Positions 1 to 64,000 of a stretch of DNA of 64,000 nucleotides are shown piece after piece. The DNA lies in assembly GCA_964016885.1 (NCBI GenBank), contig OZ024747.1:91760001-91824000 (forward strand). Reading direction: 5' to 3'. Source of the DNA: Eledone cirrhosa (taxonomy: Eukaryota). How positions within the stretch are numbered: the stretch's first letter is position 1; each line of letters opens with the position of its first letter. The notes beneath the pieces were generated by a model. The model was not told the DNA's origin, searched no databases, and was given only the letters and a program-made list of their open reading frames with translations. The position numbers and the translations under genes were made by a program.

Positions 1-1633
1 AATTCACGATTATTGGATATAGAAGAAAATTATTCACTCTTCAGATAATTTCAAATATCTGCTGACTTTTCTATGAAATTGCTATATGAATCATAATTTT
101 CTATTCTTAATTATGGAAATATAAAAGCTCAAATTCATTTCTAAAGTTGTAAAATACAACTATGATAAGAAAAACTTCCTTTGTTTTACTTATTAAAGGA
201 AACATCAAAACTACCATCTAAAGCATTCCTTTTTCCAAACTACAATATATAATTCAAAATATTATTAATTTATTTAAAGATTCGAATCTATTCACATTTT
301 TACACTCTATACTTATGTTCTGGCAGTTAGAGTAGTGAAATGTTCTAGATACCAGGTTAAAAAGAAGATATTCAAGACGTTATTTTTTAACCTTCTTCAC
401 CCTTGACTTCTATCTGATTCTGACGAGTAAAAGTGCGCGTCTGAGCATTGAATCGATATCAATACCAACTTCTCAAAGCAACCGAATTGGATGCCTTTAA
501 TAAAAGTCCCCATTTCGGCAAATTATCTAAACTTTGTTTCAATTCACCCTCTAATGTTTTTCAATCAGGGCTGCTCCATGGAAAAACAGTGGGAAATAAT
601 ATCTAGAATTTAGTTATGTACATGTTTTAAATACTTACATGCAATCTACCATAGAAGAACTCGATCAGTATAAATAAAAGCACTTTTCTTCCAAGATAAT
701 TCCCATTTTTCTAGGTAGTTATTTCAAATATGAAAAGTGTCTTCATCCTTTGAAGTTTTTTACTTTCTTTGCAACAATAACGAATGAAATGATTTACTAT
801 TTGATGTCCATCAATAAAATTAATAGATCCAAATAGCTGCTCTTTTGCAAAGCAAGATTTCAATGATAAAGCTTATCACAGCATATAGTTTCCTTCCACA
901 AAGGTTTTCCTTTGAGATAGCAACATTAGTTATTTCTTGTTCAGCTCCTCCATCTCCTCGTTTTGTCTTAATCAATCTACATACAGACAAAATAATTGAC
1001 TGTCTGTGTCTGAGAGTGTGTGTATGTGTGTATATCTGATTGTGTGTGTGTATATGTATGTTCTGAGCGTGTGTGTATGTATGTTCTGAACGTGTGTGTA
1101 TGTGTCTGAATGTGTGTGTGTATGTATGTGAGTATGTATGTGAGTGTGCGTGCGTGCGTGTGTGTATCTATGTATGCGTGTGCGTGTGTTTGTGTGGCTG
1201 TCCCATTATGTTTGAAAGCATGATGTACTCAATATATAAAGTTCATTGTAACAATGGTAGTAAATGAACTTAGATTTTCACCATAGTTTCTCGTTGCTAC
1301 GTATTCAATTCAGCTCGCGGGTTTATTTTTAATCTACTGGTTGATATATAGACTTATAAAGTTTGTTGAAAGAGAGGCTTATAAATTAAATATTAAGATT
1401 CTTATACTTAAATATGGATATAAATCTGACAAATAAACAGTTACGTAAGTGAAACATAGAGTAAAATCATAATGAAAAAAAGTAAAAAGGGGAGAGGATA
1501 GAGGGAAGGAGGAGACGACAAACTGACAGACAGGAAATAAAAATAAAAGGAATATATAACAGAAGCAAGAATAAGAGGGAAATAAAGAAATAAAGCAGAG
1601 ATAAGAAGTACGGTTTTTAATATATAATATAAT

Positions 1634-1940
1634 TGGAACTCCGTCGGTTATGACGACGAGTGTTCCAGTTAATACGGACAGGTGTTCGTGAAGTTAACGT
1701 GCAAATGTTTGAACATTCCGTAGACACTCGTACCTATAATGTAGTTTTCATGGAAATTCAGTGTGACACAAAATGTGAAAACGCTGGGTTATTGAACTAC
1801 GGGTACAACTCGTTTTTGCCAGATGAATGAACTAGGGGAACGTGAAATAAAGTGCCTTGCTCAAGGAACAACGTATCATCGGAAATCGAACTCACAATTT
1901 TATTTTCGTGAGCCATATAGCCAAATCCCTAGCCACGTAC
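1634..1940 (-). mobile_element. tRNA-derived SINE, second family (SINE-B), degraded
   Basis: The minus strand starts with a tRNA-like head (B-box-like GAGTTCGATTTCC, then CCTTGAGCAAGGCACTTT). The body recurs, degraded, at ~26010-26160 and ~37960-38130. Confidence 0.65.
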
Positions 1941-2091
1941 TTTCATTAGTATATCCTAAAACATCGAAAATAGTACACTTAAGGGCTACATCTTGTGAGT
2001 ATATATTTATTGTTGGGAGAGTTTGAAACTAAAATAGGTGGGGGTAGGGGACTAATATAACGTGGTTATAAGACTACCAGTAAGAAAGAGG

Positions 2092-2282
2092 AATAATTGT
2101 TTTACTTTTGGCACAAGGCCAGCTATTACCGAGTGCATTACTGGTACTTTATTTTATCGACCCCTTAAGGATGAAAAGCGAAGTTAAACTCGGTGGGATT
2201 TGAACTCAGAATGGCAAAGGCCGTAACTCAATGCGCCAAAGCATGGTGTCCGAACATCTACCGACACTGCCAATCCACTACG
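2092..2282 (-). mobile_element. tRNA-derived SINE (SINE-A), near full length
   Basis: A-box-like TGGCAGTGTCGG, B-box GAGTTCAAATCC, central CTTTTCATCCTT..GGGGTCGATAAAATAAAGTACCAG and tail GGCCTTGTGCCAAAAGTA. More than 15 copies in the window. Confidence 0.9.
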
Positions 2283-2373
2283 ATTGAGAGAGAGATAGAG
2301 AGAATGAAAGAGAAAAAGTGATAAGGAGAGAGAGAGAGATGAGAGAGAGGGGGAGATATATATATATATATAT

Positions 2374-2643
<270 letters not shown>

Positions 2644-2873
2644 GAGAGAGAGAAAGGGTGAGGGAGAAAGGGTGAGGGAGAAAGTGAGAGAATAGAGAAT
2701 TATAATATATACTACTACACGTCGTTTCCAAAATGTGTTGAAAACATGAACATTCAAATTGTGACTTATAATTCTATTATTCCTAATACTATTCGGCTAT
2801 TGGTTATCAACAAATTCGAAGATATAATCACAAACACTGATAATTATATAACAAAATCACAACACTATTATAG

Positions 2874-3051
2874 CAGACCTGTCAACTCTCCTCGTCAGAC
2901 AGGGAGATCACCCAGTCACTTTAGGGTGGGTGAGAGGTATCTTCTCTTATGGAAATGGGTATAGCTTTCATTATGTAAAATCTCCCCATTTTGTCACATT
3001 TCTCCTCATTTTGGGGCACTTTGGGGGGATTTTTAGAGGTTGGTAGGTCCG
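2874..3051. mobile_element. MITE (non-autonomous DNA transposon) with 6-bp TSD
   Basis: TIRs CAGACCTGTCAAC / GTTGGTAGGTCCG. Flanked by the direct repeat TTATAG (2868-2873 and 3052-3057). Homologous copies at 26159, ~27495 and 31018. Confidence 0.85.
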
Positions 3052-5002
3052 TTATAGGTATATATATTGTTTATATTATTTGCAAGATAATTAACTGGGA
3101 AATAAATATTTAAAATTAAGTGCGATACGTATAGTGTTAATGTATGTTTTAGAATTTACAGCACAGTGGGGTAGGAACTGCATTCCCTTTTTTTGTCTAT
3201 AGATTCAAGCCCTATTGTCTGATATAAAATATGGAAAAATAAAAACAGAGGGGAATCTATATTTTCTCATAGACAACTGTGTGTAACTTTATTAGAGTAC
3301 GTTTAGATCTTGATATAAAGAAATAATAGATTACGCCCCTTAAATAGAATTTATAAATGCATAATAAAAAATATAGTTTTCAAATATATTCCATTCTAAT
3401 ATTGCGTATTCGGTACTACCCATGTAGACTTCTATACATCTCAAGATCAACGTTTCAGAGAAAATATATTTTTAATAATTTCATTAATCTCTATAAACTT
3501 CCAATCTTCTTAGTTTTTAAAACAAACGTATATATAAAAAAATTGTATTGAGGAAATTACTGTTCAAATAAAGAGGAGAATAAAATCTAAAACGACAGTG
3601 TAATGTTAATTTACTAGATATACAAAAAGGGGAATGACCTCTATCCCTGTTCTTTTCTCTCTCCACATATAGTAAATGTACTTTTTATGGTATTAGTAGA
3701 TATTGTGATTATACCTATGCGTAGATATTATAAAGCACCGAGTTATATATTTTTTTCATCTGTTGTGTATTTGGTTTTCTAATTGTGGCAAAAGTTCGGT
3801 TGTGATCTAATGGAGAAATGTGTGCTCTATTTAACATGAGGTGAGCCCATTTAGAGTCGCCTTCATTAACTATGTTTCTTGAGGTAAATTTAGATGTAAG
3901 CTTAGGATTTTGGTAAAACATTTTATGGAATTACAACTGGTGAATATTACTTGGATAATTTTTTTTTATTATTTATTATTTCCAAAATTGTTGATACAGG
4001 AGAGTAACTCTATATCTTTAAAATTTATTAATTTCCATTCACATCAATGTTTGCAGATTTTCAGGCAGATATTTTTAACAAGCACGTGTGTAAAGTACAG
4101 TAGAAAAGAAAACTGATTTAAGGAATTCTACTAACCAACGATGAAGCCTCTACTTGGGTGATTCTCTTGCTAAATGGCAACTAAATCTGCCTCAAATAAC
4201 ACACTGCAGTATTAGATAAGGGCGCATTGGATAATGGAGTCTAATGTTCATGATAATCCATAAAAAGACACTAGGTGGTTATGATTGAAATACTTATATC
4301 ATTTCTTCTAGATTCTTCATAACCTGGAACTAAACAACAGTGATTCGGCTATCACATTTCATCTCTTTTATTTACGAACACCGTTTTTGTTTTTACCAAC
4401 AATAACTGCTATACTTTACTGCAAGTCTTCAATTTATTACTTTGTGGAGAAATTATCTAATAAATTAAATCAAACCAATCAGTATTTATAAACAGTATTC
4501 TAAAAACTCTTCCGTTTTCAAGCTAGTGTTTCTCTTAATTTCTCATCAGATTTACATCTTTGATATTAAAAGTTTGTTCTTTTCTTTAAATCTTTATGAT
4601 TATTTAAATTTAGCACTTGAAGCTGCAACAACTGACTACTCACAAGTGATTATATAAATATTCATGTTGATTTTCGTTATAAAATATAAATTCTCTACTA
4701 GTAATTGCTGTTGCTGTATTGTCATTTTTGTTGTTCTTCTTCTTCTTCTTCTTTTTCTTTTTCTTCGTCTTCCACACCACCCTCTCCATTTCATTCAGAC
4801 TGTTATTAATCAGAAGATGGTTATTTTCTGTTTGGAATAATAACTAACGTAATTATTATCATAATGTTCTGTCAACAAAAGTATTAAACCTGACATACTT
4901 ATGAGCAACAACATAAATAGACCCGAGGAGTATGGCAATGTCGATAATAATTAGAACGAAACTAACTACAGAACAAGAACATTGAAGCACAACAAAAAGA
5001 GC

Positions 5003-5245
5003 AATAACTGTTTCTACTTTTAGCACAAGGCCAGCAATTACATCAGTGCATTACCAGAGCAATAATTGTTTCGACTTTAGGCACAAGGCCAGCAATTACC
5101 CAGTATATTATTGGTACTTTATTTTATCGACCCCGTAAGGATGAAAGGCAAAGTTAACCTCGGCGGGAAGAGCAATAATATGTTTTATTTAGGCACAGGG
5201 TCAGTAATTTAAGGGACAGGGAAAGTCAGTTGAATTGATCCCAGT
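5003..5245 (-). mobile_element. Stack of 5'-truncated SINE-A copies
   Basis: Three SINE tails in tandem, with AGAGCAATAA repeated at each junction (TSD-like). Confidence 0.85.
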
Positions 5246-5560
5246 CGAGGCGACGGTCACTAGTCTAGCAGCATGTTCGTTGATGCTTGTTACATCCAGC
5301 ATCAAAAACTTAACCTTCTTGGTCTAGGAAGATGTCCGTATCGTCATCCAGGCTTTTCTGAAAGTACACAGCGATTCTGCTACCAGATCCCAAACATATA
5401 AGAGATGCGTACACCCCGTAGTCGCTGAAAATGGGTGCGAAGGCCCATGTCTCAGATATTCTTGTCTCGTTAATGGCCGCCACATCTATATTTAGTGACC
5501 TGAGACTGTTAAGCAGAAAGCTTTGTTGCCAAGACAAGCCCAGTCCACATGCCAACCTTG
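5246..5560 (-). pseudogene. Degraded Tx1-type ORF2 APE N-terminal fragment
   Basis: GLGLSWQQSFLLNSLRSLNIDVAAINETRISETWAFAPIF aligns with GLGSSWKQGHLLNDLRSLNIDVVASSETRISEAQDFAPIF of ORF 54815..58234. It continues past a stop as LDVTS..RLVTV. Confidence 0.85.
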
Positions 5561-7036
5561 ATACTAATAACAATATTAATAGCGATACTAATATAACATT
5601 TACCGCTGATCACATATATAACAACGTTAGAAGTAAGGACATTATAACATGGAGTAACCAAATGTATCCAATGAGAGTAAATCCGACTTCTGTTGCAGCT
5701 GGAATTTGTCAACACTCCATAGTAGTTGCACAAGGAAAAGCTGCCTATGCATGTAGCTAAATTCCTATATCATGTTGAAGGCGTTCCCGTGCACTGAAAT
5801 TGAACTACCGTCTCAGCAATGAGCACAGTGATATAGTAAATCAGCATTATGATAGCCAATTCTATTACCTTGTTAGACAATTTCCTATACTCATCCATAC
5901 ACACAGTACACTATGTGATATTGAATAAACAATATATCGCTACAAATGACAGGTGTCAAAATTGAATAGATAAATAGAGAAATAAATTGAAATAATAAAT
6001 AGATATTCAACGACGCCAAGCAACGAACATAACCACGATGACACTATGCAATTACTCTAGAAAAAATTAACAAAAATATGTACCGTATGATCATCAAATA
6101 AAAATATCAACAATGGAAGATTGCGATAGCAAATATTTGAATGCACACAACCTAAAGAAACAATATGGCTTTAAACAAAAGATTATAACAGGATAGTATT
6201 CTACAAATATTGTACTCATAAAATTACTCTTTTAAAGGAAACAACTAAAGTCTGATAAAACTATAATGCAGCGGAGGTATAATATTTGATAAGCAGCATA
6301 ACAATATATAGACATATGAAGCCCAGTGTTGCAACTAAGCTATAATAAAAATGATAGCAGGTTCAGGAAGTAAATAACAGCAATAAAGATTGGACTGCAT
6401 TTATATTTTCAGTGGTTATCACATCATATTTGGCACTGACAGACAAAAGCCTTGAAGCAAAACAGATGATTCCTTACCTATAGAATAACAATTACCCGAC
6501 CACAAAATAAAGAAAAAAGATTACCGCAAATATTGGCTGTTGGAAATTTATAAAGTACTCCCAAATAAAATATTCGAGAAAATAACTGAACATTTATAAA
6601 ATAAATGTAATTTCTTTAGGGCAATAGTATGGCCGAGTCCTGCGAAACAATTGATCAGATTTTGTTAAGAAAATGGAAGTAGATGATGGTGCCAAGGTCT
6701 AGAGTAAGTAATGTAACGAAGTAAATACATAAAATTGAGGCTTTTAAATGTCTAATGAAAAAGCTATAAGTAGATAAATGAGACGAAGACAATCTGAAGT
6801 TTATAGAAGCAACTATAAGCGAATGTGGTATATCGTGATCAATAATACCATGATTATAAATTCAAACTAAACACGAAGACCGAGATTACTGTCCTACATA
6901 AGTTACCTTTAAATTGACTAGCACATCAACTTCGAAAACTACAGGGGACAAGAGAATACGAATTAGCACCTCCACATAGACACCATACAATAAAATAACA
7001 GTGTACCCTTCACATGTCCTCAGAATATATAGACGT

Positions 7037-7257
7037 AATAATTTTTTCTGCTATAGGTATAAGGGCCGCAATTTGGAGGCAGGGTAAGTCGATTATATTG
7101 ACTCCAGTGCGTGACTGGTACTTTATTTTATCGACCTCGTAATCATGAAAGGCAATGCTAAACTCGACGGAATTTGAACTCAGAATGTAAAGGACCGTAA
7201 TTCTCTGCCACGAAGGAGGGCGTCCGACGCTCTACCAATATTACCAATCCACCGCCT
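7037..7257 (-). mobile_element. SINE-A, long-tail variant
   Basis: Same head and core as 2092-2282, with an extra ~30-bp segment before the tail. Confidence 0.85.
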
Positions 7258-7756
7258 TTATACCGGCGAAGTAATAAAACAATCCCCAAACAAAGAAACA
7301 TGATCTACGAGAGAAGAAGTCCAATTCTGTATCAACATACGACAATGCTGCATACAATTCAGGAACACGGATGTACACCTGTTGATGCAATAGAAACTCA
7401 CATAAAACTGCTTAAAAAATTATTGATGAACAACAAGGATAACAATAACTTAAACAACAATAACAATGTTCATGATGATAATAATTATTGTAATAATGAA
7501 TGTTATCGTTATTATTGTTACTGATACAGTTGCTGCTCTTCTTGTTGATCACGAGGAATACAAAGAGTAGATAAAACGAATGTAAGAAATAAAACTGAAT
7601 ATTACGAAACAAAACTACTCAGAAAAATATCATTTAAAAATGTTTGAAATATATTTGTAAAAAATAGCATTTTTCCATATTACCAAGGTGGTGAATGAAT
7701 TGAGAGAAGAAAAAATGACTACTTACATATGATACATATATATACACACACATACA

Positions 7757-7787
<31 letters not shown>

Positions 7788-8145
7788 CTTTTATGCATAC
7801 ATATATATACACACACATATATACATACATACATATATTTATGCATACATATATACACACATACATACATACATACTTACATACATACATATATTTATGC
7901 ATACATATATATATATATTTATATTTATGCATGCATATATATATATATATTTATATTTATGCATACATATATATATATATTTATATTTATACATATATAT
8001 ATAATATATATATAATACACAAAAAATATTCAATGATTTCTTCTCACATAGTAGCAAAAATAAACAGATATGCATAGACATATACACACCGATAAACACA
8101 CACTCACATCCACATGCTCACACTCTTGTAATAACATATATACAG

Positions 8146-8237
<92 letters not shown>

Positions 8238-8360
8238 ACGTACACGTGTGTGTGTGTGCATTGGTATCATGTGTATGTAGTCATTCTTTTCTTCATTTAG
8301 CACCTTGATAATATGGAACAATGTTTTTTTTTACAAATATATATATACATTTATATATAC

Positions 8361-8409
<49 letters not shown>

Positions 8410-8586
8410 AATTTGTATATATATATGTATATAAATTTGTATATATATATATGTATATAAATTTGTATATATATATGTATATATATGTATAACAAATTTA
8501 TATACATATATATATATTGGTATATATATATATATATATATATATATACGTATATAAATTTGTATATATATATATATATATATATA

Positions 8587-8629
<43 letters not shown>

Positions 8630-8632
<3 letters not shown>

Positions 8633-8812
8633 GAAGGAATTGTGGTAAGGAACCAGATGGACCATAACGCACCAAAGTACACAATACTTAGGGAAGTAGA
8701 GTGGGTAATAGGAACAAGTATGACCCCGACGGCAGAGCTCAAGCCGTTTCGACGGCTATTTCTGTCCAGAAACGTCGAAACGGCTTGAGCTCTGCCGTCG
8801 GGGTCATACTTG

Positions 8813-8815
<3 letters not shown>
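8630..8815. mobile_element. Penelope-like remnant with a perfect 43-bp inverted repeat
   Basis: Arms 8712-8754 and 8773-8815 with an 18-nt spacer. The arms carry a hammerhead 3' half (GAAACGGC..GCCGTC). Embedded in (TA)n. Confidence 0.65.
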
Positions 8816-8873
<58 letters not shown>

Positions 8874-9314
8874 ATGTGTGTGTGTATGCATTCCTTCCAA
8901 TCCCAATGTTACCATTATAACGTGTTGGGTGACGTTCACTGACACACTACACTAATGGAATTACATGGCACAAGTAGGAATATTATTTATTGAAATGCAA
9001 ATTGAACATGGAAGAGTTACAAATACATTTAGAGAGGAACACTGAATAACAAATATACAAATACACTGCCATTCAATAATCGCCTTTCATTGTGTAATAA
9101 TCGCCTTTCATTGTGTAATAATCGCCTTTCATTGTGGAGGGAAAGAATTGTAGGATATACATATCAACGTTAAGTAGGAGGGAAAAGGGAGAAAATCGTA
9201 ACGTTAAAATATTATCAGATTTTTATATTTTGAGGAATATTTAATACAACAAAAGTAACGACAGCAACAATAATATCAACACCTATACTCAGACATTTAC
9301 TACAACTACCTCTA

Positions 9315-9645
9315 ATAATAATAATAATAATAATTCTTTCTACATTAGACACAAGGCCAACAATTTGACTCCGTAACGATGAAATAATAATTGTTTCTAC
9401 TTTTGGCACAAGGCCAGTATTACTGGTGCTTTATTTTATCGACCCGGTAAGGATGAAAGGCAAAGTTAACCTCGGCGGGATTTGAACGATGAAATAATAA
9501 TAGTAATAATAATAATAATAATGGTTTCTTATATAAGCACAAGTGAAGCAATTATTTTTTTTTTGGGGGGGGGGGGACGAAAGTCGATTAATTCGACCCC
9601 AGTGTGTGACTGGTACTTTATTTTATCGACCTCGTAAGGATGAAA
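9315..9645 (-). mobile_element. Cluster of truncated SINE-A copies in (TAA)n
   Basis: Three SINE tails. One has a 17-bp TSD AACGATGAAATAATAAT (9375-9391 and 9485-9501). Confidence 0.85.
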
Positions 9646-10169
9646 TAATAATAATCATAATAATAATTATAATAATAGTGATTTATATGTTAGCCTCACA
9701 GGTCTGATATTAAGAAAATATTAAAGACTGAATGGGATGGCTAAAGACGATAAAATATAGGGTTTGGGGGCGTAAAAAGTGATCCCAGAAAAATCAGAGA
9801 TATATACATAACTACGTAGAAGCAAGTAATGAGTAACTGTTTAGTGTAGTAATGAAATATGAAAAAGAAGATATATATTTTTTGCATAAAATCAAACAAT
9901 TAAGAACAATCTGGAAAAAAACTTAAATCCAAAATTAAGAAGCACATAGATTAGGACAAACCAAAGAACAAATAAACAAACAAACTGACAAACAAACAAA
10001 TAAAAACGAATCAAATCAGGGAACCAAATGAAATTTCAAAATAAAATGTCGGAAAAATAGATTTGAAAGTAAAGTTCTAGTGTATGGAATTTGGTCATAT
10101 ATGTAAGATATCTTATTTTGTAGGTAACTCCAATTTTCCATAGCATACCCTGGCATTTCTCTACAGCTG

Positions 10170-10380
10170 GTAGTCCAGATTTGCTTTTCAACTTTCGAGC
10201 TGTTCCCAGTATGCATGTCTTCTGGAGCGGTTTAAATCCCTGGTGTAAAGTTTATTTTCAACAGGGAGATTCAAGATTCTTCGTCACCATGCCAAAAGCA
10301 CCAATCACAACTGAGACAATGGGGAAATTCTTCACTTCATAAATCCACCATTTCAAGATTTCATATTTCTAAGTCGGTAT
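10170..10380 (-). pseudogene. Old 5'-truncated R4/Dong-type RLE C-terminal fragment
   Basis: The minus strand encodes ..VVIGAFGMV.. and QKTCILGTARKL, matching PIVIGALG..QKACLLGTARTL of the intact element. Confidence 0.75.
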
Positions 10381-10899
10381 AAGCGGTTTCGGCTTGCGGG
10401 CCGCACTCGGGATTTTACATATGTCTATACATACTCTGCCTCTCCCCATGCATTGAGTACTCCTATGATTAGTGGTCTCCCATGTCTCAGGACCGCAGAC
10501 TCTATACACACACATAGATATTGTTTTTATATACATACATACACACACACACACATATATATATATGAATATACATACACATGTATATGCATATTTATAT
10601 GCACATCCATACACATTGTATGTTTGCATATGTATGAGTGTTTGTTTGTAAGTGTGTGTCCTCGTATGATGTTTATTACATACAAACAGTCATATGCATA
10701 AAGCATCGGCAATAGCGGATGCAGCCAACCCCTCTCATAGCTGAAGGCCAGTAAAATAGATATTGGTGCACAGATAAATGGCTGATGCACATCTTCATTG
10801 AGATCATGTGAAGGAAACTGGTATAAATATTATTGATCAATATGCCACATACAGCAGAAATTATAAACTTTTAACCAGAATTTCTTGGGTGAAACAGGA

Positions 10900-11435
<536 letters not shown>

Positions 11436-11944
11436 GCGACAGAGAGTGAGAGATGAGACATACTAGAGTGTATTTGTTTGTATTTTCTTCATGTTTGTGT
11501 TCAAAATTATATATGTATAAAAAAACAATAATGAATATGAAATCGATGGAAACATTTATCCGAAAAAAATTATTATACTGATCATCGGGAAATGTTTCAT
11601 CTAAGCATTTGAAGCTAGTTTCTCAGTTGAAAGGAAAGAAAAAATGTGAAAGATAAAGAGAAGAAAGGATATTGAGTCTTTTATAAAAGGATCTGTAGGT
11701 GTGAATGAGAATATGTTTCATTGTTAAGAAGAAAAAATAACGATTGACTATCCTTATTTGACGTTTTAACAGTGATAGAGAGAAAGAAAAAATGAGTTGG
11801 TGTTAAAATTTGAAAATTCTGGCGTACTTCTCGAAATTGAGATTTAAAAAAAAAAACCACTCACACAGAATTTATGCAGTCTATATATATGTAAGGGGTG
11901 CATGCATGTATGTATTATGTATGTATGTATTATGCATGTATATA

Positions 11945-12011
<67 letters not shown>

Positions 12012-12505
12012 TATATATATAAATATATATATATATGTTCAGCGTTGTTTTCGCAGACAGACAGGTACAAAAATGTGAGTATATGTTTATATGTGCGTTA
12101 TCCGTTACACACACACACATATATATAACCGTTAAAAGAATTCTAATATGGCACAACATAAATGGCTGATAATATCGCTAAAAAAGAAACCATTTAAAAC
12201 CTAATCCAAAAGTGTTTCTTGAGAATAATTCAGTAATGTAATTACGCCTCTGATTCAAAGATCTTTACAGACAATAAAAAATATGCACTTTCTCATTTTA
12301 ACAAAGTTAATGTAATGTGGATATGCGGTTCATCAGATTGTCTGTTTTTGGCTGTTTCTCACAGTAAAAATTGTATATTAATATAAAAACACCTACATAT
12401 TGTGTATTGTATTGTATTTTATCGAATATCGATGTAATTCTATCTATACAATAGCATATATATATTACATAAAATTTTGAAGCACATTAAAGAACGTATT
12501 TAGAT

Positions 12506-12775
12506 AGGAAAGCTGAAGAAAGAGCATAAAAACGGTACCATCATCCCACAATTAAAACCTCCAACCCTGTAGCAGTGGAGACTTCCGGTTTTCTCCCCCC
12601 CCCACCCGCCACCCGGACCCCATCCATACTCACTGCTATCGGGTTGGAGATGGCTGCATGCAGGTGCATCCCTGTGAGGTTGAGTAGCTGTTTCAGCGCG
12701 TCTCCCTCACCATCTTCCAGAGCAATGCATTCTCCATCCTGTCGGCCGAGACCCAGAGGCACAGGGTAAGTTAGT
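12506..12775 (+). pseudogene. Degraded C-terminal RLE domain of a CRE-clade-like non-LTR retrotransposon
   Basis: Reads KAEERA*KRY..PVAVETSG..ILTAIG.., then after a frameshift EVE*LFQRVSLTIFQSNAFSILSA. This resembles the CRE-type C-terminus (PVAVETSG..L.QR.S.A..RGNA). Confidence 0.7.
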
Positions 12776-15090
12776 TGGTAGAGTATATGCATTGGGATGT
12801 AACTTCCACACATGTATTGAAAATATGTTTATCAGAACAGTTTTACTTGCAAAAAATAAGCAGCTGGTTCGGTGGGTTCTTTTTCTGTGTTGTTTGCAGT
12901 GGTTTTAGTTTGTTTTGAAATCGTGTTGTTGTTTGCTGGCTGATTGCTTAGGTGGCTTGTTGGTTGGTTATGTAGTGTTAGTGACTGTCCAGCACGTTGG
13001 TCGGCTATCTAATTGAACGGTTGAGTGTTTGTTTCGTTTTTCTTGTTGTTATTTTACTGCTGATGTTATTGTTGTTGTCTTGTTGCTGTTGTTATGGTTA
13101 TTTTTTGCGGCAGCAATTTTCATCATTTAACTCTCACTCATATCCAAGGTATTTTCGATGATATGACGCATTCTAAGCTTGTTCAGATTCTGACCGCTCT
13201 ATTTTGTGGTTATGGCGGAGAAATGAAGTGTTTCATCAATTTTTTTTCTCAAAATGAAGGGGCATGATTTGAAAATAAATATATAATAATTGAGCTAAAA
13301 GCGCAAATAGTATGGTGGCGCCTTTTAATATGCTGCCCTATTTAGATTGTTAATCAAAAACTAAATAATATAACGTTTTATTCAAAACTGTTGAAAAACA
13401 ACCTTACAGGTGCGGACTCGTAGACGTGTGAAGCAAAACAAGAAATAATAATAATAATAATTATAATAAATATTATTGAAAATGTTGTTTCAAGGTAAGA
13501 CATTCTGGAAGAAGAGTTATATATGACCCCATTAAATGCCTTGGTACTTATTGTATTGATTTGGGAAGGATGTAAAGTAAAATCGTTAGGACTCAGCAGG
13601 ATTTGAGATGAGAACTTAAAGAGGTGTAAATCAATACCACTTCACTGCGCGTTACCGATTCTGCCTGAAGACATAAGAGAACCAGTTATATTGCATAAAA
13701 AATAACTCTACTTGACGTAATAAGTCTGACAATATTTTGCCCAAGGAAGTTTTGATATTATTATATTAAGTATTGAATATTTCAATTAGTTTTACACAAC
13801 AATAGTTTTACCTTAATATTGGTATATAAACTAGATTTACTTATAATCGTAATATCAGAATTTATTAGATTTAATATGTAGTAAATATCTGTTATATACA
13901 GCCATAGCAGCTTCATGAGAAACGATGACAGAGAACTAAGCAAAAACATAACTTTGAAACTAGTTAAAATAAAAGTAAATCATTTTCGAGTATTCCCTCT
14001 TTTGCAAATGGAAATATTTTGTGGTGTACTTGCAAGCAATCTTGATTATATAAGGAAACATTTAACACCACGAATATATTTTGCTTGAAGTTGTACATTG
14101 ATTTTCATGTGGACCATCTGCTTCTTCAATTGTTGATATTTTTGCTAACAGAAATTATGGAAGAACAGCAATAAAAAAAACATGCGGTATCACAGTTAAT
14201 GAAAAATCACATATGTTACTACAGACGACACTCCTACAATGGGCTCTCAGAAGCTAGGAAACTATAGACGTGGTGACGTATCATTGCCGTTTGGCAATGA
14301 GCAAGCATTAACTCCACTATTTACATTGCAAGAAAACATTCTTTAGCAACGAAGCTGTTTAATGCTCCTGGGAATGTCCATGTCCAATTAAGCCCCTCTT
14401 CATTGTGTGGGAAATAAATAGAATAAAATGTGTGGGAATAGACAACGGTTATTTCCTACCGGTCGCAGGAGGCTGCCGGGATTACAATCCCTTATTATCA
14501 CATTAAAGCTTATTTTCTATCCGAGTGTACTCCCCTAGCCTTTGTCTATTTGCACTCATTCACAAGACAGCAGAGTAGTGCAAAGATGACACCCACTACA
14601 CGGTTAAAGAGCCTTATCTAATCCATTCATAGACAGATGAGTCTATAACCCACAAAGGTCCATAAAGGTGTTTAAGCTCGTTCACTTCATTATTTCTATG
14701 TTTGCATATACTAATGCTAGATGACCATTGAATCTGCTGGATCCATTCGCTCTTTTGATAGGTCTTGAGCCTGTCCGGCTAAGTTTCTACCAAATCTGCT
14801 TCCAGGTTATTCCGGCGCGGTGCCAGCCAGTTTTTTTTTGTACTTTTGTGTTTTTAGCCAGTGATCCGACATTGTTACAAGTTATATTTGTTACAAGTTA
14901 TATATTGATCGATCATAATCATATATTTCCAGTACAAACACACAGAAACACGCACACACGCACACATACACACAGGCACTCGCACACACACACACCCGTA
15001 CACACACACATATGCACACATACATACACTCTGGCGCACACACGCACACATTCACAAACACACAAGCGTAAGTACACATACATATACATA

Positions 15091-15134
15091 CTTCTTGTCT
15101 GATGATCCTACAGGTGAAACTCCAGAGTAGGAAG
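15091..15134 (+). ncRNA. Minimal Penelope-type hammerhead ribozyme motif
   Basis: CTGATGA (15099-15105), CCT/AGG stem II, GAAAC (15116-15120), near-palindromic ACTC-CA-GAGT stem III, GTA triplet. Stem I is imperfect. Confidence 0.55.
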
Positions 15135-15226
15135 CCCCCCCTCCCCACACACACCTAGACATTAAATTAGGATTGACACTCGCTTTTCTAATTGACCATA
15201 TTTTCTCCCGTCCGTCAATAACACAC

Positions 15227-15271
<45 letters not shown>

Positions 15272-15405
15272 TTAAAACACACACACACATATATATATAT
15301 ATGTTTATGTATGTATATGTGTGCGTGTGTGTATGTGTATATATATATATGTGTGTATGTATATATATGTGTGTGTGTATCGATACATGTGTGTGTATGT
15401 ATATG

Positions 15406-15474
<69 letters not shown>

Positions 15475-15790
15475 TATAAAGTATGTCCATAGAATCATTT
15501 GATAAGATATATACACCATTTCCTCTCCCAGATCAACCACACAAAAAAAACAATTAAACCAGGCTATAAGATTAAAACGCACCTAAGAAGAAATAATAGA
15601 TAAATAAACGATAGCCATCTATTCGCGATCAACAGCTATAGACTATTTACCCAGTATTTCAATAGCACGTGGAAATCGATTAAATATATCGTCAACCATA
15701 CACAATTATATATATATATATAATTTATTCCGGGTTGAATCGGAGGTAACCACAGTAAGTAAGGTATTCAATACATACAAGAGTATAAAA

Positions 15791-15926
15791 GTTTTAATAT
15801 TGAAGAGCTTTTACAGGACTAGAAGTGTTTCATTCGTGAGAAATCATCAGGAAGCTGCTGGTGCTTCCTGATGATTTCTCACGAATGAAACAGTTCTAGT
15901 CCTGTAGAAGCTCTTCTATATTAAAA

Positions 15927-15927
<1 letters not shown>
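15791..15927. repeat. ~65-bp-arm inverted repeat (Penelope-like remnant) with hammerhead motifs on both strands
   Basis: Arms 15791-15855 and 15863-15927 with few mismatches. The unit from ~15720 lies between (TA)n tracts. Confidence 0.85.
15863..15911 (+). ncRNA. Type I hammerhead ribozyme
   Basis: Stem I GCTTC/GAAGC, core CTGATGA (15868-15874), weak stem II TTC/GAA, GAAA (15887-15890), stem III CAG/CTG. GTA cleavage triplet ends at 15906. Confidence 0.7.
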
Positions 15928-16004
<77 letters not shown>

Positions 16005-18954
16005 CTGTATAATAGCTTTTTCTTCTCTCTTCTCTTTCGTCATCAAATTCATACATTTTTTCGCCTTTATATTTTCGCTGAAAAGCAACTTTTAAATTAG
16101 AAATACTTATAAATTCATTGTTATAACATTTCCTAAAAATTTGCAAATTTATTTTAGTTTGATTAGAACCTCCTCAACTTTCTTTTAAATATTTTATTCT
16201 TTACATTCTTGCCAGGTAAAATCTTCTATGAAATACTTTATTTCATAGTTGTATTCATTATGTTTTTGGTTTTTTATTATTAATAATTATTATTGCCGAA
16301 AGGCGTGAGAATAATCAATAGTTATGTCTCGAAGAATTCAAAGAGTTCAGACTCCGAGCAAGGTCAAAAGTTGAAGAACACAATAACTAGTTTTTAGAAA
16401 ACCAGCCCTTTTCTAGAAAGAATGACTTATCTAAAGTTCATTAATTTACCAAAGAAATAAAAATCTAAAAGTAGATTTTAAATGTTGAAATTCTAAGATT
16501 AATATCATTTTATTTATGTATAACGTTAGATGTTGGAGAGTAGAAATATATTGGAATAGATGTATATAACAGAGCTTCCGTGATTTCATGGAATTCCCGT
16601 GTTATATTGCGAGATATTATGAGATTTGTATCACCTTTTTTACTTACAGAATTGGGACGAGTTGAACGTAGTTTTGGAATTTAATAAGATTATTTTCAAC
16701 TTAAGCATGTTCCCCTCACTTTGTACTCTAATTACTGTCATATAGACTAGGCCATTGATATATGTGTGACTTCTCACATGATAAAATAAGATTTCTTTGT
16801 CTCATTTCCACATGAGCACGCATTCTAAATATTATTGTGCATTACGATATTCTCATTTATATATATTGTCTTCACCGTCATTTTGAACAAAATCAGTTTT
16901 TATCAACCATACATACATGCCAGTTTTATTATTAATGGAAATAATTTATCAAGCCTTAAAATACCACATAAATCACTACTATATTGTCATCCATCACTGA
17001 TTTCCAAACTAAATTTACATATCACATTAAACTATTCCCATAGCGAAGCTCAACCTCTTTATTCTAGAAACCCTCCATTGTTCGAAAGTCGGAATATATT
17101 ACAATCTATTTTTATTGCAAAACACAAGCAATGGCGTTTTATATAATTCGTGTGATATCTAGAAATATTTCGTTAGATATCTGATGGCATATAGAAATAT
17201 TGATGACTAAATCTGCATTGTGAAGGGATATTTTTAATTCAAATTTTATCCTATAAAACATTAGACCAGGTCAGTAACTTAAAATCTGTGGTACCAATCA
17301 ATTTTTCGAGACGATATCTTTCTAAAAATGGCAGAAAATTAATGAATACTGAAGCTGATTATTTTCTTTTTTGTTGTTCTTGTTTTCATTTGAATATTTT
17401 TTTAATTAAAGAATCTAATGACCCAGTAAAATAATGAAGATTTTTTTTTCATCAAAACAAACCGCTTCCTGAAGAACTTTAATTTTATGCAAATTTTTCT
17501 TTACTTCAATTTTTATCAAAATGGTCACCCCCAAAATTAGCTTAGACTGTCTCATCATCAAACGAGCTACTGTTTGATTGATTTAATCATTTTTTTACAC
17601 AATCTCCTTGCATTATATGGAGTTAACTTCGTACACTACCTAAGCGTCTAACGTGCTGTTTTAGCCTTCAAGCGGCAAACTCAATGGTATTTTGTTTCAA
17701 CCATGACACGATTGTTATTTTGCTTTTGTTCTTTAAAAAAATGTTTTTTTCATGTGTTGAGTGTCGTAAAATTGATGCGGTCCACTGCTTCGTAAGTGTT
17801 CAAACATTCTTAAACTGCGAGCCACATCATTCCGAATCACCAAATATTCATGACGGTATCATTTTTCTATTGATGCATGACAATACACATTTTTTTTGTC
17901 ATCTTACGTATTGTTCACTTTTATTCCAAAACTAGTTTCACTAAAAGTTCTATTTATATTTTAAAATTTTACAGCAATTGTTAAAGATATGAAAATATTT
18001 TATGGTTTTTAACTTTCTACTGTTTCCCAACCACGGCCTCCTCATATAAAACCTAATGCTATTTTCTTCTTTTTTTTGCTATAATTTTGTTGATAATTAT
18101 ATTATATATATATTTTTATATTGTTTGCTGCTTGATGAAATAAAAGAAAATGTTATGAACACCTCTCCACTCGCGCACTAACAGCAATTCTCATTACGGC
18201 TGTATTGCTCCGAAGAACAAAGAATTTGGAATAGTGATCATATGCCAAATCCCTGGCGTTGACACACACTCATTCAATCACGTGCACATATAAAACATAT
18301 ACTTTTGTAAATACAGAACAAGTATTTTATGGATATATTGTTTTATGCGAACATGAACATTTGTATTATAACTAAGAAATGATAATGGGTCCTACCTATT
18401 GTTGTGTGGCCTTATTCTACATAGGAGACTATAACCGTTTGTAAATGTTTAAATATTGTTAAACCAGATTTGGTCGAGAATAGCTTTAGCGAAGACCAAC
18501 TCAGAGAAAATTATAGATACAAGTACTACTAATAAAATGATGTCTATTCACATTATACAGACTATATTGGAAAATGAAGGAAACTGAAGCTTCACAGGAG
18601 TAACACTTCAGCATCCAATGCTGATGAGTTGAAAATCAAAATTTTACAAATTATTAGTAAAATGAATTCAAAGACTACATAAAACATCAACCTAAAGGCA
18701 AAATAAGGAAATCTTTATTCCTGGCTTATTTGATAGAACAACGAACAAAACACTTTATAGTACTTATTAAGTTCTGAGTTCAAATCGTGCCTAGATAAAC
18801 GCTGACTATTACAACTCTCTATTCAACAAAATAAACTATTAATCAACAATTGGGTGGATTCAATCAACTACCCCTGTCTTCCACATAATGCTGGTCATGG
18901 GAAGAATCATTAGTCTATGACAAAAATGTTTCGGGGTGTTTCTTGAGAGCTCTT

Positions 18955-19612
18955 TATGTTCTGATTTCAAATTCAACCCTAATCAACTTTGCCTTTCATC
19001 CTTCTCCTGGAGTGTCTGCGGAGCGCAGACCTTCTACCCCCATCCCTTAGGCCCCAAGCCCAATCACCCTCGCCCTTCACCGCTGCTCTCTCTTTTGCGA
19101 CACCAGTGCCATCCTCTCCCCACCCCGTTCTTTTTTCTTTTCCTTTCTATAAAATAAAGTACCAGTAATGCATCGGGATAACTGCTTACCTTGTGCCAAA
19201 AGTAGAAACATTGGTAGATTGGTAGAGGGTCTGACGCCATGCTTTGCAGCAAAGAGTTACGTCCCTTTATGGTCTGAGTTCAAATCCCGCCGAGGTTAAC
19301 TTTGCCTTTCATCCTTATGGGGTCGATGAAATAAAGTACCAGTAATGTACTGGTTAATTGCTGGCCTTGTGCCAAAAGTAGAAACAATTATTATTATTGG
19401 TGGTGGATTGGCAGCATCGGTTGGGCGTCGGACATCATGGTTTGTGGCATAGAGTTACGGTTCTTTACGTTCGCAGTTCAAATCTCGTGAGGTTAGCTTT
19501 GCTTTTCATCCTTACGGGGTCGATAAATAAAACATCAGTAACGCATTTGGGTCGATTTAATCGACTTTCATCTCCTCCAAATTGCTGACCTTGTACCTAT
19601 AGTAGAAATCAT

Positions 19613-19643
<31 letters not shown>

Positions 19644-19715
19644 AAACTACCAGTAATACACTGGGTAATTGCTGGCCTTGTGCCTAACGTAGAAACAATT
19701 ATTATTATTATTATT
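18955..19715 (+). mobile_element. Head-to-tail array of four SINE-A copies or fragments
   Basis: Repeated heads (GGTGGATTGGCAG), cores and tails, most followed by (ATT)n. Confidence 0.9.
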
Positions 19716-19719
19716 GTTA

Positions 19720-20068
19720 TTACTCTTTGAGTCTCAGTCATTGATGTTAGTTAACTGGAAAGTTTGTTGAGATGAATATCAAGCCACTACCTGCAGCCTC
19801 AGATATTCAGGACGTATCGGAGGGTTCTTGCTGTTCCCAGCAAGCATGCCTTTTGAAGCGTTCCAAAAAGCGTGAAGGGGCCAATTTTCTTTAACCATCC
19901 CTGGAAACTTTTTGAGATAGTCCCTAGTGCGCCTATGACAATCGGGATCACTTTGACTTCATGACAGTTCCAAATCCTTTTTACCTCCCACTTTAAGTCC
20001 TGGTATCGGTTAATTTTCTCCCTCTCCTTCTCTTGCACTCTCGTGTCGAATGGGCAGGCCACATCCAC
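19720..20068 (-). mobile_element. 5'-truncated R4/Dong family B copy
   Basis: 89-aa ORF nearly identical to the C-terminus of 51076..54468, plus its 3' UTR. Flanked by TAA-type repeats. Confidence 0.95.
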
Positions 20069-20087
20069 ATATTATTATTATTATTAT

Positions 20088-20120
<33 letters not shown>

Positions 20121-20304
20121 ATGTTTCACTGAGTAAGAACAAAATGGGCAAGCTGAGAGAAATTCAATGAGAAAGTTCAGATTATTCTTGTTTACTCATT
20201 CACCTTTTATTCTATGCAAGTAATAACAACGGAAGTAGAATGTAATAGCCCAGATGTACACTTTACTGGAAATAGTGCATTTCAATTGTTCTTGTCCCTC
20301 TCCT

Positions 20305-20421
<117 letters not shown>

Positions 20422-20480
20422 AGTATGTGTGTGTGTATGTTCTTTTGAATGTATGTATGCATTATGTATGTATATTATGT

Positions 20481-20995
20481 CAGGTCACTCTTCATCGCTA
20501 CTGGTAACATGTAACCCAGTACAACCTGTGCATGGTTGGATCGTCGCCGACTAAACCGGCAACCACACCAAGCTTGCATGGCGAGGAGGGTTATTTTGGA
20601 CAACATGCGGGATGAAAAATAAGACCCGTCAAAGGGCGGAGGAACTCATGAATTAACGGCCATCCAATAAAGTTTGCTTTTTGTGGAGCGAGAGATTCCT
20701 AGTCTTCATTAAGACATCTCTCTAGGAAAATGTCACTCTGATATAAAACCTGTGACTTCGTATGCATCCAATAATGTAGACCAGTTCTTCGTTTTGGGCA
20801 AATGCATTCGTTGTTCAGATGGTGGTAGTCGCCACGTGCAAAGCCTTTCCTGACTTAAAAAAGCTTCAAGCACAGGCATTTCTCGATATGTGACATCTGC
20901 GATGTATGGTATTTCTGGCCATAGGCAAGTCCGTGATGCTCTTGCTTAAGTATCAAGCGATGGTATTACTCTAAATCGAGTTGCAGCCATCATGT
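20481..20995 (+). mobile_element. Putative non-autonomous RTE-related retroelement in (TATG)n
   Basis: GC-richer island between (TATG)n-like tracts. Its 3' end GATGGT...GAGTTGCAGCCATCATGTATG resembles the tail at 41770-41810. Confidence 0.45.
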
Positions 20996-21578
20996 ATGTA
21001 TATGTAATATATGTATGTGCAGGAATGGGTGCCATTATACGTGTGGATCTGAATATTTCGAGTGATATGTGCACATATGTGTTTATATATATATCTATGC
21101 GCGTGTATATGCAGTTATTACATACTAAATTTCTGGAGTGTTTCGCATAATTTAACAGTTCCATTTCTGAAGGCAAGTATACTCTTTCATCCTTCCCACA
21201 TACATATAGAATGATATCCCGCTATATATCAACTTCAGCTTTTAAGACCATCTTCCCAGTTCTTTTACTTATTTCCGCTATATTGTTCGCCTTATTCCTC
21301 CTACTTGACTTTGTAATATATGTGAGACATAAATACATATACAAATTTTACTGATTTGCTTTTGCAATTTCTTTGTGACATCCGCCTTAAACACATAGTC
21401 ACCTTCAAAGTGCAATCTCTTACGAATAAATGCCGCCCAAAAATCTTATTTTGCTGCAGGTAAATTTATATCAAATTTCGCTCAGCAATATACTTTTCAG
21501 ACAGGAAAATTTCTATTTTATTCCATACTAAAATTGTGTTTTTATGTTTTCATCAGACATTACTTTATTAATGTAATG

Positions 21579-21641
<63 letters not shown>

Positions 21642-22193
21642 GTAATAATATTAAATTTGAAGACTAAAATCCAAAGAGGGCTCGATAAGGATCAACGTTT
21701 TTCGAAATATTTACTTCTGCGTTCACAGATTGATTTTTTTAGTTTCAGAAGATCCCGTTAAGGGTGAAAGCAGCGATTTTTTGCTTAAACTTTAATCTGT
21801 TATTTTAATAAATATATACATATACATATATATATATGAGTATGTGTTGGTTGGTTAACGTAGCCACGGTATGCATGGTAGAGCACTCAAAGAAGTGCGC
21901 AGGTGGGTCCGTTTACTCCGCAGGTGGGTCCGTTTAAATTAATTTCGTTTATTCATATTCGGTGTAATATATATTTCGGTGATAACATTATACAACAGCT
22001 ATGACCTCATTAGACAGCTAGAACAGAAAAAACATAATGATGGAACAAAGTTTACCACCGTTATTTCGGTCCTTTGATATGCCTTCCTGAAGTATGATGT
22101 TGTTTTGGCTATATATATATGTATATATATATATATACATATATATATACATATATATATATATGTATATATATGAGAGAGAGAGAGAGAGGG

Positions 22194-22258
<65 letters not shown>

Positions 22259-22375
22259 TTAAATCGCGACCGCGGCACCAAGCATTTTCCGGCTTGTTAT
22301 ATATAAATGTGTTTGAGTGTGTTTGTGCATTTCTGTTTGAATGTGTATGTGTTTGTGAAGGTATGTATATATGTA

Positions 22376-22425
<50 letters not shown>

Positions 22426-22837
22426 CGTGTGTGGATGAGTGTGCTTCTTGACATTTCCATACGCAGATAAATGTTCATGTTGATACATAGGTAAGCTTTA
22501 GTTTACATTAACTATGTCCATGTACTTATTTCCTCTCAAGTAATTACTTATATATCAGTAAATACACAAACATATACTACGCTTAGCTACATATACAAAC
22601 AAACGCAAGCATACACGATAATGCATACATCAACTCAAACACACAGACACATACCACGTACATTTGTCTATAAATGCATCTATGAACGTATGTATAGATA
22701 TATTTATGTCTGCACATGTCTTTCCTTTAGACATTGGCTGGCTACATTTTAAGCGGAACGTTCACAGCATCATCTCTCTCGGTCTCTGAGGCTCAGCAAA
22801 AGCCATCAGTGCTGCTCCTTTCTCCACAAATAAAGAA

Positions 22838-22839
<2 letters not shown>

Positions 22840-22899
<60 letters not shown>

Positions 22900-23004
22900 T
22901 TGTGTGTGTGTATGTATATATATATATATATATATACGTGTGTGTGTGTTTGTTTGTGTGTGTGTATGTATATATATATAGAGATGTGTGTGTGTGTATG
23001 TATG

Positions 23005-23071
<67 letters not shown>

Positions 23072-23189
23072 GTGTGTGTGTGTTTGTTTGTGTGTGTGTA
23101 TGTATATATATATATATATATATAGATGTGTGTATGTGTATGTATGTATATATATATATGTGTGTGTGTGTACACAAATATACGTATAA

Positions 23190-23233
<44 letters not shown>

Positions 23234-23256
23234 TTGTGTGTGTGTTTGTGTGTATG

Positions 23257-23293
<37 letters not shown>

Positions 23294-23318
23294 GTGTGTG
23301 TGTGTTTGTTTGTGTGTG

Positions 23319-23353
<35 letters not shown>

Positions 23354-23397
23354 ATGTATGTATATATATATATGTGTGTGTGTGTACACAAATATAC

Positions 23398-23448
<51 letters not shown>

Positions 23449-23450
23449 AA
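22840..23450. repeat. Higher-order compound (TA)n/(TG)n repeat
   Basis: Recurring units such as (TA)n-CG(TG)n-TTTGTTTG-(TG)n-TATG-(TA)n-GATG. GTACACAAATATACG occurs twice. Confidence 0.9.
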
Positions 23451-24899
23451 ATTATGTACATATATATGTTTATATGTATGCGTGTGTGCAAGTGTGTATA
23501 TGCCTGATTTGCGTGTGTGTATATAAAGACTGAAAGTGTGCATGTGTGAGATAGCAATCTACGTACTATAGATTCATTAGTTCTCTCATATACACGATTA
23601 TGTTAGTTTGTGTAAGTGTAGATGTGACCTTTTCCAATTCTCTTTGGTGTGTGTGTGTGTGTGTGTCAGTGCGTGTGTCTGTCAGTGTAGTTTTATGTGT
23701 CTGTGTGTTTATGTGTCTGTGTGCGTGTCTATAGTGTATTTTTGTGTAATGTATTTGGGATTGTGCGCTCCGGTGTGAATGCTTCAATGTGTGTGTGTAT
23801 GTATTTCTTCATGTCTGTGTCTGTGCATGTGTGCGTGCGTGCGCGCGTGTCTACGTGCGTGTACGTGTCTCTCTGTGTGTGTGCGTGCGTGCGTGTCTAC
23901 GTGCGTGTACGTGTCTGTGTGTGCGTGCGTGTACGTGTCTATGTGTGTGCGTGCGTGCGTGATTTCTAGAAGCAGAAAACTGAACACAAATAATGTTGAG
24001 TATGTGATCGATATTTGTGCATTAAACTCTTAACCCGAACATTAAACTGATTTTAACGATATTTCCATGTGTGTTTTTGTATCATGATAGTCTGTACAAG
24101 AGGAAAAAGTGGCAAAGAATACTAATACTAATAACATTACTAATAATGAAACCACCACAGCCAACTAAAACAGCAACAACAACAAAATAATAATAATAAT
24201 AAAAATAATAATGTTAATGAAAGAAAAAATAGTAAAATCTTTGCTTAAAAGCAAGGCATTGCCTCTTTACTTTCGACAAGATCAAAAAGAAACAATTATA
24301 GATTCTAAGAACACTCTCTATCTCATAAAGAATCCTTCTTAATTTGAATTTAATCTTCACTTACTTTTGAGAAGAAAAACAACTTAATAAATAAAGGAAA
24401 AATTAAAAAATCTAGGGAGGAAAAAAAGTCACCTGGTAACGGAACGGCTGGTTTCCTCATTGTAATGAATAATTTATTTATTTGTTTTATAATTTTTTTT
24501 CTATTAAACGAAATTCACCAGACACGCTGTCTGTGACATATGAAGGAACCGTTAGAGGAATTGAAAACACTATTGTAGTTGGTAATTTAAATCGAATTTT
24601 GCACGTAAGCATATATATGTGTATGTATGTAATTACGTACACATGTATGCATATACACAGACACACACACATACAATATATATATATAATTAAAAATATA
24701 TAGTGTAGAAAGCAAGACCACCATATATTTCTGATTACACCCGCTCTGTTTATCTTCTGCACATAACTCCCCTTAAATATTAACTCCATTATAATATTTA
24801 ACCCCGCATTTCTAAGCATTGATCACGCTTCGCTTTGGCTAAAGGCATTTAATATGTTATATCCTAGTTCCTTCTCCTCTATCTTATGATACATGCCTA

Positions 24900-25035
24900 A
24901 CTTATTTCTCATTCTTTCTTCTGATGAAAGACTAGCGTCTGAAACGTTGACCCTGTTCCTGCTATTTCAAGCGTTAACCTAATATAATCCTTCCATACAC
25001 TGTACGGATCCTGTTGTTATTTCTGTTTACCTTTT
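24900..25035 (+). mobile_element. Penelope-like terminal-repeat remnant with minimal hammerhead core
   Basis: CTGATGA (24921)-AGAC/GTCT stem-GAAACGTT, with palindromic AACGTT as in dimer-type hammerheads. Confidence 0.55.
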
Positions 25036-25052
25036 ACTTACTTACTTACTTA

Positions 25053-25101
<49 letters not shown>

Positions 25102-25695
25102 CATGCATAGTTGAAAAAAAGCGTAAAGTTTCTTATAAATATATAAGAAAAAAGTAAAAGTGAAAAAGCACAGGGATATATTTAAAACAATATATTTTTC
25201 TTTAATCCGACAGAATGAATATTTATGTAATCGTTATATTCAATGGATTAACGGTTATGATTGGAATGTCAATCCTATCAATTATTGAAAATGTCTGTTC
25301 TCCTATTCTGTGAGAAGTTTGGACATATGAGAGTTTTCTCCCCAAATCTCTCCTTATGTGCTTTATGGAGGTGGTCAAAGTGGAAGAGGAGTTCAACAGG
25401 TCTGGATTTAAATGATTAACTAGAATTTTCTCCGATTTAAAAGGAAAGTTCATTTTCTATGCAGAATAAAGATCCAGATGGTATTTTCTTCTTATGCAGT
25501 GTATGCGTGCGTGTGTGTGTGTGAGTGATCGTGTGTGTGCGCACGTATGTGTGTGTGATCGTGTGTGTGTGTGTGTCTGTACGTGTGTGTGTTTAAGTGG
25601 TGTACCGCTTTCTCAAGAGTTCAAGTTATTTTCAGGGTTTTTAAAAATAGCTAAAAATACTTAAGCGTTGATATAAAGTTTTTCATTTGTTTTGT

Positions 25696-25766
<71 letters not shown>

Positions 25767-26158
25767 AGGGGTAAAAGCTTCATTGTGTGAAGGGTTGAAG
25801 TTTATATTTAGGGTTTGCAGATAAAAAACAATAATAAAAGTCTGAAGAGAAGAAAATAAAAATACAAATATAGACATGAACAAGATTGAAAGGGATCTTT
25901 TGGAGCTAGGGTTTATATTTGTGAAAGAAGAGGTTTCTGGGAGATTTGATAGAAAAATTCACTAGTGCTATTTTTGTGGCTGCTGTTAATGCCTTGATTT
26001 GAAATGACAAGTCTTCCGTCGGCTTCGACGATGAATATACTAATTTTTTAATCAAATGAACAGCCTACTCATGGAATTAATGTGTATATAGCTGATCATT
26101 TTACAGACACCTGTATCCTTGACATAATACTCAGGAAGATTGGGTGTGACATAGTGTG

Positions 26159-26353
26159 CCGATCTCTCAATTCTCGCCCTCCGATTGGGAGATCTCCCAC
26201 CCACTTTGGGGTGGGAGAGAGACGTCTTCTCTTATGAAAATAAGTATAGCTTTCATTATGTAAAATCTCCCCATTTTGCCTCATTTCTCCCGGTTTTGAG
26301 CCACTTTTTTTCATGTTACTCCCTGTTTGGGTTTTTAGAGGCTGGCAGGTCGG
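26159..26353. mobile_element. MITE copy nested in a SINE-B remnant
   Basis: Homologous to 2874-3051, with ends CCGATCT / AGGTCGG. Confidence 0.8.
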
Positions 26354-27169
26354 TTGTGTGTGACAGACAACATGATGGGCTTCGAAGCAGTTTCCCAATA
26401 TCCAATTTCACAAGGTATGGACCCAGCCCAAGCTATGGTTACTGGCGCTTCCCGAAGATAGTAGGAAATTGGATCGAAACCGCAACTTTAACTGTAAAGC
26501 AAAACTGTTAGTCTTCCGACCATGATACGTTTACCGCTTCTAAAACACATTGGAATACTCTGTGATAATTCGTGAATTCATATCATCATTTGCGATTCAA
26601 TGACGCAAATAATAATAACGCTGATTATTCACTTCGGTTCAAGGCTACAAATTAAAGGGTGTGGTTGATTAAACAGATATAAGGAAGGTCTAGCGCACAT
26701 TTTACTGAAACAAAACAAAACAAAAAATACAAATAAAACAAGAAGCAGAATCTTCTCCGACAACACTTGGAAGTATATAAAAGGACGTAGATAAATAGTT
26801 AATTGCGACATAGCTGACTTTACTGTTTTTATGGGACTACCTCCTCCTCCACCTCCTTCTTCTTCTTTACTTTTTCTTCTTCTTTACTTTTTCTTCTTCT
26901 TTCCTTTTTTTTCTTTTTCTTTTACTTTTTCGTTTTCTTTTCTTTTTTCTTTTTTTTTTCTTTTCCTTTTCCTTTTTCTTCTTCTTTACTTTTTCTTCTT
27001 GATACAGAAGCAATGCAACCACTAGAAGAACTACAGTCGCTTAATTCAACACCAGTATATAACTAGTAATTATTTTATCGACGATCTACCTTGTCTGATA
27101 ACCAACGCCCTCATATGTAACCTCTCCTCCCCCACCACTACAAACAACATCACAACGTTGATGATGATA

Positions 27170-27378
27170 ATAATAATAATTGTTTCTACTTTAGGCACAA
27201 GGCCAGCAATTTTGGGGGTGGGTTCAAATTAACCACAATACATCACTGGTCCTCTATTTTATCGACCCCGAAAGGTCAAGCTAGCCTCGGTGGGATTTGA
27301 ACTCAAAACGTAAAGAGACGTAACTCTATGCTACAAAGAATGGCGTCCAACACTCTACCGATATTGCCAATCCACAGC
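27170..27378 (-). mobile_element. SINE-A
   Basis: Head, core and tail motifs, with an (ATT)n tail. Confidence 0.85.
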
Positions 27379-27494
27379 ACTCGCAAGAACGATAATAATG
27401 ATAATTCTTTCTATACTTGCCACTTGGCCCAGAACATAAATGGTGATTTACATATATGTGTGTAAACAGAAGAAATAAACAATAATATAAATTA

Positions 27495-27667
27495 TGAGGT
27501 GGATGAGAGATGTCTTCTCTTTTGAAAATGGTTATAGCTTTCATTGTGTAAAATCTCCCCAATTTTGCTGCATTTCTCCCCGTTTTGGGGCACTTTTTTT
27601 CATGGTCCTCCACGAAGAGATTGGGGCACATTTTTTCATGGTCCTCCACGAAAAGGTTGGCAGGTTT
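27495..27667. mobile_element. Partial MITE copy with an internal ~35-bp duplication
   Basis: Shared TATAGCTTTCATT.TGTAAAATCTCCCC and right TIR GGTTGGCAGG. Confidence 0.7.
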
Positions 27668-28455
27668 AATTTAAAGTGACTCAGCTAAGCAATGCCAAAA
27701 CCCTAATAACGTAACTCGAGCAGTAGATGCCTTGTACAGTCCGTCAACATATCATATTATACACAAACATCTCTCAATACATACGTTTGTATAATCCACA
27801 CTCAGTGATATTACACATCCCACACACCTACAACAACTCTCAAATCTCATATAATTTATTTGATGTCACCCATATAACACATGCACTATATAATCATAAC
27901 ACAATTTACAAGAGACACAAACATCACTCAATAGAATAGTACAAGGCAAATAACATATATAATACAACAATCGCTGAAACATTAGATCAACATGAAAAGA
28001 ATGACAAAAAAAAAAAAACATTCTACATACGCAAAAGACAATGGTGCAGAAAACTCGGGAACATAAAAATGTACCTGGTGACACAGTAGAAGCCCGCGTG
28101 GAACTATTGAAAATGACATTGATAACAGAACAGACGAACAAATCTATGATGTAGTTTCTTAAGGCGCAAAACAACGAAAATGGCGTAAATATCTTTTTTT
28201 TAATATAAATTATTATAGTAAATGGCTTAATGAGAAGGAAAGATGTATAAAAGAAGAAAACAACACATTCAACGTCTAATACCTTGGGAAGTTCAATAGA
28301 GAATAATAACGATGCTATGAGAGAACATAGGTTAATTATTATCATTATTTTATTTCTCAGTGTTTTTCGATAGATTACGAACTAGTAATATAGAGTCTAC
28401 TGCTTATATATCCCCATATGTATTTTACAATTAATGAAATCATTATTATTATAAA

Positions 28456-28652
28456 CGGCGGTAGATTGGCAGTATCGGTAGAGGGTCGGACGCCATGATT
28501 TGACGTATAGAGTTACGGTCCTTGCCATTCTTAGTTCAAATCCCGCCGAGGTTAACTTTGCCTTTCACCCTTACGGGGTCGATAAAATAAATTACCAGTA
28601 ATGCACTGGGTAATTGCTGGCCTTGTGCCAAAAGTAGAAACAATTATTATTG
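28456..28652 (+). mobile_element. SINE-A, full length
   Basis: Complete head, core and tail. Both flanks begin ATTATTATT.TA.AC. Confidence 0.9.
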
Positions 28653-30104
28653 TATACACCATTTACATAAATGTTTTAATTTGTCAAAATCAATCTGTAA
28701 ATGTATGGAATTTCAAATTGATGAACACTCATTGAAAGTAGTAAAATGGAATGATAGCTGAACGAAACCAAATAAAGATCTTTAATAACACTGAACACAA
28801 CAAAAATATAAGAGTGAACAAGCGTATACTGGTCATGTTTCTACCATTAAACTTAACTTAGAATGAAACCATTGAATGGAGCAGAGGACGATTAGAATAA
28901 TTTACGAAAGATAATTTATAACAGTAATTTTCCACTGAAAATATATAAGGAACACAAACCTAAAGAAACATTTCGCTCATGAATTTTCCTATAAGGAACA
29001 TAAACCCGAAGAAAAGATTCGCTCGTAAATTTTCCTGTAAGAATTATAAATGTCGCTGACGCTGACAAACTTAAACAAACTAATGTGTGCAGCAGCGTCT
29101 GTTTTCATAGAATCAAAGCAAGCCTATAAAGAAAGGAAAACTAATACAATATAAGAAGAAAGAAATACAGTATAATACAAACATAGTATGAAATATAAGC
29201 GATCGGTCAACAGGCGTTAACTGGAGCCTAAATGTTCATTGGGAACTGTCAATAATCAAGCAGATCAAAGTGTAGAATCAATAGTAGAAGCCGAAACCAT
29301 TAAACAAAAAATAGATGAGCCAGCAACCCAGAAGTTAAGAGAAGAAACTAAGTCTATTTCAACAGAGTATTATTTTTTCATCAATTTTCCAAACAGAAAT
29401 GTTCAGCAGAAATGCAATGATAAATTGTCCCCAAGAGAAACTTCTACACTGAGTTATGGGAGAAGGAGCTCTATCTCAGCAATAAATCAAAATGCTTACA
29501 TACTATAAAAGAAAAAGTCAAACCAAGTGTCCAGCAAAACATAGAAGATAATCTTTGAAAACAACCATGCTAAGAGCTTTTGTTGATCTTGCAACGTGTT
29601 ATATAGGGATTGAATTGCGAAAATTTGGTTATGAAAGATTGATGGCAAGACAATCTGTTAAAATCTTCATGAGAATGACGATTTAATAACGCCTGTGTCT
29701 CTTTTCTACAGAAACCCTAAAGGCATAATGGATAATAATTACTATTACTGACATATTTAATTGTAGATATGAATTTAAACAACTTTGTGGCATCAGATAA
29801 ATGTGGAGGATATAATATTATTTTCTTCGTTCACAGAAATCAGTAAGAGGTTGTTTTTGGTTATTTTACAGGTTTTTGACTGTTTAAAAAACCCACAAAC
29901 AATTAAATAATAAGTATCGACGCACAGCTCAGCTCGTCATATATTGTATTGTAAAAGATGAGTTGAATGTATAGAACTGCCGTTAAAGGCTACTATGAAA
30001 ACCTGGATATATATATATACACACACACACATATATTATAGTTCCCTTTTAGTTATATGAACTGCAGTACGAAAGCAGATCTGAGCACTCATATATATAT
30101 ATAT

Positions 30105-30293
30105 AATTATTATTATTTCTACTTTTGGCACAAGGTCACCAATTATCCCAGTGCATTACTAGTACTTTATTTTATCGACCGCGTAAGGATGAAAGGCAGA
30201 GTTAACCACGGCAGGATTTTGAACTTAGACCATAAAGGACCATAACGCTTTGCTGCAAAGCATGGCGTCCGACCCTCCACTGCCAATCCACCT
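30105..30293 (-). mobile_element. SINE-A
   Basis: Head, core and tail motifs. Confidence 0.85.
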
Positions 30294-30410
30294 AGTGAGT
30301 ATAATAGAAGTTGCAGCTGATAGATAGATAAATAGATGACTATGTGCTTGGGAAATAAAGAAAGGGACATATGTAAAGCAAATAACTTTAAACATACATG
30401 CATCTATTTA

Positions 30411-30483
<73 letters not shown>

Positions 30484-31017
30484 TTCGTATTGTTTGCGTG
30501 CCACAAATGATGTTTTTTTTATAAATGTGTATATACTACGAAACACGCCCCCACACAGACATTAACAAAAGGAAAACCGACCGGTTGGCTATATTTCCCC
30601 TAATTGACCTATAAAGCAGAATGTGACTAAATTTAATTAACAGAATATGGATATGATATTGAATTACCTGCTCCAGTATAGCCATGATTAAGATACCAAC
30701 TTATAAGCAGAAACATAAAACACGCCATGAATCAATGGCGTACAATTCTGTAGATAGACATAAGAAGGAATTAAAACAATATATATTTATCCCTATATTC
30801 CCACGATACACTACGTTTCTCTCTATTGATAATACATTTAACCAGCATGTTAAACTATAATACAGTCAAACACGACTTTTCTGCAAGAAAAATCAACTAG
30901 CTTTCGACGTTCATACATGGTTAGTGAGGTAGATGTGACATGATCAAATTTCGAAATATTCACAGCGAGACTTATGAAAGGTTATACATAAAATCATTGT
31001 ATATGTTTACATATTCA

Positions 31018-31188
31018 CAGACCTGTCAACTCCGACGAGATCTCCCACCCACTTGAGATGTTTTCTCTTGTGAAAATAGGTAGAGCTTTCATTATGTAAA
31101 ATCTCCTTATTGTGCATCATTTCTCCCAGTTTTGGCGAACCTTTTTCATGGTACTCCCCGTTTGGGATTTTATAGGTTGGCAGATCCG
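31018..31188. mobile_element. MITE with 6-bp TSD
   Basis: TIRs CAGACCTGTCAAC / GTTGGCAGATCCG. TSD TATTCA at 31012-31017 and 31189-31194. Confidence 0.85.
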
Positions 31189-33446
31189 TATTCACCCCTG
31201 TGATTTGTTTATTGACGGCCTCAATTTGTTAGTTGTAGATAATAAACAGCTACGAATATTATTGCAATTGGCACACGGATTTAATTGAAGACTTTATTTG
31301 AGCTTCGTAGTAAGATAGTATGCAAAGGCTTTCTCGAAGATTAGGAAACTGAGTTTATGCCATTCAAAGTGATAGAGATAAGAGAATCCAAATAAAAAGA
31401 TACCAATAAGCCAGACAAAATATAACACACAAATGAAATAATAATTTAGGAAAGAATATTATTGGAGTATTGGATTGATACTTAATTGCAGTGAAAGCAA
31501 GCAATAAAAATATGACTAGCGAAAAAGAAAACGAATATTAAAAATTTAGTTTATAGTCCACAGAGACATTGAATTTGGCAAAAATACAAGTGAAAACTAC
31601 AGAAAAAAATGTATGATGGTTTTACTTCGAACAAAAAGGGGCTATCAGCAATGACAACAAAATCAATAGTTAATAACTATAAGTGAATTCAAGTAACAAA
31701 AACAACGATAAGAACAATTAAAGATTATTTATAGGGGAATATGTCCGTACAAATTTAACTAGATGAAACCAAGCAAATCCCCGATTATTTTGACACAAGA
31801 AAATCAATGTCCACCCCTATTCTTTACCACCAGATTTCTGGCATCTGGTTTATGTAGGCCCATTTAGCCACATGAACATTGCCAATCTCAATAATGTTTT
31901 CTTAAGAACAAGAAGTTGCTGCAGAAGTTGCCAGCGTGTGGGTCCTTATTTGCTCACAATATTGAGATATGGGGAGTGCGGGAGAAACGGAGGCAATGAC
32001 AGTGGGAGTTTAGTTCCATTGTGTTCGTACCTGGTATATATGTATATATTTATTTACCACACCACAAAACTGTATATAAGGTATATTTGCTACCATTAAG
32101 AAAATATTTCTGCAGAAGTTGCTTCTTTTGCAAGTTAGTATAATCAAATCAACCGATCTCAGTAGTTGACTAATAGTAATGAATGTGTGGTCCCGTAACT
32201 CCTGATAGTCGTAGAGACGGCGTATTGACATACGGCGTTTCTTGGGCTCTTTAAGCTAAGCAGGGTAGATTTCTTCCAGAGAGAGGACGAATCGACCCCA
32301 GTACTAGACTGGTTCTATTTCTTTCGACTTGGAAAGGATAAAAGCCAAAGTTGACCTCGGCGGGATTTGAACTCAGAGAGCAGAGAGCGCGAAGGAATAT
32401 CACAAGGCATTCTATTCGACGTTCTAACGATTCTGCAAATTCACCGGATAGTAAGGTATGAAGAGGAAAATTAACCTCAGCAAGATTTAATATCTGATCA
32501 CAAGATGTCACGATTAAGGTGCGCAAATCATTATGTCCACCACACTACTGATTCTAATGTAGGTAAAAAGACAACGAATGAGATAAGATTTAAGTACATC
32601 AATACTCATCCATTTTCTATTCAGAAGTCTTTTAAAAATCCCCACTATCAGACTACCTTTATTTAGTCAAATACGACATAAAGACATACATGTTTCTATC
32701 TTATTTTCAAACTTCGCTCACTGTTTTATTAACAAAGATTGCTTTGTCTCTCTGTCTCTATAACTTTAAGTTTGTCATTATTATGCTGTGTTGAAAATCT
32801 ATAGAAAAATGATAGAAATCATATCATAAAGTCTTACAACATATAAAAGAACTTTAAATTTTAATGATGATTAATGGTAACAAAACCGAGAGTTCTGAAG
32901 TTACTAAAATGGTTGTTAAGTATTTCACTTTATGAATAATGTTGTAGAAAAAGAAACATGTATTAGTATAAAAAAAAAATTGTCGAATTTCTACTTTCTC
33001 AAGTAAAGAAAAACATTCTGAAATTCCGAAACTTTTCACCCTTTGAATTTTAAATTAAGTCTGTTTGTAATAAAAACATTTTTGTTATATTCCCCGTAGA
33101 TTTGGAATTAGTCCGAGTATAGTTAACGTACATGTTTATGAATGTTATATCCATCTTTAGATAGCAAAAGAAATTTATCTCACCTTCTTGCAAGCATGAT
33201 TTGTTGGTTTGTGTGTATTCGTGTATTTTCTGATGTCTCCCTTTACGAGAATTGACTGCTCGTTTGACATATTGTACTCCATCAAATTAATCATATGTAT
33301 TGAAAACGAAAAAAAATATTTTTTGCATATTACAGACACCCAAACGTTCATCTACACATACATTTGTGGGGATATTGGCTAGACCGACTAAAATGTCTAA
33401 GTATTAGAGACAGTTAACTTTATATATATATGTGTGTGTGTGTGTG

Positions 33447-33482
<36 letters not shown>

Positions 33483-33919
33483 GTAATTCGCTTTAACGTA
33501 ACGGCTTATGACTGTGTGTGTATCTGTGGGTGTAAGAAGTTCAAAGGTGCAACCGAAGACAGAAAACAGAACATACAAATCCTAAAACAAAATCAAACCT
33601 AGCGCTCTCCTATCAACTATGCTGGCTGAGTACAAGTCGTAGGTGAATGAATTAGATTGTTTACATAACAAGTAAATGTGTCGTTTTATTAACTACCATC
33701 AAGAGTTAGAGTTCTTCCATAGGAATCGCAGAAAATTTAGCACCTGCCCACCTAGCTGTTGGCTACCACATATAACCTCCATCATAGTGAAATTCCCTAT
33801 TCAAGACTAATGCAAAAAACAGCAGAGTATAAAAAGTAACTAGGTACGGCATAAATGTGTAAAATATTTAAATGTCCATCACACACACACACACACACAT
33901 AAACACCCATGCACCCCGC

Positions 33920-33949
<30 letters not shown>

Positions 33950-33955
<6 letters not shown>

Positions 33956-34635
33956 CGTAAAATAAGAAAATTATAGTAATTAACTTACTGACCTAAATTT
34001 CACTCGTACTAATTAGTTTCTGAAAGGGGATATACATAGTCACCAAATGGAAACCATGTAGAATCCTTTCTTCATCAGGGAATCATTCTCGGCTAAGATT
34101 CCTGGTAATACGCGGACACAGAAATAATCCACTGGATGGAAAAATGCAAGCGCGGACTAAATTCCAAGACACTGAAAATTTCACTGCCTTCCTGGTCAGT
34201 GGCAAATTCAAAAGAATCAATCACGTGACATCGAGGTTAATCAGTGAGTAGTGGGTTTTAAAAAGACAGTAGCCAAACTAATACTATGAACCATAATAGT
34301 AATTTAGGCAAATTTTTGCTCAACAAAATAATTTGGAGATAATTATAAAGAATTAGTATATCTACCAACATATTTATACAGATGTATACTTACGCTAGCA
34401 AAGATATAGGTTTTGTCTTAGTAATTTTGTGGTTCAATACAAAGAAATGTAGAACAATTATATAAAAGACATAAAATAAGAAAATTATAGTAATTAACTT
34501 ACTTACTTAAATTTCACTCCAACTAATTAGTTTCTGAAAGGGAATATACATAGTCTTCAAATGGAGACCATGGAGAATCCTTTCTTCATCAGGGAGTCAT
34601 TCTCGGCTAAGATTCCTGGCAATACGCGGACACAG
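33950..34635. repeat. ~170-bp direct repeat pair
   Basis: 33950-34120 and 34465-34635 are highly similar, both ending AATACGCGGACACAG. Confidence 0.9.
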
Positions 34636-34911
34636 GGAACTTATATATTTCAATCCTTAGTCCCTGAGTCTGTATGTACGTTAACTCTATTATCTTACAA
34701 TTTCTTTTTTCAACATATATTATACACGTATTTGTGGTCACACATTCACTGATATGCTTGCCCTCATGTATGTACTTACGCACACATTTTTTCACTATAC
34801 ACATCATTTGTACATACACACATATGTACATTTGTAGGTGCATATACACACATTTATACACATACCCTTACTATATTTCCTTATTTTATTTTTATATATC
34901 TCTTGCATTAC

Positions 34912-34943
<32 letters not shown>

Positions 34944-35075
34944 TTTGCCCGTTAAACTTTTGCCCTTCTTGAGGAGATTTTTCAAATATTTCACTATGTT
35001 TTAAATTGCCTTTTCTGACGAACGAATGAGGACGTTTCTTGTATTCGTCTTATTCGGGAACCTCTGGTAATGAGG

Positions 35076-35142
<67 letters not shown>

Positions 35143-35233
35143 CAGATTAAAGTTTAAGCAAAGAATCACTGCTTATCGAGCCCTCTTTGGATTTTAGTCT
35201 TCACATTTATTATTATTATTAATATATATATAA

Positions 35234-35392
35234 GGGCGGTGGATTGGCAGTATCGGTAGAGGGTCGGACACCATGCTTTGCAGCGCAGTTACGTCCCTTT
35301 ACTGATTGAGTTCAAATCCCGCCGAGGTTAACTTTGCCTTTCATCCTTACGGATAATTGCTGGCCTTGTGCCAAAAGTAGAAACAATTATTA
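35234..35392 (+). mobile_element. SINE-A with internal deletion
   Basis: Head and tail present. The central GGGTCGATAAAATAAAGTACCAG segment is missing. Confidence 0.85.
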
Positions 35393-35438
35393 ATATATAT
35401 ATATATATAATATATATATATATGTGTGTGTATATACA

Positions 35439-35474
<36 letters not shown>

Positions 35475-36106
35475 ATATACAATATATATATATACAAAAT
35501 ATATATATATATATATGTATGTATATATATTTGTATATATATATATATTTGTATATATATTAAAATTATTCATTCATAGAAATTTACTAAAATGTTATTT
35601 TCATGAGCATATAGGATTAAAATCAGCAAAATGTTCAATATAGATGTGCTGTGTCATTTTGAGTTTACAATTAAAAGAAAAAGTAGATGGTTCGACAGAA
35701 TATTGAAAAACCCATATTAAGAAGATTAACATGAGATTAGAGCTTCATTTTACTATCGAGTCAGTGTTTAGACATAACATAGAATGAAAATTCAAACGAA
35801 GCAAATGTAAAACAAATATATACATATGAGTTCGCAGTAAGCTTAGAATTTAAGAATTATGAAGAACTAGTAAATTCTTTTGTATCTAAAGTGACATGTA
35901 CTAGATGAATTACAATGGAGATATCAAGGTTTAAACATTCAAAAACATTAATTTATATATGCGAAATTTAGACAAAGTTTCATGAAATCATAGTTTGCGA
36001 TACCTTGTTATTCATATGTTGCACAGATCAATCTGTATGTAAGTGTGTATGTGTCTGTATGTATTCGTGTGCTCTATCTATATGTATTTATGAAACACAG
36101 ATGGAA

Positions 36107-36139
<33 letters not shown>

Positions 36140-36368
36140 ATGTCAATGTCAACGCATGGATGAATTATTTCAAATAAAAACAACCAACTAAATAAGGTAA
36201 CGGCTTCAGGCGTACGTTGTGTACAGATTTTGGAAAATATAAAGTTTTAGTGACGCTGAATGTGAGTGAAGACACACACGCACACACGTGAACACGCACA
36301 CACGTGCACTCACACACGCGTGCACACACACACACACGCGCGTGCACACACACACACACACACGCGTG

Positions 36369-36418
<50 letters not shown>

Positions 36419-36604
36419 TACATATATGTGTTTTTGTGTGTGTGTTTCTCTGTGTAAACATTTATGAAATCGGAGAGTGAAATATCAGTTTATTTTCATT
36501 ACATGTGCTGCCCTCTTGACTCCAATGGAAACCATTGATTACATAATTCTTATGTGGCGATATGGCTTCATTTCGAAAGTACGGGTTCTGCAGACGAACA
36601 TAGA

Positions 36605-36790
36605 CGAATTGGCAGTATCGGTAGAGAGTCGGACGCGATGCTTTGACGCATAGAGTTACGGCCCTTACCATTCTGAGTTCAAATCCCGCCGAGGTTAACT
36701 TTGCCTTTCATCCTTACGGGGTCGATGAAATAAAGTACAAGTAATGTACTGGTTAAATTGCTGGCCTTGTGCCTAAAGTAGAAACAATAT
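36605..36790 (+). mobile_element. SINE-A
   Basis: Head, core and tail motifs. Confidence 0.9.
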
Positions 36791-37038
36791 ATATAAATAT
36801 ATGTATATAAAACAATGTTGACTCTGATCGAGATGAAGCGAGAGTGTATTTGAATACAGAAGCCAGTAGTCAGAGAGATAATCCACAAGGTGGGTGATGA
36901 CAATCTGCCTGTCACGCACACTGTCATTGACACAGTTGTATTTCGTCAGTGACCAGGTACCAAATAATGCGATAATATTATTTGGACGTTCAGAAATCAA
37001 TTTTTTAAGTATAAGTATATCAATTTGTAGAATAATAC

Positions 37039-37075
<37 letters not shown>

Positions 37076-39810
37076 TCATTTAATATCTTCTGTCAGAATC
37101 ATTCATACATTCCTCTATATTTAAGTTCAGTCTCATTTTGGACCCTCAGACTGTATAGTGTGCTAGACAGGTGTAAATGCATGAACATTATATTTATCGA
37201 ACTGTTTAAAAGTCGTTTAGTTTTCATAGTTAAAATTTCAATGGGAAATTCTATTTTTCTCTCATATTAGAAAATTATTCTGTATTCGAATGTGTTCTAT
37301 TTTTCAAATTATTTTACAATATATTTTTGTGAAATCTTTATATGAAACATCGCTTCGATAACATGTTGGTCGATGAAATAAACAGATAAATTGATGAAAA
37401 CTCCCAAATACGAATCAATGTATTACATAGTGAAGAAAAGAATATCATATTTGAAGAAAAGTTTAAGATTTCGACATTTTGGACGATTTTCATTTATCAA
37501 AATAGATTGTTAATGTTTATGAAATAAAAAAAATTAACCATTTGGAGAAAAATGTTTGTGCATGTTATCTAAAACATATCAATGATAACAATGACAGGAC
37601 GGAGTTGGGAAAAATTATGTGATTTGTGACACTGATAATGTGTTTTATACACTGATAATAATGTGAGAACGTTTCATAAGCGTGTAAGTTTGGGTAAGCA
37701 ATAGGCAGTTGTCATTCGAGGAGACACTGATGTAATAGTATATATGAGTGTACAGGTGTGATAGTTTTAATATCGTGCTGGCCTAAGCGAGAATATATAC
37801 ATGTGGAGGTAGGTTACAGTATTATTGTTTTGGGTGAAAGTGAGGCATAGTTTACACGGAATAGTTAGAATGCGCATATAAATATCTTTATCAGTATGGT
37901 AGCAGAAGAAAGCAAAACCATTTTAGCACCGCTAGAATTGAATATAGTTAATTTGGATATAAGGTTTCCATAAGTGATCCATTTGTTCGATCAACAGGAC
38001 AACCGGCTCGTTACGTTAACGTATAAATAGATAAGCGTTCTGTAGACAGTTGTACTATTAGCTTCATTTATTCTCAGTGAAATTCAGTGACACAGTGTCA
38101 TTCAAGACTGGCCAATCGAATTATAGCTGCAATTTTTCTGAAGTGCTTTCAAATAGCTTCCGACGACACAGTTGCCATCACAAGGCTTTGTTCGGCTCAT
38201 GACATTAGAAATTGCTTTTAACCAAAAGTTCATGTTATGGGCTTTAGCACGAGACCTTGTGACTGCAACGGAAACCTCTTAGCCATTTCATCATGCTGTG
38301 TCCATGAAATGTATATAACTCTGCATGCACTTATCACAACGATGTTCTGAAGAGGTACGGAGAATATATAACTGTAGGTTTAGTGACAGCAATATAGAGT
38401 ACTGAAGTAGAAACTCACCTGGTGTATTTATTTCAGATCTTTCATATTGTGAGTTCAAATTGTGCAGAGATTGAATTTACTTTTCATTCCAGTGCAGTTG
38501 ATGAAATTAATATTACTAGGCATGTACATTATCAATCAAATCAGCTATACCACTTCCAACAAAATCAATAGAACATAGCTATAACAGTACACTGTCTATA
38601 CTCGGGTTTTATTTGTGGTTGATAAAACAAAAACGGAATTAGAACAGTAAACACCTTCTTAAATAGACAAAGAATACATGTGGTGTTAAAAATCTTATTT
38701 CATTATCATTAGGCTAAATATTAATTATTTTCTCAGAAGATCTTATTTGTCAGCAATCCATCTGGGGATTTCTTTATTGTTTACTTCATCTTATTTTTGG
38801 TTGTTATAGTATACATAGCTAGTGTAATCATATTTCAAGATGTTGATGTTTATATTGATATAGTTTTGTTTTATGTAAGACTGTTAAGGCAGAATAGTCA
38901 CCAGTCTAGGTTTAAAATATAACGTAGATGTTTTAGTTTAAATGCAAATGTTGTTAAAAGAAGAGGAGGCTAATGTTTCTGGTATATCCTCTAATAAAAT
39001 TATTTACACTTTATCTCATGTCGCAACAATACATTTCATCAGATTTTGTTTTTCATTCTGATGGCTTATATCAACATCAGTACACTATTTTATCTGTTAG
39101 TGATATCAACTTAATAAAAACTTTCAAAGTCAGAATCTTCACACACTTGATTTACTAGGAAATACTGTATGCACATGCAGAAGACGAACAAATGATAAGA
39201 AGGATTACTAAAATATATTACAGCTTTGTATTAAGAGCAAAGCTTGAACACACCATATCAGCAAAAGCATGTTGGATGAAAGGTTTCCAAAAAGATTGGG
39301 TACTCGTTCCATGAACCAAAGTATTGTAATAAATACAAAAGCATTTTACTGAGATATTAAGTGAAAAATATAACACTAGATATCACACCAAAAGTAAGTT
39401 CAGAAAAACTGTGGTGGGATTGAATACAGAAAACAAAACATTCAACGCAATTAAGAATCCTAATGAATCGGATGATAAAGGGATGAAAAATAAATGCAAT
39501 GTAATCATGACGCCCCCCACCCCATATTTTATTAACGTGTAACATTTTTAATGTTTTGTTCCTTGTTTTTTGCTCACAATTTGACGCTGGATATACAAAT
39601 AGATTCATAAGTTATAACAGTTTTAAACAACAAAATACTAAAGAAATGGTAAAGAACTAGAAGCTAACTAGAAACAGGAGAAGGATTTAGTTAAGAAGAA
39701 AATATCACTAAAACTTTAAAATATATCAGTAGACAAAGAGGCGACCGTATATAGAAGGTGGTGTGTTGGTATAAACATACGAGTGGTGAATTATATTTAG
39801 AGAACGATTA

Positions 39811-40026
39811 GGGCGGTGGATTGGAAGTATCGGTAGAGGGTCGGACGCCATGCTTTACAGCATAGAGTTACGGCCCTTTATGATCTGAGTTCAAATCCTG
39901 CCGAGGTTAACTTTGCCTTTCATCCTTACGAGGTCGATAAAATAAAGTACCAGTCACGCACTGAGGTAGATTTAATCGACTTTCCCCTCCCCAAAAATTG
40001 CTGGCCGTGTTCCTATATAAGAAACG
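39811..40026 (+). mobile_element. SINE-A long-tail variant with 17-bp TSD
   Basis: TSD ATATTTAGAGAACGATT at 39793-39809 and 40027-40043. Confidence 0.9.
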
Positions 40027-41411
40027 ATATTTAGAGAACGATTGATAGGCAGGAACGGAACAGCCATGTGCTAGATTGCATTTAGTTACGTCATCTAACG
40101 TTTAGAGTTTAAATCTTATTGCTGTTCATTGTATCTCCCTACTTCCACTCGATAAACCAGATGAAACAGTAATTGACTGATGTTGATGCAATTAACTGTG
40201 CTTTTGCCCTACATGTTTGTAATATTTTGCCAATGTAAGATATCATTATGATTTATATTTCCTGTTAGGGATTTTATAAAATTGAAGCAAGGCACTTATT
40301 TTCTAATCATAAACATATCGATACAATGATGTTGGAATTATTACTTCCAATAAACTTCCAAAGTTTGATCTCGGTGTTTGTAATTGTAAACCTTCGACCG
40401 TGATATTGAAAATAATATTAGATACTAACCAATCAAGTTATTTCACTGATATAATCATAGTAAAGTCATGCTATCTAAAAGATAGAGACAGAACGTGAGG
40501 TTAAAATCGAAAACTTCTGACTGACGAAATTGTTCTTCCCTAACATTGTTATACATCGTGGTGTTAAATGCATGCACTCTTACAAACGATCAGTTCAATC
40601 GAAATTAGTTATGTTTATGTCGAGTTCTAACAACGCAAATGGAAGTAAATTCTTAAGGTTGGGAGAAGGAACTTGGGGTCACTATGATTTTAAATAGTTT
40701 TATTACCAGACAATTCGATCATAAAGAAGAGAAGAAATTAGTTTAGCTTTAACGTTGTCATAATGAAAACTGATAGAAACGTGGCTTCGAACTTAAAGGA
40801 GAGTGTGTTTGTGAATTGAATTTGTCTATAAAATATATAAAGAAATAAAGTACTAGAAACTAAAGAAATTGTGAGCAAATAATTTCCAATAAAGGTTGGT
40901 ATTACGTTTCAAATCTGAGGTGTCAAATTTGGAACGAAGCACACATATACCTAGTGCATCAAAACAAATGAATAAAAAAAGAAAATCAATGAACCGCATT
41001 GAATATGCCAGTCGCCAATTTCATAACACAATTCTTACACAGCAAGCAGCAAATGTTTTTACGTGGAAATGTTATTACGACTGATGTCTTAGCAAACATG
41101 TGAACGAAAATTTAGGCCAAAAACAGAATTTGTTTTAGTGCTGAAATTATTTTTTACGACTTTTTAAGCACCATTAGTTTTTAAACTTTTGTATTGTTTG
41201 CTAATTAAATATTTTTTGATATATGAAAAAAAAAGAACCTTAATATAAACTGCTGAATATTAAAAAGAAGAATTATTCATGTTTACATGTATCTGTATGT
41301 TATAAACCATTGTTGCTCCATCCTTCTTTATGTATGTATGTACATTTGTATGTATTTATGTATGTATGTGCGTACGTATGTAAGTACGTATATGTGTATA
41401 TATGTATGTGT

Positions 41412-41810
41412 GTATGTATGTATATATGTAAAAATTCAGCAATAATTGAGGTGGAATGGCCGATTTCTTCTAACAGGAGCTGGTTTTGTTAACCATCTGA
41501 AATCACACGAAACAGGGAGAAATCGAGCCAACTGTGAGATGGTTCTACCACCACACACTCCACGGCATATTTGCACTAAGTATGGCTTAATTTGAAAGTC
41601 AACGGGTGGTCTTGCCAGACGTATTAAAATGCATGAAAACACACCCCACCTCAGCCGATTTCACCAGGAGACAGACAGTTCAAATGTCACATCCATGAAA
41701 GTATCTGCAAAACAAAAGCGGATTTGCAAAGTCCCCTGCTTGCACATAACCATGAAATGTTCAATGAAAGGATGGTTCTCTTCTGACAAGAAGTCGCAAT
41801 TAACATGTAT
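41412..41810 (+). pseudogene. 5'-truncated retroelement 3' end with three decayed C2H2 zinc fingers (probably RTE clade)
   Basis: GRFLLTGAGFVNHLKSH; ICTKYGLI*KSTGGLARRIKMH; FKCHIHESICKTKADLQSPLLAH. Flanked by (TATG)n-like tracts. Confidence 0.65.
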
Positions 41811-42911
41811 GCATGTACGTACGTACGTACCTATGTATGTATGTATGTATGTACGTATTTACGTATGTACATACAGACATATGTATGTATGTGTTTACGT
41901 ATGTACATATATACAGACGTATGTATACTTACCCTCCCTTTCTCACAGTTTCCCCATCGTCTTCATTATTATCATCAGGTTTTCAACATTTTTATCCAGT
42001 ATAAGTGTCTTCTAATTCAGCAGGCGCATGTCCACGTTTTTAGTGTATGGGCAGAATTTTATTTTGAGAATGTAGTATTGTGTTTTGTATACTTCACAAG
42101 TGTTATATTGTTTATGGGTTTAGTTCGATGTTTTTATTGGTGTTTTATCTGTTGTTTAGAATATATGCAATGATAGCCCAGCTTGTTATATTGTCGGGTT
42201 ACATTTGTTTCGTACATGCTATGTGTTTGTTTTTCTCGTGTCTCGTATAGATCTAGTAGGAGTATGCAATGCCCTGGTTCTTGGTCGTGTAGAGTATGTC
42301 GTTTCATGAAATGCTGATTGTGTAGAGTATATGCTATTTTATTAAGCTGTTATTGTATCGGTATTGTGCTGTGTTTACAAAGTGTGCTGTTTGTAATAAT
42401 ATATATATATATATATATAGTTTATAATAATATATATATATATTTTTTACTAGACATTGGTTGTGTGCATGTAGAATCTGGCCGTTTGTTTCTACCCTTA
42501 AACCAGGGATTTTAGCCTACGTTGTTAGACTTTATTCTGTATTTCATGCTCTCTAAAGATGTTTCTGGATATTGATTACAAAAGGGTCTTCTCTATTTTT
42601 TCTTCAATATAATTTTGTTGTTGATTTGATATTCCCGTTGTTTTATAAATTTGAGTTGCTTTTCTTTATCTAAACCTGTTGTGTCTGTTTAATTAGTTTC
42701 TTAGGTTCTGATTACAAACTGACCCTTTAACCTATATAATGAAATTAATTTTATTAAGGAATACACCACTAAATGGCCCTTATTACATAACTCCACCAAT
42801 CACGCTGAGCATAATTAACCGGTAAGCTGTCTCTTCCATTTTTATTTATACAAACGTGAATTAGCCTAAAATTGGTGGACTAGTGCCTAAACCAGAAACC
42901 ATTATTTCTCC

Positions 42912-42984
<73 letters not shown>

Positions 42985-44919
42985 CGTGTGCGTGTGTGTG
43001 TGTGTGTCTGTCTATCTATCTATCTATCTATCTATATATCCCTAGACTACACTAATATTCCGTGAGTTTCCACCCCCTTTTCTCTTTCTCTATCCTTCTG
43101 TGTCTCTCTCTCTCTCTCTCTTGTCTCCTCCTCTGTCCTTGATAATCCTTTCCTCATTTGTATTGTCAGTCTAATCATAGACCCGGGTTTTCTCAGTAAT
43201 AACGTGTAGAGAAGATAATGATTAAATATTAGTTATTAACTAATTGATTATATTTTCCACCAGTTCTTGAGACCCCAACTTTCTTTGGACCATTGACAGC
43301 CACTTTACCCCGCCATATTTGAATACGGGAGTCAGTACTGGTCACACCGGCGGATGTTCACACTATTGCCGAATAGCAAATGTCCATTATATGTCTTTAA
43401 TTGATCCGAGACTCTGATAGAATATACTTAAATGTACATGTTATGGAATCGAACCGTAAACCTTGTAGTTTCGAAACGATGTTTTTAATCTCACACCCAT
43501 ACATACTAGATAATATAAACGACAAACTTTTAGTTAATAATCCAGCACCATGATAACAAAACTATCCAAACTATCGTTAATTATGTACAATCTTTTGGAT
43601 TCAGACATTTTGAATGTAGATATTTTGCTAAACAAAAGAAATCCACAGACAACCATTGAAAATCATCTCGCAATAGTCATAACAGGATACAACAGCAATG
43701 CATATTATCTATAGACAATATTAATATCCGTATATGTATTCACATCTCCATCAATAACAACTTGTGCTGTTACTATGCTTGAGTCTTATATTTACAAGTT
43801 TCAGCTAAACTTATAACCAATCAAAATAACATCTGTTAAGCATATATCATATATACACCCACTGCATATGTACCATGAAAATGAAGCCTGTATTGAATAT
43901 CAACATCCACTAACTAGATATTCTTTCTTAATACATTCTATAGGCTGTCACTCGATGTATTTATATTAATTCAATGTGCACACCACACATGTGACCACAC
44001 AAACGCTATCTCTTCTATACTGACAGTAAACAGCTATACTAGCATTCGCTAGCAATATCCACTACGAATGCTTACACTTAATTGCAACATCCATCATAAA
44101 CCATCGTTCAATTACTCCATTCTCTACAGAAGCTATTTTGTATACATCCATATGACATATGCATACTGGTAAAACGAAAAAAAAAAAACATCAGACTTTA
44201 TCGAATACGATCGCCTCTCTATACAGCGATAAAGATATTTTTGTTCTAAGCAAATACCAGTCTTTACAAATTCCTTTATAGCTACATAGTTATTTGTATT
44301 TATCAAATGATTCATATTTCTCTGTCATGGATTATTCTACAGAAAACACAAAAAAGATGTTAGGCAATTAAAGAAACTTTCAGCTTATGGTTAAAGTTTA
44401 TCTACTCAGCCTCTCTCACTTACATTCTCTGTCTCGCACTCCCCTCTCCTGGTTTGTATACCTCACTCTTACTCACTTGCCGTCGCTCTCCTTCTCCCTC
44501 TATCACTCACTCATACTCTCGGAGCCTTTATTTCTAACTTGTCTCTCTTCTCTGTCATAATGCATATTCCATGACCACTTAACACTTCATCTCTTCAGCA
44601 ACTCGTCACAAGAATACATCTCACACCACCAAGTACTATATAGAGTAATTAATCGACATAACTACTGGCGAATAGAGCCTCTCCCCTTTTGTATATATTT
44701 ACACGTGATATGAGTACCTTTTTTTAAAATTCAATTATTTCTTCAAGAGATATTTTATTAGCTAAGGAGAATTGTGTTGCTCCACAATCACAACAGTAGT
44801 ATTTACAAAATATATTTCTGCACAAGACCGACGGACTTAGTTAATATTGATGTATAATCTCAATGGTCAACTAGAAAACACACGAGGTGTTAATGGGGCT
44901 GTTTGCTTGCAAACAAACC

Positions 44920-44920
<1 letters not shown>

Positions 44921-45008
<88 letters not shown>
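44921..45008. repeat. Pure (TAA)n microsatellite, unoccupied
   Basis: Seen directly in the sequence. Confidence 0.95.
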
Positions 45009-45010
<2 letters not shown>

Positions 45011-45967
45011 GAACAAGGGAAGAAGACGCACGAGGTGGTAGAAGGTCATGAAATCGCTCCCGTAAGTTTTTGATTTTTAACATATTTAAATCAATTGTGA
45101 AATAAAAATTCTTAGTACAAATGTTGCATAAACCACCGAATCAAGTCCCATAAAATTTCGGATCCATATTATATTGTTATATCGCTCAAATATTCAATTT
45201 TGTATTATATATATTGTATTCAAAAAAGAAAATGGTTATAAATGGAAGAAAACACCCTCTGTCTACACTATACAGAACAGCCAAATAACAGCAATTTCAC
45301 CAACACCAGAAACTTGATACACCACCTACCCCATCGCACTAAATATAATAGCCAGATAACGGATATTTCACCACCACCACCACCAATCCCAGCATCATAA
45401 TAATAATTACTATTATTATTGGCTCAAGTTTTAACAAAATGTTTAATTCCAATTTTACGGGAATATGTCAACACAATATATATTAAACATACGCGACAAA
45501 CTCATAGATACTACATATCACAAAACTCAGTAACGACAACGCCATCGCCGCCACCACTCCATCCATCATTGCTACCACTATCCCATCACCGCCGCCACCA
45601 CTCCTTCATTGCTACCACCACTATTCCCTGTTAACTTGAGAGAGAAAGAGGAAGGTGGCGGTATCACTAGACAAGGGAGAGGCTAGCAAAAGATATAAAT
45701 AGATTGACTTAATGACCTGGCCACCGGCCAAACGGCAACATCAACAACTATGGCACTGCTAGCTCACCCCTTCCTCACCAACAATATAAAAAGCCCCATC
45801 ACCACCACCGACATAGCCAACAACAATAACAGGCAACTTCAGCAAAAAGTATATTATATTATTGTAATGCACTGGGTGATTGCTGGCCTTGTGCCTGGAG
45901 TGGAGACAATTATTAATAATTTCATTCTTAAGCCACGCAATGCTCACATTAAGGAACCACTCATGAT

Positions 45968-48900
45968 AATAACAATTTAAAAAAAAACAACAAAAAGAAA
46001 ACCCCGTGACCAAGAATTACCAGGATGGCGGCCGGCGGGGAATAGCCGTGTCTCTAGGGGAGAACGACCCCTCTAGTCTTGGTTGACACTCGTTCTAGAA
46101 GTGGTAACACGAAATGATTACCCCTTGGCGGATAAGGATAAAACGCGACAAAATAAAGTAAATGTCTAATGATAAAATCTCATACCGGTTCGGCCGTCAC
46201 CCGGGTAAAAAAGGGCCGCGTCCCTCAGAGAGGAACCAGACTGGGGTCGAAAAATTAGTTAATGGTTCAAACCTTCCCATCACTTCGGAGCTGGAGACCT
46301 CCCATAACCGGAATACTCCTACTGTTGACCCTCCATGCTCACCACCAAGAAATCCAAAGAAAAAGAGAGAAAAATGGTCAAGGGAAGATAATAAAGAAGT
46401 CCTTGAGGCTTTCTACACTGCCATGTACTACCCATCAAATACATCGAATACAGAACAGACATATATCAACTGGAAAAAGAAACATCCCGAAAACAGAGGC
46501 TATATTGACAGTAACAAACTAGCCGATATACGAAGAAATATTGTAAGAAAATAGTTACTAACTGATATAGAAATTGATCAGATCAAGCTATTAGCACAAA
46601 GTCAGCGAAGGGAAAATGAAACATGTGTCAGTGAAAACGAGGTAAATTGTAACACTTCGAATCCCAGGGTTGGGGCGGAATCACTGGCAACAGAACAAAT
46701 TAAAGAAAGGATCGAAAAAGTGGAGGGAGTGCATGCTCAAGACGAAACTCCAAATGAAAATAATGAGATCGTAAATGATAAAGAAATGAATGAGAATGAA
46801 CTTGCCAACTTGAAGGATGAAATTATGATCGAATGGATGAAAATGAAAGAATCTGACATGGGGCAACGAGACACCCTCCCTAAGATCCAGAACTCCAAAC
46901 AGAACCAAAAGATAATACACAAGACTAACATAATTCTCAAAAACATTATCATCACAAACAAACTAAACATTACTGATTTAAATCATCTCTATTATGCATC
47001 GACTAAAGTCACCACTCACTTATGTGGAGTGAAGATGAAAAAACAAAGGAATTCCCACAAGAAATCTACTTGGCAAGAGAACATCAATCGCCAAATAAAC
47101 CTTCTCCGATCTGACATAGAAATTTTAACAAACTATAAAGTAGGTGAACATGATAAACAAACTAAACTTAGAAAATTGAAAAAAAAGTACAGTATAAAAT
47201 CAACAAGTGACATAGACATGCTGATAGAAATAATCAAGCAAAAAGTGTCGGCCAAAGCTGCTCGTATAAGGCGCTTTGAAAAACGATCTAGATTCTATAG
47301 GGACAATAATATGTTCAAAAACAACCAAAGAAACTTCTACAGAAAAATTGGTAAGTCAACAATAACTGCTAAATCAATACCACCCAAGGAGGAGGTGCAA
47401 GAATTCTGGGAAAAGATCTGGGCCGAAGAAAAAGTTAATAACATACATGCCCCGTGGAGAGACAGACAAATGAAAGATACAGCTCACCTTGAGGAACAAA
47501 TATGGGAAAATATAACAGTTGAACTGTTGCGCTTGGCTCTAAGAAAAACCAGCAAAAGACAAAATACAAAACTTTTGGATAAATGCCTTCACAGAGTCTC
47601 ATGAGCTGTTAGCCCAACTTTACAATGAAATAGTTAAGGAGCCAGAAAAGATACCATCATGGCTAGTTAACGGCATTACATTCCTTCTTCCGAAGAATGA
47701 TGAGACAAACAATCCCAAAAATTACAGACCGATAACTTGCTTGACTACAATGTATAAAATTTTAACATCAGTCCTAACTGAATACACATATGACCACCTG
47801 ATAACAAATGACCTATTTCCCATTGAACAGAAAGGGTGTAAACGAGGCTCATATGGCTGTAAGGATCAGCTTCTGGTTAACAAAATGATACTGGAAGATT
47901 GTCATAATAGACACAAAAATCTATCGATTGCTTGGATAGATTATAAAAAAGCATTCGATAGTTTACCATACAGTTGGATTGAAAAATGTTTAGAGATTTT
48001 CAAAATATCCCCCGTTGTCAGGAGGTTTTTGTCATTCAGTATGAAGACATGCAAAACGACACTCCTTTTGAATAGTGAAACAAAATCACTAGAAGCTGGA
48101 GAAGTTAATATTAATTGTGGAATTTTTCAGGGTGACTCTTTATCACCGCTTTTATTCTGCATCGCATTTATACCATTAAGTAAAATGCTCAATGAAACAA
48201 AATATGGATATAAAGTCTATGACAAAACCATTAATCACTTGTTCTACATGGATGATCTGAAACTATTTGCAAAAAATGATGAACAATTGCAAGGGCTATT
48301 ATCCACTGTGGAGCAGTTCAGTGATGACATTAAAATGGAGTTTGGACTAGATAAATGCGCCAAAGCAACGTTCACCAGAGGAAAGCTGCTGAAGAGTTCA
48401 GACATTAATCTTGATCGGGGTAACGTGATAAGAGAACTTGATCAAGAAAAAACTTACAAATATCTAGGTGTTTGTGAAGGAGACGGAATCAAGCACTCGA
48501 CAATGAGGGAAAGGATAAGGAAGGAGTGTTACCGCAGAGTAAGAGCAATCTTAAGAACGGAATTGAATGTAAGGAATAAGATCGATGCCATAAACACGCT
48601 TGCCATACCAGTAGTAACCTACAGTTACAATGTCATCAACTGGTCAAGCACAGAGATCTGTAGGCTCGATACAAAAATTCTAAAATTCTTAACCATGCAC
48701 AGAATGCATCAGCCTAAGGCAGATATAGATAGAATATATCTCCCTAGGAAAGAAGGAGGACGTGGGTTAATCCAGTTAGACATTGCGTTGAAAACTGCAA
48801 CAATTGGATTATCTACATATCTAAGGGAATCACATGATTGGATGATCAAACTCGTTTTGAAACACGAAAGCATCAAAAGATCATATTCCATTACAAAAGA

Positions 48901-49938
48901 TGCACAAAGATACAGTAATGGACTACAAATTTCAGAAGTCCCATTTACTGCTGAAATGGAAAACACAGAAAAAGCAAAGCAGGTAAAAGTAACTGCAAAG
49001 AAAGAACTGCTACAGAAACTGGCTAAGAAATGGCAAGAAAAGCCTCTGTATGGAAAATACCCAGAGCGAGCTAACAATCCTGATGTTGACAAAACTTTAA
49101 CCCATCAGTGGTTGCCATCCTCTGGACTGAAATCGGAGACTGAAGGACTGATTATATCAGCACAAGATCAGTGTCTGCCAACAAAAAATTACCAAGCCAA
49201 CATAATAAAAAATGGATGCAGCCCATTATGCCGTGTATGCAAAAAACAACCAGAGACCATTGACCATATAATTTCAATGTGCAGTCCTATAGCTCCAACC
49301 GAATACCTAAACAGGCATGACAGAGCTGCTCAATACATACATTGGATAATGTGTAAGCATTTTGACCTGCCCCATCAAAAGAATTGGTGGGAGCATCAAC
49401 CACCTCCCATACTTGAAAAAGATCACATCTCAATCTTGTGGAACTTTAGCATCCAAACAGACCGAAAAATAGATGCAAATAGACCTGATATAATATTGAA
49501 GGACTTTAAAAAGAGGGCATGCCTGCTAATTGATATGTCTGTTCCAATAGACAAGAATGTATCTATAAAAACATTTGAAAAATTGAGCAAGTATAAGGAC
49601 CTGGAGATAGAAATTGGAAAAATGTGGAAATTGAGAACTAAAACAATACCAGTGGTTGTAGGCGCTCTGGGAATGATACCTAAGGTGTCTAATGATTACT
49701 TATCGCAAATCCCAGGAAACCCGCGTATAGGAGAAATACAAAAGATAGTACTAATGGGAACTGCCCATATACTAAGGAAGATTCTGTCAATATAAGTAGA
49801 TCACAAGTCTAAACACTAAAGATGCATGTGTGAGTATGTATGTTCTTTCTTGAACATGGCGGACCTTGTTGTCTCTTGAGGTCACTGGTTGTGACTTGGT
49901 GATAACTCGTATGAACATAAAGCAAGATAAATGCAACT

Positions 49939-49940
<2 letters not shown>
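45968..49940 (+). mobile_element. R4/Dong-clade RLE non-LTR retrotransposon, family A, full-length but inactivated
   Basis: ORF pieces 46162-46554 and 46720-47604 are in frame (stop at 46552). Piece 47741-49795 follows a frameshift near 47553 where the WKSPG motif is deleted. RT GIFQGDSLSP/YMDDLKL, CCHC CRVC..H....C, RLE RHD..RPD..D..K..KY. (TAA)n tail. Confidence 0.93.
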
Positions 49941-49971
<31 letters not shown>

Positions 49972-49975
<4 letters not shown>

Positions 49976-50530
49976 TGGGCAGGGTGATCCACTGGCACCT
50001 GTGCAAAGTAAACAATTTACCACATTCTGAGAAATGGTATGAGCATAGGCCAGAGTCGGTGATGGAGAACAATCAGGTGAAGGTGCTGTGGGATTTTAGG
50101 ATACAGACGGACAAAAAACTGGAACACAATAGACCTGACCTGGTGGTTGTGGACAAAGAAAAAAGATCGTGTCTGATTGTGGATGTGGCCTGCCCGTTCG
50201 ACACGAGAGTGCAAGAGAAGGAGAGGGAGAAAATTAACCGATACCAGGACCTAAAGTGGGAGGTGAAAAGGATTTGGAACTGCCATGAAATCAAAGTGAT
50301 CCCGATTGTCATAGGCGCACTGGGGACTATCTCCAAAAGTTTCCAGGGATGGTTAAAGAAAATCGGCCCCTTCACGCTTTTTGGAACGCTTCAAAAGGCA
50401 TGCTTTCTGGGAACAGCAAGAACCCTCCGATACGTCCTGAATATCTGAGGCTGCAGGTAGTGGCTTGATATTCATTCCAACGGACTTTCCAGTTAACCAA
50501 CATCAATGACTGAGATTCAAGGAATAACAA
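49972..50530 (+). mobile_element. 5'-truncated R4/Dong family B copy
   Basis: 158-aa ORF near-identical to the C-terminus of 51076..54468, plus 3' UTR. Lies between (TAA)n tracts. Confidence 0.95.
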
Positions 50531-50531
50531 C

Positions 50532-50590
<59 letters not shown>

Positions 50591-50650
50591 TAGATAATAA
50601 TAATAAATATAGATAATAATAAATATAGATAATAATAATAAATATAGATA

Positions 50651-53600
50651 GACTCAAAAGAAAAAAGAAAAAACAAACAACAAAAGCAGCACAGCAACAA
50701 CAGCAAAAAACGAGAAAAACAAACAGAGAAAAACAAAAACAAAAAAAGAAACCCCCAAAACGTAAAGAAAATAAGAATGAAGAGAGAAGCAGGCGGACGG
50801 ACAGAGAAGAGGGGGTAAAAAGTAAAACTTAAAAAACAAAAACTAAGTCAGACATTCGAATACTACATTACAATGAAACTTATGCTTATTCATTTTTGGG
50901 GCCCTTTCTGCCCGTGTGTTTGTTTGTTTATGTGTGTCCGTATACAGCGTGGTGATAATGCCACACAAGGGCCAAGTGGGATGGCGGATCCACAGATGGC
51001 TATGTAAACATACATTCGCCAATCCTCGATAAGAGTGTTTAAATATCGAACATAAACAGTTCGAATAACGGTGAAATGGAGACTAGAACGTCATGTGACA
51101 GACTCTCACCCAACAGGTGCCCCCTGGCTCAGCAGCAGGAACCTGACTGTCAACCAAATACTGCTGATGTTGGAGGAAGAAGAAGAAGGAAAGGGGCCAG
51201 AACCAACTGGACGAAAGAATTGAATAGAACTGTTATGCAATGCTACCTGAAAAGTAACCCCAAGGAGAGGGGCTACAGGAGACGGATGCATAACATCTGG
51301 AACGAGATTGGTTTATTTAAATTAGATGAACAAAAATTGGCCGGGCAGGCTCGGGTAATAAGAACTAATGGGTGGATAAGCGAGCTGGAACTGGAGGAAC
51401 TGAGCAGAGAGAATGGCTTGGAGATGGCGGGTGTAGTATGCCAGACAAGCGAGCCGGCGGGAAATGAAGGTGAGGAGGTCCTGAGAACGGAGGAACCACC
51501 CGAAGCAGACAATGATCTGAATACTGAGATAAATAATACCTGGAACAGAGATACGGCCACTGAGGAGATGAATGCTGACGGGCTAGGACAAGATTCGGTT
51601 GACATCCTAAATTTAGTGGTAGATGAGTTGAACAATGATAGTGGGAGACCTATGAGCCTAAGATTTGTAGACAGGAAAAAGTTAAAAGAAACAACAGCTA
51701 AGGTAAACAAAGTCATCCCATACCTTGAGGCGAGGAGTCTTCACCAGTGCAACAATATCCTCAAAGCAACAGCAAATACGGTGAGGAAACTACTTGGTAT
51801 AAAAGCGAGAGGAAACAACAGACAAGAAAGAGCAGAGCCGTGGTGGAAGAAGCGACTGAGTGGGCAAATCGGGGAAATGAGAAATGACATAGGAAAGCTT
51901 GAGTCACTACTGAATGGGACACTAAAAAACATAGGCACTAAAAATAGACTGGAAATAAAATACAAAACTAGGAGTAAAAAGCTAAATATTATCATAGAGG
52001 AATTGAAGCAACGCATTGTAGCAAAGAGTGCCAAAATCAGGCGATACGAGAACAGAGTCAGTCAGTATAAACAGAACCGCATGTTCGACAACAACCAGAA
52101 GATGCTGTTTGGACAGCTTGAGGGGAAAGAAAGAGGCAACGACTTGATCCCTGGGGCGGAACAAGCTAAAACATTCTGGAGAGGAATATGTGAGCAGGAT
52201 GTTAGACACAATGCCCAGGCAGGGTGGATTGAGACAGTACAGAGGGAGATCGGTGAGCAGGCACAGCAACAGACTGATTTGAGTATCACAGTTGAAACTC
52301 TTAAGGGGCAAGCCAAAAAACTAACCAACTGGAAATCACCAGGCCCAGATGGTGTGCAGGGGTATTGGATTAAACATTTAACGTCCCTCCACCCGAAGCT
52401 GACGGCCATGTTCAATGACTGCTTGGTGTCGGGTGAGGTGCCAGAGTGGTTGACAAAAGGTACCACAGTTCTGATAATGAAAGACCGAATCAAGGGTAAT
52501 GATGTTACCAACTATAGACCTATCACATGTCTGCCCGTAATGTGGAAACTGTTGACGAGCATTGTGTCTGAGGAAATCTACCATCACCTCCACACAAACA
52601 ACTTGTTGCCGGACGAACAGAAAGGATGCCGAAAGAAGTCACGTGGTACAAAGGACCAGTTGCTTATTGATAAGATGGTAATGGGGAATTGCAGGAGGAG
52701 ACACACTGATCTTGCAATGGGATGGATAGACTACAGAAAGGCATTTGACATGGTGCCTCATTCCTGGATCACCAAAAGCCTGGAGATCTTCAGGGTGGCA
52801 GATAACATCAGACAGTTGCTGGGCAGGAGTATGGGGTCCTGGGAGACAGAGTTGACATCAACTGGAGTATCCTTGGGAAGCGTGAAGATCAAGAGAGGTA
52901 TCTTCCAGGGAGATAGCCTGTCCCCTCTGTTGTTCGTCCTTGCCCTGATGCCCTTGACCATTATGCTGCGAAAAGTGAGAGCAGGATACAAGTTGGGAAG
53001 GGGAGAGCTTACCATCAATCACCTCCTCTTCATGGACGATCTTAAGCTCTTCGGGAAAAGTGAGAAGGAGTTGGATGTGCTTGTTGACACTGTCCGTATT
53101 TTCAGCAGTGATATATGTATGCAGTTTGGTATTGGTAAATGTGGAGTCATTGTGATGAGGAGGGGTAGGTTGAGCAGAAGTAACGGGATCCAGATACCAA
53201 CAGGTGAGATGATAAAGGAAATTGACTCTGAGGAAGGATACAAGTATTTGGGCGTTCTGGAGGCTGATGACATAAAGAACAAAAAAATGAAGGAATTGTT
53301 AAGAACTGAATACATTCGGAGAGTAAGGAGCGTATTGAAGTCACATCTGAACAGCAGAAATGCCATAAGCGCAGTAAATTCCCGAGCTGTGTCTATTATT
53401 AGATACAGTGCGGGAATTCTGAGATGGAATGTTGCTGAACAAAAAGAAATGGATAGGAAGACTAGGAAGCTATTGACTATCTACAACATGTTCCACAAGA
53501 GGAGTGATGTCGATAGACTCTACCTAAGGAGATCTGAGGGTGGAAGAGGTCTTATCAGCATAGAGGACTGTGTTCAGATGGAGAAAAACAACCTATACAA

Positions 53601-54572
53601 ATACGTGACCTATAGTAAGGAGCCAATGCTCAGAGCTGTACTGAAGGAGGGGACAGTAGGCCAGGGGATATCCAAGGAGGAAATAACATCAAGGAGGAAG
53701 AGCAGCCTTAAGGGAAAATCCCTTCATAGTACCTTCTTTGAGAAAACTGAATTTAGAGATCCACAGACATGGAACTGGTTGAGAAGAGGAGACCTCAAAA
53801 AGGCTACAGAAGGAATGCTAATGGCTGCGCAGGAGCAGGCCCTCAAAACGAAGTGGTTGAAGCACCATATCTACAAGGAGGAGGCTAGCCCACTGTGCAG
53901 GATCTGTGGAGAGAGAGAGGAGACTGTGGCTCACATTGTGTCCGAGTGTAAACACCTAGCCCAGACCCACTATAAGGGCTGGAGACACGATGTGATGGGC
54001 AGGGTGATCCACTGGCACCTGTGCAAAGTAAACAATCTACCACATTCTGAGAAATGGTATGAGCATAGGCCAGAGGCGGTGATGGAGAACAGTCAGGTGA
54101 AGGTGCTGTGGGATTTTAGGATACAGACGGACAAAAAACTGGAACACAATAGACCTGACCTGGTGGTTGTGGACAAAGAAAAAAGATCGTGCCTGATTGT
54201 GGATGTGGCCTGCCCGTTCGACACGAGAGTGCAAGAGAAGGAGAGGGAGAAAATTAACCGATACCAGGACCTAAAGTGGGAGGTGAAAAGGATTTGGAAC
54301 TGCCATGAAGTCAAAGTTATCCCGATTGTCATAGGCGCACTGGGGACTATCTCCAAAGGTTTCCAGGGATGGTTAAAGAAAATCGGCCCCTTAACGCTTT
54401 ATGGAACGCTTCAAAAGGCATGCTTGCTTGGAACGGCACGAACCCTCCGATACGTCCTGAATATCTGAGGCTGCAGGTAGTGGCTTGATATTCAATCCAA
54501 CGGACTTTCCAGTTAACCAACATCAATGACTGAGATTCAAGGAATAACAATAACAATAATAATAATAATAAT
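50651..54572 (+). mobile_element. Full-length R4/Dong-clade non-LTR retrotransposon, family B
   Basis: A-rich leader, structured 5' UTR, single intact ORF, ~75-bp 3' UTR and (TAA)n tail. Confidence 0.95.
51076..54468 (+). CDS. Reverse transcriptase / CCHC knuckle / restriction-like endonuclease polyprotein (R4/Dong type), 1130 aa
   Basis: WKSPGPDG, YRPITCL, DYRKAFD, GIFQGDSLSP, HLLFMDDLKLF, YKYLG, CRICGEREETVAHIVSEC, RHD, RPDLVV..DVACP..KINRYQDL. Confidence 0.96.
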   Translation: METRTSCDRLSPNRCPLAQQQEPDCQPNTADVGGRRRRKGARTNWTKELNRTVMQCYLKSNPKERGYRRRMHNIWNEIGLFKLDEQKLAGQARVIRTNGWISELELEELSRENGLEMAGVVCQTSEPAGNEGEEVLRTEEPPEADNDLNTEINNTWNRDTATEEMNADGLGQDSVDILNLVVDELNNDSGRPMSLRFVDRKKLKETTAKVNKVIPYLEARSLHQCNNILKATANTVRKLLGIKARGNNRQERAEPWWKKRLSGQIGEMRNDIGKLESLLNGTLKNIGTKNRLEIKYKTRSKKLNIIIEELKQRIVAKSAKIRRYENRVSQYKQNRMFDNNQKMLFGQLEGKERGNDLIPGAEQAKTFWRGICEQDVRHNAQAGWIETVQREIGEQAQQQTDLSITVETLKGQAKKLTNWKSPGPDGVQGYWIKHLTSLHPKLTAMFNDCLVSGEVPEWLTKGTTVLIMKDRIKGNDVTNYRPITCLPVMWKLLTSIVSEEIYHHLHTNNLLPDEQKGCRKKSRGTKDQLLIDKMVMGNCRRRHTDLAMGWIDYRKAFDMVPHSWITKSLEIFRVADNIRQLLGRSMGSWETELTSTGVSLGSVKIKRGIFQGDSLSPLLFVLALMPLTIMLRKVRAGYKLGRGELTINHLLFMDDLKLFGKSEKELDVLVDTVRIFSSDICMQFGIGKCGVIVMRRGRLSRSNGIQIPTGEMIKEIDSEEGYKYLGVLEADDIKNKKMKELLRTEYIRRVRSVLKSHLNSRNAISAVNSRAVSIIRYSAGILRWNVAEQKEMDRKTRKLLTIYNMFHKRSDVDRLYLRRSEGGRGLISIEDCVQMEKNNLYKYVTYSKEPMLRAVLKEGTVGQGISKEEITSRRKSSLKGKSLHSTFFEKTEFRDPQTWNWLRRGDLKKATEGMLMAAQEQALKTKWLKHHIYKEEASPLCRICGEREETVAHIVSECKHLAQTHYKGWRHDVMGRVIHWHLCKVNNLPHSEKWYEHRPEAVMENSQVKVLWDFRIQTDKKLEHNRPDLVVVDKEKRSCLIVDVACPFDTRVQEKEREKINRYQDLKWEVKRIWNCHEVKVIPIVIGALGTISKGFQGWLKKIGPLTLYGTLQKACLLGTARTLRYVLNI

Positions 54573-54814
54573 GTTTTCTTTATTAACCACAAGGGTTCAC
54601 ATAAAGTAGACATTAAGGACAGTACAGGACAATACAGGACGGTACAAATGGGCATTTCTGCGTGTAAAAAACAGAGGTTGAAATAAAATAACAAAGAAAA
54701 ATTCCCCAATAGGGGGGAGACTTCCAAGGGACATTTGTGGAGAAAGCCCATTAAAAGACCACAGTGGCCCTGACCACCAGGGCAAGCGCCCTCTCCCAGT
54801 TTTCCACCTTTAAT

Positions 54815-57800
54815 TTACAGACACATACTCAGAGAAGGCCCATTCATTCGGGCCATACTTGCTTCTCTCACCCATCTTTCAACAAAATGCTGGGAAGAGA
54901 GCACTTCCCTCTCTACCCTGATTTTCCTTTTCAAATGAAATTTGAAAAAGTTAATCAGGGCATCACCGAAGAGGTAAGTGCTCGTCTTCAGCCCTTTCAA
55001 ACGTGTCCACCATACTATCTCTTTCGCCATGGCCACCAGACAGATAAAAACTGCCTGCACTTCCAGGCTAAAGGAAGGGGGCGGGGCAATCCTCACGATG
55101 GACTCAGCTGATAGCTGGATCCGTCCTACACGTGACAGCAGGTGTTCGAGATAAACCCACAAGTCAGCAATGCTCGGACACTGGACGAGTGCGTGCAGGA
55201 CGGTTTCGTGGCCCTGCGCGCATCTCGGACATGCCCGGCTGACGGCACCTCCATGCCTGTAGAGTTTATCCCGAACTGGCAAAGCTCCTCGGTAGCACTG
55301 CCAGGCCAGGGATTTCTGGAAGTTGTCCATAGGCCCCGGCCTGAAAGTCCTTCCGAAGAGATTGGCTAGTTGATTTTCGTCGACGCCTAGAGTTTCTCCA
55401 AGTACGTCGTCGCTCTTCCCCTCCACTAATCCCCTATAGAACGCCAAGGTGGAGTTTCCACCGATCACATTGCCCGATTGGTCGAGGGCTGTGAGCGCCT
55501 GAAGACATTCCAGTCTCCAAGCGCTCCCTCTCGGTCTTCGCTTGACCCAGGACTGCAGCTCCGTCAAGGAGACGAGCTGGGGAAAAACGTGTCTTGCAAA
55601 CGGCGACCACACCTGATCACCGTCGAGGAAGAGGTGGAGATGTCGTAGCCTGAGCGCGTGTCTGCGCATCATCAGCCACGGCATGCCCAGCCCTCCACGT
55701 AGCGGGTGTTGACAGCAGATGGACCGCCTGACCATCGGAGCGCGTCCCTTCCACAAGAAGCGAAAGAGCAAACGCTCCAGCGCAGTCAGGCGGGGCTTCG
55801 GACAAGGTACGACGGTCAGGCGGTAGTAGATGACGGATGCGATGTACGCATTCGCCACCTCCTCTCGACCTTTCAGGGATAGCTTCCTCTCGGCCCATTT
55901 CTGGGTGAGAGAAGCCACCCTGCTCGTCACCTCGTCCCAGTTTTTGTTCGTCTGGAGGTCTGGACCGAACCAGACCCCTAGCAATTTAACCGGTCCGTCC
56001 GTCCAGCGCCCGACGACGCTGTTGGACGGCATGGACCTGCCTCTCCAGGTGCCGAGCTGCAGGCCCACTGACTTTTCCTGGTTGATCATTGCTCCTGTCA
56101 CCGCTTCGTATTCTCTTAGTGTAGTGCCGATCGCCTCGATGTGTTTGGCGTTCGACACCACTACGGTGACATCGTCGGCATATGCTGACACGGATCTTCC
56201 GCATCCTAGTTCGCGCGGGACCCCCCTCAACGTCTCCAGTTTGTGCAGTAATGGCTCGAGAGTCAATACGTACAATAGGGACGAGAGGGGACATCCTTGG
56301 CGGACCGAGCGCATGATGTTGAACGGTTCCGAAAGGTGACCGTTCACTCTCACTACAGAGCAGATGTCGCTGTGCATGGCAGCGATCCAGCCTCTGAAGA
56401 CGGGCCCAAAGCCAGCCGCCCTCAGGACTGCCGCTAGGTAACGATGGTCGACCCTATCGAAGGCTTTCGACTGATCTAAATTGATCAAAGACCCACCCGT
56501 GCCAGGTTCCCTAGCTACCCTCTCTACGATGTATCGCATGAGGTGGAGGTTGTCGTGGATGGATCTGTCGGGAATGGCGCATGTCTGTGCCTCTCCCACC
56601 AGACCACCAACGACAAGCGCCAACCTCTTTGCTAGCACCTTGGCCAAAATCTTGAACTCTGTGTTTAGCAGAGTTATGGGCCTAAAATTATCTATGTTAT
56701 CCCCCTTGTTCGGATCCTTTCTCAGCAGCGCCACAGCTCCTCGGCTCACAGAGCTGGGAATTCTCCCGTTCTGTTGCCAGTTGCAGTAGACGTCCGCCAA
56801 GAGGCCTCCGAACAAGTTTGGCATTTGTACGTAAAGTTCATAGGGCAGACCATCCAAACCAGGCGATTTACCCCTTGTGCAACTAGTCATTGCATCCCGT
56901 ACTTCAGCGGTTGTTATCGGCTTTTCGCAACACTCCGCCTCAGTGGCCGAAAGCCGCGGCAGTCCGTCGAGGTAGACACTAAAGTCCATCCCTCGATCCG
57001 GCCCGCCACTGCCCCCGAACAGTTGAGCGAAGTGTCGCTGAAAAGCTTCACACATTTGCCCGGGATCGAGTAGCATGCGCCCGTCGAAGTCCACCAAAGA
57101 CCGGATCGTGGCTTTGTTGCCACGACGCGCCTCCGCCACTCGGGCCCATTGAACGGCTTTCGTCCCCTCGTGTCTGAGAGCACGCACCCTTGCTCTGACA
57201 ACGCAGCCTTCGTGCTTTGCATTGAAGAATTGGTCAAGGGCCAATTTCGCCGCAAGTACGTCGGTCGCGATGCCTTTGCTAAGCGCCTCATCTAATTTTC
57301 TAACTAATTCTCCCTCTGCTCTATTTTTCTCTATTGCTAAAGTCTTACTAAACCTAATGGACTCTATTCTAATTGCTCTTTTCAGAGCAAACCACCAGTT
57401 GTTGTTGACGATGGCCCCCGTCAACGCCCGCTTAACTAGTTCGCTAATCCGGTCTCTGTAGGCCTTGCGCGCTGGTAAGGACGCGTTTAGCTTCCAGTAG
57501 CCGGGTCCTCGTCTATGAAGCCTATCTAAGTCAAGCACACAGATCACGAATTTGTGGTCCGTGTAGCTGACTATCTTGAATTGTGGACAGGCTATGCTAG
57601 ACCTATCTATTTCCCTACAAAATACTCTATCTAGATATGATCTGGATGACCCTATGCGATTTGTCCAAGTCCACATTGGTACATTCGGGAAATCCATTCG
57701 GTACCTGTCAGACAGTTCAAAACGTCTGAGCAGGTTGGTGAGACTCTTGCACCCTCCTTCCCTATCCACTAATCCCACACAATCCCAGCGTGCATCTAAG

Positions 57801-58234
57801 ATCCCGTTCCAGTCGCCCACTAACACTAAAGAGCGGGACGTTCCAAGAAAGGTCTCCAGACGCCGGAAGAAATCAGGCCGCCCTGCTCCTGTCGGGGCAT
57901 AGACGGCCACTAACCTGAAAGCTTGCCCGTCTCCGCTGGTCACGTCCAGCACCACCATCTTACCTTCTGGGTCCAGGAATATGGCCCGTATGGCAAGATC
58001 CAAACCTCTCCGAAAAAGCACAGCAACTCCTCCCCCCGATCCCGGACGGCTGGGAGATGCGTACACATCGTAGCCGCCGAAGATCGGTGCGAAATCCTGC
58101 GCTTCTGAGATTCTGGTCTCGCTGCTGGCCACTACATCTATGTTTAGTGACCTGAGGTCGTTGAGCAGGTGGCCCTGCTTCCATGACGACCCCAAGCCAC
58201 GCACATTTATGCTGCCTATTCTGAGTGAGGTCAT
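54815..58234 (-). CDS. ORF2: APE endonuclease + reverse transcriptase + C-terminal Cys-rich knuckle, 1139 aa
   Basis: IGSINVRG, SET, VYAP, GDWN, SYLDR, TDH (APE). KSPGLDG, FRPITLLN, DQSKAFD, VRQGCPLS, AYADD (RT). CPRC..ETVLHALVQC. Confidence 0.96.
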   Translation of the reverse strand: MTSLRIGSINVRGLGSSWKQGHLLNDLRSLNIDVVASSETRISEAQDFAPIFGGYDVYASPSRPGSGGGVAVLFRRGLDLAIRAIFLDPEGKMVVLDVTSGDGQAFRLVAVYAPTGAGRPDFFRRLETFLGTSRSLVLVGDWNGILDARWDCVGLVDREGGCKSLTNLLRRFELSDRYRMDFPNVPMWTWTNRIGSSRSYLDRVFCREIDRSSIACPQFKIVSYTDHKFVICVLDLDRLHRRGPGYWKLNASLPARKAYRDRISELVKRALTGAIVNNNWWFALKRAIRIESIRFSKTLAIEKNRAEGELVRKLDEALSKGIATDVLAAKLALDQFFNAKHEGCVVRARVRALRHEGTKAVQWARVAEARRGNKATIRSLVDFDGRMLLDPGQMCEAFQRHFAQLFGGSGGPDRGMDFSVYLDGLPRLSATEAECCEKPITTAEVRDAMTSCTRGKSPGLDGLPYELYVQMPNLFGGLLADVYCNWQQNGRIPSSVSRGAVALLRKDPNKGDNIDNFRPITLLNTEFKILAKVLAKRLALVVGGLVGEAQTCAIPDRSIHDNLHLMRYIVERVAREPGTGGSLINLDQSKAFDRVDHRYLAAVLRAAGFGPVFRGWIAAMHSDICSVVRVNGHLSEPFNIMRSVRQGCPLSSLLYVLTLEPLLHKLETLRGVPRELGCGRSVSAYADDVTVVVSNAKHIEAIGTTLREYEAVTGAMINQEKSVGLQLGTWRGRSMPSNSVVGRWTDGPVKLLGVWFGPDLQTNKNWDEVTSRVASLTQKWAERKLSLKGREEVANAYIASVIYYRLTVVPCPKPRLTALERLLFRFLWKGRAPMVRRSICCQHPLRGGLGMPWLMMRRHALRLRHLHLFLDGDQVWSPFARHVFPQLVSLTELQSWVKRRPRGSAWRLECLQALTALDQSGNVIGGNSTLAFYRGLVEGKSDDVLGETLGVDENQLANLFGRTFRPGPMDNFQKSLAWQCYRGALPVRDKLYRHGGAVSRACPRCAQGHETVLHALVQCPSIADLWVYLEHLLSRVGRIQLSAESIVRIAPPPSFSLEVQAVFICLVAMAKEIVWWTRLKGLKTSTYLFGDALINFFKFHLKRKIRVEREVLSSQHFVERWVREASMARMNGPSLSMCL

Positions 58235-58268
58235 GTTGAAAAGGAGTGGAAAAGATGGGAAAGACCAC

Positions 58269-60224
58269 TTACCTTACTTCTCGTAGGGGAAGGACGGTTT
58301 TTCCATCCTTTTCACTGCTTGTGGCCTCCTCAGGAAGGATGTCCTTATAAATCCTCCTGGAGAGTGCTTGTCGGAAGTCTCCGATGTCTTTGGGGAATTT
58401 TTGTTTTAGTGTCATGTACGTTTTCTGTGTGATGCGAGTGATTTGTATGTGTGTAGGTGGTGTGAATTTTGGGGTTGTTGTGTAGTCTTTTTCTGTGATG
58501 CTGGTGTTGTGTTGGATGTAGTGTAATAATTGCTTGTTGTTCAAATTTAATGCTGTGTAGTGTGTATCGTTTTGGTTGTTTTGTTTTGTTTGCGTTTGTT
58601 GTGGGTTTGTTTCTGTTTCGCATTTTGGTGACTTTTGTGGTGTAGGTGATGGTGGTATTGGAGTTAATGATGGTGATGGTGTTGGTGTTTGGGTTGATGG
58701 GGTTGGTGATGCTGGTGTGGATGGTGGCATATCTGTCCTAACTTTTTTGTTTCTTAGTTTATTTGTTTCCCTCTGTGTTTTGTTTTTGGAGGGAGAAGGA
58801 AGAGAATTTTTTCTTTTTTGGTTTCTTTTTTTTTCCGGATATCGTTTCCCACTCCTCGTCGTCACAATCTGTCTCCAGTTGTGATAGGCCGGGGAGTGGA
58901 AAATCCTCCACAGCCGTTAGTTTTGGTTGTGGTGTGGTGGATGGTGTAGGCGCTGGTGCTAGTTCTGAAGCGTTGGGTGGTGGTGGTATTGGTTTTGCTG
59001 GTGGTGGTAGTGGTGTTGGTTTTGCTACTGTTGCTGGGGTTGTTGCTGTTATAGTTGCTTCTGTTGTTGCTGCTACAGTTGTTGCTGCCATCTCTGCTAC
59101 TGGTGGTGTTGATGGTTGTGTCACTGGGGTGGGTAGGAGAGGTGGCCTCAACCTTTTAGCCTGAGGGCAGAAAGCCCTTAGGTGGGTTCCTTCACCACAA
59201 ACGACACACCTAGGTCTTCTGCCCTCGACAATTACCGTGAGGTGGCTGCCGTCAGTGGGGTCTATTACCTCTGGGATCTCCTCAATGCTTTTTTGGTCCG
59301 CTTGGATCAGGAGCTCCATCCCAGATCCGGACCAGTTTTCCTGCTTTTCTTTTGCTACTGCTATTATTTTCGTGTTGGCTTCGATGCCGGCGAGGACAGC
59401 CGCTATTAGCCAGGGAATTTCGATGGCCGGTGGAACGTGGGTCACCCTGATCTTTACGAGTCTCTGGCCACAATAGCTTGGGACGAGTGTGAGGTCGTCA
59501 CTTTTTAATGGGGCCATGGAGTGTTCTCTAGCCTCCTCTGGTGTTTCAAAGAACACATCCACGGTTCCATACTTTTGCCCACGTCTGATGTGGGTTTTTC
59601 TTGCCCACACATGTCCCAAAGCTTTTTGGATTTGGGACTCGGATGCCCGTTCCACTCGGCGCGATTTTACATTTATTGTTCTATACGACACGGTGTACAG
59701 GCGCCGATGCTCCATTTTATTAGGTGGGGGTGTGAGGCTGACCCTGTACCCATCTTTCTTTACCATTTGTTTGGCATTTTCTAAATCTTCTTGAGTTACG
59801 GTAAATGCTTCGAATTGTTTTGCTACTCTGGCGAAACTGAGGGGGGGTTTATAATGTCATTGTTGTTGTTGTTGCTATCGTTAATATTAATTTTAGTTTC
59901 AGTTGTGGTGGTGGTGACGTCAGTCGTCTTTGGTGGGGAAGAGTCCATTTTGCTTGATTTCATTTTGACATCACGAGTTAATTTATTTTTTTCTTCTTTT
60001 GTTTCTGTTGTCGCGGTGGTGGTGGTGGTGGAGGCTTTAACACCTGCAGTCATTGGTAATGGTGGGAAATGAATGTCTGCCTGAGACAAATTTAAAATAT
60101 TGCTACTGCTTATATTTTTTTTTGTGTTGGCAAACGTAGTAACATTTACAATGGTGGTGTCGGTGTGAGGTGTTATTTTGTGAGGAAGGCTTTCAGCTGC
60201 TTCGTGCAGAGGTGAAGTAGCCAT
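58269..60224 (-). CDS. ORF1 (gag-like, CCHC zinc knuckle), split by two frameshifts at homopolymer runs
   Basis: Pieces 59823-60224, 58759-59766 and 58269-58865. CVVCGEGTHLRAFC knuckle, Pro/Thr-rich linker, W..ISGKK basic patch. Frame changes near the G run at ~59840 and the T run at ~58826-58834. Confidence 0.8.
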
Positions 60225-60433
60225 TTTTTTTCAAAGAAATTTTTTGATAATAATAAAAGTTAAAATTTTGGGCACAAGGCCCCAATCTTTTTAGGTGTCC
60301 TTTTCGGAAAACAATGTATGTGTGCTTATAAACAGTTAACAATAAAATTTTCCATAAATGGCAATTTTTAAACAAACGGAAATAATAAACCTTTGCGGAG
60401 CTCACGATAATACGATTTTCTACGTAGGTCGCC

Positions 60434-60523
<90 letters not shown>

Positions 60524-60541
60524 AAGAAGAAGAAGAAGAAG
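60434..60541. repeat. (TAA)n followed by (AAG)n
   Basis: Seen directly in the sequence. Confidence 0.95.
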
Positions 60542-60546
60542 ACAAT

Positions 60547-60920
60547 ATGCCTGACAAAGTGGTTTTTGACAAGGAAAAAAGATCGTGTCTGATTGTAGAT
60601 GTAGCCTGCCCCTTTGACACAAGAGTGCAAGAAAAGGAGAAGGAGAAAATTAGCCGATACCAGGAGTTAAAAAGGATTTGGGACTGTCATGAGATCAAGG
60701 TTGTCTCGACTGTCATAGGAGCACTAGGTACTATCTCAAAGAGTTTTCAAGGATGGTTAAAGAACATTAGTCCAGCTCCTTTTTTGGAACACTTCAAAAG
60801 GCATGCTTGCTGGGAACAGCAACAGCACTCCGATACGTCCTGAATATGTGAGGCTGCAGGTAGCAGCTTGATGTTCATTTGAACAAACTTTCCAGTTAAG
60901 TAACATCAATGACTGAGACA
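60547..60920 (+). mobile_element. Older 5'-truncated R4/Dong family B-related copy
   Basis: PD.VV.DKEKRSCLIVDVACPFDTRV.., with small deletions and a frameshift. Same 3' UTR. Confidence 0.9.
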
Positions 60921-61505
60921 ATAACACCAATGACAATAACAATCCAAGAGTAATAATAATGATGATAATAATATTATTATTCACTCACGAACACATTTAG
61001 GCATCCACCTTGTTAGAGTGAAAATTATTTTTTTAAAAATATTTTTCGTTTTCTACTGCTATCATTTACTAACCGAGATGCAACGTAATCGACTGGTCTG
61101 CTAAAACAGTAGCCAGTTTTGTCTGAAACTACTGCTTATTTAGAGATATATTGTAATATTTAGTTCGGGTTACTCTTTAACGTAGAGCATACGGTGCATT
61201 GTAATGGCTTGAATGATTTTGAAAATGCGCCTGCTCTATCATGGCTGACTGAACGCCAAACAACTGCAACATATCAACACGCACAAACATATCATTTATA
61301 TATACGATTTCTCACTAGCGATATTTCTTAAGCTAATAACCAGCGAATGTTTGTAATATGTCATATTAACTGCAATCATTTTCACATTACTGCATATTCC
61401 GAATCTCCATAGTTTATTTCTTTTAATTATAGCAATCCTTCTACCCAACAAGCTTTCCTTATCAACCTTTTCCCTCAACTCTAAATTATCATCATTAATA
61501 ATCAA

Positions 61506-61830
61506 GGGCAGTGGTTTGGCAGTATCGGTAGAGCGTCAGACACCATGTTTTGCAGCATAGTTATGGCCCTTTGCGTTCTGAGTTCAAATCCGCCGAGGTT
61601 AACTTTGCCTTTCATCCTTACGAGGTCGATAAAATAAAGTACCAGTGGTGCACTGGGGTAATCGCTGGCCTTGTGCCAAAAGTAGAAACTCTAGAGTTAG
61701 GTCCCTTTATTATCTGAGTTCAAATCCCGCCGAGGTTAACTTTGCCTTTCATCTTTACGGGTCGATAAAATAAAGTACCAGTAATACACTGGGATAATTG
61801 ATGGCCTTGTGCCTAAAGTAGAAACAATTA
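61506..61830 (+). mobile_element. SINE-A dimer (full + truncated)
   Basis: Two cores and two tails in tandem. Confidence 0.9.
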
Positions 61831-62107
61831 ATAATCACTGTCGTTAGTTTAAACATTCTCATTGCCCCACGCTTGATCCTCACGTACACCTCAGATCATC
61901 TTCAACCCCAATAGGAGTTTCTTTATAATCATCAGTTATTTTTCCAAAAATCATCACCAACGGCGTCTGCTGTACATGCATAACCGTTACTGGTATATTA
62001 TTACAAATATCATTGTCATCATTATTTCTATCGAAAGAGTGAGAGAGGGTGTGGAGGGAGGAGAGCAGGAAAGAAGGGGAGAAGGGGAAATATGTAGGGG
62101 AAATAAT

Positions 62108-62294
62108 TGTTTCTACTTTTGGCACAAGGCCAGCAATTACCCAGTGTATTACTGGTACTTTATTTTATCGACCCCATAAGGATGAAAGGCAAAGTTAACC
62201 TCGGCGGGATTTGAACTCAGAATGGCAAGGGCCGTAACTCTATGCGTCAAAGCATGGCGTCCGACCCTCTACCGATACTGCCAATCCACTGGCC
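62108..62294 (-). mobile_element. SINE-A with 18-bp TSD
   Basis: TSD ATATGTAGGGGAAATAAT at 62090-62107 and 62295-62312. Confidence 0.92.
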
Positions 62295-63135
62295 ATATGT
62301 AGGGGAAATAATGCAACCTGTCCTCATCAAACGAAACATGTTCTATAATTTCTTATAAGATGATGCTAGAAACTAAATTAAATTTTTATAAATATTTTAA
62401 AGCTTCTTTTTTTGCTTGCCTTTTTCTGTTTATTTTTTTAATAGTTTTAATTTGTTTTATTTAGTTTTCTATAAAACTTGCATTGTCACTTCTTTGTTAA
62501 TTTCTTTAATTCTAATTGAATTACAGTTTAGATTTCTGGCGAGAGAGAAACGGTTTTTGATTCCTGCAAGAGATTCTATTTAGTTTTAAGTAAGAGCGGC
62601 TGGAAATATAAATTGTTTATCAATATTTTTCTGAATATTGTATTAAAATTGTATTATCAGTTAGTATAATCCAATCATTTTCACTTTCATCAAGCATGTG
62701 TATATAGCTTGCGTTTATCAATGTGTTCATATATTTTGTTCATTAATGAATCAACATTTTGGGAAAATGCCACTTTCCTCATGCACACAGAGGTTTCCTA
62801 AAATATACACACGCCCAGCAGAAGAATGTTGGACTGAAACAGAGAGAGGGAACATAGGAGTGGAAGAGAAAATTAAAAGGTAGAGAGAGAAAGAAAATAA
62901 AAGAGATAGAGAAGGTGAAGGAGAAAGAATCAAGTGAAACTAAGAGCTATATTTCCTGGCATTAGCTAATAAGATGAATCTAGCCATTTAAAGTTATGAT
63001 TGGTAAGTATACCACCATTAACGTTTCTTAGAGTAGATCTATGGCATATCAGTCGCATATCTCATGTTGAGAAACAACATCCAAAGAGAGATATACAAAT
63101 ATATCTCTTACACAAACCTTTTGAAATTTATAAAT

Positions 63136-63345
63136 TAACCCTTTAGCATTTACATTACTCTATATTTACTATTGTATTTTCGCAGTAAATGCTTTATCTT
63201 ACATAAGTATTTCACATAATATCGAATCTATGATTTAGTATTATTTATTTTTAGAACAATACCTTAACATCAGTATGAGTAGCGGGTTACAGCCGGTTTG
63301 AACAAAAAGAGGTGAGAGAATTTTGGCCGGTTTAAATGATAAAGC
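63136..63345. mobile_element. Possible piggyBac-type MITE, degraded right end
   Basis: Left end TTAA-CCCTTTAGCATTT. Partial inverted match TTTAAATGATAAAG at ~63331. Confidence 0.4.
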
Positions 63346-64000
63346 AAAAGCTCATAGTATCCGAGAGATGGTATTTTATAAGCAGGGAAAGACTTCATGC
63401 ACATTCTGAATATCAATTTCTATTATGGATATCATGGCTGGATATTTTCAGTGGCATCACTTTATATAATAATTTTAATACAGACTATCTGGCCCAAATA
63501 TTTAGAATATGAAACCTGTAGCCTCTATAGTATTCGCTTGAATGTGATTTTGTTTCTACATTAAGCTGCTTACGTGATTATCAAAGAAAATATTTCTCAC
63601 GTTCCTCTTTTTCTTTAAAATTATGTTATTGTTCAAAACCAAATCGGTGCTGATTAAGTATAATATAATTAAAATGATTCCAACCGTGATCATCCCTCCA
63701 ATTTGTATTTGATATCAAGTGTTTCACCATATTTTAAGACTATTGGATTTACATTCAGGACTACGTGACCGCTATTTCTTGTAGGATGAGGAGACAAATA
63801 GATGATTCTTCGTTACTGACAAATATATGTAGAGAACATCGCTGCAAAGAAGTTTGAAAGACATGCGTTATGAAATGTTCTCCCTCAATTTGTTTCATAA
63901 GATAAGACTGAACCTGAATGTAACTTCTGGCGTATTACATAATTATATTGTGTATTTTGTTAAAACTATCTTTTTTTCGAGAAATGGTATGAATAAATTT

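Follow-up and report, generated by a model that had tools for sequence, protein, structure and literature searches.

A train of Dong-type and Tx1-like retrotransposons facing opposite ways in a TAA/ATT microsatellite of Eledone cirrhosa

Results

The window, that is the whole 64-kb stretch of Eledone cirrhosa DNA that was analysed, is AT-rich, dense in microsatellites and contains no N. At positions 45968..60920 it carries five non-LTR retrotransposon copies arranged end to end in the order Dong-A(+), truncated Dong-B(+), full-length Dong-B(+), Tx1-like(-) and Dong-B-like fragment(+). The four Dong/R4-type copies, which belong to the restriction-like endonuclease (RLE) class, all lie on the forward strand and the one Tx1-like copy of the L1 group, which is of the APE class, lies on the reverse strand. 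The elements, their order and their strands had been proposed in a first-pass annotation and were borne out by open reading frames, domains and nucleotide comparison. Domain classes and linkers likewise agreed with its proposal that the RLE elements are sense with TAA and the APE element sense with ATT, meeting tail-to-tail at 54543-54572. Outside the train no convincing protein-coding match was obtained among 56 flanking reading frames, two of which gave weak Pfam matches that were both under the curated cut-off.

The train begins with Dong-A (45968..49939, +; 5' border approximate), a near full-length but dead R4/Dong-type element with RT, CCHC finger and RPD..D..K restriction-like endonuclease. 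It is joined through linker 1 (49940..49973, +), a pure (TAA)11, to a 5'-truncated Dong-B copy (49974..50522, +) whose identity to the 3' end of full-length Dong-B is 97.4%. Linker 2 (50523..50639, +) consists of AATAACAAC, then (AAT)18, then three AAATATAGAT units spaced by 2-3 AAT units, and a fourth AAATATAGAT unit begins at 50640, the start of full-length Dong-B; the repeated units probably arose by slippage from the 5' junction of Dong-B. Full-length Dong-B (50640..54542, +) encodes RT (FMDD), CCHC finger and RPD..D..K endonuclease and runs into linker 3 (54543..54572), an (AAY)10 tract at which it meets the tail of the full-length Tx1-like element (54573..60433, -). The order in which these two elements inserted was not readable from the junctions. 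Linker 4 (60434..60541, +) is a compound of (AAT)20 at 60434-60493 and (AAG)16 at 60494-60541, and is followed by an older Dong-B-like 3' fragment (60542..60920, +; 84-88% identity to the other copies) with broken frames and a decayed TAA tail that extends to ~60975. The earlier description of the elements as joined only by (TAA)n-type linkers therefore held for three of the four, the last Dong fragment adjoining AAG and not TAA. At its outer left flank, at 45968, Dong-A has no clean TAA tract and shows four imperfect units only (GAT AAT AAC AAT).

Dong-A is interrupted by an in-frame stop at 46552-46554 and by a frame break near 47555 that removes an SPGPDG-type motif which Dong-B has. Its protein aligns with that of Dong-B over 753 residues at 40% identity, and it is classed here as a second Dong-type family. 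The full Dong-B copy holds a single intact ORF at 51043-54468 (first ATG 51076) in which the Pfam domains RVT_1 and zf-RVT were present and Exo_endo_phos was absent. Its best solved-structure relatives were R2 proteins, in a match that also covered the RLE segment. A single ORF with RT, CCHC finger and C-terminal PD-(D/E)xK endonuclease and no APE domain is the R4/Dong architecture, and it is on this architecture and on the target that the R4/Dong assignment rests, none of the 120 relatives listed bearing a family name. No 5' HDV-like ribozyme was found at the Dong 5' ends with Rfam or with a strict custom descriptor that had no positive control.

A further Dong-B 3' fragment lies outside the train (19727..20069, -). 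It is an independent copy, and on its sense strand TAA again flanks it at either end. Together with the four train copies it gives five Dong-type 3' ends, all of which have a TAA-type tail, one of them decayed. Clean TAA adjoins three of the five 5' ends, the exceptions being Dong-A and the last Dong fragment. These ends agree with the targeting of TAA by Dong that the annotation had taken as established and that is documented for Bombyx Dong, DongAg and the snail DongBg (PMC3812793; PMC3774820). The Dong-B-type copies are 84-97% identical (3-16% apart) and each has its own truncation point, from which it follows that the TAA tract was hit repeatedly and at different times. Of the proposed self-extending landing pad, repeated use of the tract is thus supported, while regeneration of the target by each insertion is a step that we infer. 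A pure (AAT)29 tract at 44921, ~1 kb upstream of the train, has no insertion, so that long tracts are not always filled.

The reverse-strand element encodes an intact ORF2 of 1139 aa (54815..58234, -) in which the catalytic motifs are present and Pfam domains fit an N-terminal APE endonuclease, RT (YADD) and a C-terminal CCHC finger. Compared with solved structures, it matched L1 ORF2p with an E of 1e-52 over residues 5-855 and R2 with 5e-21; ESM Atlas matches were to generic RT clusters only. The closest named relative of the RT was an Argonauta hians protein at 73% identity, the other named neighbours coming from turtle and fish. An RT tree was built in quick mode from 55 rows, covering 53 of 292 related proteins with none dropped. 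In it the RT grouped with the Argonauta protein and one unnamed protein at a support of 100. This clade sat within a group of 15 rows whose other members were all unnamed, and the named proteins of fish and turtle fell elsewhere in the tree. The backbone of the tree was open and no row was a labelled Tx1 or mammalian L1, and the element is called Tx1-like here; kinship to families of the Kibi and Koshi kind was not indicated by the tree.

ORF1 (58269..60223, -) is broken by two frameshifts, near 59856 and 58830. Programmed frameshifting was considered and set aside because both breaks fall within homopolymer runs. One CX2CX4HX4C knuckle is readable in the sequence. One or more RRM-like domains are predicted for ORF1 from a structural model of low confidence (mean pLDDT 41), RRM proteins making up almost all of the fold matches of this model (best E 3.7e-4). 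ORF1 of the Tx1 clade typically combines RRM with a CCHC knuckle. The combination of an ORF1 with an APE-RT-finger ORF2 closest to L1 ORF2p places the element in the L1 group, which comprises the L1 and Tx1 clades.

At the 3' end of the Tx1-like element AATAAA ends 6 nt before the terminus and there is no poly(A) tail. Folding of the 5' leader was no better than that of shuffles (z 1.37), and a tRNA gene search found no tRNA genes. Because a SINE-tail-like motif with a short ATT occurs inside the leader near 60260, the 5' end is slightly uncertain and the true end could lie ~190 nt further in; the ATT flank has the same polarity under either reading. One other Tx1-like relative was present in the window, an internal fragment of 69% identity at 5241-5548 that lacks both ends and has no ATT flanks.

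On the sense strand of the Tx1-like element (ATT)20 abuts the 5' end directly and in perfect units, and (ATT)n is also found at the 3' end. Only the 5' run is informative, since the 3' run could be the tail of the Tx1-like element itself or that of Dong-B. At least five ATT units directly upstream are encountered at ~0.2% of strand positions in the window. Pure AAT/ATT tracts of at least five units make up 0.45% of the window outside the train, where AAT/ATT is a minority microsatellite (7 of 121 pure di- and trinucleotide tracts of at least six units). These statistics favour targeting of (ATT)n by the Tx1-like element on a sample of one, the sole Tx1-like copy with ends in the window, which was picked because of its flanks. 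From this copy we infer a preference of the family for (ATT)n on its sense strand.

The window further holds ~20 copies of one SINE, which we take from its head to be tRNA-type. At least two ATT units were found in the tails of 10 of 16 matches, compared with at least two AAT units in 2 of 16. Heads had at least two ATT units within 30 nt in 5/9 cases against a background of 3.8% (p 9e-6), one of the five lying after the tail of another SINE. The SINE is therefore of ATT polarity, as is the Tx1-like element, and at 19698 a SINE tail meets the outlying Dong-B fragment tail-to-tail in the same geometry as the junction between the Tx1-like element and Dong-B. Use of these tracts had been ascribed to three families; the SINE had been missed and is a fourth user.

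The relation of the SINE to the Tx1-like element was less clear. When anchored at the ends, the terminal 22 nt of the Tx1-like element agree with SINE tails at a mean of 14.4 positions. Of 127,940 positions 153 scored as high; most of these were SINE copies, and inspection by eye left ~7 that were not. This test was devised only once the match had been noticed, and the match is a lead only. In local alignment the similarity of SINE tail and Tx1-like 3' end was not significant, the score being reached by 253 of 2000 shuffles and, in the Dong-A control, by 356 of 2000. Resemblance of the 3' ends thus weakly suggests the Tx1-like element as partner LINE. RTE, in particular RTE-BovB, is an equally open candidate and a live alternative because RTE elements, RTE-BovB included, are much expanded in cephalopods (PMC10294476) and the 3' end of octopus RTE is a microsatellite (PMC9115989). 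What the SINE data demonstrate is the existence of ATT-polar insertion machinery in the Eledone genome, not the identity of the LINE that provides it.

Discussion

The train is real and is well explained by known biology. Octopus genomes contain Dong-R4 elements in abundance, and these have been active recently (PMC13282606, PMC8967140). In Octopus vulgaris 1129 recent insertions are reported for Dong-R4 and 421 for L1-Tx1 (PMC13282606), the totals amounting to 93 Mb of Dong-R4 and 56 Mb of L1-Tx1 in 80 families (PMC13282606 supplement).

The explanation that we favour, with rather better than even confidence, is that the elements entered a single (TAA)n tract one by one through target-primed reverse transcription. 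The TTA strand would have served as primer for the Dong copies and the TAA strand for the Tx1-like element; this assignment follows from element polarity under the standard model. Each insertion would split the tract, leave repeats on both sides and add tail units, and slippage would regrow the repeats such that the site stays usable. The preference of the Tx1-like element for (ATT)n, as judged from the one copy, would lie in its endonuclease, with base pairing by an (AUU)n end of the RNA as an aid. That the two classes face opposite ways is then likely due to one enzyme cutting one strand of the repeat and the second enzyme the other. Counting against this explanation are the single Tx1-like copy with ends, the internal relative that has no ATT flanks, the two Dong 5' ends at which clean TAA is missing and the empty (AAT)29. 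Dong-B and the Tx1-like element have no nucleotide match to each other, so that convergent transcription could yield dsRNA or piRNA, as had been suggested, only if transcripts read through the junction.

A layout in which AATAAA is followed directly by a repeat is known from LINEs with a repeat tail of their own (PMC4758252). The Tx1-like 3' end, in which AATAAA precedes the repeat and poly(A) is lacking, fits this layout as well, and this counts against targeting by the endonuclease. The element may then have had no repeat-specific endonuclease at all: its own (ATT)n tail would have paired at a short ATT patch, slippage would have grown the tracts and Dong-B would have landed in the Tx1 tail. 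Such a course of events is somewhat unlikely in our estimation, although it is the most serious rival. It draws on the Dong-B fragment at 19.7 kb, which likewise sits tail-to-tail with a SINE tail, on the many AAT tracts of the window that are located at SINE ends, on the presence of only short ATT patches at SINE heads and on a genome rich in expanding microsatellites. However, it has to contend with a 5' flank of 20 perfect units abutting the element, and Tx1 families commonly target repeats (PMC4494074).

Two other readings are weaker. The Tx1-like family may insert at weak AT-rich sites, and the present copy may have landed in a gene-poor tract that Dong was already using and been tolerated there. 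The sample of one and the 56 flanking reading frames devoid of a convincing protein-coding match are in line with this, and L1-Tx1 is abundant enough in Octopus vulgaris (PMC13282606 supplement) that rare coincidences are expected somewhere in a genome scan. We nevertheless regard it as very unlikely, as the chance of the 5' flank is ~0.2% per insertion and the 3' side shares its polarity and phase class. That the array is partly an artefact of assembly or duplication, with repeats collapsed or joined at microsatellites, is barely credible: every junction is a simple repeat and the ORF1 frameshifts fall in homopolymer runs, like sequencing errors, but the copies are 3-16% apart with distinct truncation points, the window has no N and two long ORFs are intact.

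Sequential insertion from opposite strands of one tract, the preferred reading, can be extended to the SINE. An octopod-specific Tx1-like lineage with an (ATT)n-specific APE could be the partner LINE of the abundant ATT-tailed SINE; both would seed AAT tracts genome-wide and Dong would colonise these from the other strand, so that each side feeds targets to the other. This extension is speculative and distinctly improbable.

What may be new at this locus is an (ATT)n microsatellite target for an octopod Tx1-like lineage, as seen in one copy, and possibly a link of that lineage to the dominant SINE. If the ATT preference is true, the target-specific Tx1 families would gain a further microsatellite as target and a mollusc as host, and nature would offer two unrelated endonucleases, each reading a different strand of the same repeat, that can be assayed directly. 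If the SINE link also holds, the driver would be named of a SINE class that occupies ~12% of the Octopus vulgaris genome (PMC13282606), and mutual target feeding, if true, would help explain AAT-, SINE- and Dong-rich octopus genomes. No ATT-targeting Tx1 and no opposite arrangement of Dong and Tx1 were found in the literature by title or abstract opening, most subscription journals being outside this scope, and the accessible portions of PMC8967140, PMC3747384 and PMC4824008 held nothing on octopod targets. The novelty initially attached to a target shared by APE and RLE elements and to their opposite orientation was overstated; the concept is already known, both features having been published (PMC4640811, PMC10088271).

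Among known systems, Bombyx Dong and its R4-clade relatives resemble the train Dong copies in the TAA target and in a single ORF with RT, CCHC finger and C-terminal restriction-like endonuclease. An HDV-like ribozyme is documented for Bombyx Dong (PMC3774820); none was found at the train Dong 5' ends with Rfam or the strict descriptor. As the annotation had stated, some Tx1 families target microsatellites. Examples are Kibi (TC)n, Koshi (TTC)n and crocodilian families (TTCC)n/(TTTC)n, a family being considered target-specific when >20% of its copies are flanked by one target type (PMC4494074). The Tx1-like element has in common with these an L1-group ORF1, an APE-RT-finger ORF2 and a position within a microsatellite in one polarity. 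It differs in that the repeat is (ATT)n, the host is a mollusc, one copy only is at hand and the RT stands apart from named fish and turtle proteins. Crocodilian Tx1-Mar has been inferred to mobilise SINEU from a shared target preference (PMC4494074), and the window SINE similarly has its ATT polarity in common with the Tx1-like element; here, however, the link consists of a weak 22-nt end match only, with RTE-BovB equally open. Two endonuclease classes on one target are also encountered in Keno (Tx1, APE) and Utopia (RLE), which evolved in parallel towards the U2 snRNA gene (PMC4640811). The site that these two share lies in a gene and its 3' flanks are identical, whereas the target described here is a microsatellite used in opposite polarity. 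A parallel in geometry is offered by TRAS and SART, two families whose insertions into one simple repeat, the Bombyx telomeric repeat, face opposite ways and make up arrays (PMC10088271). Both of these are R1-clade APE elements at telomeres, whereas the Eledone train sets RLE elements against an APE element at an internal microsatellite.

SINE copies and retrotransposon fragments in the window

A SINE was abundant, with approximately 20 sites across the window (for example 19211-19390, 28451-28646, 61500-61830 and 62104-62294), and its pieces were frequently nested or in tandem. In the copies in the window (ATT)n continues from the SINE tail and ATT often precedes the SINE head, the polarity relative to ATT being that of the Tx1-like element, an APE retrotransposon of the L1 group. 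At 5241-5548 (-) an old fragment, internal and from the endonuclease domain, represents a related Tx1-like family (69% nucleotide identity) and adjoins SINE tails. A degenerate restriction-like endonuclease fragment (10186-10368, (-)) shared 39% identity with Dong-B, an R4/Dong-type element, and no TAA tail was seen on it.

A second, smaller element array was observed at 19580-20120, in which SINE pieces are followed by (ATT)6, a Dong-B 3' fragment (-), (TAA)6 and an 11-unit TAG/CTA repeat. The 5' flank here is compound and resembles the (AAT)(AAG) linker of the train of five non-LTR copies. A pure (AAT)29 tract 1 kb from the train (44921-45009) carried no element at either end.

Junctions within the train

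At the Dong-B 5' junction (50586-50649) AAATATAGAT occurs four times with 2-3 AAT units between copies, likely generated by slippage or repeated template jumps. Within the 5' leader of the Tx1-like element, immediately before ORF1, a SINE-tail-like motif is followed by a short ATT (60245-60283, (-)); this motif may indicate the element's true 5' end or be a captured SINE piece. Located 60 nt from the Tx1-like 5' end, 60494-60541 reads as (TTC)16 on the sense strand of the element. This upstream tract is probably part of a compound microsatellite and is the same repeat that is targeted by Koshi, a published Tx1 family.

Follow-up and report, generated by a model that had tools for sequence, protein, structure and literature searches.

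A predicted CUUGU-loop hairpin at matching 3' ends of a Tx1-type LINE and the commonest SINE in a 64-kb window of the Eledone cirrhosa genome

The commonest SINE in a 64,000-nt stretch of the Eledone cirrhosa genome (assembly GCA_964016885.1, contig OZ024747.1, positions 91,760,001 to 91,824,000; hereafter the window, whose own numbering is used throughout) and a Tx1-type LINE in the same stretch have matching 22-nt 3' ends. Because these ends are both capable of forming a hairpin in predictions and both elements sit at ATT sites, the SINE is likely to borrow a Tx1-type enzyme, and a lineage of the Tx1 group probably mobilises it by acting through the hairpin. Within that proposal, it is doubtful that the LINE family at 54573..60431 is itself the direct partner. 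An earlier, sequence-only reading had named this Tx1 family or a relative; the Tx1 group is supported by the anchored end match, by a predicted hairpin with swapped base pairs, and by an ATT target, an orientation and a duplication size (17-18 bp) common to both elements, but the exact family is questionable because all three outer stem pairs differ, and the direct partner may thus be a sister Tx1 family.

The LINE (54573..60431, minus strand) is a near full-length Tx1-type non-LTR retrotransposon, as judged from its ORFs, Pfam matches and the (ATT)n on either side, and its 5' boundary assumes that the 207-nt leader upstream of ORF1 belongs to the element. ORF2 (54815..58231, minus) is intact, with 1138 aa, and has the domain order of the Tx1 clade: an N-terminal AP-type endonuclease, a reverse transcriptase and a C-terminal zinc-binding domain (Pfam matches PF03372, 6e-12; PF00078, 1e-28; and PF13966, 1e-07). 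Human L1 ORF2 is its top match in the PDB (1e-52), and scores of 181 bits against L1 ORF2 versus 77 bits or less against R2 place its reverse transcriptase nearer to the L1 superclade than to R2-type elements. ORF1 (58759..60224, minus) begins with an ATG at 60224, carries a single frameshift near 59850, and includes a CCHC knuckle and features resembling ZCCHC3 RNA-binding and zf-CCHC domains. Its Pfam search gave no match above the cut-off, and its scores of 0.91-0.94 against ZCCHC3-RBD and zf-CCHC clusters in the Atlas are a lead only; a fish relative bears PF23057, PF23058 and PF00098. The 3' UTR (54573..54814, minus) is 242 nt long and lacks a poly(A) tail. This architecture and the Atlas lead for ORF1 suggest the Tx1 label; the searches returned no named Tx1 element as a match. 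Between the two ORFs is a 490-nt A/C-rich spacer (58270-58760, minus) that has an open frame of its own (58269-58916, 215 codons, Pro/Thr-rich).

The only named animal near the top of the ORF2 protein matches is the cuttlefish Acanthosepion pharaonis, with a protein that is 50% identical across the reverse transcriptase region, and other protein relatives are up to 78-85% identical. One 67%-identical piece of the ORF2 C terminus (P0256 / P0296) corresponds to an NCBI protein from a Herbaspirillum sp. MAG, encoded on a 1775-bp contig, and is likely to be animal DNA mis-binned in a bacterial genome. Parts of the LINE are present in 20 of the 24 sequencing runs listed, which come from 16 studies; there were no RNA data sets among those listed with the LINE. 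A metagenome scan recovered 80 distant LINE loci (22-48% identity), none with the motif or the SINE, and several distant relatives end in poly(A). No matches were obtained when viral contigs and genomes were searched with an ORF2 alignment, when plasmids and phages were searched at the DNA level, or when protein collections were searched with the open frame of the LINE 3' UTR. At about 5040-5120 of locus L045, the end of a distant Tx1-like relative adjoins sequence resembling 5S rRNA, a known type of Tx1 target.

Four of the 24 runs were compared over 54200-55700 with positions 54537-54585 left out, which places AGAAA outside the comparison. In X4, a set of contigs from another organism, depth increased from 1,575 to 91,892 and then to 1,036,791 over bins 54506-54556, 54557-54607 and 54608-54658; as the neighbouring LINE is rare in X4, this step implies that the LINE family reaches into the hairpin bin. 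The loose-end consensus of 58 X4 contigs (agreement 0.71, median length 19) reads CCTTGTTGT, in which CCTTGT is in register after allowing by eye for a 10-nt tandem unit, and the stem is not shown in it. X1 was uninformative because both LINEs are abundant there, X12 had little data over the interval, and raw-read run X21 had 0 reads over it. Therefore, X4 provides modest support that the hairpin end belongs to the LINE family.

The SINE family is short, non-coding and dispersed, with a full-length size of about 190 or 220 nt, 5' truncations and target-site duplications. An nhmmer profile built from 11 hand-picked long copies matched the window 37 times, with 32 matches at E<1e-3 and 23 extending to the 3' end, and divergence from the majority sequence was 5-17% among 11 copies. 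All 11 long copies contain a B-box-like GTTCAAATCC pattern and nine of them an A-box-like pattern, at a spacing of about 67 nt; no tRNA was detected in the SINE by ARAGORN or Rfam, and the Rfam matches in the window were microsatellite artefacts only. Identity with MetaSINE was considered and dropped, because published Meta-type bivalve sequences are unlike the SINE body by eye and motif searches were blank, and no support was found for a Ceph or RTE-5'UTR origin. Short motifs from the SINE body are absent from the available parts of the supplements of PMC4824008 and PMC5786205, and a motif search of genome-contig and viral-contig collections gave 0 matches. SINEs comprise about 11.6% of the Octopus vulgaris genome; of its 900 SINE families with recent activity, 893 are unclassified, and its L1-Tx1 elements fall into 80 consensus families (PMC13282606). 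For octopuses, the literature describes Dong-R4 and L1-Tx1 alongside abundant SINEs (PMC13282606, PMC10294476, PMC8967140).

On the minus strand, 54595-54567 reads CCCTTGTG-GTTAATAA-AGAAAAC-ATTATT, as had been claimed for the sense 3' end of the Tx1 element, and the majority end of the SINE reads GCCTTGTG-CC(A/T)AAAGT-AGAAAC-A-ATTATT. The last 22 nt of the LINE (54594-54573, minus) agree with the SINE majority end at 15 of 22 positions, with the register kept up to the ATT junction, and each element has exactly 22 nt from the first C of CCTTGTG to its end. For comparison, SINE copies match their own majority end at 16-22 of 22. In simulations on UTR composition, the chance of 15/22 was P = 1.5e-5 to 4e-5 at a fixed register and P = 1.1e-4 to 1.7e-4 when the best among 7 registers was taken. 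Within the window, only 4 of 117,176 non-SINE 22-mers score at least 15/22, namely the LINE 3' end, a site in the LINE leader (16) and two unrelated sites, and the LINE end ranks first among the 318 non-SINE sites that immediately precede an ATTAT run. A weight matrix constructed from 23 SINE ends, chosen by nhmmer and not by motif, placed the Tx1 end third of 117,192 sites, or first of 117,066 with the next ATT included; with 8 nt upstream added, it falls to rank 19 of 116,856. Unanchored local alignment of the whole LINE 3' UTR with three SINE copies did not pick the anchored match, and the likeness appears to stop at the hairpin, with no similarity upstream of the stem. The match between the LINE and SINE ends is real and beyond chance.

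The SINE end had also been described as a CCTTGTG-N8-AGAAA architecture in which the 8-nt spacer varies. The spacer variants are present (CCTAAAGT at 27202, 36765, 61805 and 5088; TCTAATGT at 9356; and CTTATATA at 9544, where the 5' block reads ACTTGTG, not CCTTGTG), but the spacer does not vary freely: its columns are conserved in 13-22 of 23 SINE ends, and the variants mostly reflect copy decay together with a CCAA/CCTA subfamily difference. Of the architecture itself, the shared anchored end holds, but it is better described as a predicted stem-loop, in which the start of the spacer would pair with the bases before CCTTGTG. Similarly, the ATTATT that had been read as the SINE tail is the start of the target-site duplication.

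The predicted 3'-terminal hairpin of the LINE (54573..54606, minus) comprises an AACC stem (54597-54594), a CTTGT loop (54593-54589) and GGTT (54588-54585), with a lower stem of CTTTAT/ATAAAG and an unpaired AAAAC end. Its MFE is -5.2 kcal/mol (z -1.27), and the inner-pair probability is 0.87-0.91 in contexts of 30-82 nt and 0.22 at 142 nt. The two elements have the same CUUGU loop and closing C-G pair, with predicted stems of AACC/GGUU (LINE) and UGGC/GCCA (SINE). Beyond the closing pair, the following three read C-G, A-U and A-U in the LINE, G-C, G-C and U-A in the SINE, and G-C, G-C and G-C in a further copy in the LINE leader; all six outer-stem bases therefore differ between LINE and SINE, yet the three pairs remain Watson-Crick. 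The chance of a full stem is 0.015 by composition, and full stems occur at 98 of 3922 C-N5-G sites, giving a range of 0.015-0.025. Among nine non-SINE CCTTGTG sites, a full stem is found at only two, both inside the Tx1 LINE.

In an alignment of 25 rows, of which 24 are distinct, 74% of cells are paired under the named structure and 7 further pair types occur, a level reached by 1 of 500 shuffles, and none of six slid controls does as well as the unslid structure; the structure used in these tests was derived from the same aligned sequences. The outer stem pair is broken in 12 of the 24 distinct rows and, as there is one intact Tx1 3' end, a single row carries any covariation that involves the LINE. 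When only the terminal 34 nt are folded, the hairpin forms in the LINE, the leader copy and six of seven SINE copies tried. Folding energies are weak: in a set of eight sequences, the z-scores ran from -1.27 to +1.05 and none was significant. Longer SINE contexts often refold, with pair probabilities often <0.1, and RNAalifold returned no consensus pair for the LINE and SINE ends. The shared hairpin is therefore to be treated as a good hypothesis rather than as a result.

The leader copy (60258..60291, minus) reads GGGC-CTTGT-GCCC followed by TTTATTATT, is located about 35 nt before the ORF1 start and is followed by ATT repeats; no other non-SINE site in the window matches the SINE end as well (16/22). 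It could belong to the LINE leader itself or mark the end of a short element upstream. The leader as a decayed whole SINE or as another Tx1 3' UTR was rejected, as there is no significant alignment aside from the hairpin (p 0.89; p 0.11-0.97). A second place where the two families meet is at 5179..5565 (minus), where an old fragment of a Tx1 endonuclease (about 70% identity to the young copy) is joined at a shared 5-nt ACTGG to a 66-nt SINE 3' end. No convincing duplication surrounds it, and next to it lie two more SINE ends inserted at the same ATT site. A chimeric join at a shared word is expected from a template switch inside a Tx1 particle, and this join is possibly such a chimera; in the absence of a clear duplication, deletion explains it equally well.

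Junction sequences link the two elements to the same kind of target. After position 22 of the SINE, AT follows in 18 of 23 ends, ATT in 15 and ATTAT in 13 (backgrounds of 0.109, 0.030 and 0.004, respectively). Duplications were sought in 20 SINE copies, and in 10 selected copies that were re-examined with the search anchored at the junction, nine had a junction-anchored duplication. Six duplications lie outside pure repeats, and all six start with AT directly after AGAAACA. They flank a full-length short form (62104..62292, minus; 18 bp, starting ATTATTT), a full-length long form with about 29 nt extra before the hairpin (39812..40029, plus; 17 bp, starting ATATT), an internally deleted copy (35235..35389, plus; 18 bp, starting ATTATTAAT), 5'-truncated copies at 9388..9489 (minus; 17 bp, starting ATTATTATT) and 5063..5168 (minus; 11 bp, starting ATTATT), and two joined copies within a single duplication (61507..61830, plus; 11 bp, starting ATTAAT). 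Another full-length short form (28457..28646, plus) lies within ATT repeats. Since AT starts the duplication on both sides of the SINE, ATT was present before insertion. Published duplications measure 7-18 bp for L1-clade LINEs and 7-15 bp for RTE; those of RTE-related SINEs begin at a T that lies some 10 nt beyond a run of T, whereas animal RTE LINEs themselves start with A (PMC6007223). The SINE duplications outside pure repeats depart from the RTE pattern of a T start and mostly <=15 bp, as four of six are 17-18 bp, a length inside the L1-clade range, and six of six start with A.

The LINE is flanked by (ATT)n on its 5' side (60432..60493, minus) and by an 18-bp (ATT)6 on its 3' side (54555..54572, minus), beyond which the repeat turns imperfect. 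The latter is the (AAT)n tail of the neighbouring restriction-endonuclease-type LINE (51043..54543, plus), in which the Tx1 element sits tail-to-tail and antisense, and is possibly a target-site duplication. A 5'-truncated SINE at 19641..19700 (plus) is placed likewise, antisense and tail-to-tail, within the (AAT)n tail of a fragment of a restriction-type LINE (19724-20069, minus). It is followed by (ATT)6 and then GTTATT, and its site type and orientation are those of the Tx1 insertion. The insertion signature in common is an ATT-first junction, strand and site type, the LINE side being a single copy flanked by (ATT)n at either end. Microsatellites abound in the AT-rich window, and those made of ATT serve as targets for several element types.

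The SINE end was compared with the ends of three LINE families in the window, namely Tx1 and two restriction-type families: the host of the Tx1 insertion, which we take to be Dong/R4-like, and a second family that ends in (AAT)n (46555..49941, plus). Both restriction-type ends are unlike the SINE end. These two families were rejected as SINE partners; they are poor candidates because they carry AAT on the opposite (sense) strand and their ends match at only 9-12 of 22 positions. Together with the antisense Tx1, they make up a 14-kb LINE nest (46555-60918) chained through (AAT)n, with the repeat as a shared landing pad. One restriction-type family is full-length and intact, with truncated sister copies at 49974-50530, 60538-60918 and 19724-20069. 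At 50899-50975, close to the full-length restriction-type LINE's 5' end, GGCCCTT and AAGGGCC could pair in a manner that, presumably, resembles the P1 helix of an HDV-like ribozyme; Rfam gave no match at these positions.

L1-superclade LINEs that share a short 3' end with a SINE have been described, as far as the accessible text goes, for ZmSINE2 and ZmSINE3 with LINE1-1_ZM (maize/sorghum) and for SINEX-3_CR with L1-1_CR (Chlamydomonas) (PMC3472496, PMC3747384). The hairpins of these pairs are similar to the present, predicted one in their conserved loop, conserved bases 3' of the stem and variable but compensated stem. However, those pairs are found in plants and an alga, share 45-80 nt and have homopolymer tails, whereas the present pair involves an animal Tx1-type element, 22 shared nt, no poly(A) and an ATT target. 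In crocodilians, movement of SINEU by the Tx1-clade element Tx1-Mar was also concluded from target choice and orientation (Kojima 2015, PMC4494074), but there the elements share snRNA heads at the 5' end, the tails are poly(A), the target is Mariner-N4, and no shared 3' stem-loop is described in the available part of that paper. From the same part, the Tx1 families Kibi, Koshi and those of crocodilians insert in simple repeats as here, but the repeats are (TC)n, (TTC)n and (TTCC)n/(TTTC)n, not ATT, and no partner SINE is named. Shared terminal stem-loops with compensatory changes are reported in accessible sections for UnaSINE/UnaL2, BivaV-SINE2/CR1-14_CGi and Au/RTE (PMC3747384, PMC4824008, PMC6007223); these stringent L2, CR1 and RTE pairs belong to other clades and usually share longer tails, and RTE duplications are shorter and start with T.

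The sequence-only reading had called tail sharing unusual for the L1/Tx1 group, which agrees with the L1 superclade accounting for only 3 of 58 known tail-sharing pairs, none of them in animals, in the portions available of Ohshima 2012 (PMC3472496) and PMC3747384. Neither a mollusc nor a Tx1 partner appears in the pair table of Ohshima 2013 (PMC3747384), in its accessible form. The accessible parts of the open full-text literature yielded no description of a tail shared by Tx1 and a SINE in cephalopods; one may exist in Repbase, in Dfam or in subscription papers such as Ohshima and Okada 1994 and 2005. If the partnership is true and its recognition stringent, animals would have a stringent pair of the L1 superclade, which the parts of the published lists examined do not contain, and Ohshima's idea of stringency as the ancestral state of that superclade would gain support. 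The pair would also provide a very small, testable RNA element for asking whether L1-like elements ancestrally recognised 3' ends strictly.

LINEs are mobilised through target-primed reverse transcription, with the endonuclease setting the target. For the SINE, RNA polymerase III would transcribe from the A- and B-box-like head, which is present in the copies, and on into the flanking (ATT)n. ORF2 would then bind the terminal stem-loop in trans, and the AP endonuclease would nick the 5'-ATAAT-3' strand. Reverse transcription would start 22 nt from the first C of CCTTGTG, where the junction is found, possibly aided by pairing between AUU and the primer, and a second nick would follow, mostly 17-18 bp away and sometimes 11, as the duplications indicate. 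Movement of this kind through a 22-nt hairpin, if true, would name the engine of a major repeat family and explain its bias to ATT repeats. A broader version can be put forward tentatively: an animal Tx1-group lineage may combine stringent recognition of a tiny CUUGU stem-loop with an ATT-specific endonuclease, and may thereby have driven octopus SINE expansion and seed SINEs in AAT/ATT microsatellites.

Other explanations fit parts of these data. The partner could be a LINE of another clade (RTE-BovB, CR1 or L2) that is absent from the window, in which case the Tx1 end captured a SINE tail or converged on it. All three clades are abundant in cephalopods, RTE-BovB is described as expanded in octopuses (PMC8967140, PMC10294476, both in part), and a bivalve L2-type SINE ends in ATT repeats (accessible part of the PMC4824008 supplement). 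Moreover, the SINE-like end in the Tx1 leader and the old Tx1 piece fused to a SINE end indicate that SINE sequence can enter Tx1 elements. This explanation is nonetheless unlikely, because the length and A-first start of the duplications misfit the published RTE pattern, no RTE, CR1 or L2 remnant was found in the window (a weak test, with 13 translated queries that were L1/Tx1- and R4-like), and a SINE tail captured in the right register would still leave Tx1 a capable partner. Alternatively, a Tx1-group LINE could move the SINE in a relaxed fashion, such that read-through pairing of (AUU)n matters and the hairpin is an unneeded relic of the origin of the tail. The shared sequence is a short 22 nt, and pairing of read-through (AUU)n with the target could suffice without the hairpin. 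The weak folding and the outer pair broken in half of the rows favor such a mode, as does the description of SINEU/Tx1-Mar, in the available text, by shared targets and poly(A) ends and not by a shared tail (PMC4494074). Against this, three swapped but still-paired pairs are hard to obtain in a neutral relic (0.015-0.025) and the junction is fixed at 22 nt, such that the relaxed mode is considered quite unlikely.

It is also conceivable that the resemblance is a coincidence between an A-rich end, a chance CCTTGTG and the general landing of elements in AAT/ATT microsatellites. The match was found after the fact, unanchored alignment misses it, two of the four non-SINE sites at or above 15/22 are unrelated to the LINE, and AATAAA in the LINE end could be a polyadenylation signal. 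However, the sequence alone has a probability of about 1e-4, to be multiplied by about 0.02 for the stem; for this to arise at one of only three LINE family ends in the window, with agreement in both register and orientation, makes coincidence very improbable. Mobilisation by a Tx1-group lineage acting through the hairpin is therefore the preferred explanation.

Two further repeats were observed in the window. A second dispersed family, about 200-270 nt in length and bearing inverted ends like CAGACCTGTCAAC...GTTGGCAGGTC, is present at 2873-3022, 26158-26354, 27495-27614 and 31037-31189, and is possibly a MITE. Additionally, a 171-nt direct repeat occurs at 33951-34121 and 34465-34635, with the two copies 93% identical and 514 nt apart.

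Follow-up and report, generated by a model that had tools for sequence, protein, structure and literature searches.

Microsatellite-targeting Tx1 retrotransposons such as Kibi, Koshi and crocodilian Tx1 have two ORFs, with an ORF2 that joins an endonuclease (APE), a reverse transcriptase (RT) and a zinc finger, and an ORF1 that carries a zinc knuckle (PMC4494074, PMC5203782). Splice donors at the end of a structural-protein region are known from the Arabidopsis Ty1/copia element EVD (Oberlin 2017, PMC5580714), an LTR element with one ORF, where the donor near the GAG end is conserved, U1 binds it and premature termination is blocked. EVD also has a conserved acceptor, and its splicing is demonstrated and coupled to early termination; donor quality matters more than acceptor quality, and U1, which allows splicing as well, has a role independent of it (PMC5580714). 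Elsewhere, a retained donor motif was found to block export (PMC4380460). In Ogre LTR elements, a stop-containing spacer between two ORFs (274 bp on average) is the proposed intron, and its partial splicing, which has been demonstrated, fuses the two frames (PMC6317226); the idea of fusion by splicing is thus already known in LTR elements. Among LINEs, human L1 RNA contains functional splice sites, and the spliced RNAs leave retrocopies through cis-preference, one form (SpIRE97/622) amounting to about 1.8% of full-length copies (PMC5860796). The SpIRE events considered from that source either stay inside the 5' UTR or connect it with ORF1; none is at the ORF1 stop. Reinitiation has been reported in SART1 and L1 (PMC5972666). 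The way in which a single RNA of a two-ORF LINE yields abundant ORF1 but little ORF2 has been worked out for only a few elements.

The element described here shares the two-ORF layout, domain content and microsatellite insertion of Kibi, Koshi and crocodilian Tx1, but it targets (ATT)n. Its relative family D inserts into (TCTA)n instead (flanks of L192 and L309), a target switch within the clade. A donor at the end of the structural ORF is shared with EVD; a conserved acceptor and a coupled early poly(A) site are not, and the present ORF1, known from sequence alone, has its own stop. The donor would be closest in its working to that of EVD, yet we do not class the two together because no acceptor is conserved. 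Compared with Ogre, the candidate intron is 52 nt, its phase varies and ORF2 has its own AUG. SpIREs are present in the human genome, whereas no spliced copies were found for the present element. In the available text of the literature outside subscription journals and Repbase reports, no Tx1 element was described as carrying a donor or intron where its ORF1 ends.

The window, a 64,000-nt stretch of the 3.0-Gb genome of Eledone cirrhosa (GCA_964016885.1 OZ024747.1:91760001-91824000), contains a full-length copy of this element, which we assign to family A (Table 1). A sequence search with the family A junction region returned 1,149 candidates in the genome.

Table 1. Features of the Tx1-like element in the window
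Feature	Position	Strand	Remark
Full-length Tx1-like non-LTR retrotransposon (family A)	54573..60433	-	Between (ATT)n runs
ORF1, with CX2CX4HX4C zinc knuckle at 59167-59208	58269..60224	-	Frameshifts near 59845 and 58835
Predicted 8-bp hairpin, last ORF1 codons	58290..58310	-	Stable hairpin there in 8/10 representatives
Donor-like motif AAG/GTAAGT overlapping the ORF1 stop	58267..58275	-	G/GTRAKT in families A-E
Inter-ORF spacer, pyrimidine-rich, CAAC directly before ATG	58235..58268	-	74-81% C/T in 10/10 representatives
CAG, proposed acceptor, across ORF2 Leu4-Arg5 codons	58221..58223	-	In frame only in phase-2 families
ORF2, intact, 1139 aa: APE endonuclease, reverse transcriptase, zf-RVT	54815..58234	-	
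3' UTR CAG, strong acceptor-like, preceded by T-rich tract	54658..54660	-	A, A2, E; not B, C, D
AATAAA polyadenylation signal, then (ATT)n tail	54579..54584	-	

Membership of the L1/Tx1 group is shown by ORF2, which has an N-terminal APE domain and an RT (Pfam matches Exo_endo_phos, RVT_1 and zf-RVT) and whose best solved-structure match is L1 ORF2p (E 1e-52, vs 5e-21 for R2). ORF1 has the build of a Type I ORF1 in its CCHC knuckle, present in A, B and D, with atlas leads to zf-CCHC and ZCCHC3-type RNA-binding clusters (scores 0.90-0.93); the RRM half of that type is a lead only, as ORF1 gave no Pfam RRM match. Preference for a target sequence is evident from the 12 fetched loci, six of which have (ATT)n runs close to either end (L185, L186, L187, L190, L195 and L188, the run of L188 sitting one unit over in a tandem array); the remaining six are truncated or belong to family D. 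We use the label Tx1-like provisionally, on structure and on the sequence-only reading of the window rather than on an RT comparison with a named Tx1 reference. No homologue of ORF1 was found among proteins of near lengths, and no relatives in the viral contigs searched.

The neighbourhood holds other LINEs as well. Single-ORF LINEs and fragments, putatively R4/Dong-like, lie on the plus strand at 46555-49795, 49921-50448, 51043-54468 and 60496-60843 of the window; they have RT and a C-terminal motif that may be a restriction-like endonuclease. The intact copy among them (1141 aa) houses the Tx1-like element in its (TAA)n tail. At another locus (G000:C1:423365218-423418123), ten family B units stand in tandem with a period of about 5.84 kb, and pairs of family A and of family D also occur at a spacing of about 5.9 kb.

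At the junction of the two ORFs in the window copy, the GT of the donor-like motif AAG/GTAAGT (slash at the would-be exon border) occupies 58272-58271 on the minus strand, and the ORF1 stop TAA 58271-58269. The ORF2 ATG begins at 58234, and the AG of the CTCAG/A on the acceptor side lies at 58222-58221. The segment from donor to CAG (58272-58221) is 52 nt long with phase 2 at both ends, and its excision keeps ORF2 in frame; the spacer is 81% C/T. The sequence-only reading had proposed just such an intron, with a U2 donor whose GT overlaps the TAA, a pyrimidine spacer and a CAG, in phase 2 throughout, and it placed each of these correctly. Its caveat that no branch point was clear also stands. 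The sole yTnAy lies 43 nt after the donor (+43 of 52). Branch points of U2-type introns are expected about 18-40 nt before the AG, so this one is too near the AG and family A has no usable branch point, although the GT donor consensus is matched. The relaxed donor motif occurs 27 times in 128,000 window positions and the exact 9-mer once, whereas the acceptor is less remarkable, since its AG belongs to the ORF2 Arg5 codon common to A, B and D. We note that ORF1 of the window copy carries frameshifts of 1 nt (the one near 59845) and 2 nt (the one near 58835) relative to the natural copy L185, whose ORF1 has 665 aa. In four further natural copies (L004, L020, L026, L030), the frame is open for at least 549 aa up to LPLREVR and the stop, which identifies this as the true ORF1 end.

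The 30 best family A copies are identical from donor to CAG except for one base in L002, a near-identity that makes them uninformative on selection. N-terminal sequences of distant ORF2 proteins, used as genome queries to reach older lineages, led to families B, C, D and E, and ten representatives of families A-E were compared, with subfamilies including A2, B3, C2, D1 and D2. ORF2 identity is 75% between A and B, 69% between A and D, and 71% between B and D, while ORF1 of these families is 28-33% identical over the alignable part. Fully intact copies are L187 in B and L310-L312 in D1. Codons for the same residue are identical across A, B and D in 294 of 674 cases (44%), and four-fold sites are 43-54% identical between deep families. 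More remote relatives (P0002-P0011) are 39-46% identical.

The donor motif proved to be conserved well beyond family A and tied to the ORF1 stop across changes of frame. All ten representatives have G/GTRAKT at the stop, which lies at +1 or +5 from the GT, followed 37-53 nt after the GT by the ORF2 ATG, with a pyrimidine tract between. Among 133 distinct loci picked by ORF2 protein similarity alone, 116 have GGTRAKT 20-60 nt before the ATG and none has it in a control window 80 nt further upstream; most of the 17 loci without the motif look like point mutants or deletions of it. As the loci are related, these counts represent five families, not 116 events. Variants of the donor are GTGAGT in D and GTAATT in E, both within the donor consensus. 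In a donor-anchored alignment, the flanking columns mostly have 0.1-0.4 pairwise identity, a few 0.6; the motif columns served as the anchor, so their own identity is partly by construction. The end of ORF1 is duplicated in A2, where the new stop alone has kept the donor; in E, the donor was apparently re-formed 4 nt downstream, as judged from an unanchored alignment. What is directly established, then, is the motif, its position, its retention through frame shifts and a local duplication, and the lack of spliced retrocopies described below. Among 19 distant L1/Tx1 loci from metagenomes, inspected by eye, one has a donor at the ORF1 stop, and the feature is therefore clade-specific. In that locus, L133 (26% identity), ORF1 ends with G/GTGAG-TAA about 90 nt upstream of the ORF2 match (at 2020), which may be chance. 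Separately, donor-like sites occur in 5' UTRs about 25-45 nt from the 5' end (60385-60393 in the window; L187, L190, L313): the site is GTGAGT in B, GTAAGT in L190 and L313, weak in A, and not evident in L314 or D.

Acceptors and reading phase showed no comparable conservation. Phase 1 was found in B, C, C2 and D1 and phase 2 in A, A2, E and D2, the latter in two separate branches of a midpoint-rooted tree (A/A2/E, and D2 separately). The sequence-only reading had offered conservation of donor, acceptor and phase among relatives as a check on its intron; phase differs among families, and only in three of ten representatives (A, A2, D2) would joining the donor to the next AG yield a product in frame. 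That AG is only 28-37 nt from the donor in B, B3, D1 and D2. Family C has CTCAG as in A, but splicing there would lead to a stop after one codon. Some in-frame AG does lie within the first ORF2 codons in 9/10 representatives, AAG and GAG among them, which is expected because the codons for R-I/V-G-S offer AGs in two phases. Family A probably owes its in-frame CAG incidentally to a shift of one base close to the end of ORF1 in the A/A2/E branch, and a predicted product that is a fusion in A but a stop in its sisters suggests that the splice product is of no importance. Further downstream, no acceptor is convincingly conserved: the 3' UTR CAG is confined to A, A2 and E (scored by a crude pyrimidine count), and an AG at ORF2 +83, found in 9/10 representatives, where it would give an intron of 117-136 nt, has four identical codons, which is within the 44% background. 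The spacer of L310-L312 (D) contains a textbook acceptor, with TTAAC, a T-rich tract and CAG 7 nt before the ORF2 ATG; it is only 34 nt after the donor and is used by no retrocopy.

A spliced fusion RNA would encode its own RT, so that retrocopies are expected under cis-preference; because it presupposes cis-preference and splicing in the germ line, the test has little force for products without ORF2. The exact junction lacking the 52 nt had no match in the genome. At least 3,307 A-type copies include the ORF1 end, of which 3,255 keep the GT and 52 differ from it at +2, and not one of these 52 begins with A, as a joined form would. Thirty of them, when read, were point mutants, small indels and one microhomology deletion; the other 22 were judged from the matched letters alone, and none starts with the predicted exon. 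Retrocopies lacking exactly these nucleotides, the other check that the sequence-only reading had named, are thus absent among at least 3,307 copies (upper 95% bound about 0.1%). In family B, 552 copies are unspliced and two are point mutants. Acceptor-side searches in A, B and D found no spliced retrocopy, and searches with other predicted exon starts found none either, including the +83 and 3' UTR starts in A (all 8 hits of one search and 10 of 15 of another were judged by matched letters, none with the predicted exon). Several candidates were rejected. L206 joins ORF1 position -602 to the CAG but has an extra G, and microhomology marks at least two more of its joins; L227 is a deletion at a microhomology, L197 is unrelated DNA at control level, and three D-pattern hits fall at an unrelated ORF1 site of another family. 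An ORF2-only RNA made from a 5' UTR donor was also considered, with 9, 1 and 8 hits at the A, B and D acceptors, none of them spliced. In contigs from four runs of unrecorded kind, the 52-nt skip is seen in 0 of the 15 joints listed; 1,132 further joints exist, so that this sample speaks neither for nor against splicing.

Our leading explanation, which we hold tentatively and rate a little short of probable, is that the donor at the ORF1 stop serves as a regulatory site to which U1 binds while most of the RNA is left unspliced, ORF2 being translated from its own AUG. U1 snRNP would bind the motif and either protect the A-rich RNA from premature 3' end formation or limit its export, and so set the amount of full-length RNA; ribosomes would stop at the end of ORF1, cross the pyrimidine spacer and start ORF2 by reinitiation. 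We infer that U1 likely binds the motif, and we infer likewise its effect on 3' ends or export. In its favour, the donor persists in 10/10 representatives despite phase changes and a divergent ORF1, with no spliced retrocopy in A, B or D. Against it stand the unsaturated divergence, possible recombination between families, the shared protein ending discussed below and the lack of poly(A) hexamers downstream of the donor (within 600 nt, 0/10 representatives). Upstream, within 600 nt, hexamers occur in 8/10 representatives (absent in D1 and C_L294), a point in favour of the explanation, but only a mild excess of 16 vs about 11 expected. A donor motif fixed at the ORF1 stop of five young, high-copy families offers a precise and mutable handle on ORF1 and ORF2 output, and suggests that LINEs, too, acquired the kind of U1-based control seen in plant copia elements. 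Host splicing, moreover, could be captured by these donors, of which a 3-Gb genome holds thousands.

A considerably less likely possibility is that tissue-dependent splicing sets the ratio of ORF1 to ORF2, with the ORF2 AUG lost in the phase-1 families, a fusion made in A, and the unspliced RNA as the sole copied template. With its ratio set by the spliceosome, a non-LTR element would then have a switch like that of copia or Ogre.

The motif could also lack any function in RNA and be kept by descent, the stop codon and a terminal Gly-Lys/Glu, in which case the element is an ordinary Tx1-like LINE; we consider this unlikely. Divergence between the families is unsaturated, and on synonymous sites neutral retention of six donor positions could reach about 0.7% (0.436^6). 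TAA or TGA supplies part of the motif, distant relatives mostly lack it, and the deep lineages B, C and D1 all end in Gly, Lys or Glu and the stop, a common ending through which protein constraint may contribute. However, the ORF1 residues upstream are not conserved, and GGT and AAG or GAG are kept at the motif although AAA outnumbers AAG about 2-3 to 1 in ORF1. The motif has also outlasted two phase switches, besides its apparent re-formation in E.

Splicing of the donor to a downstream AG could instead yield an ORF1-only mRNA, like the GAG-only RNA of copia (PMC5580714), which we regard as unlikely too, and slightly more doubtful than plain descent. A phase-1 splice at the Arg5 AG or the +83 AG would take out the ORF2 AUG and bring ORF1 to a stop within 1-7 codons, with immediate stops predicted for B, C and D1, and such an RNA would make no RT in cis, so that the missing retrocopies in B and D are expected. 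The +83 AG, with its longer intron, is shared by nearly all representatives. But the same acceptors are in frame in A, A2 and D2, and since A has the most copies of the families counted, the outcome varies among them; the identical +83 codons are not unusual, the 3' UTR acceptor is restricted to one branch, and no A retrocopy starts with either exon.

Less probable again is that the likeness to a donor is superficial and that a hairpin, the motif and the pyrimidine tract together signal termination-reinitiation or RNP assembly for ORF2; caliciviral TURBS and SART1 offer precedents (PMC5972666). A stable hairpin, of 8-10 bp in most families, is predicted 8-45 nt upstream of the donor in 8/10 representatives (p 0.003-0.02 vs shuffles). 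Across 12 A, C and E sequences, 92% of hairpin cells are paired, a level reached in 5/500 shuffles, and the AUG is preceded by (A/C)AAC or CAGC in all families. Frameshifting or readthrough into ORF2 was rejected, since the frame of ORF2 relative to ORF1 differs among families, a point in favour of this reading. On the other side, D has a weak hairpin or none (p 0.12, 0.92), the B stem lies in another register, and only two pairs have changed on both sides (60/500 shuffles as high), so covariation is a hint at most. The UGGGA core is absent from the hairpin regions, Rfam gave no match near the gathering score, and the motif variants conform to the donor consensus. Pairing of the pyrimidine tract with the donor, which could mask it, was no better than with shuffled spacers except in C and C2 (MFE p 0.013 and 0/300 shuffles). 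Spacers of family C (L093, L078, L296, L275) contain a near-perfect 9-nt complement of their own donor, with a hairpin predicted over it.

Removal of the 52 nt to give an ORF1-ORF2 fusion is very improbable: its perfect donor, a CAG that is the first AG after the tract and in frame in A and A2 (52 and 53 nt), the in-frame AGs of the other families and the Ogre precedent (PMC6317226) are outweighed by a retrocopy bound far under the human SpIRE97/622 value, the stop that the same CAG gives in C, in-frame AGs that follow from codons, and a spacer much shorter than that of Ogre with no usable branch point. Of the mechanism put forward in the sequence-only reading, the donor is real, conserved and testable, and the fusion intron is unlikely.

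The families may themselves recombine. L206 is a mosaic in which a family-B-like ORF2, an A2-type ORF1 and A-type ORF2 pieces are joined at microhomologies, as template switching would give. Long, near-identical nucleotide runs common to A, B and D also occur at ORF2 codons 524-533, 560-572 and 895-903, which suggests recombination between families or elements acting at the RNA level.
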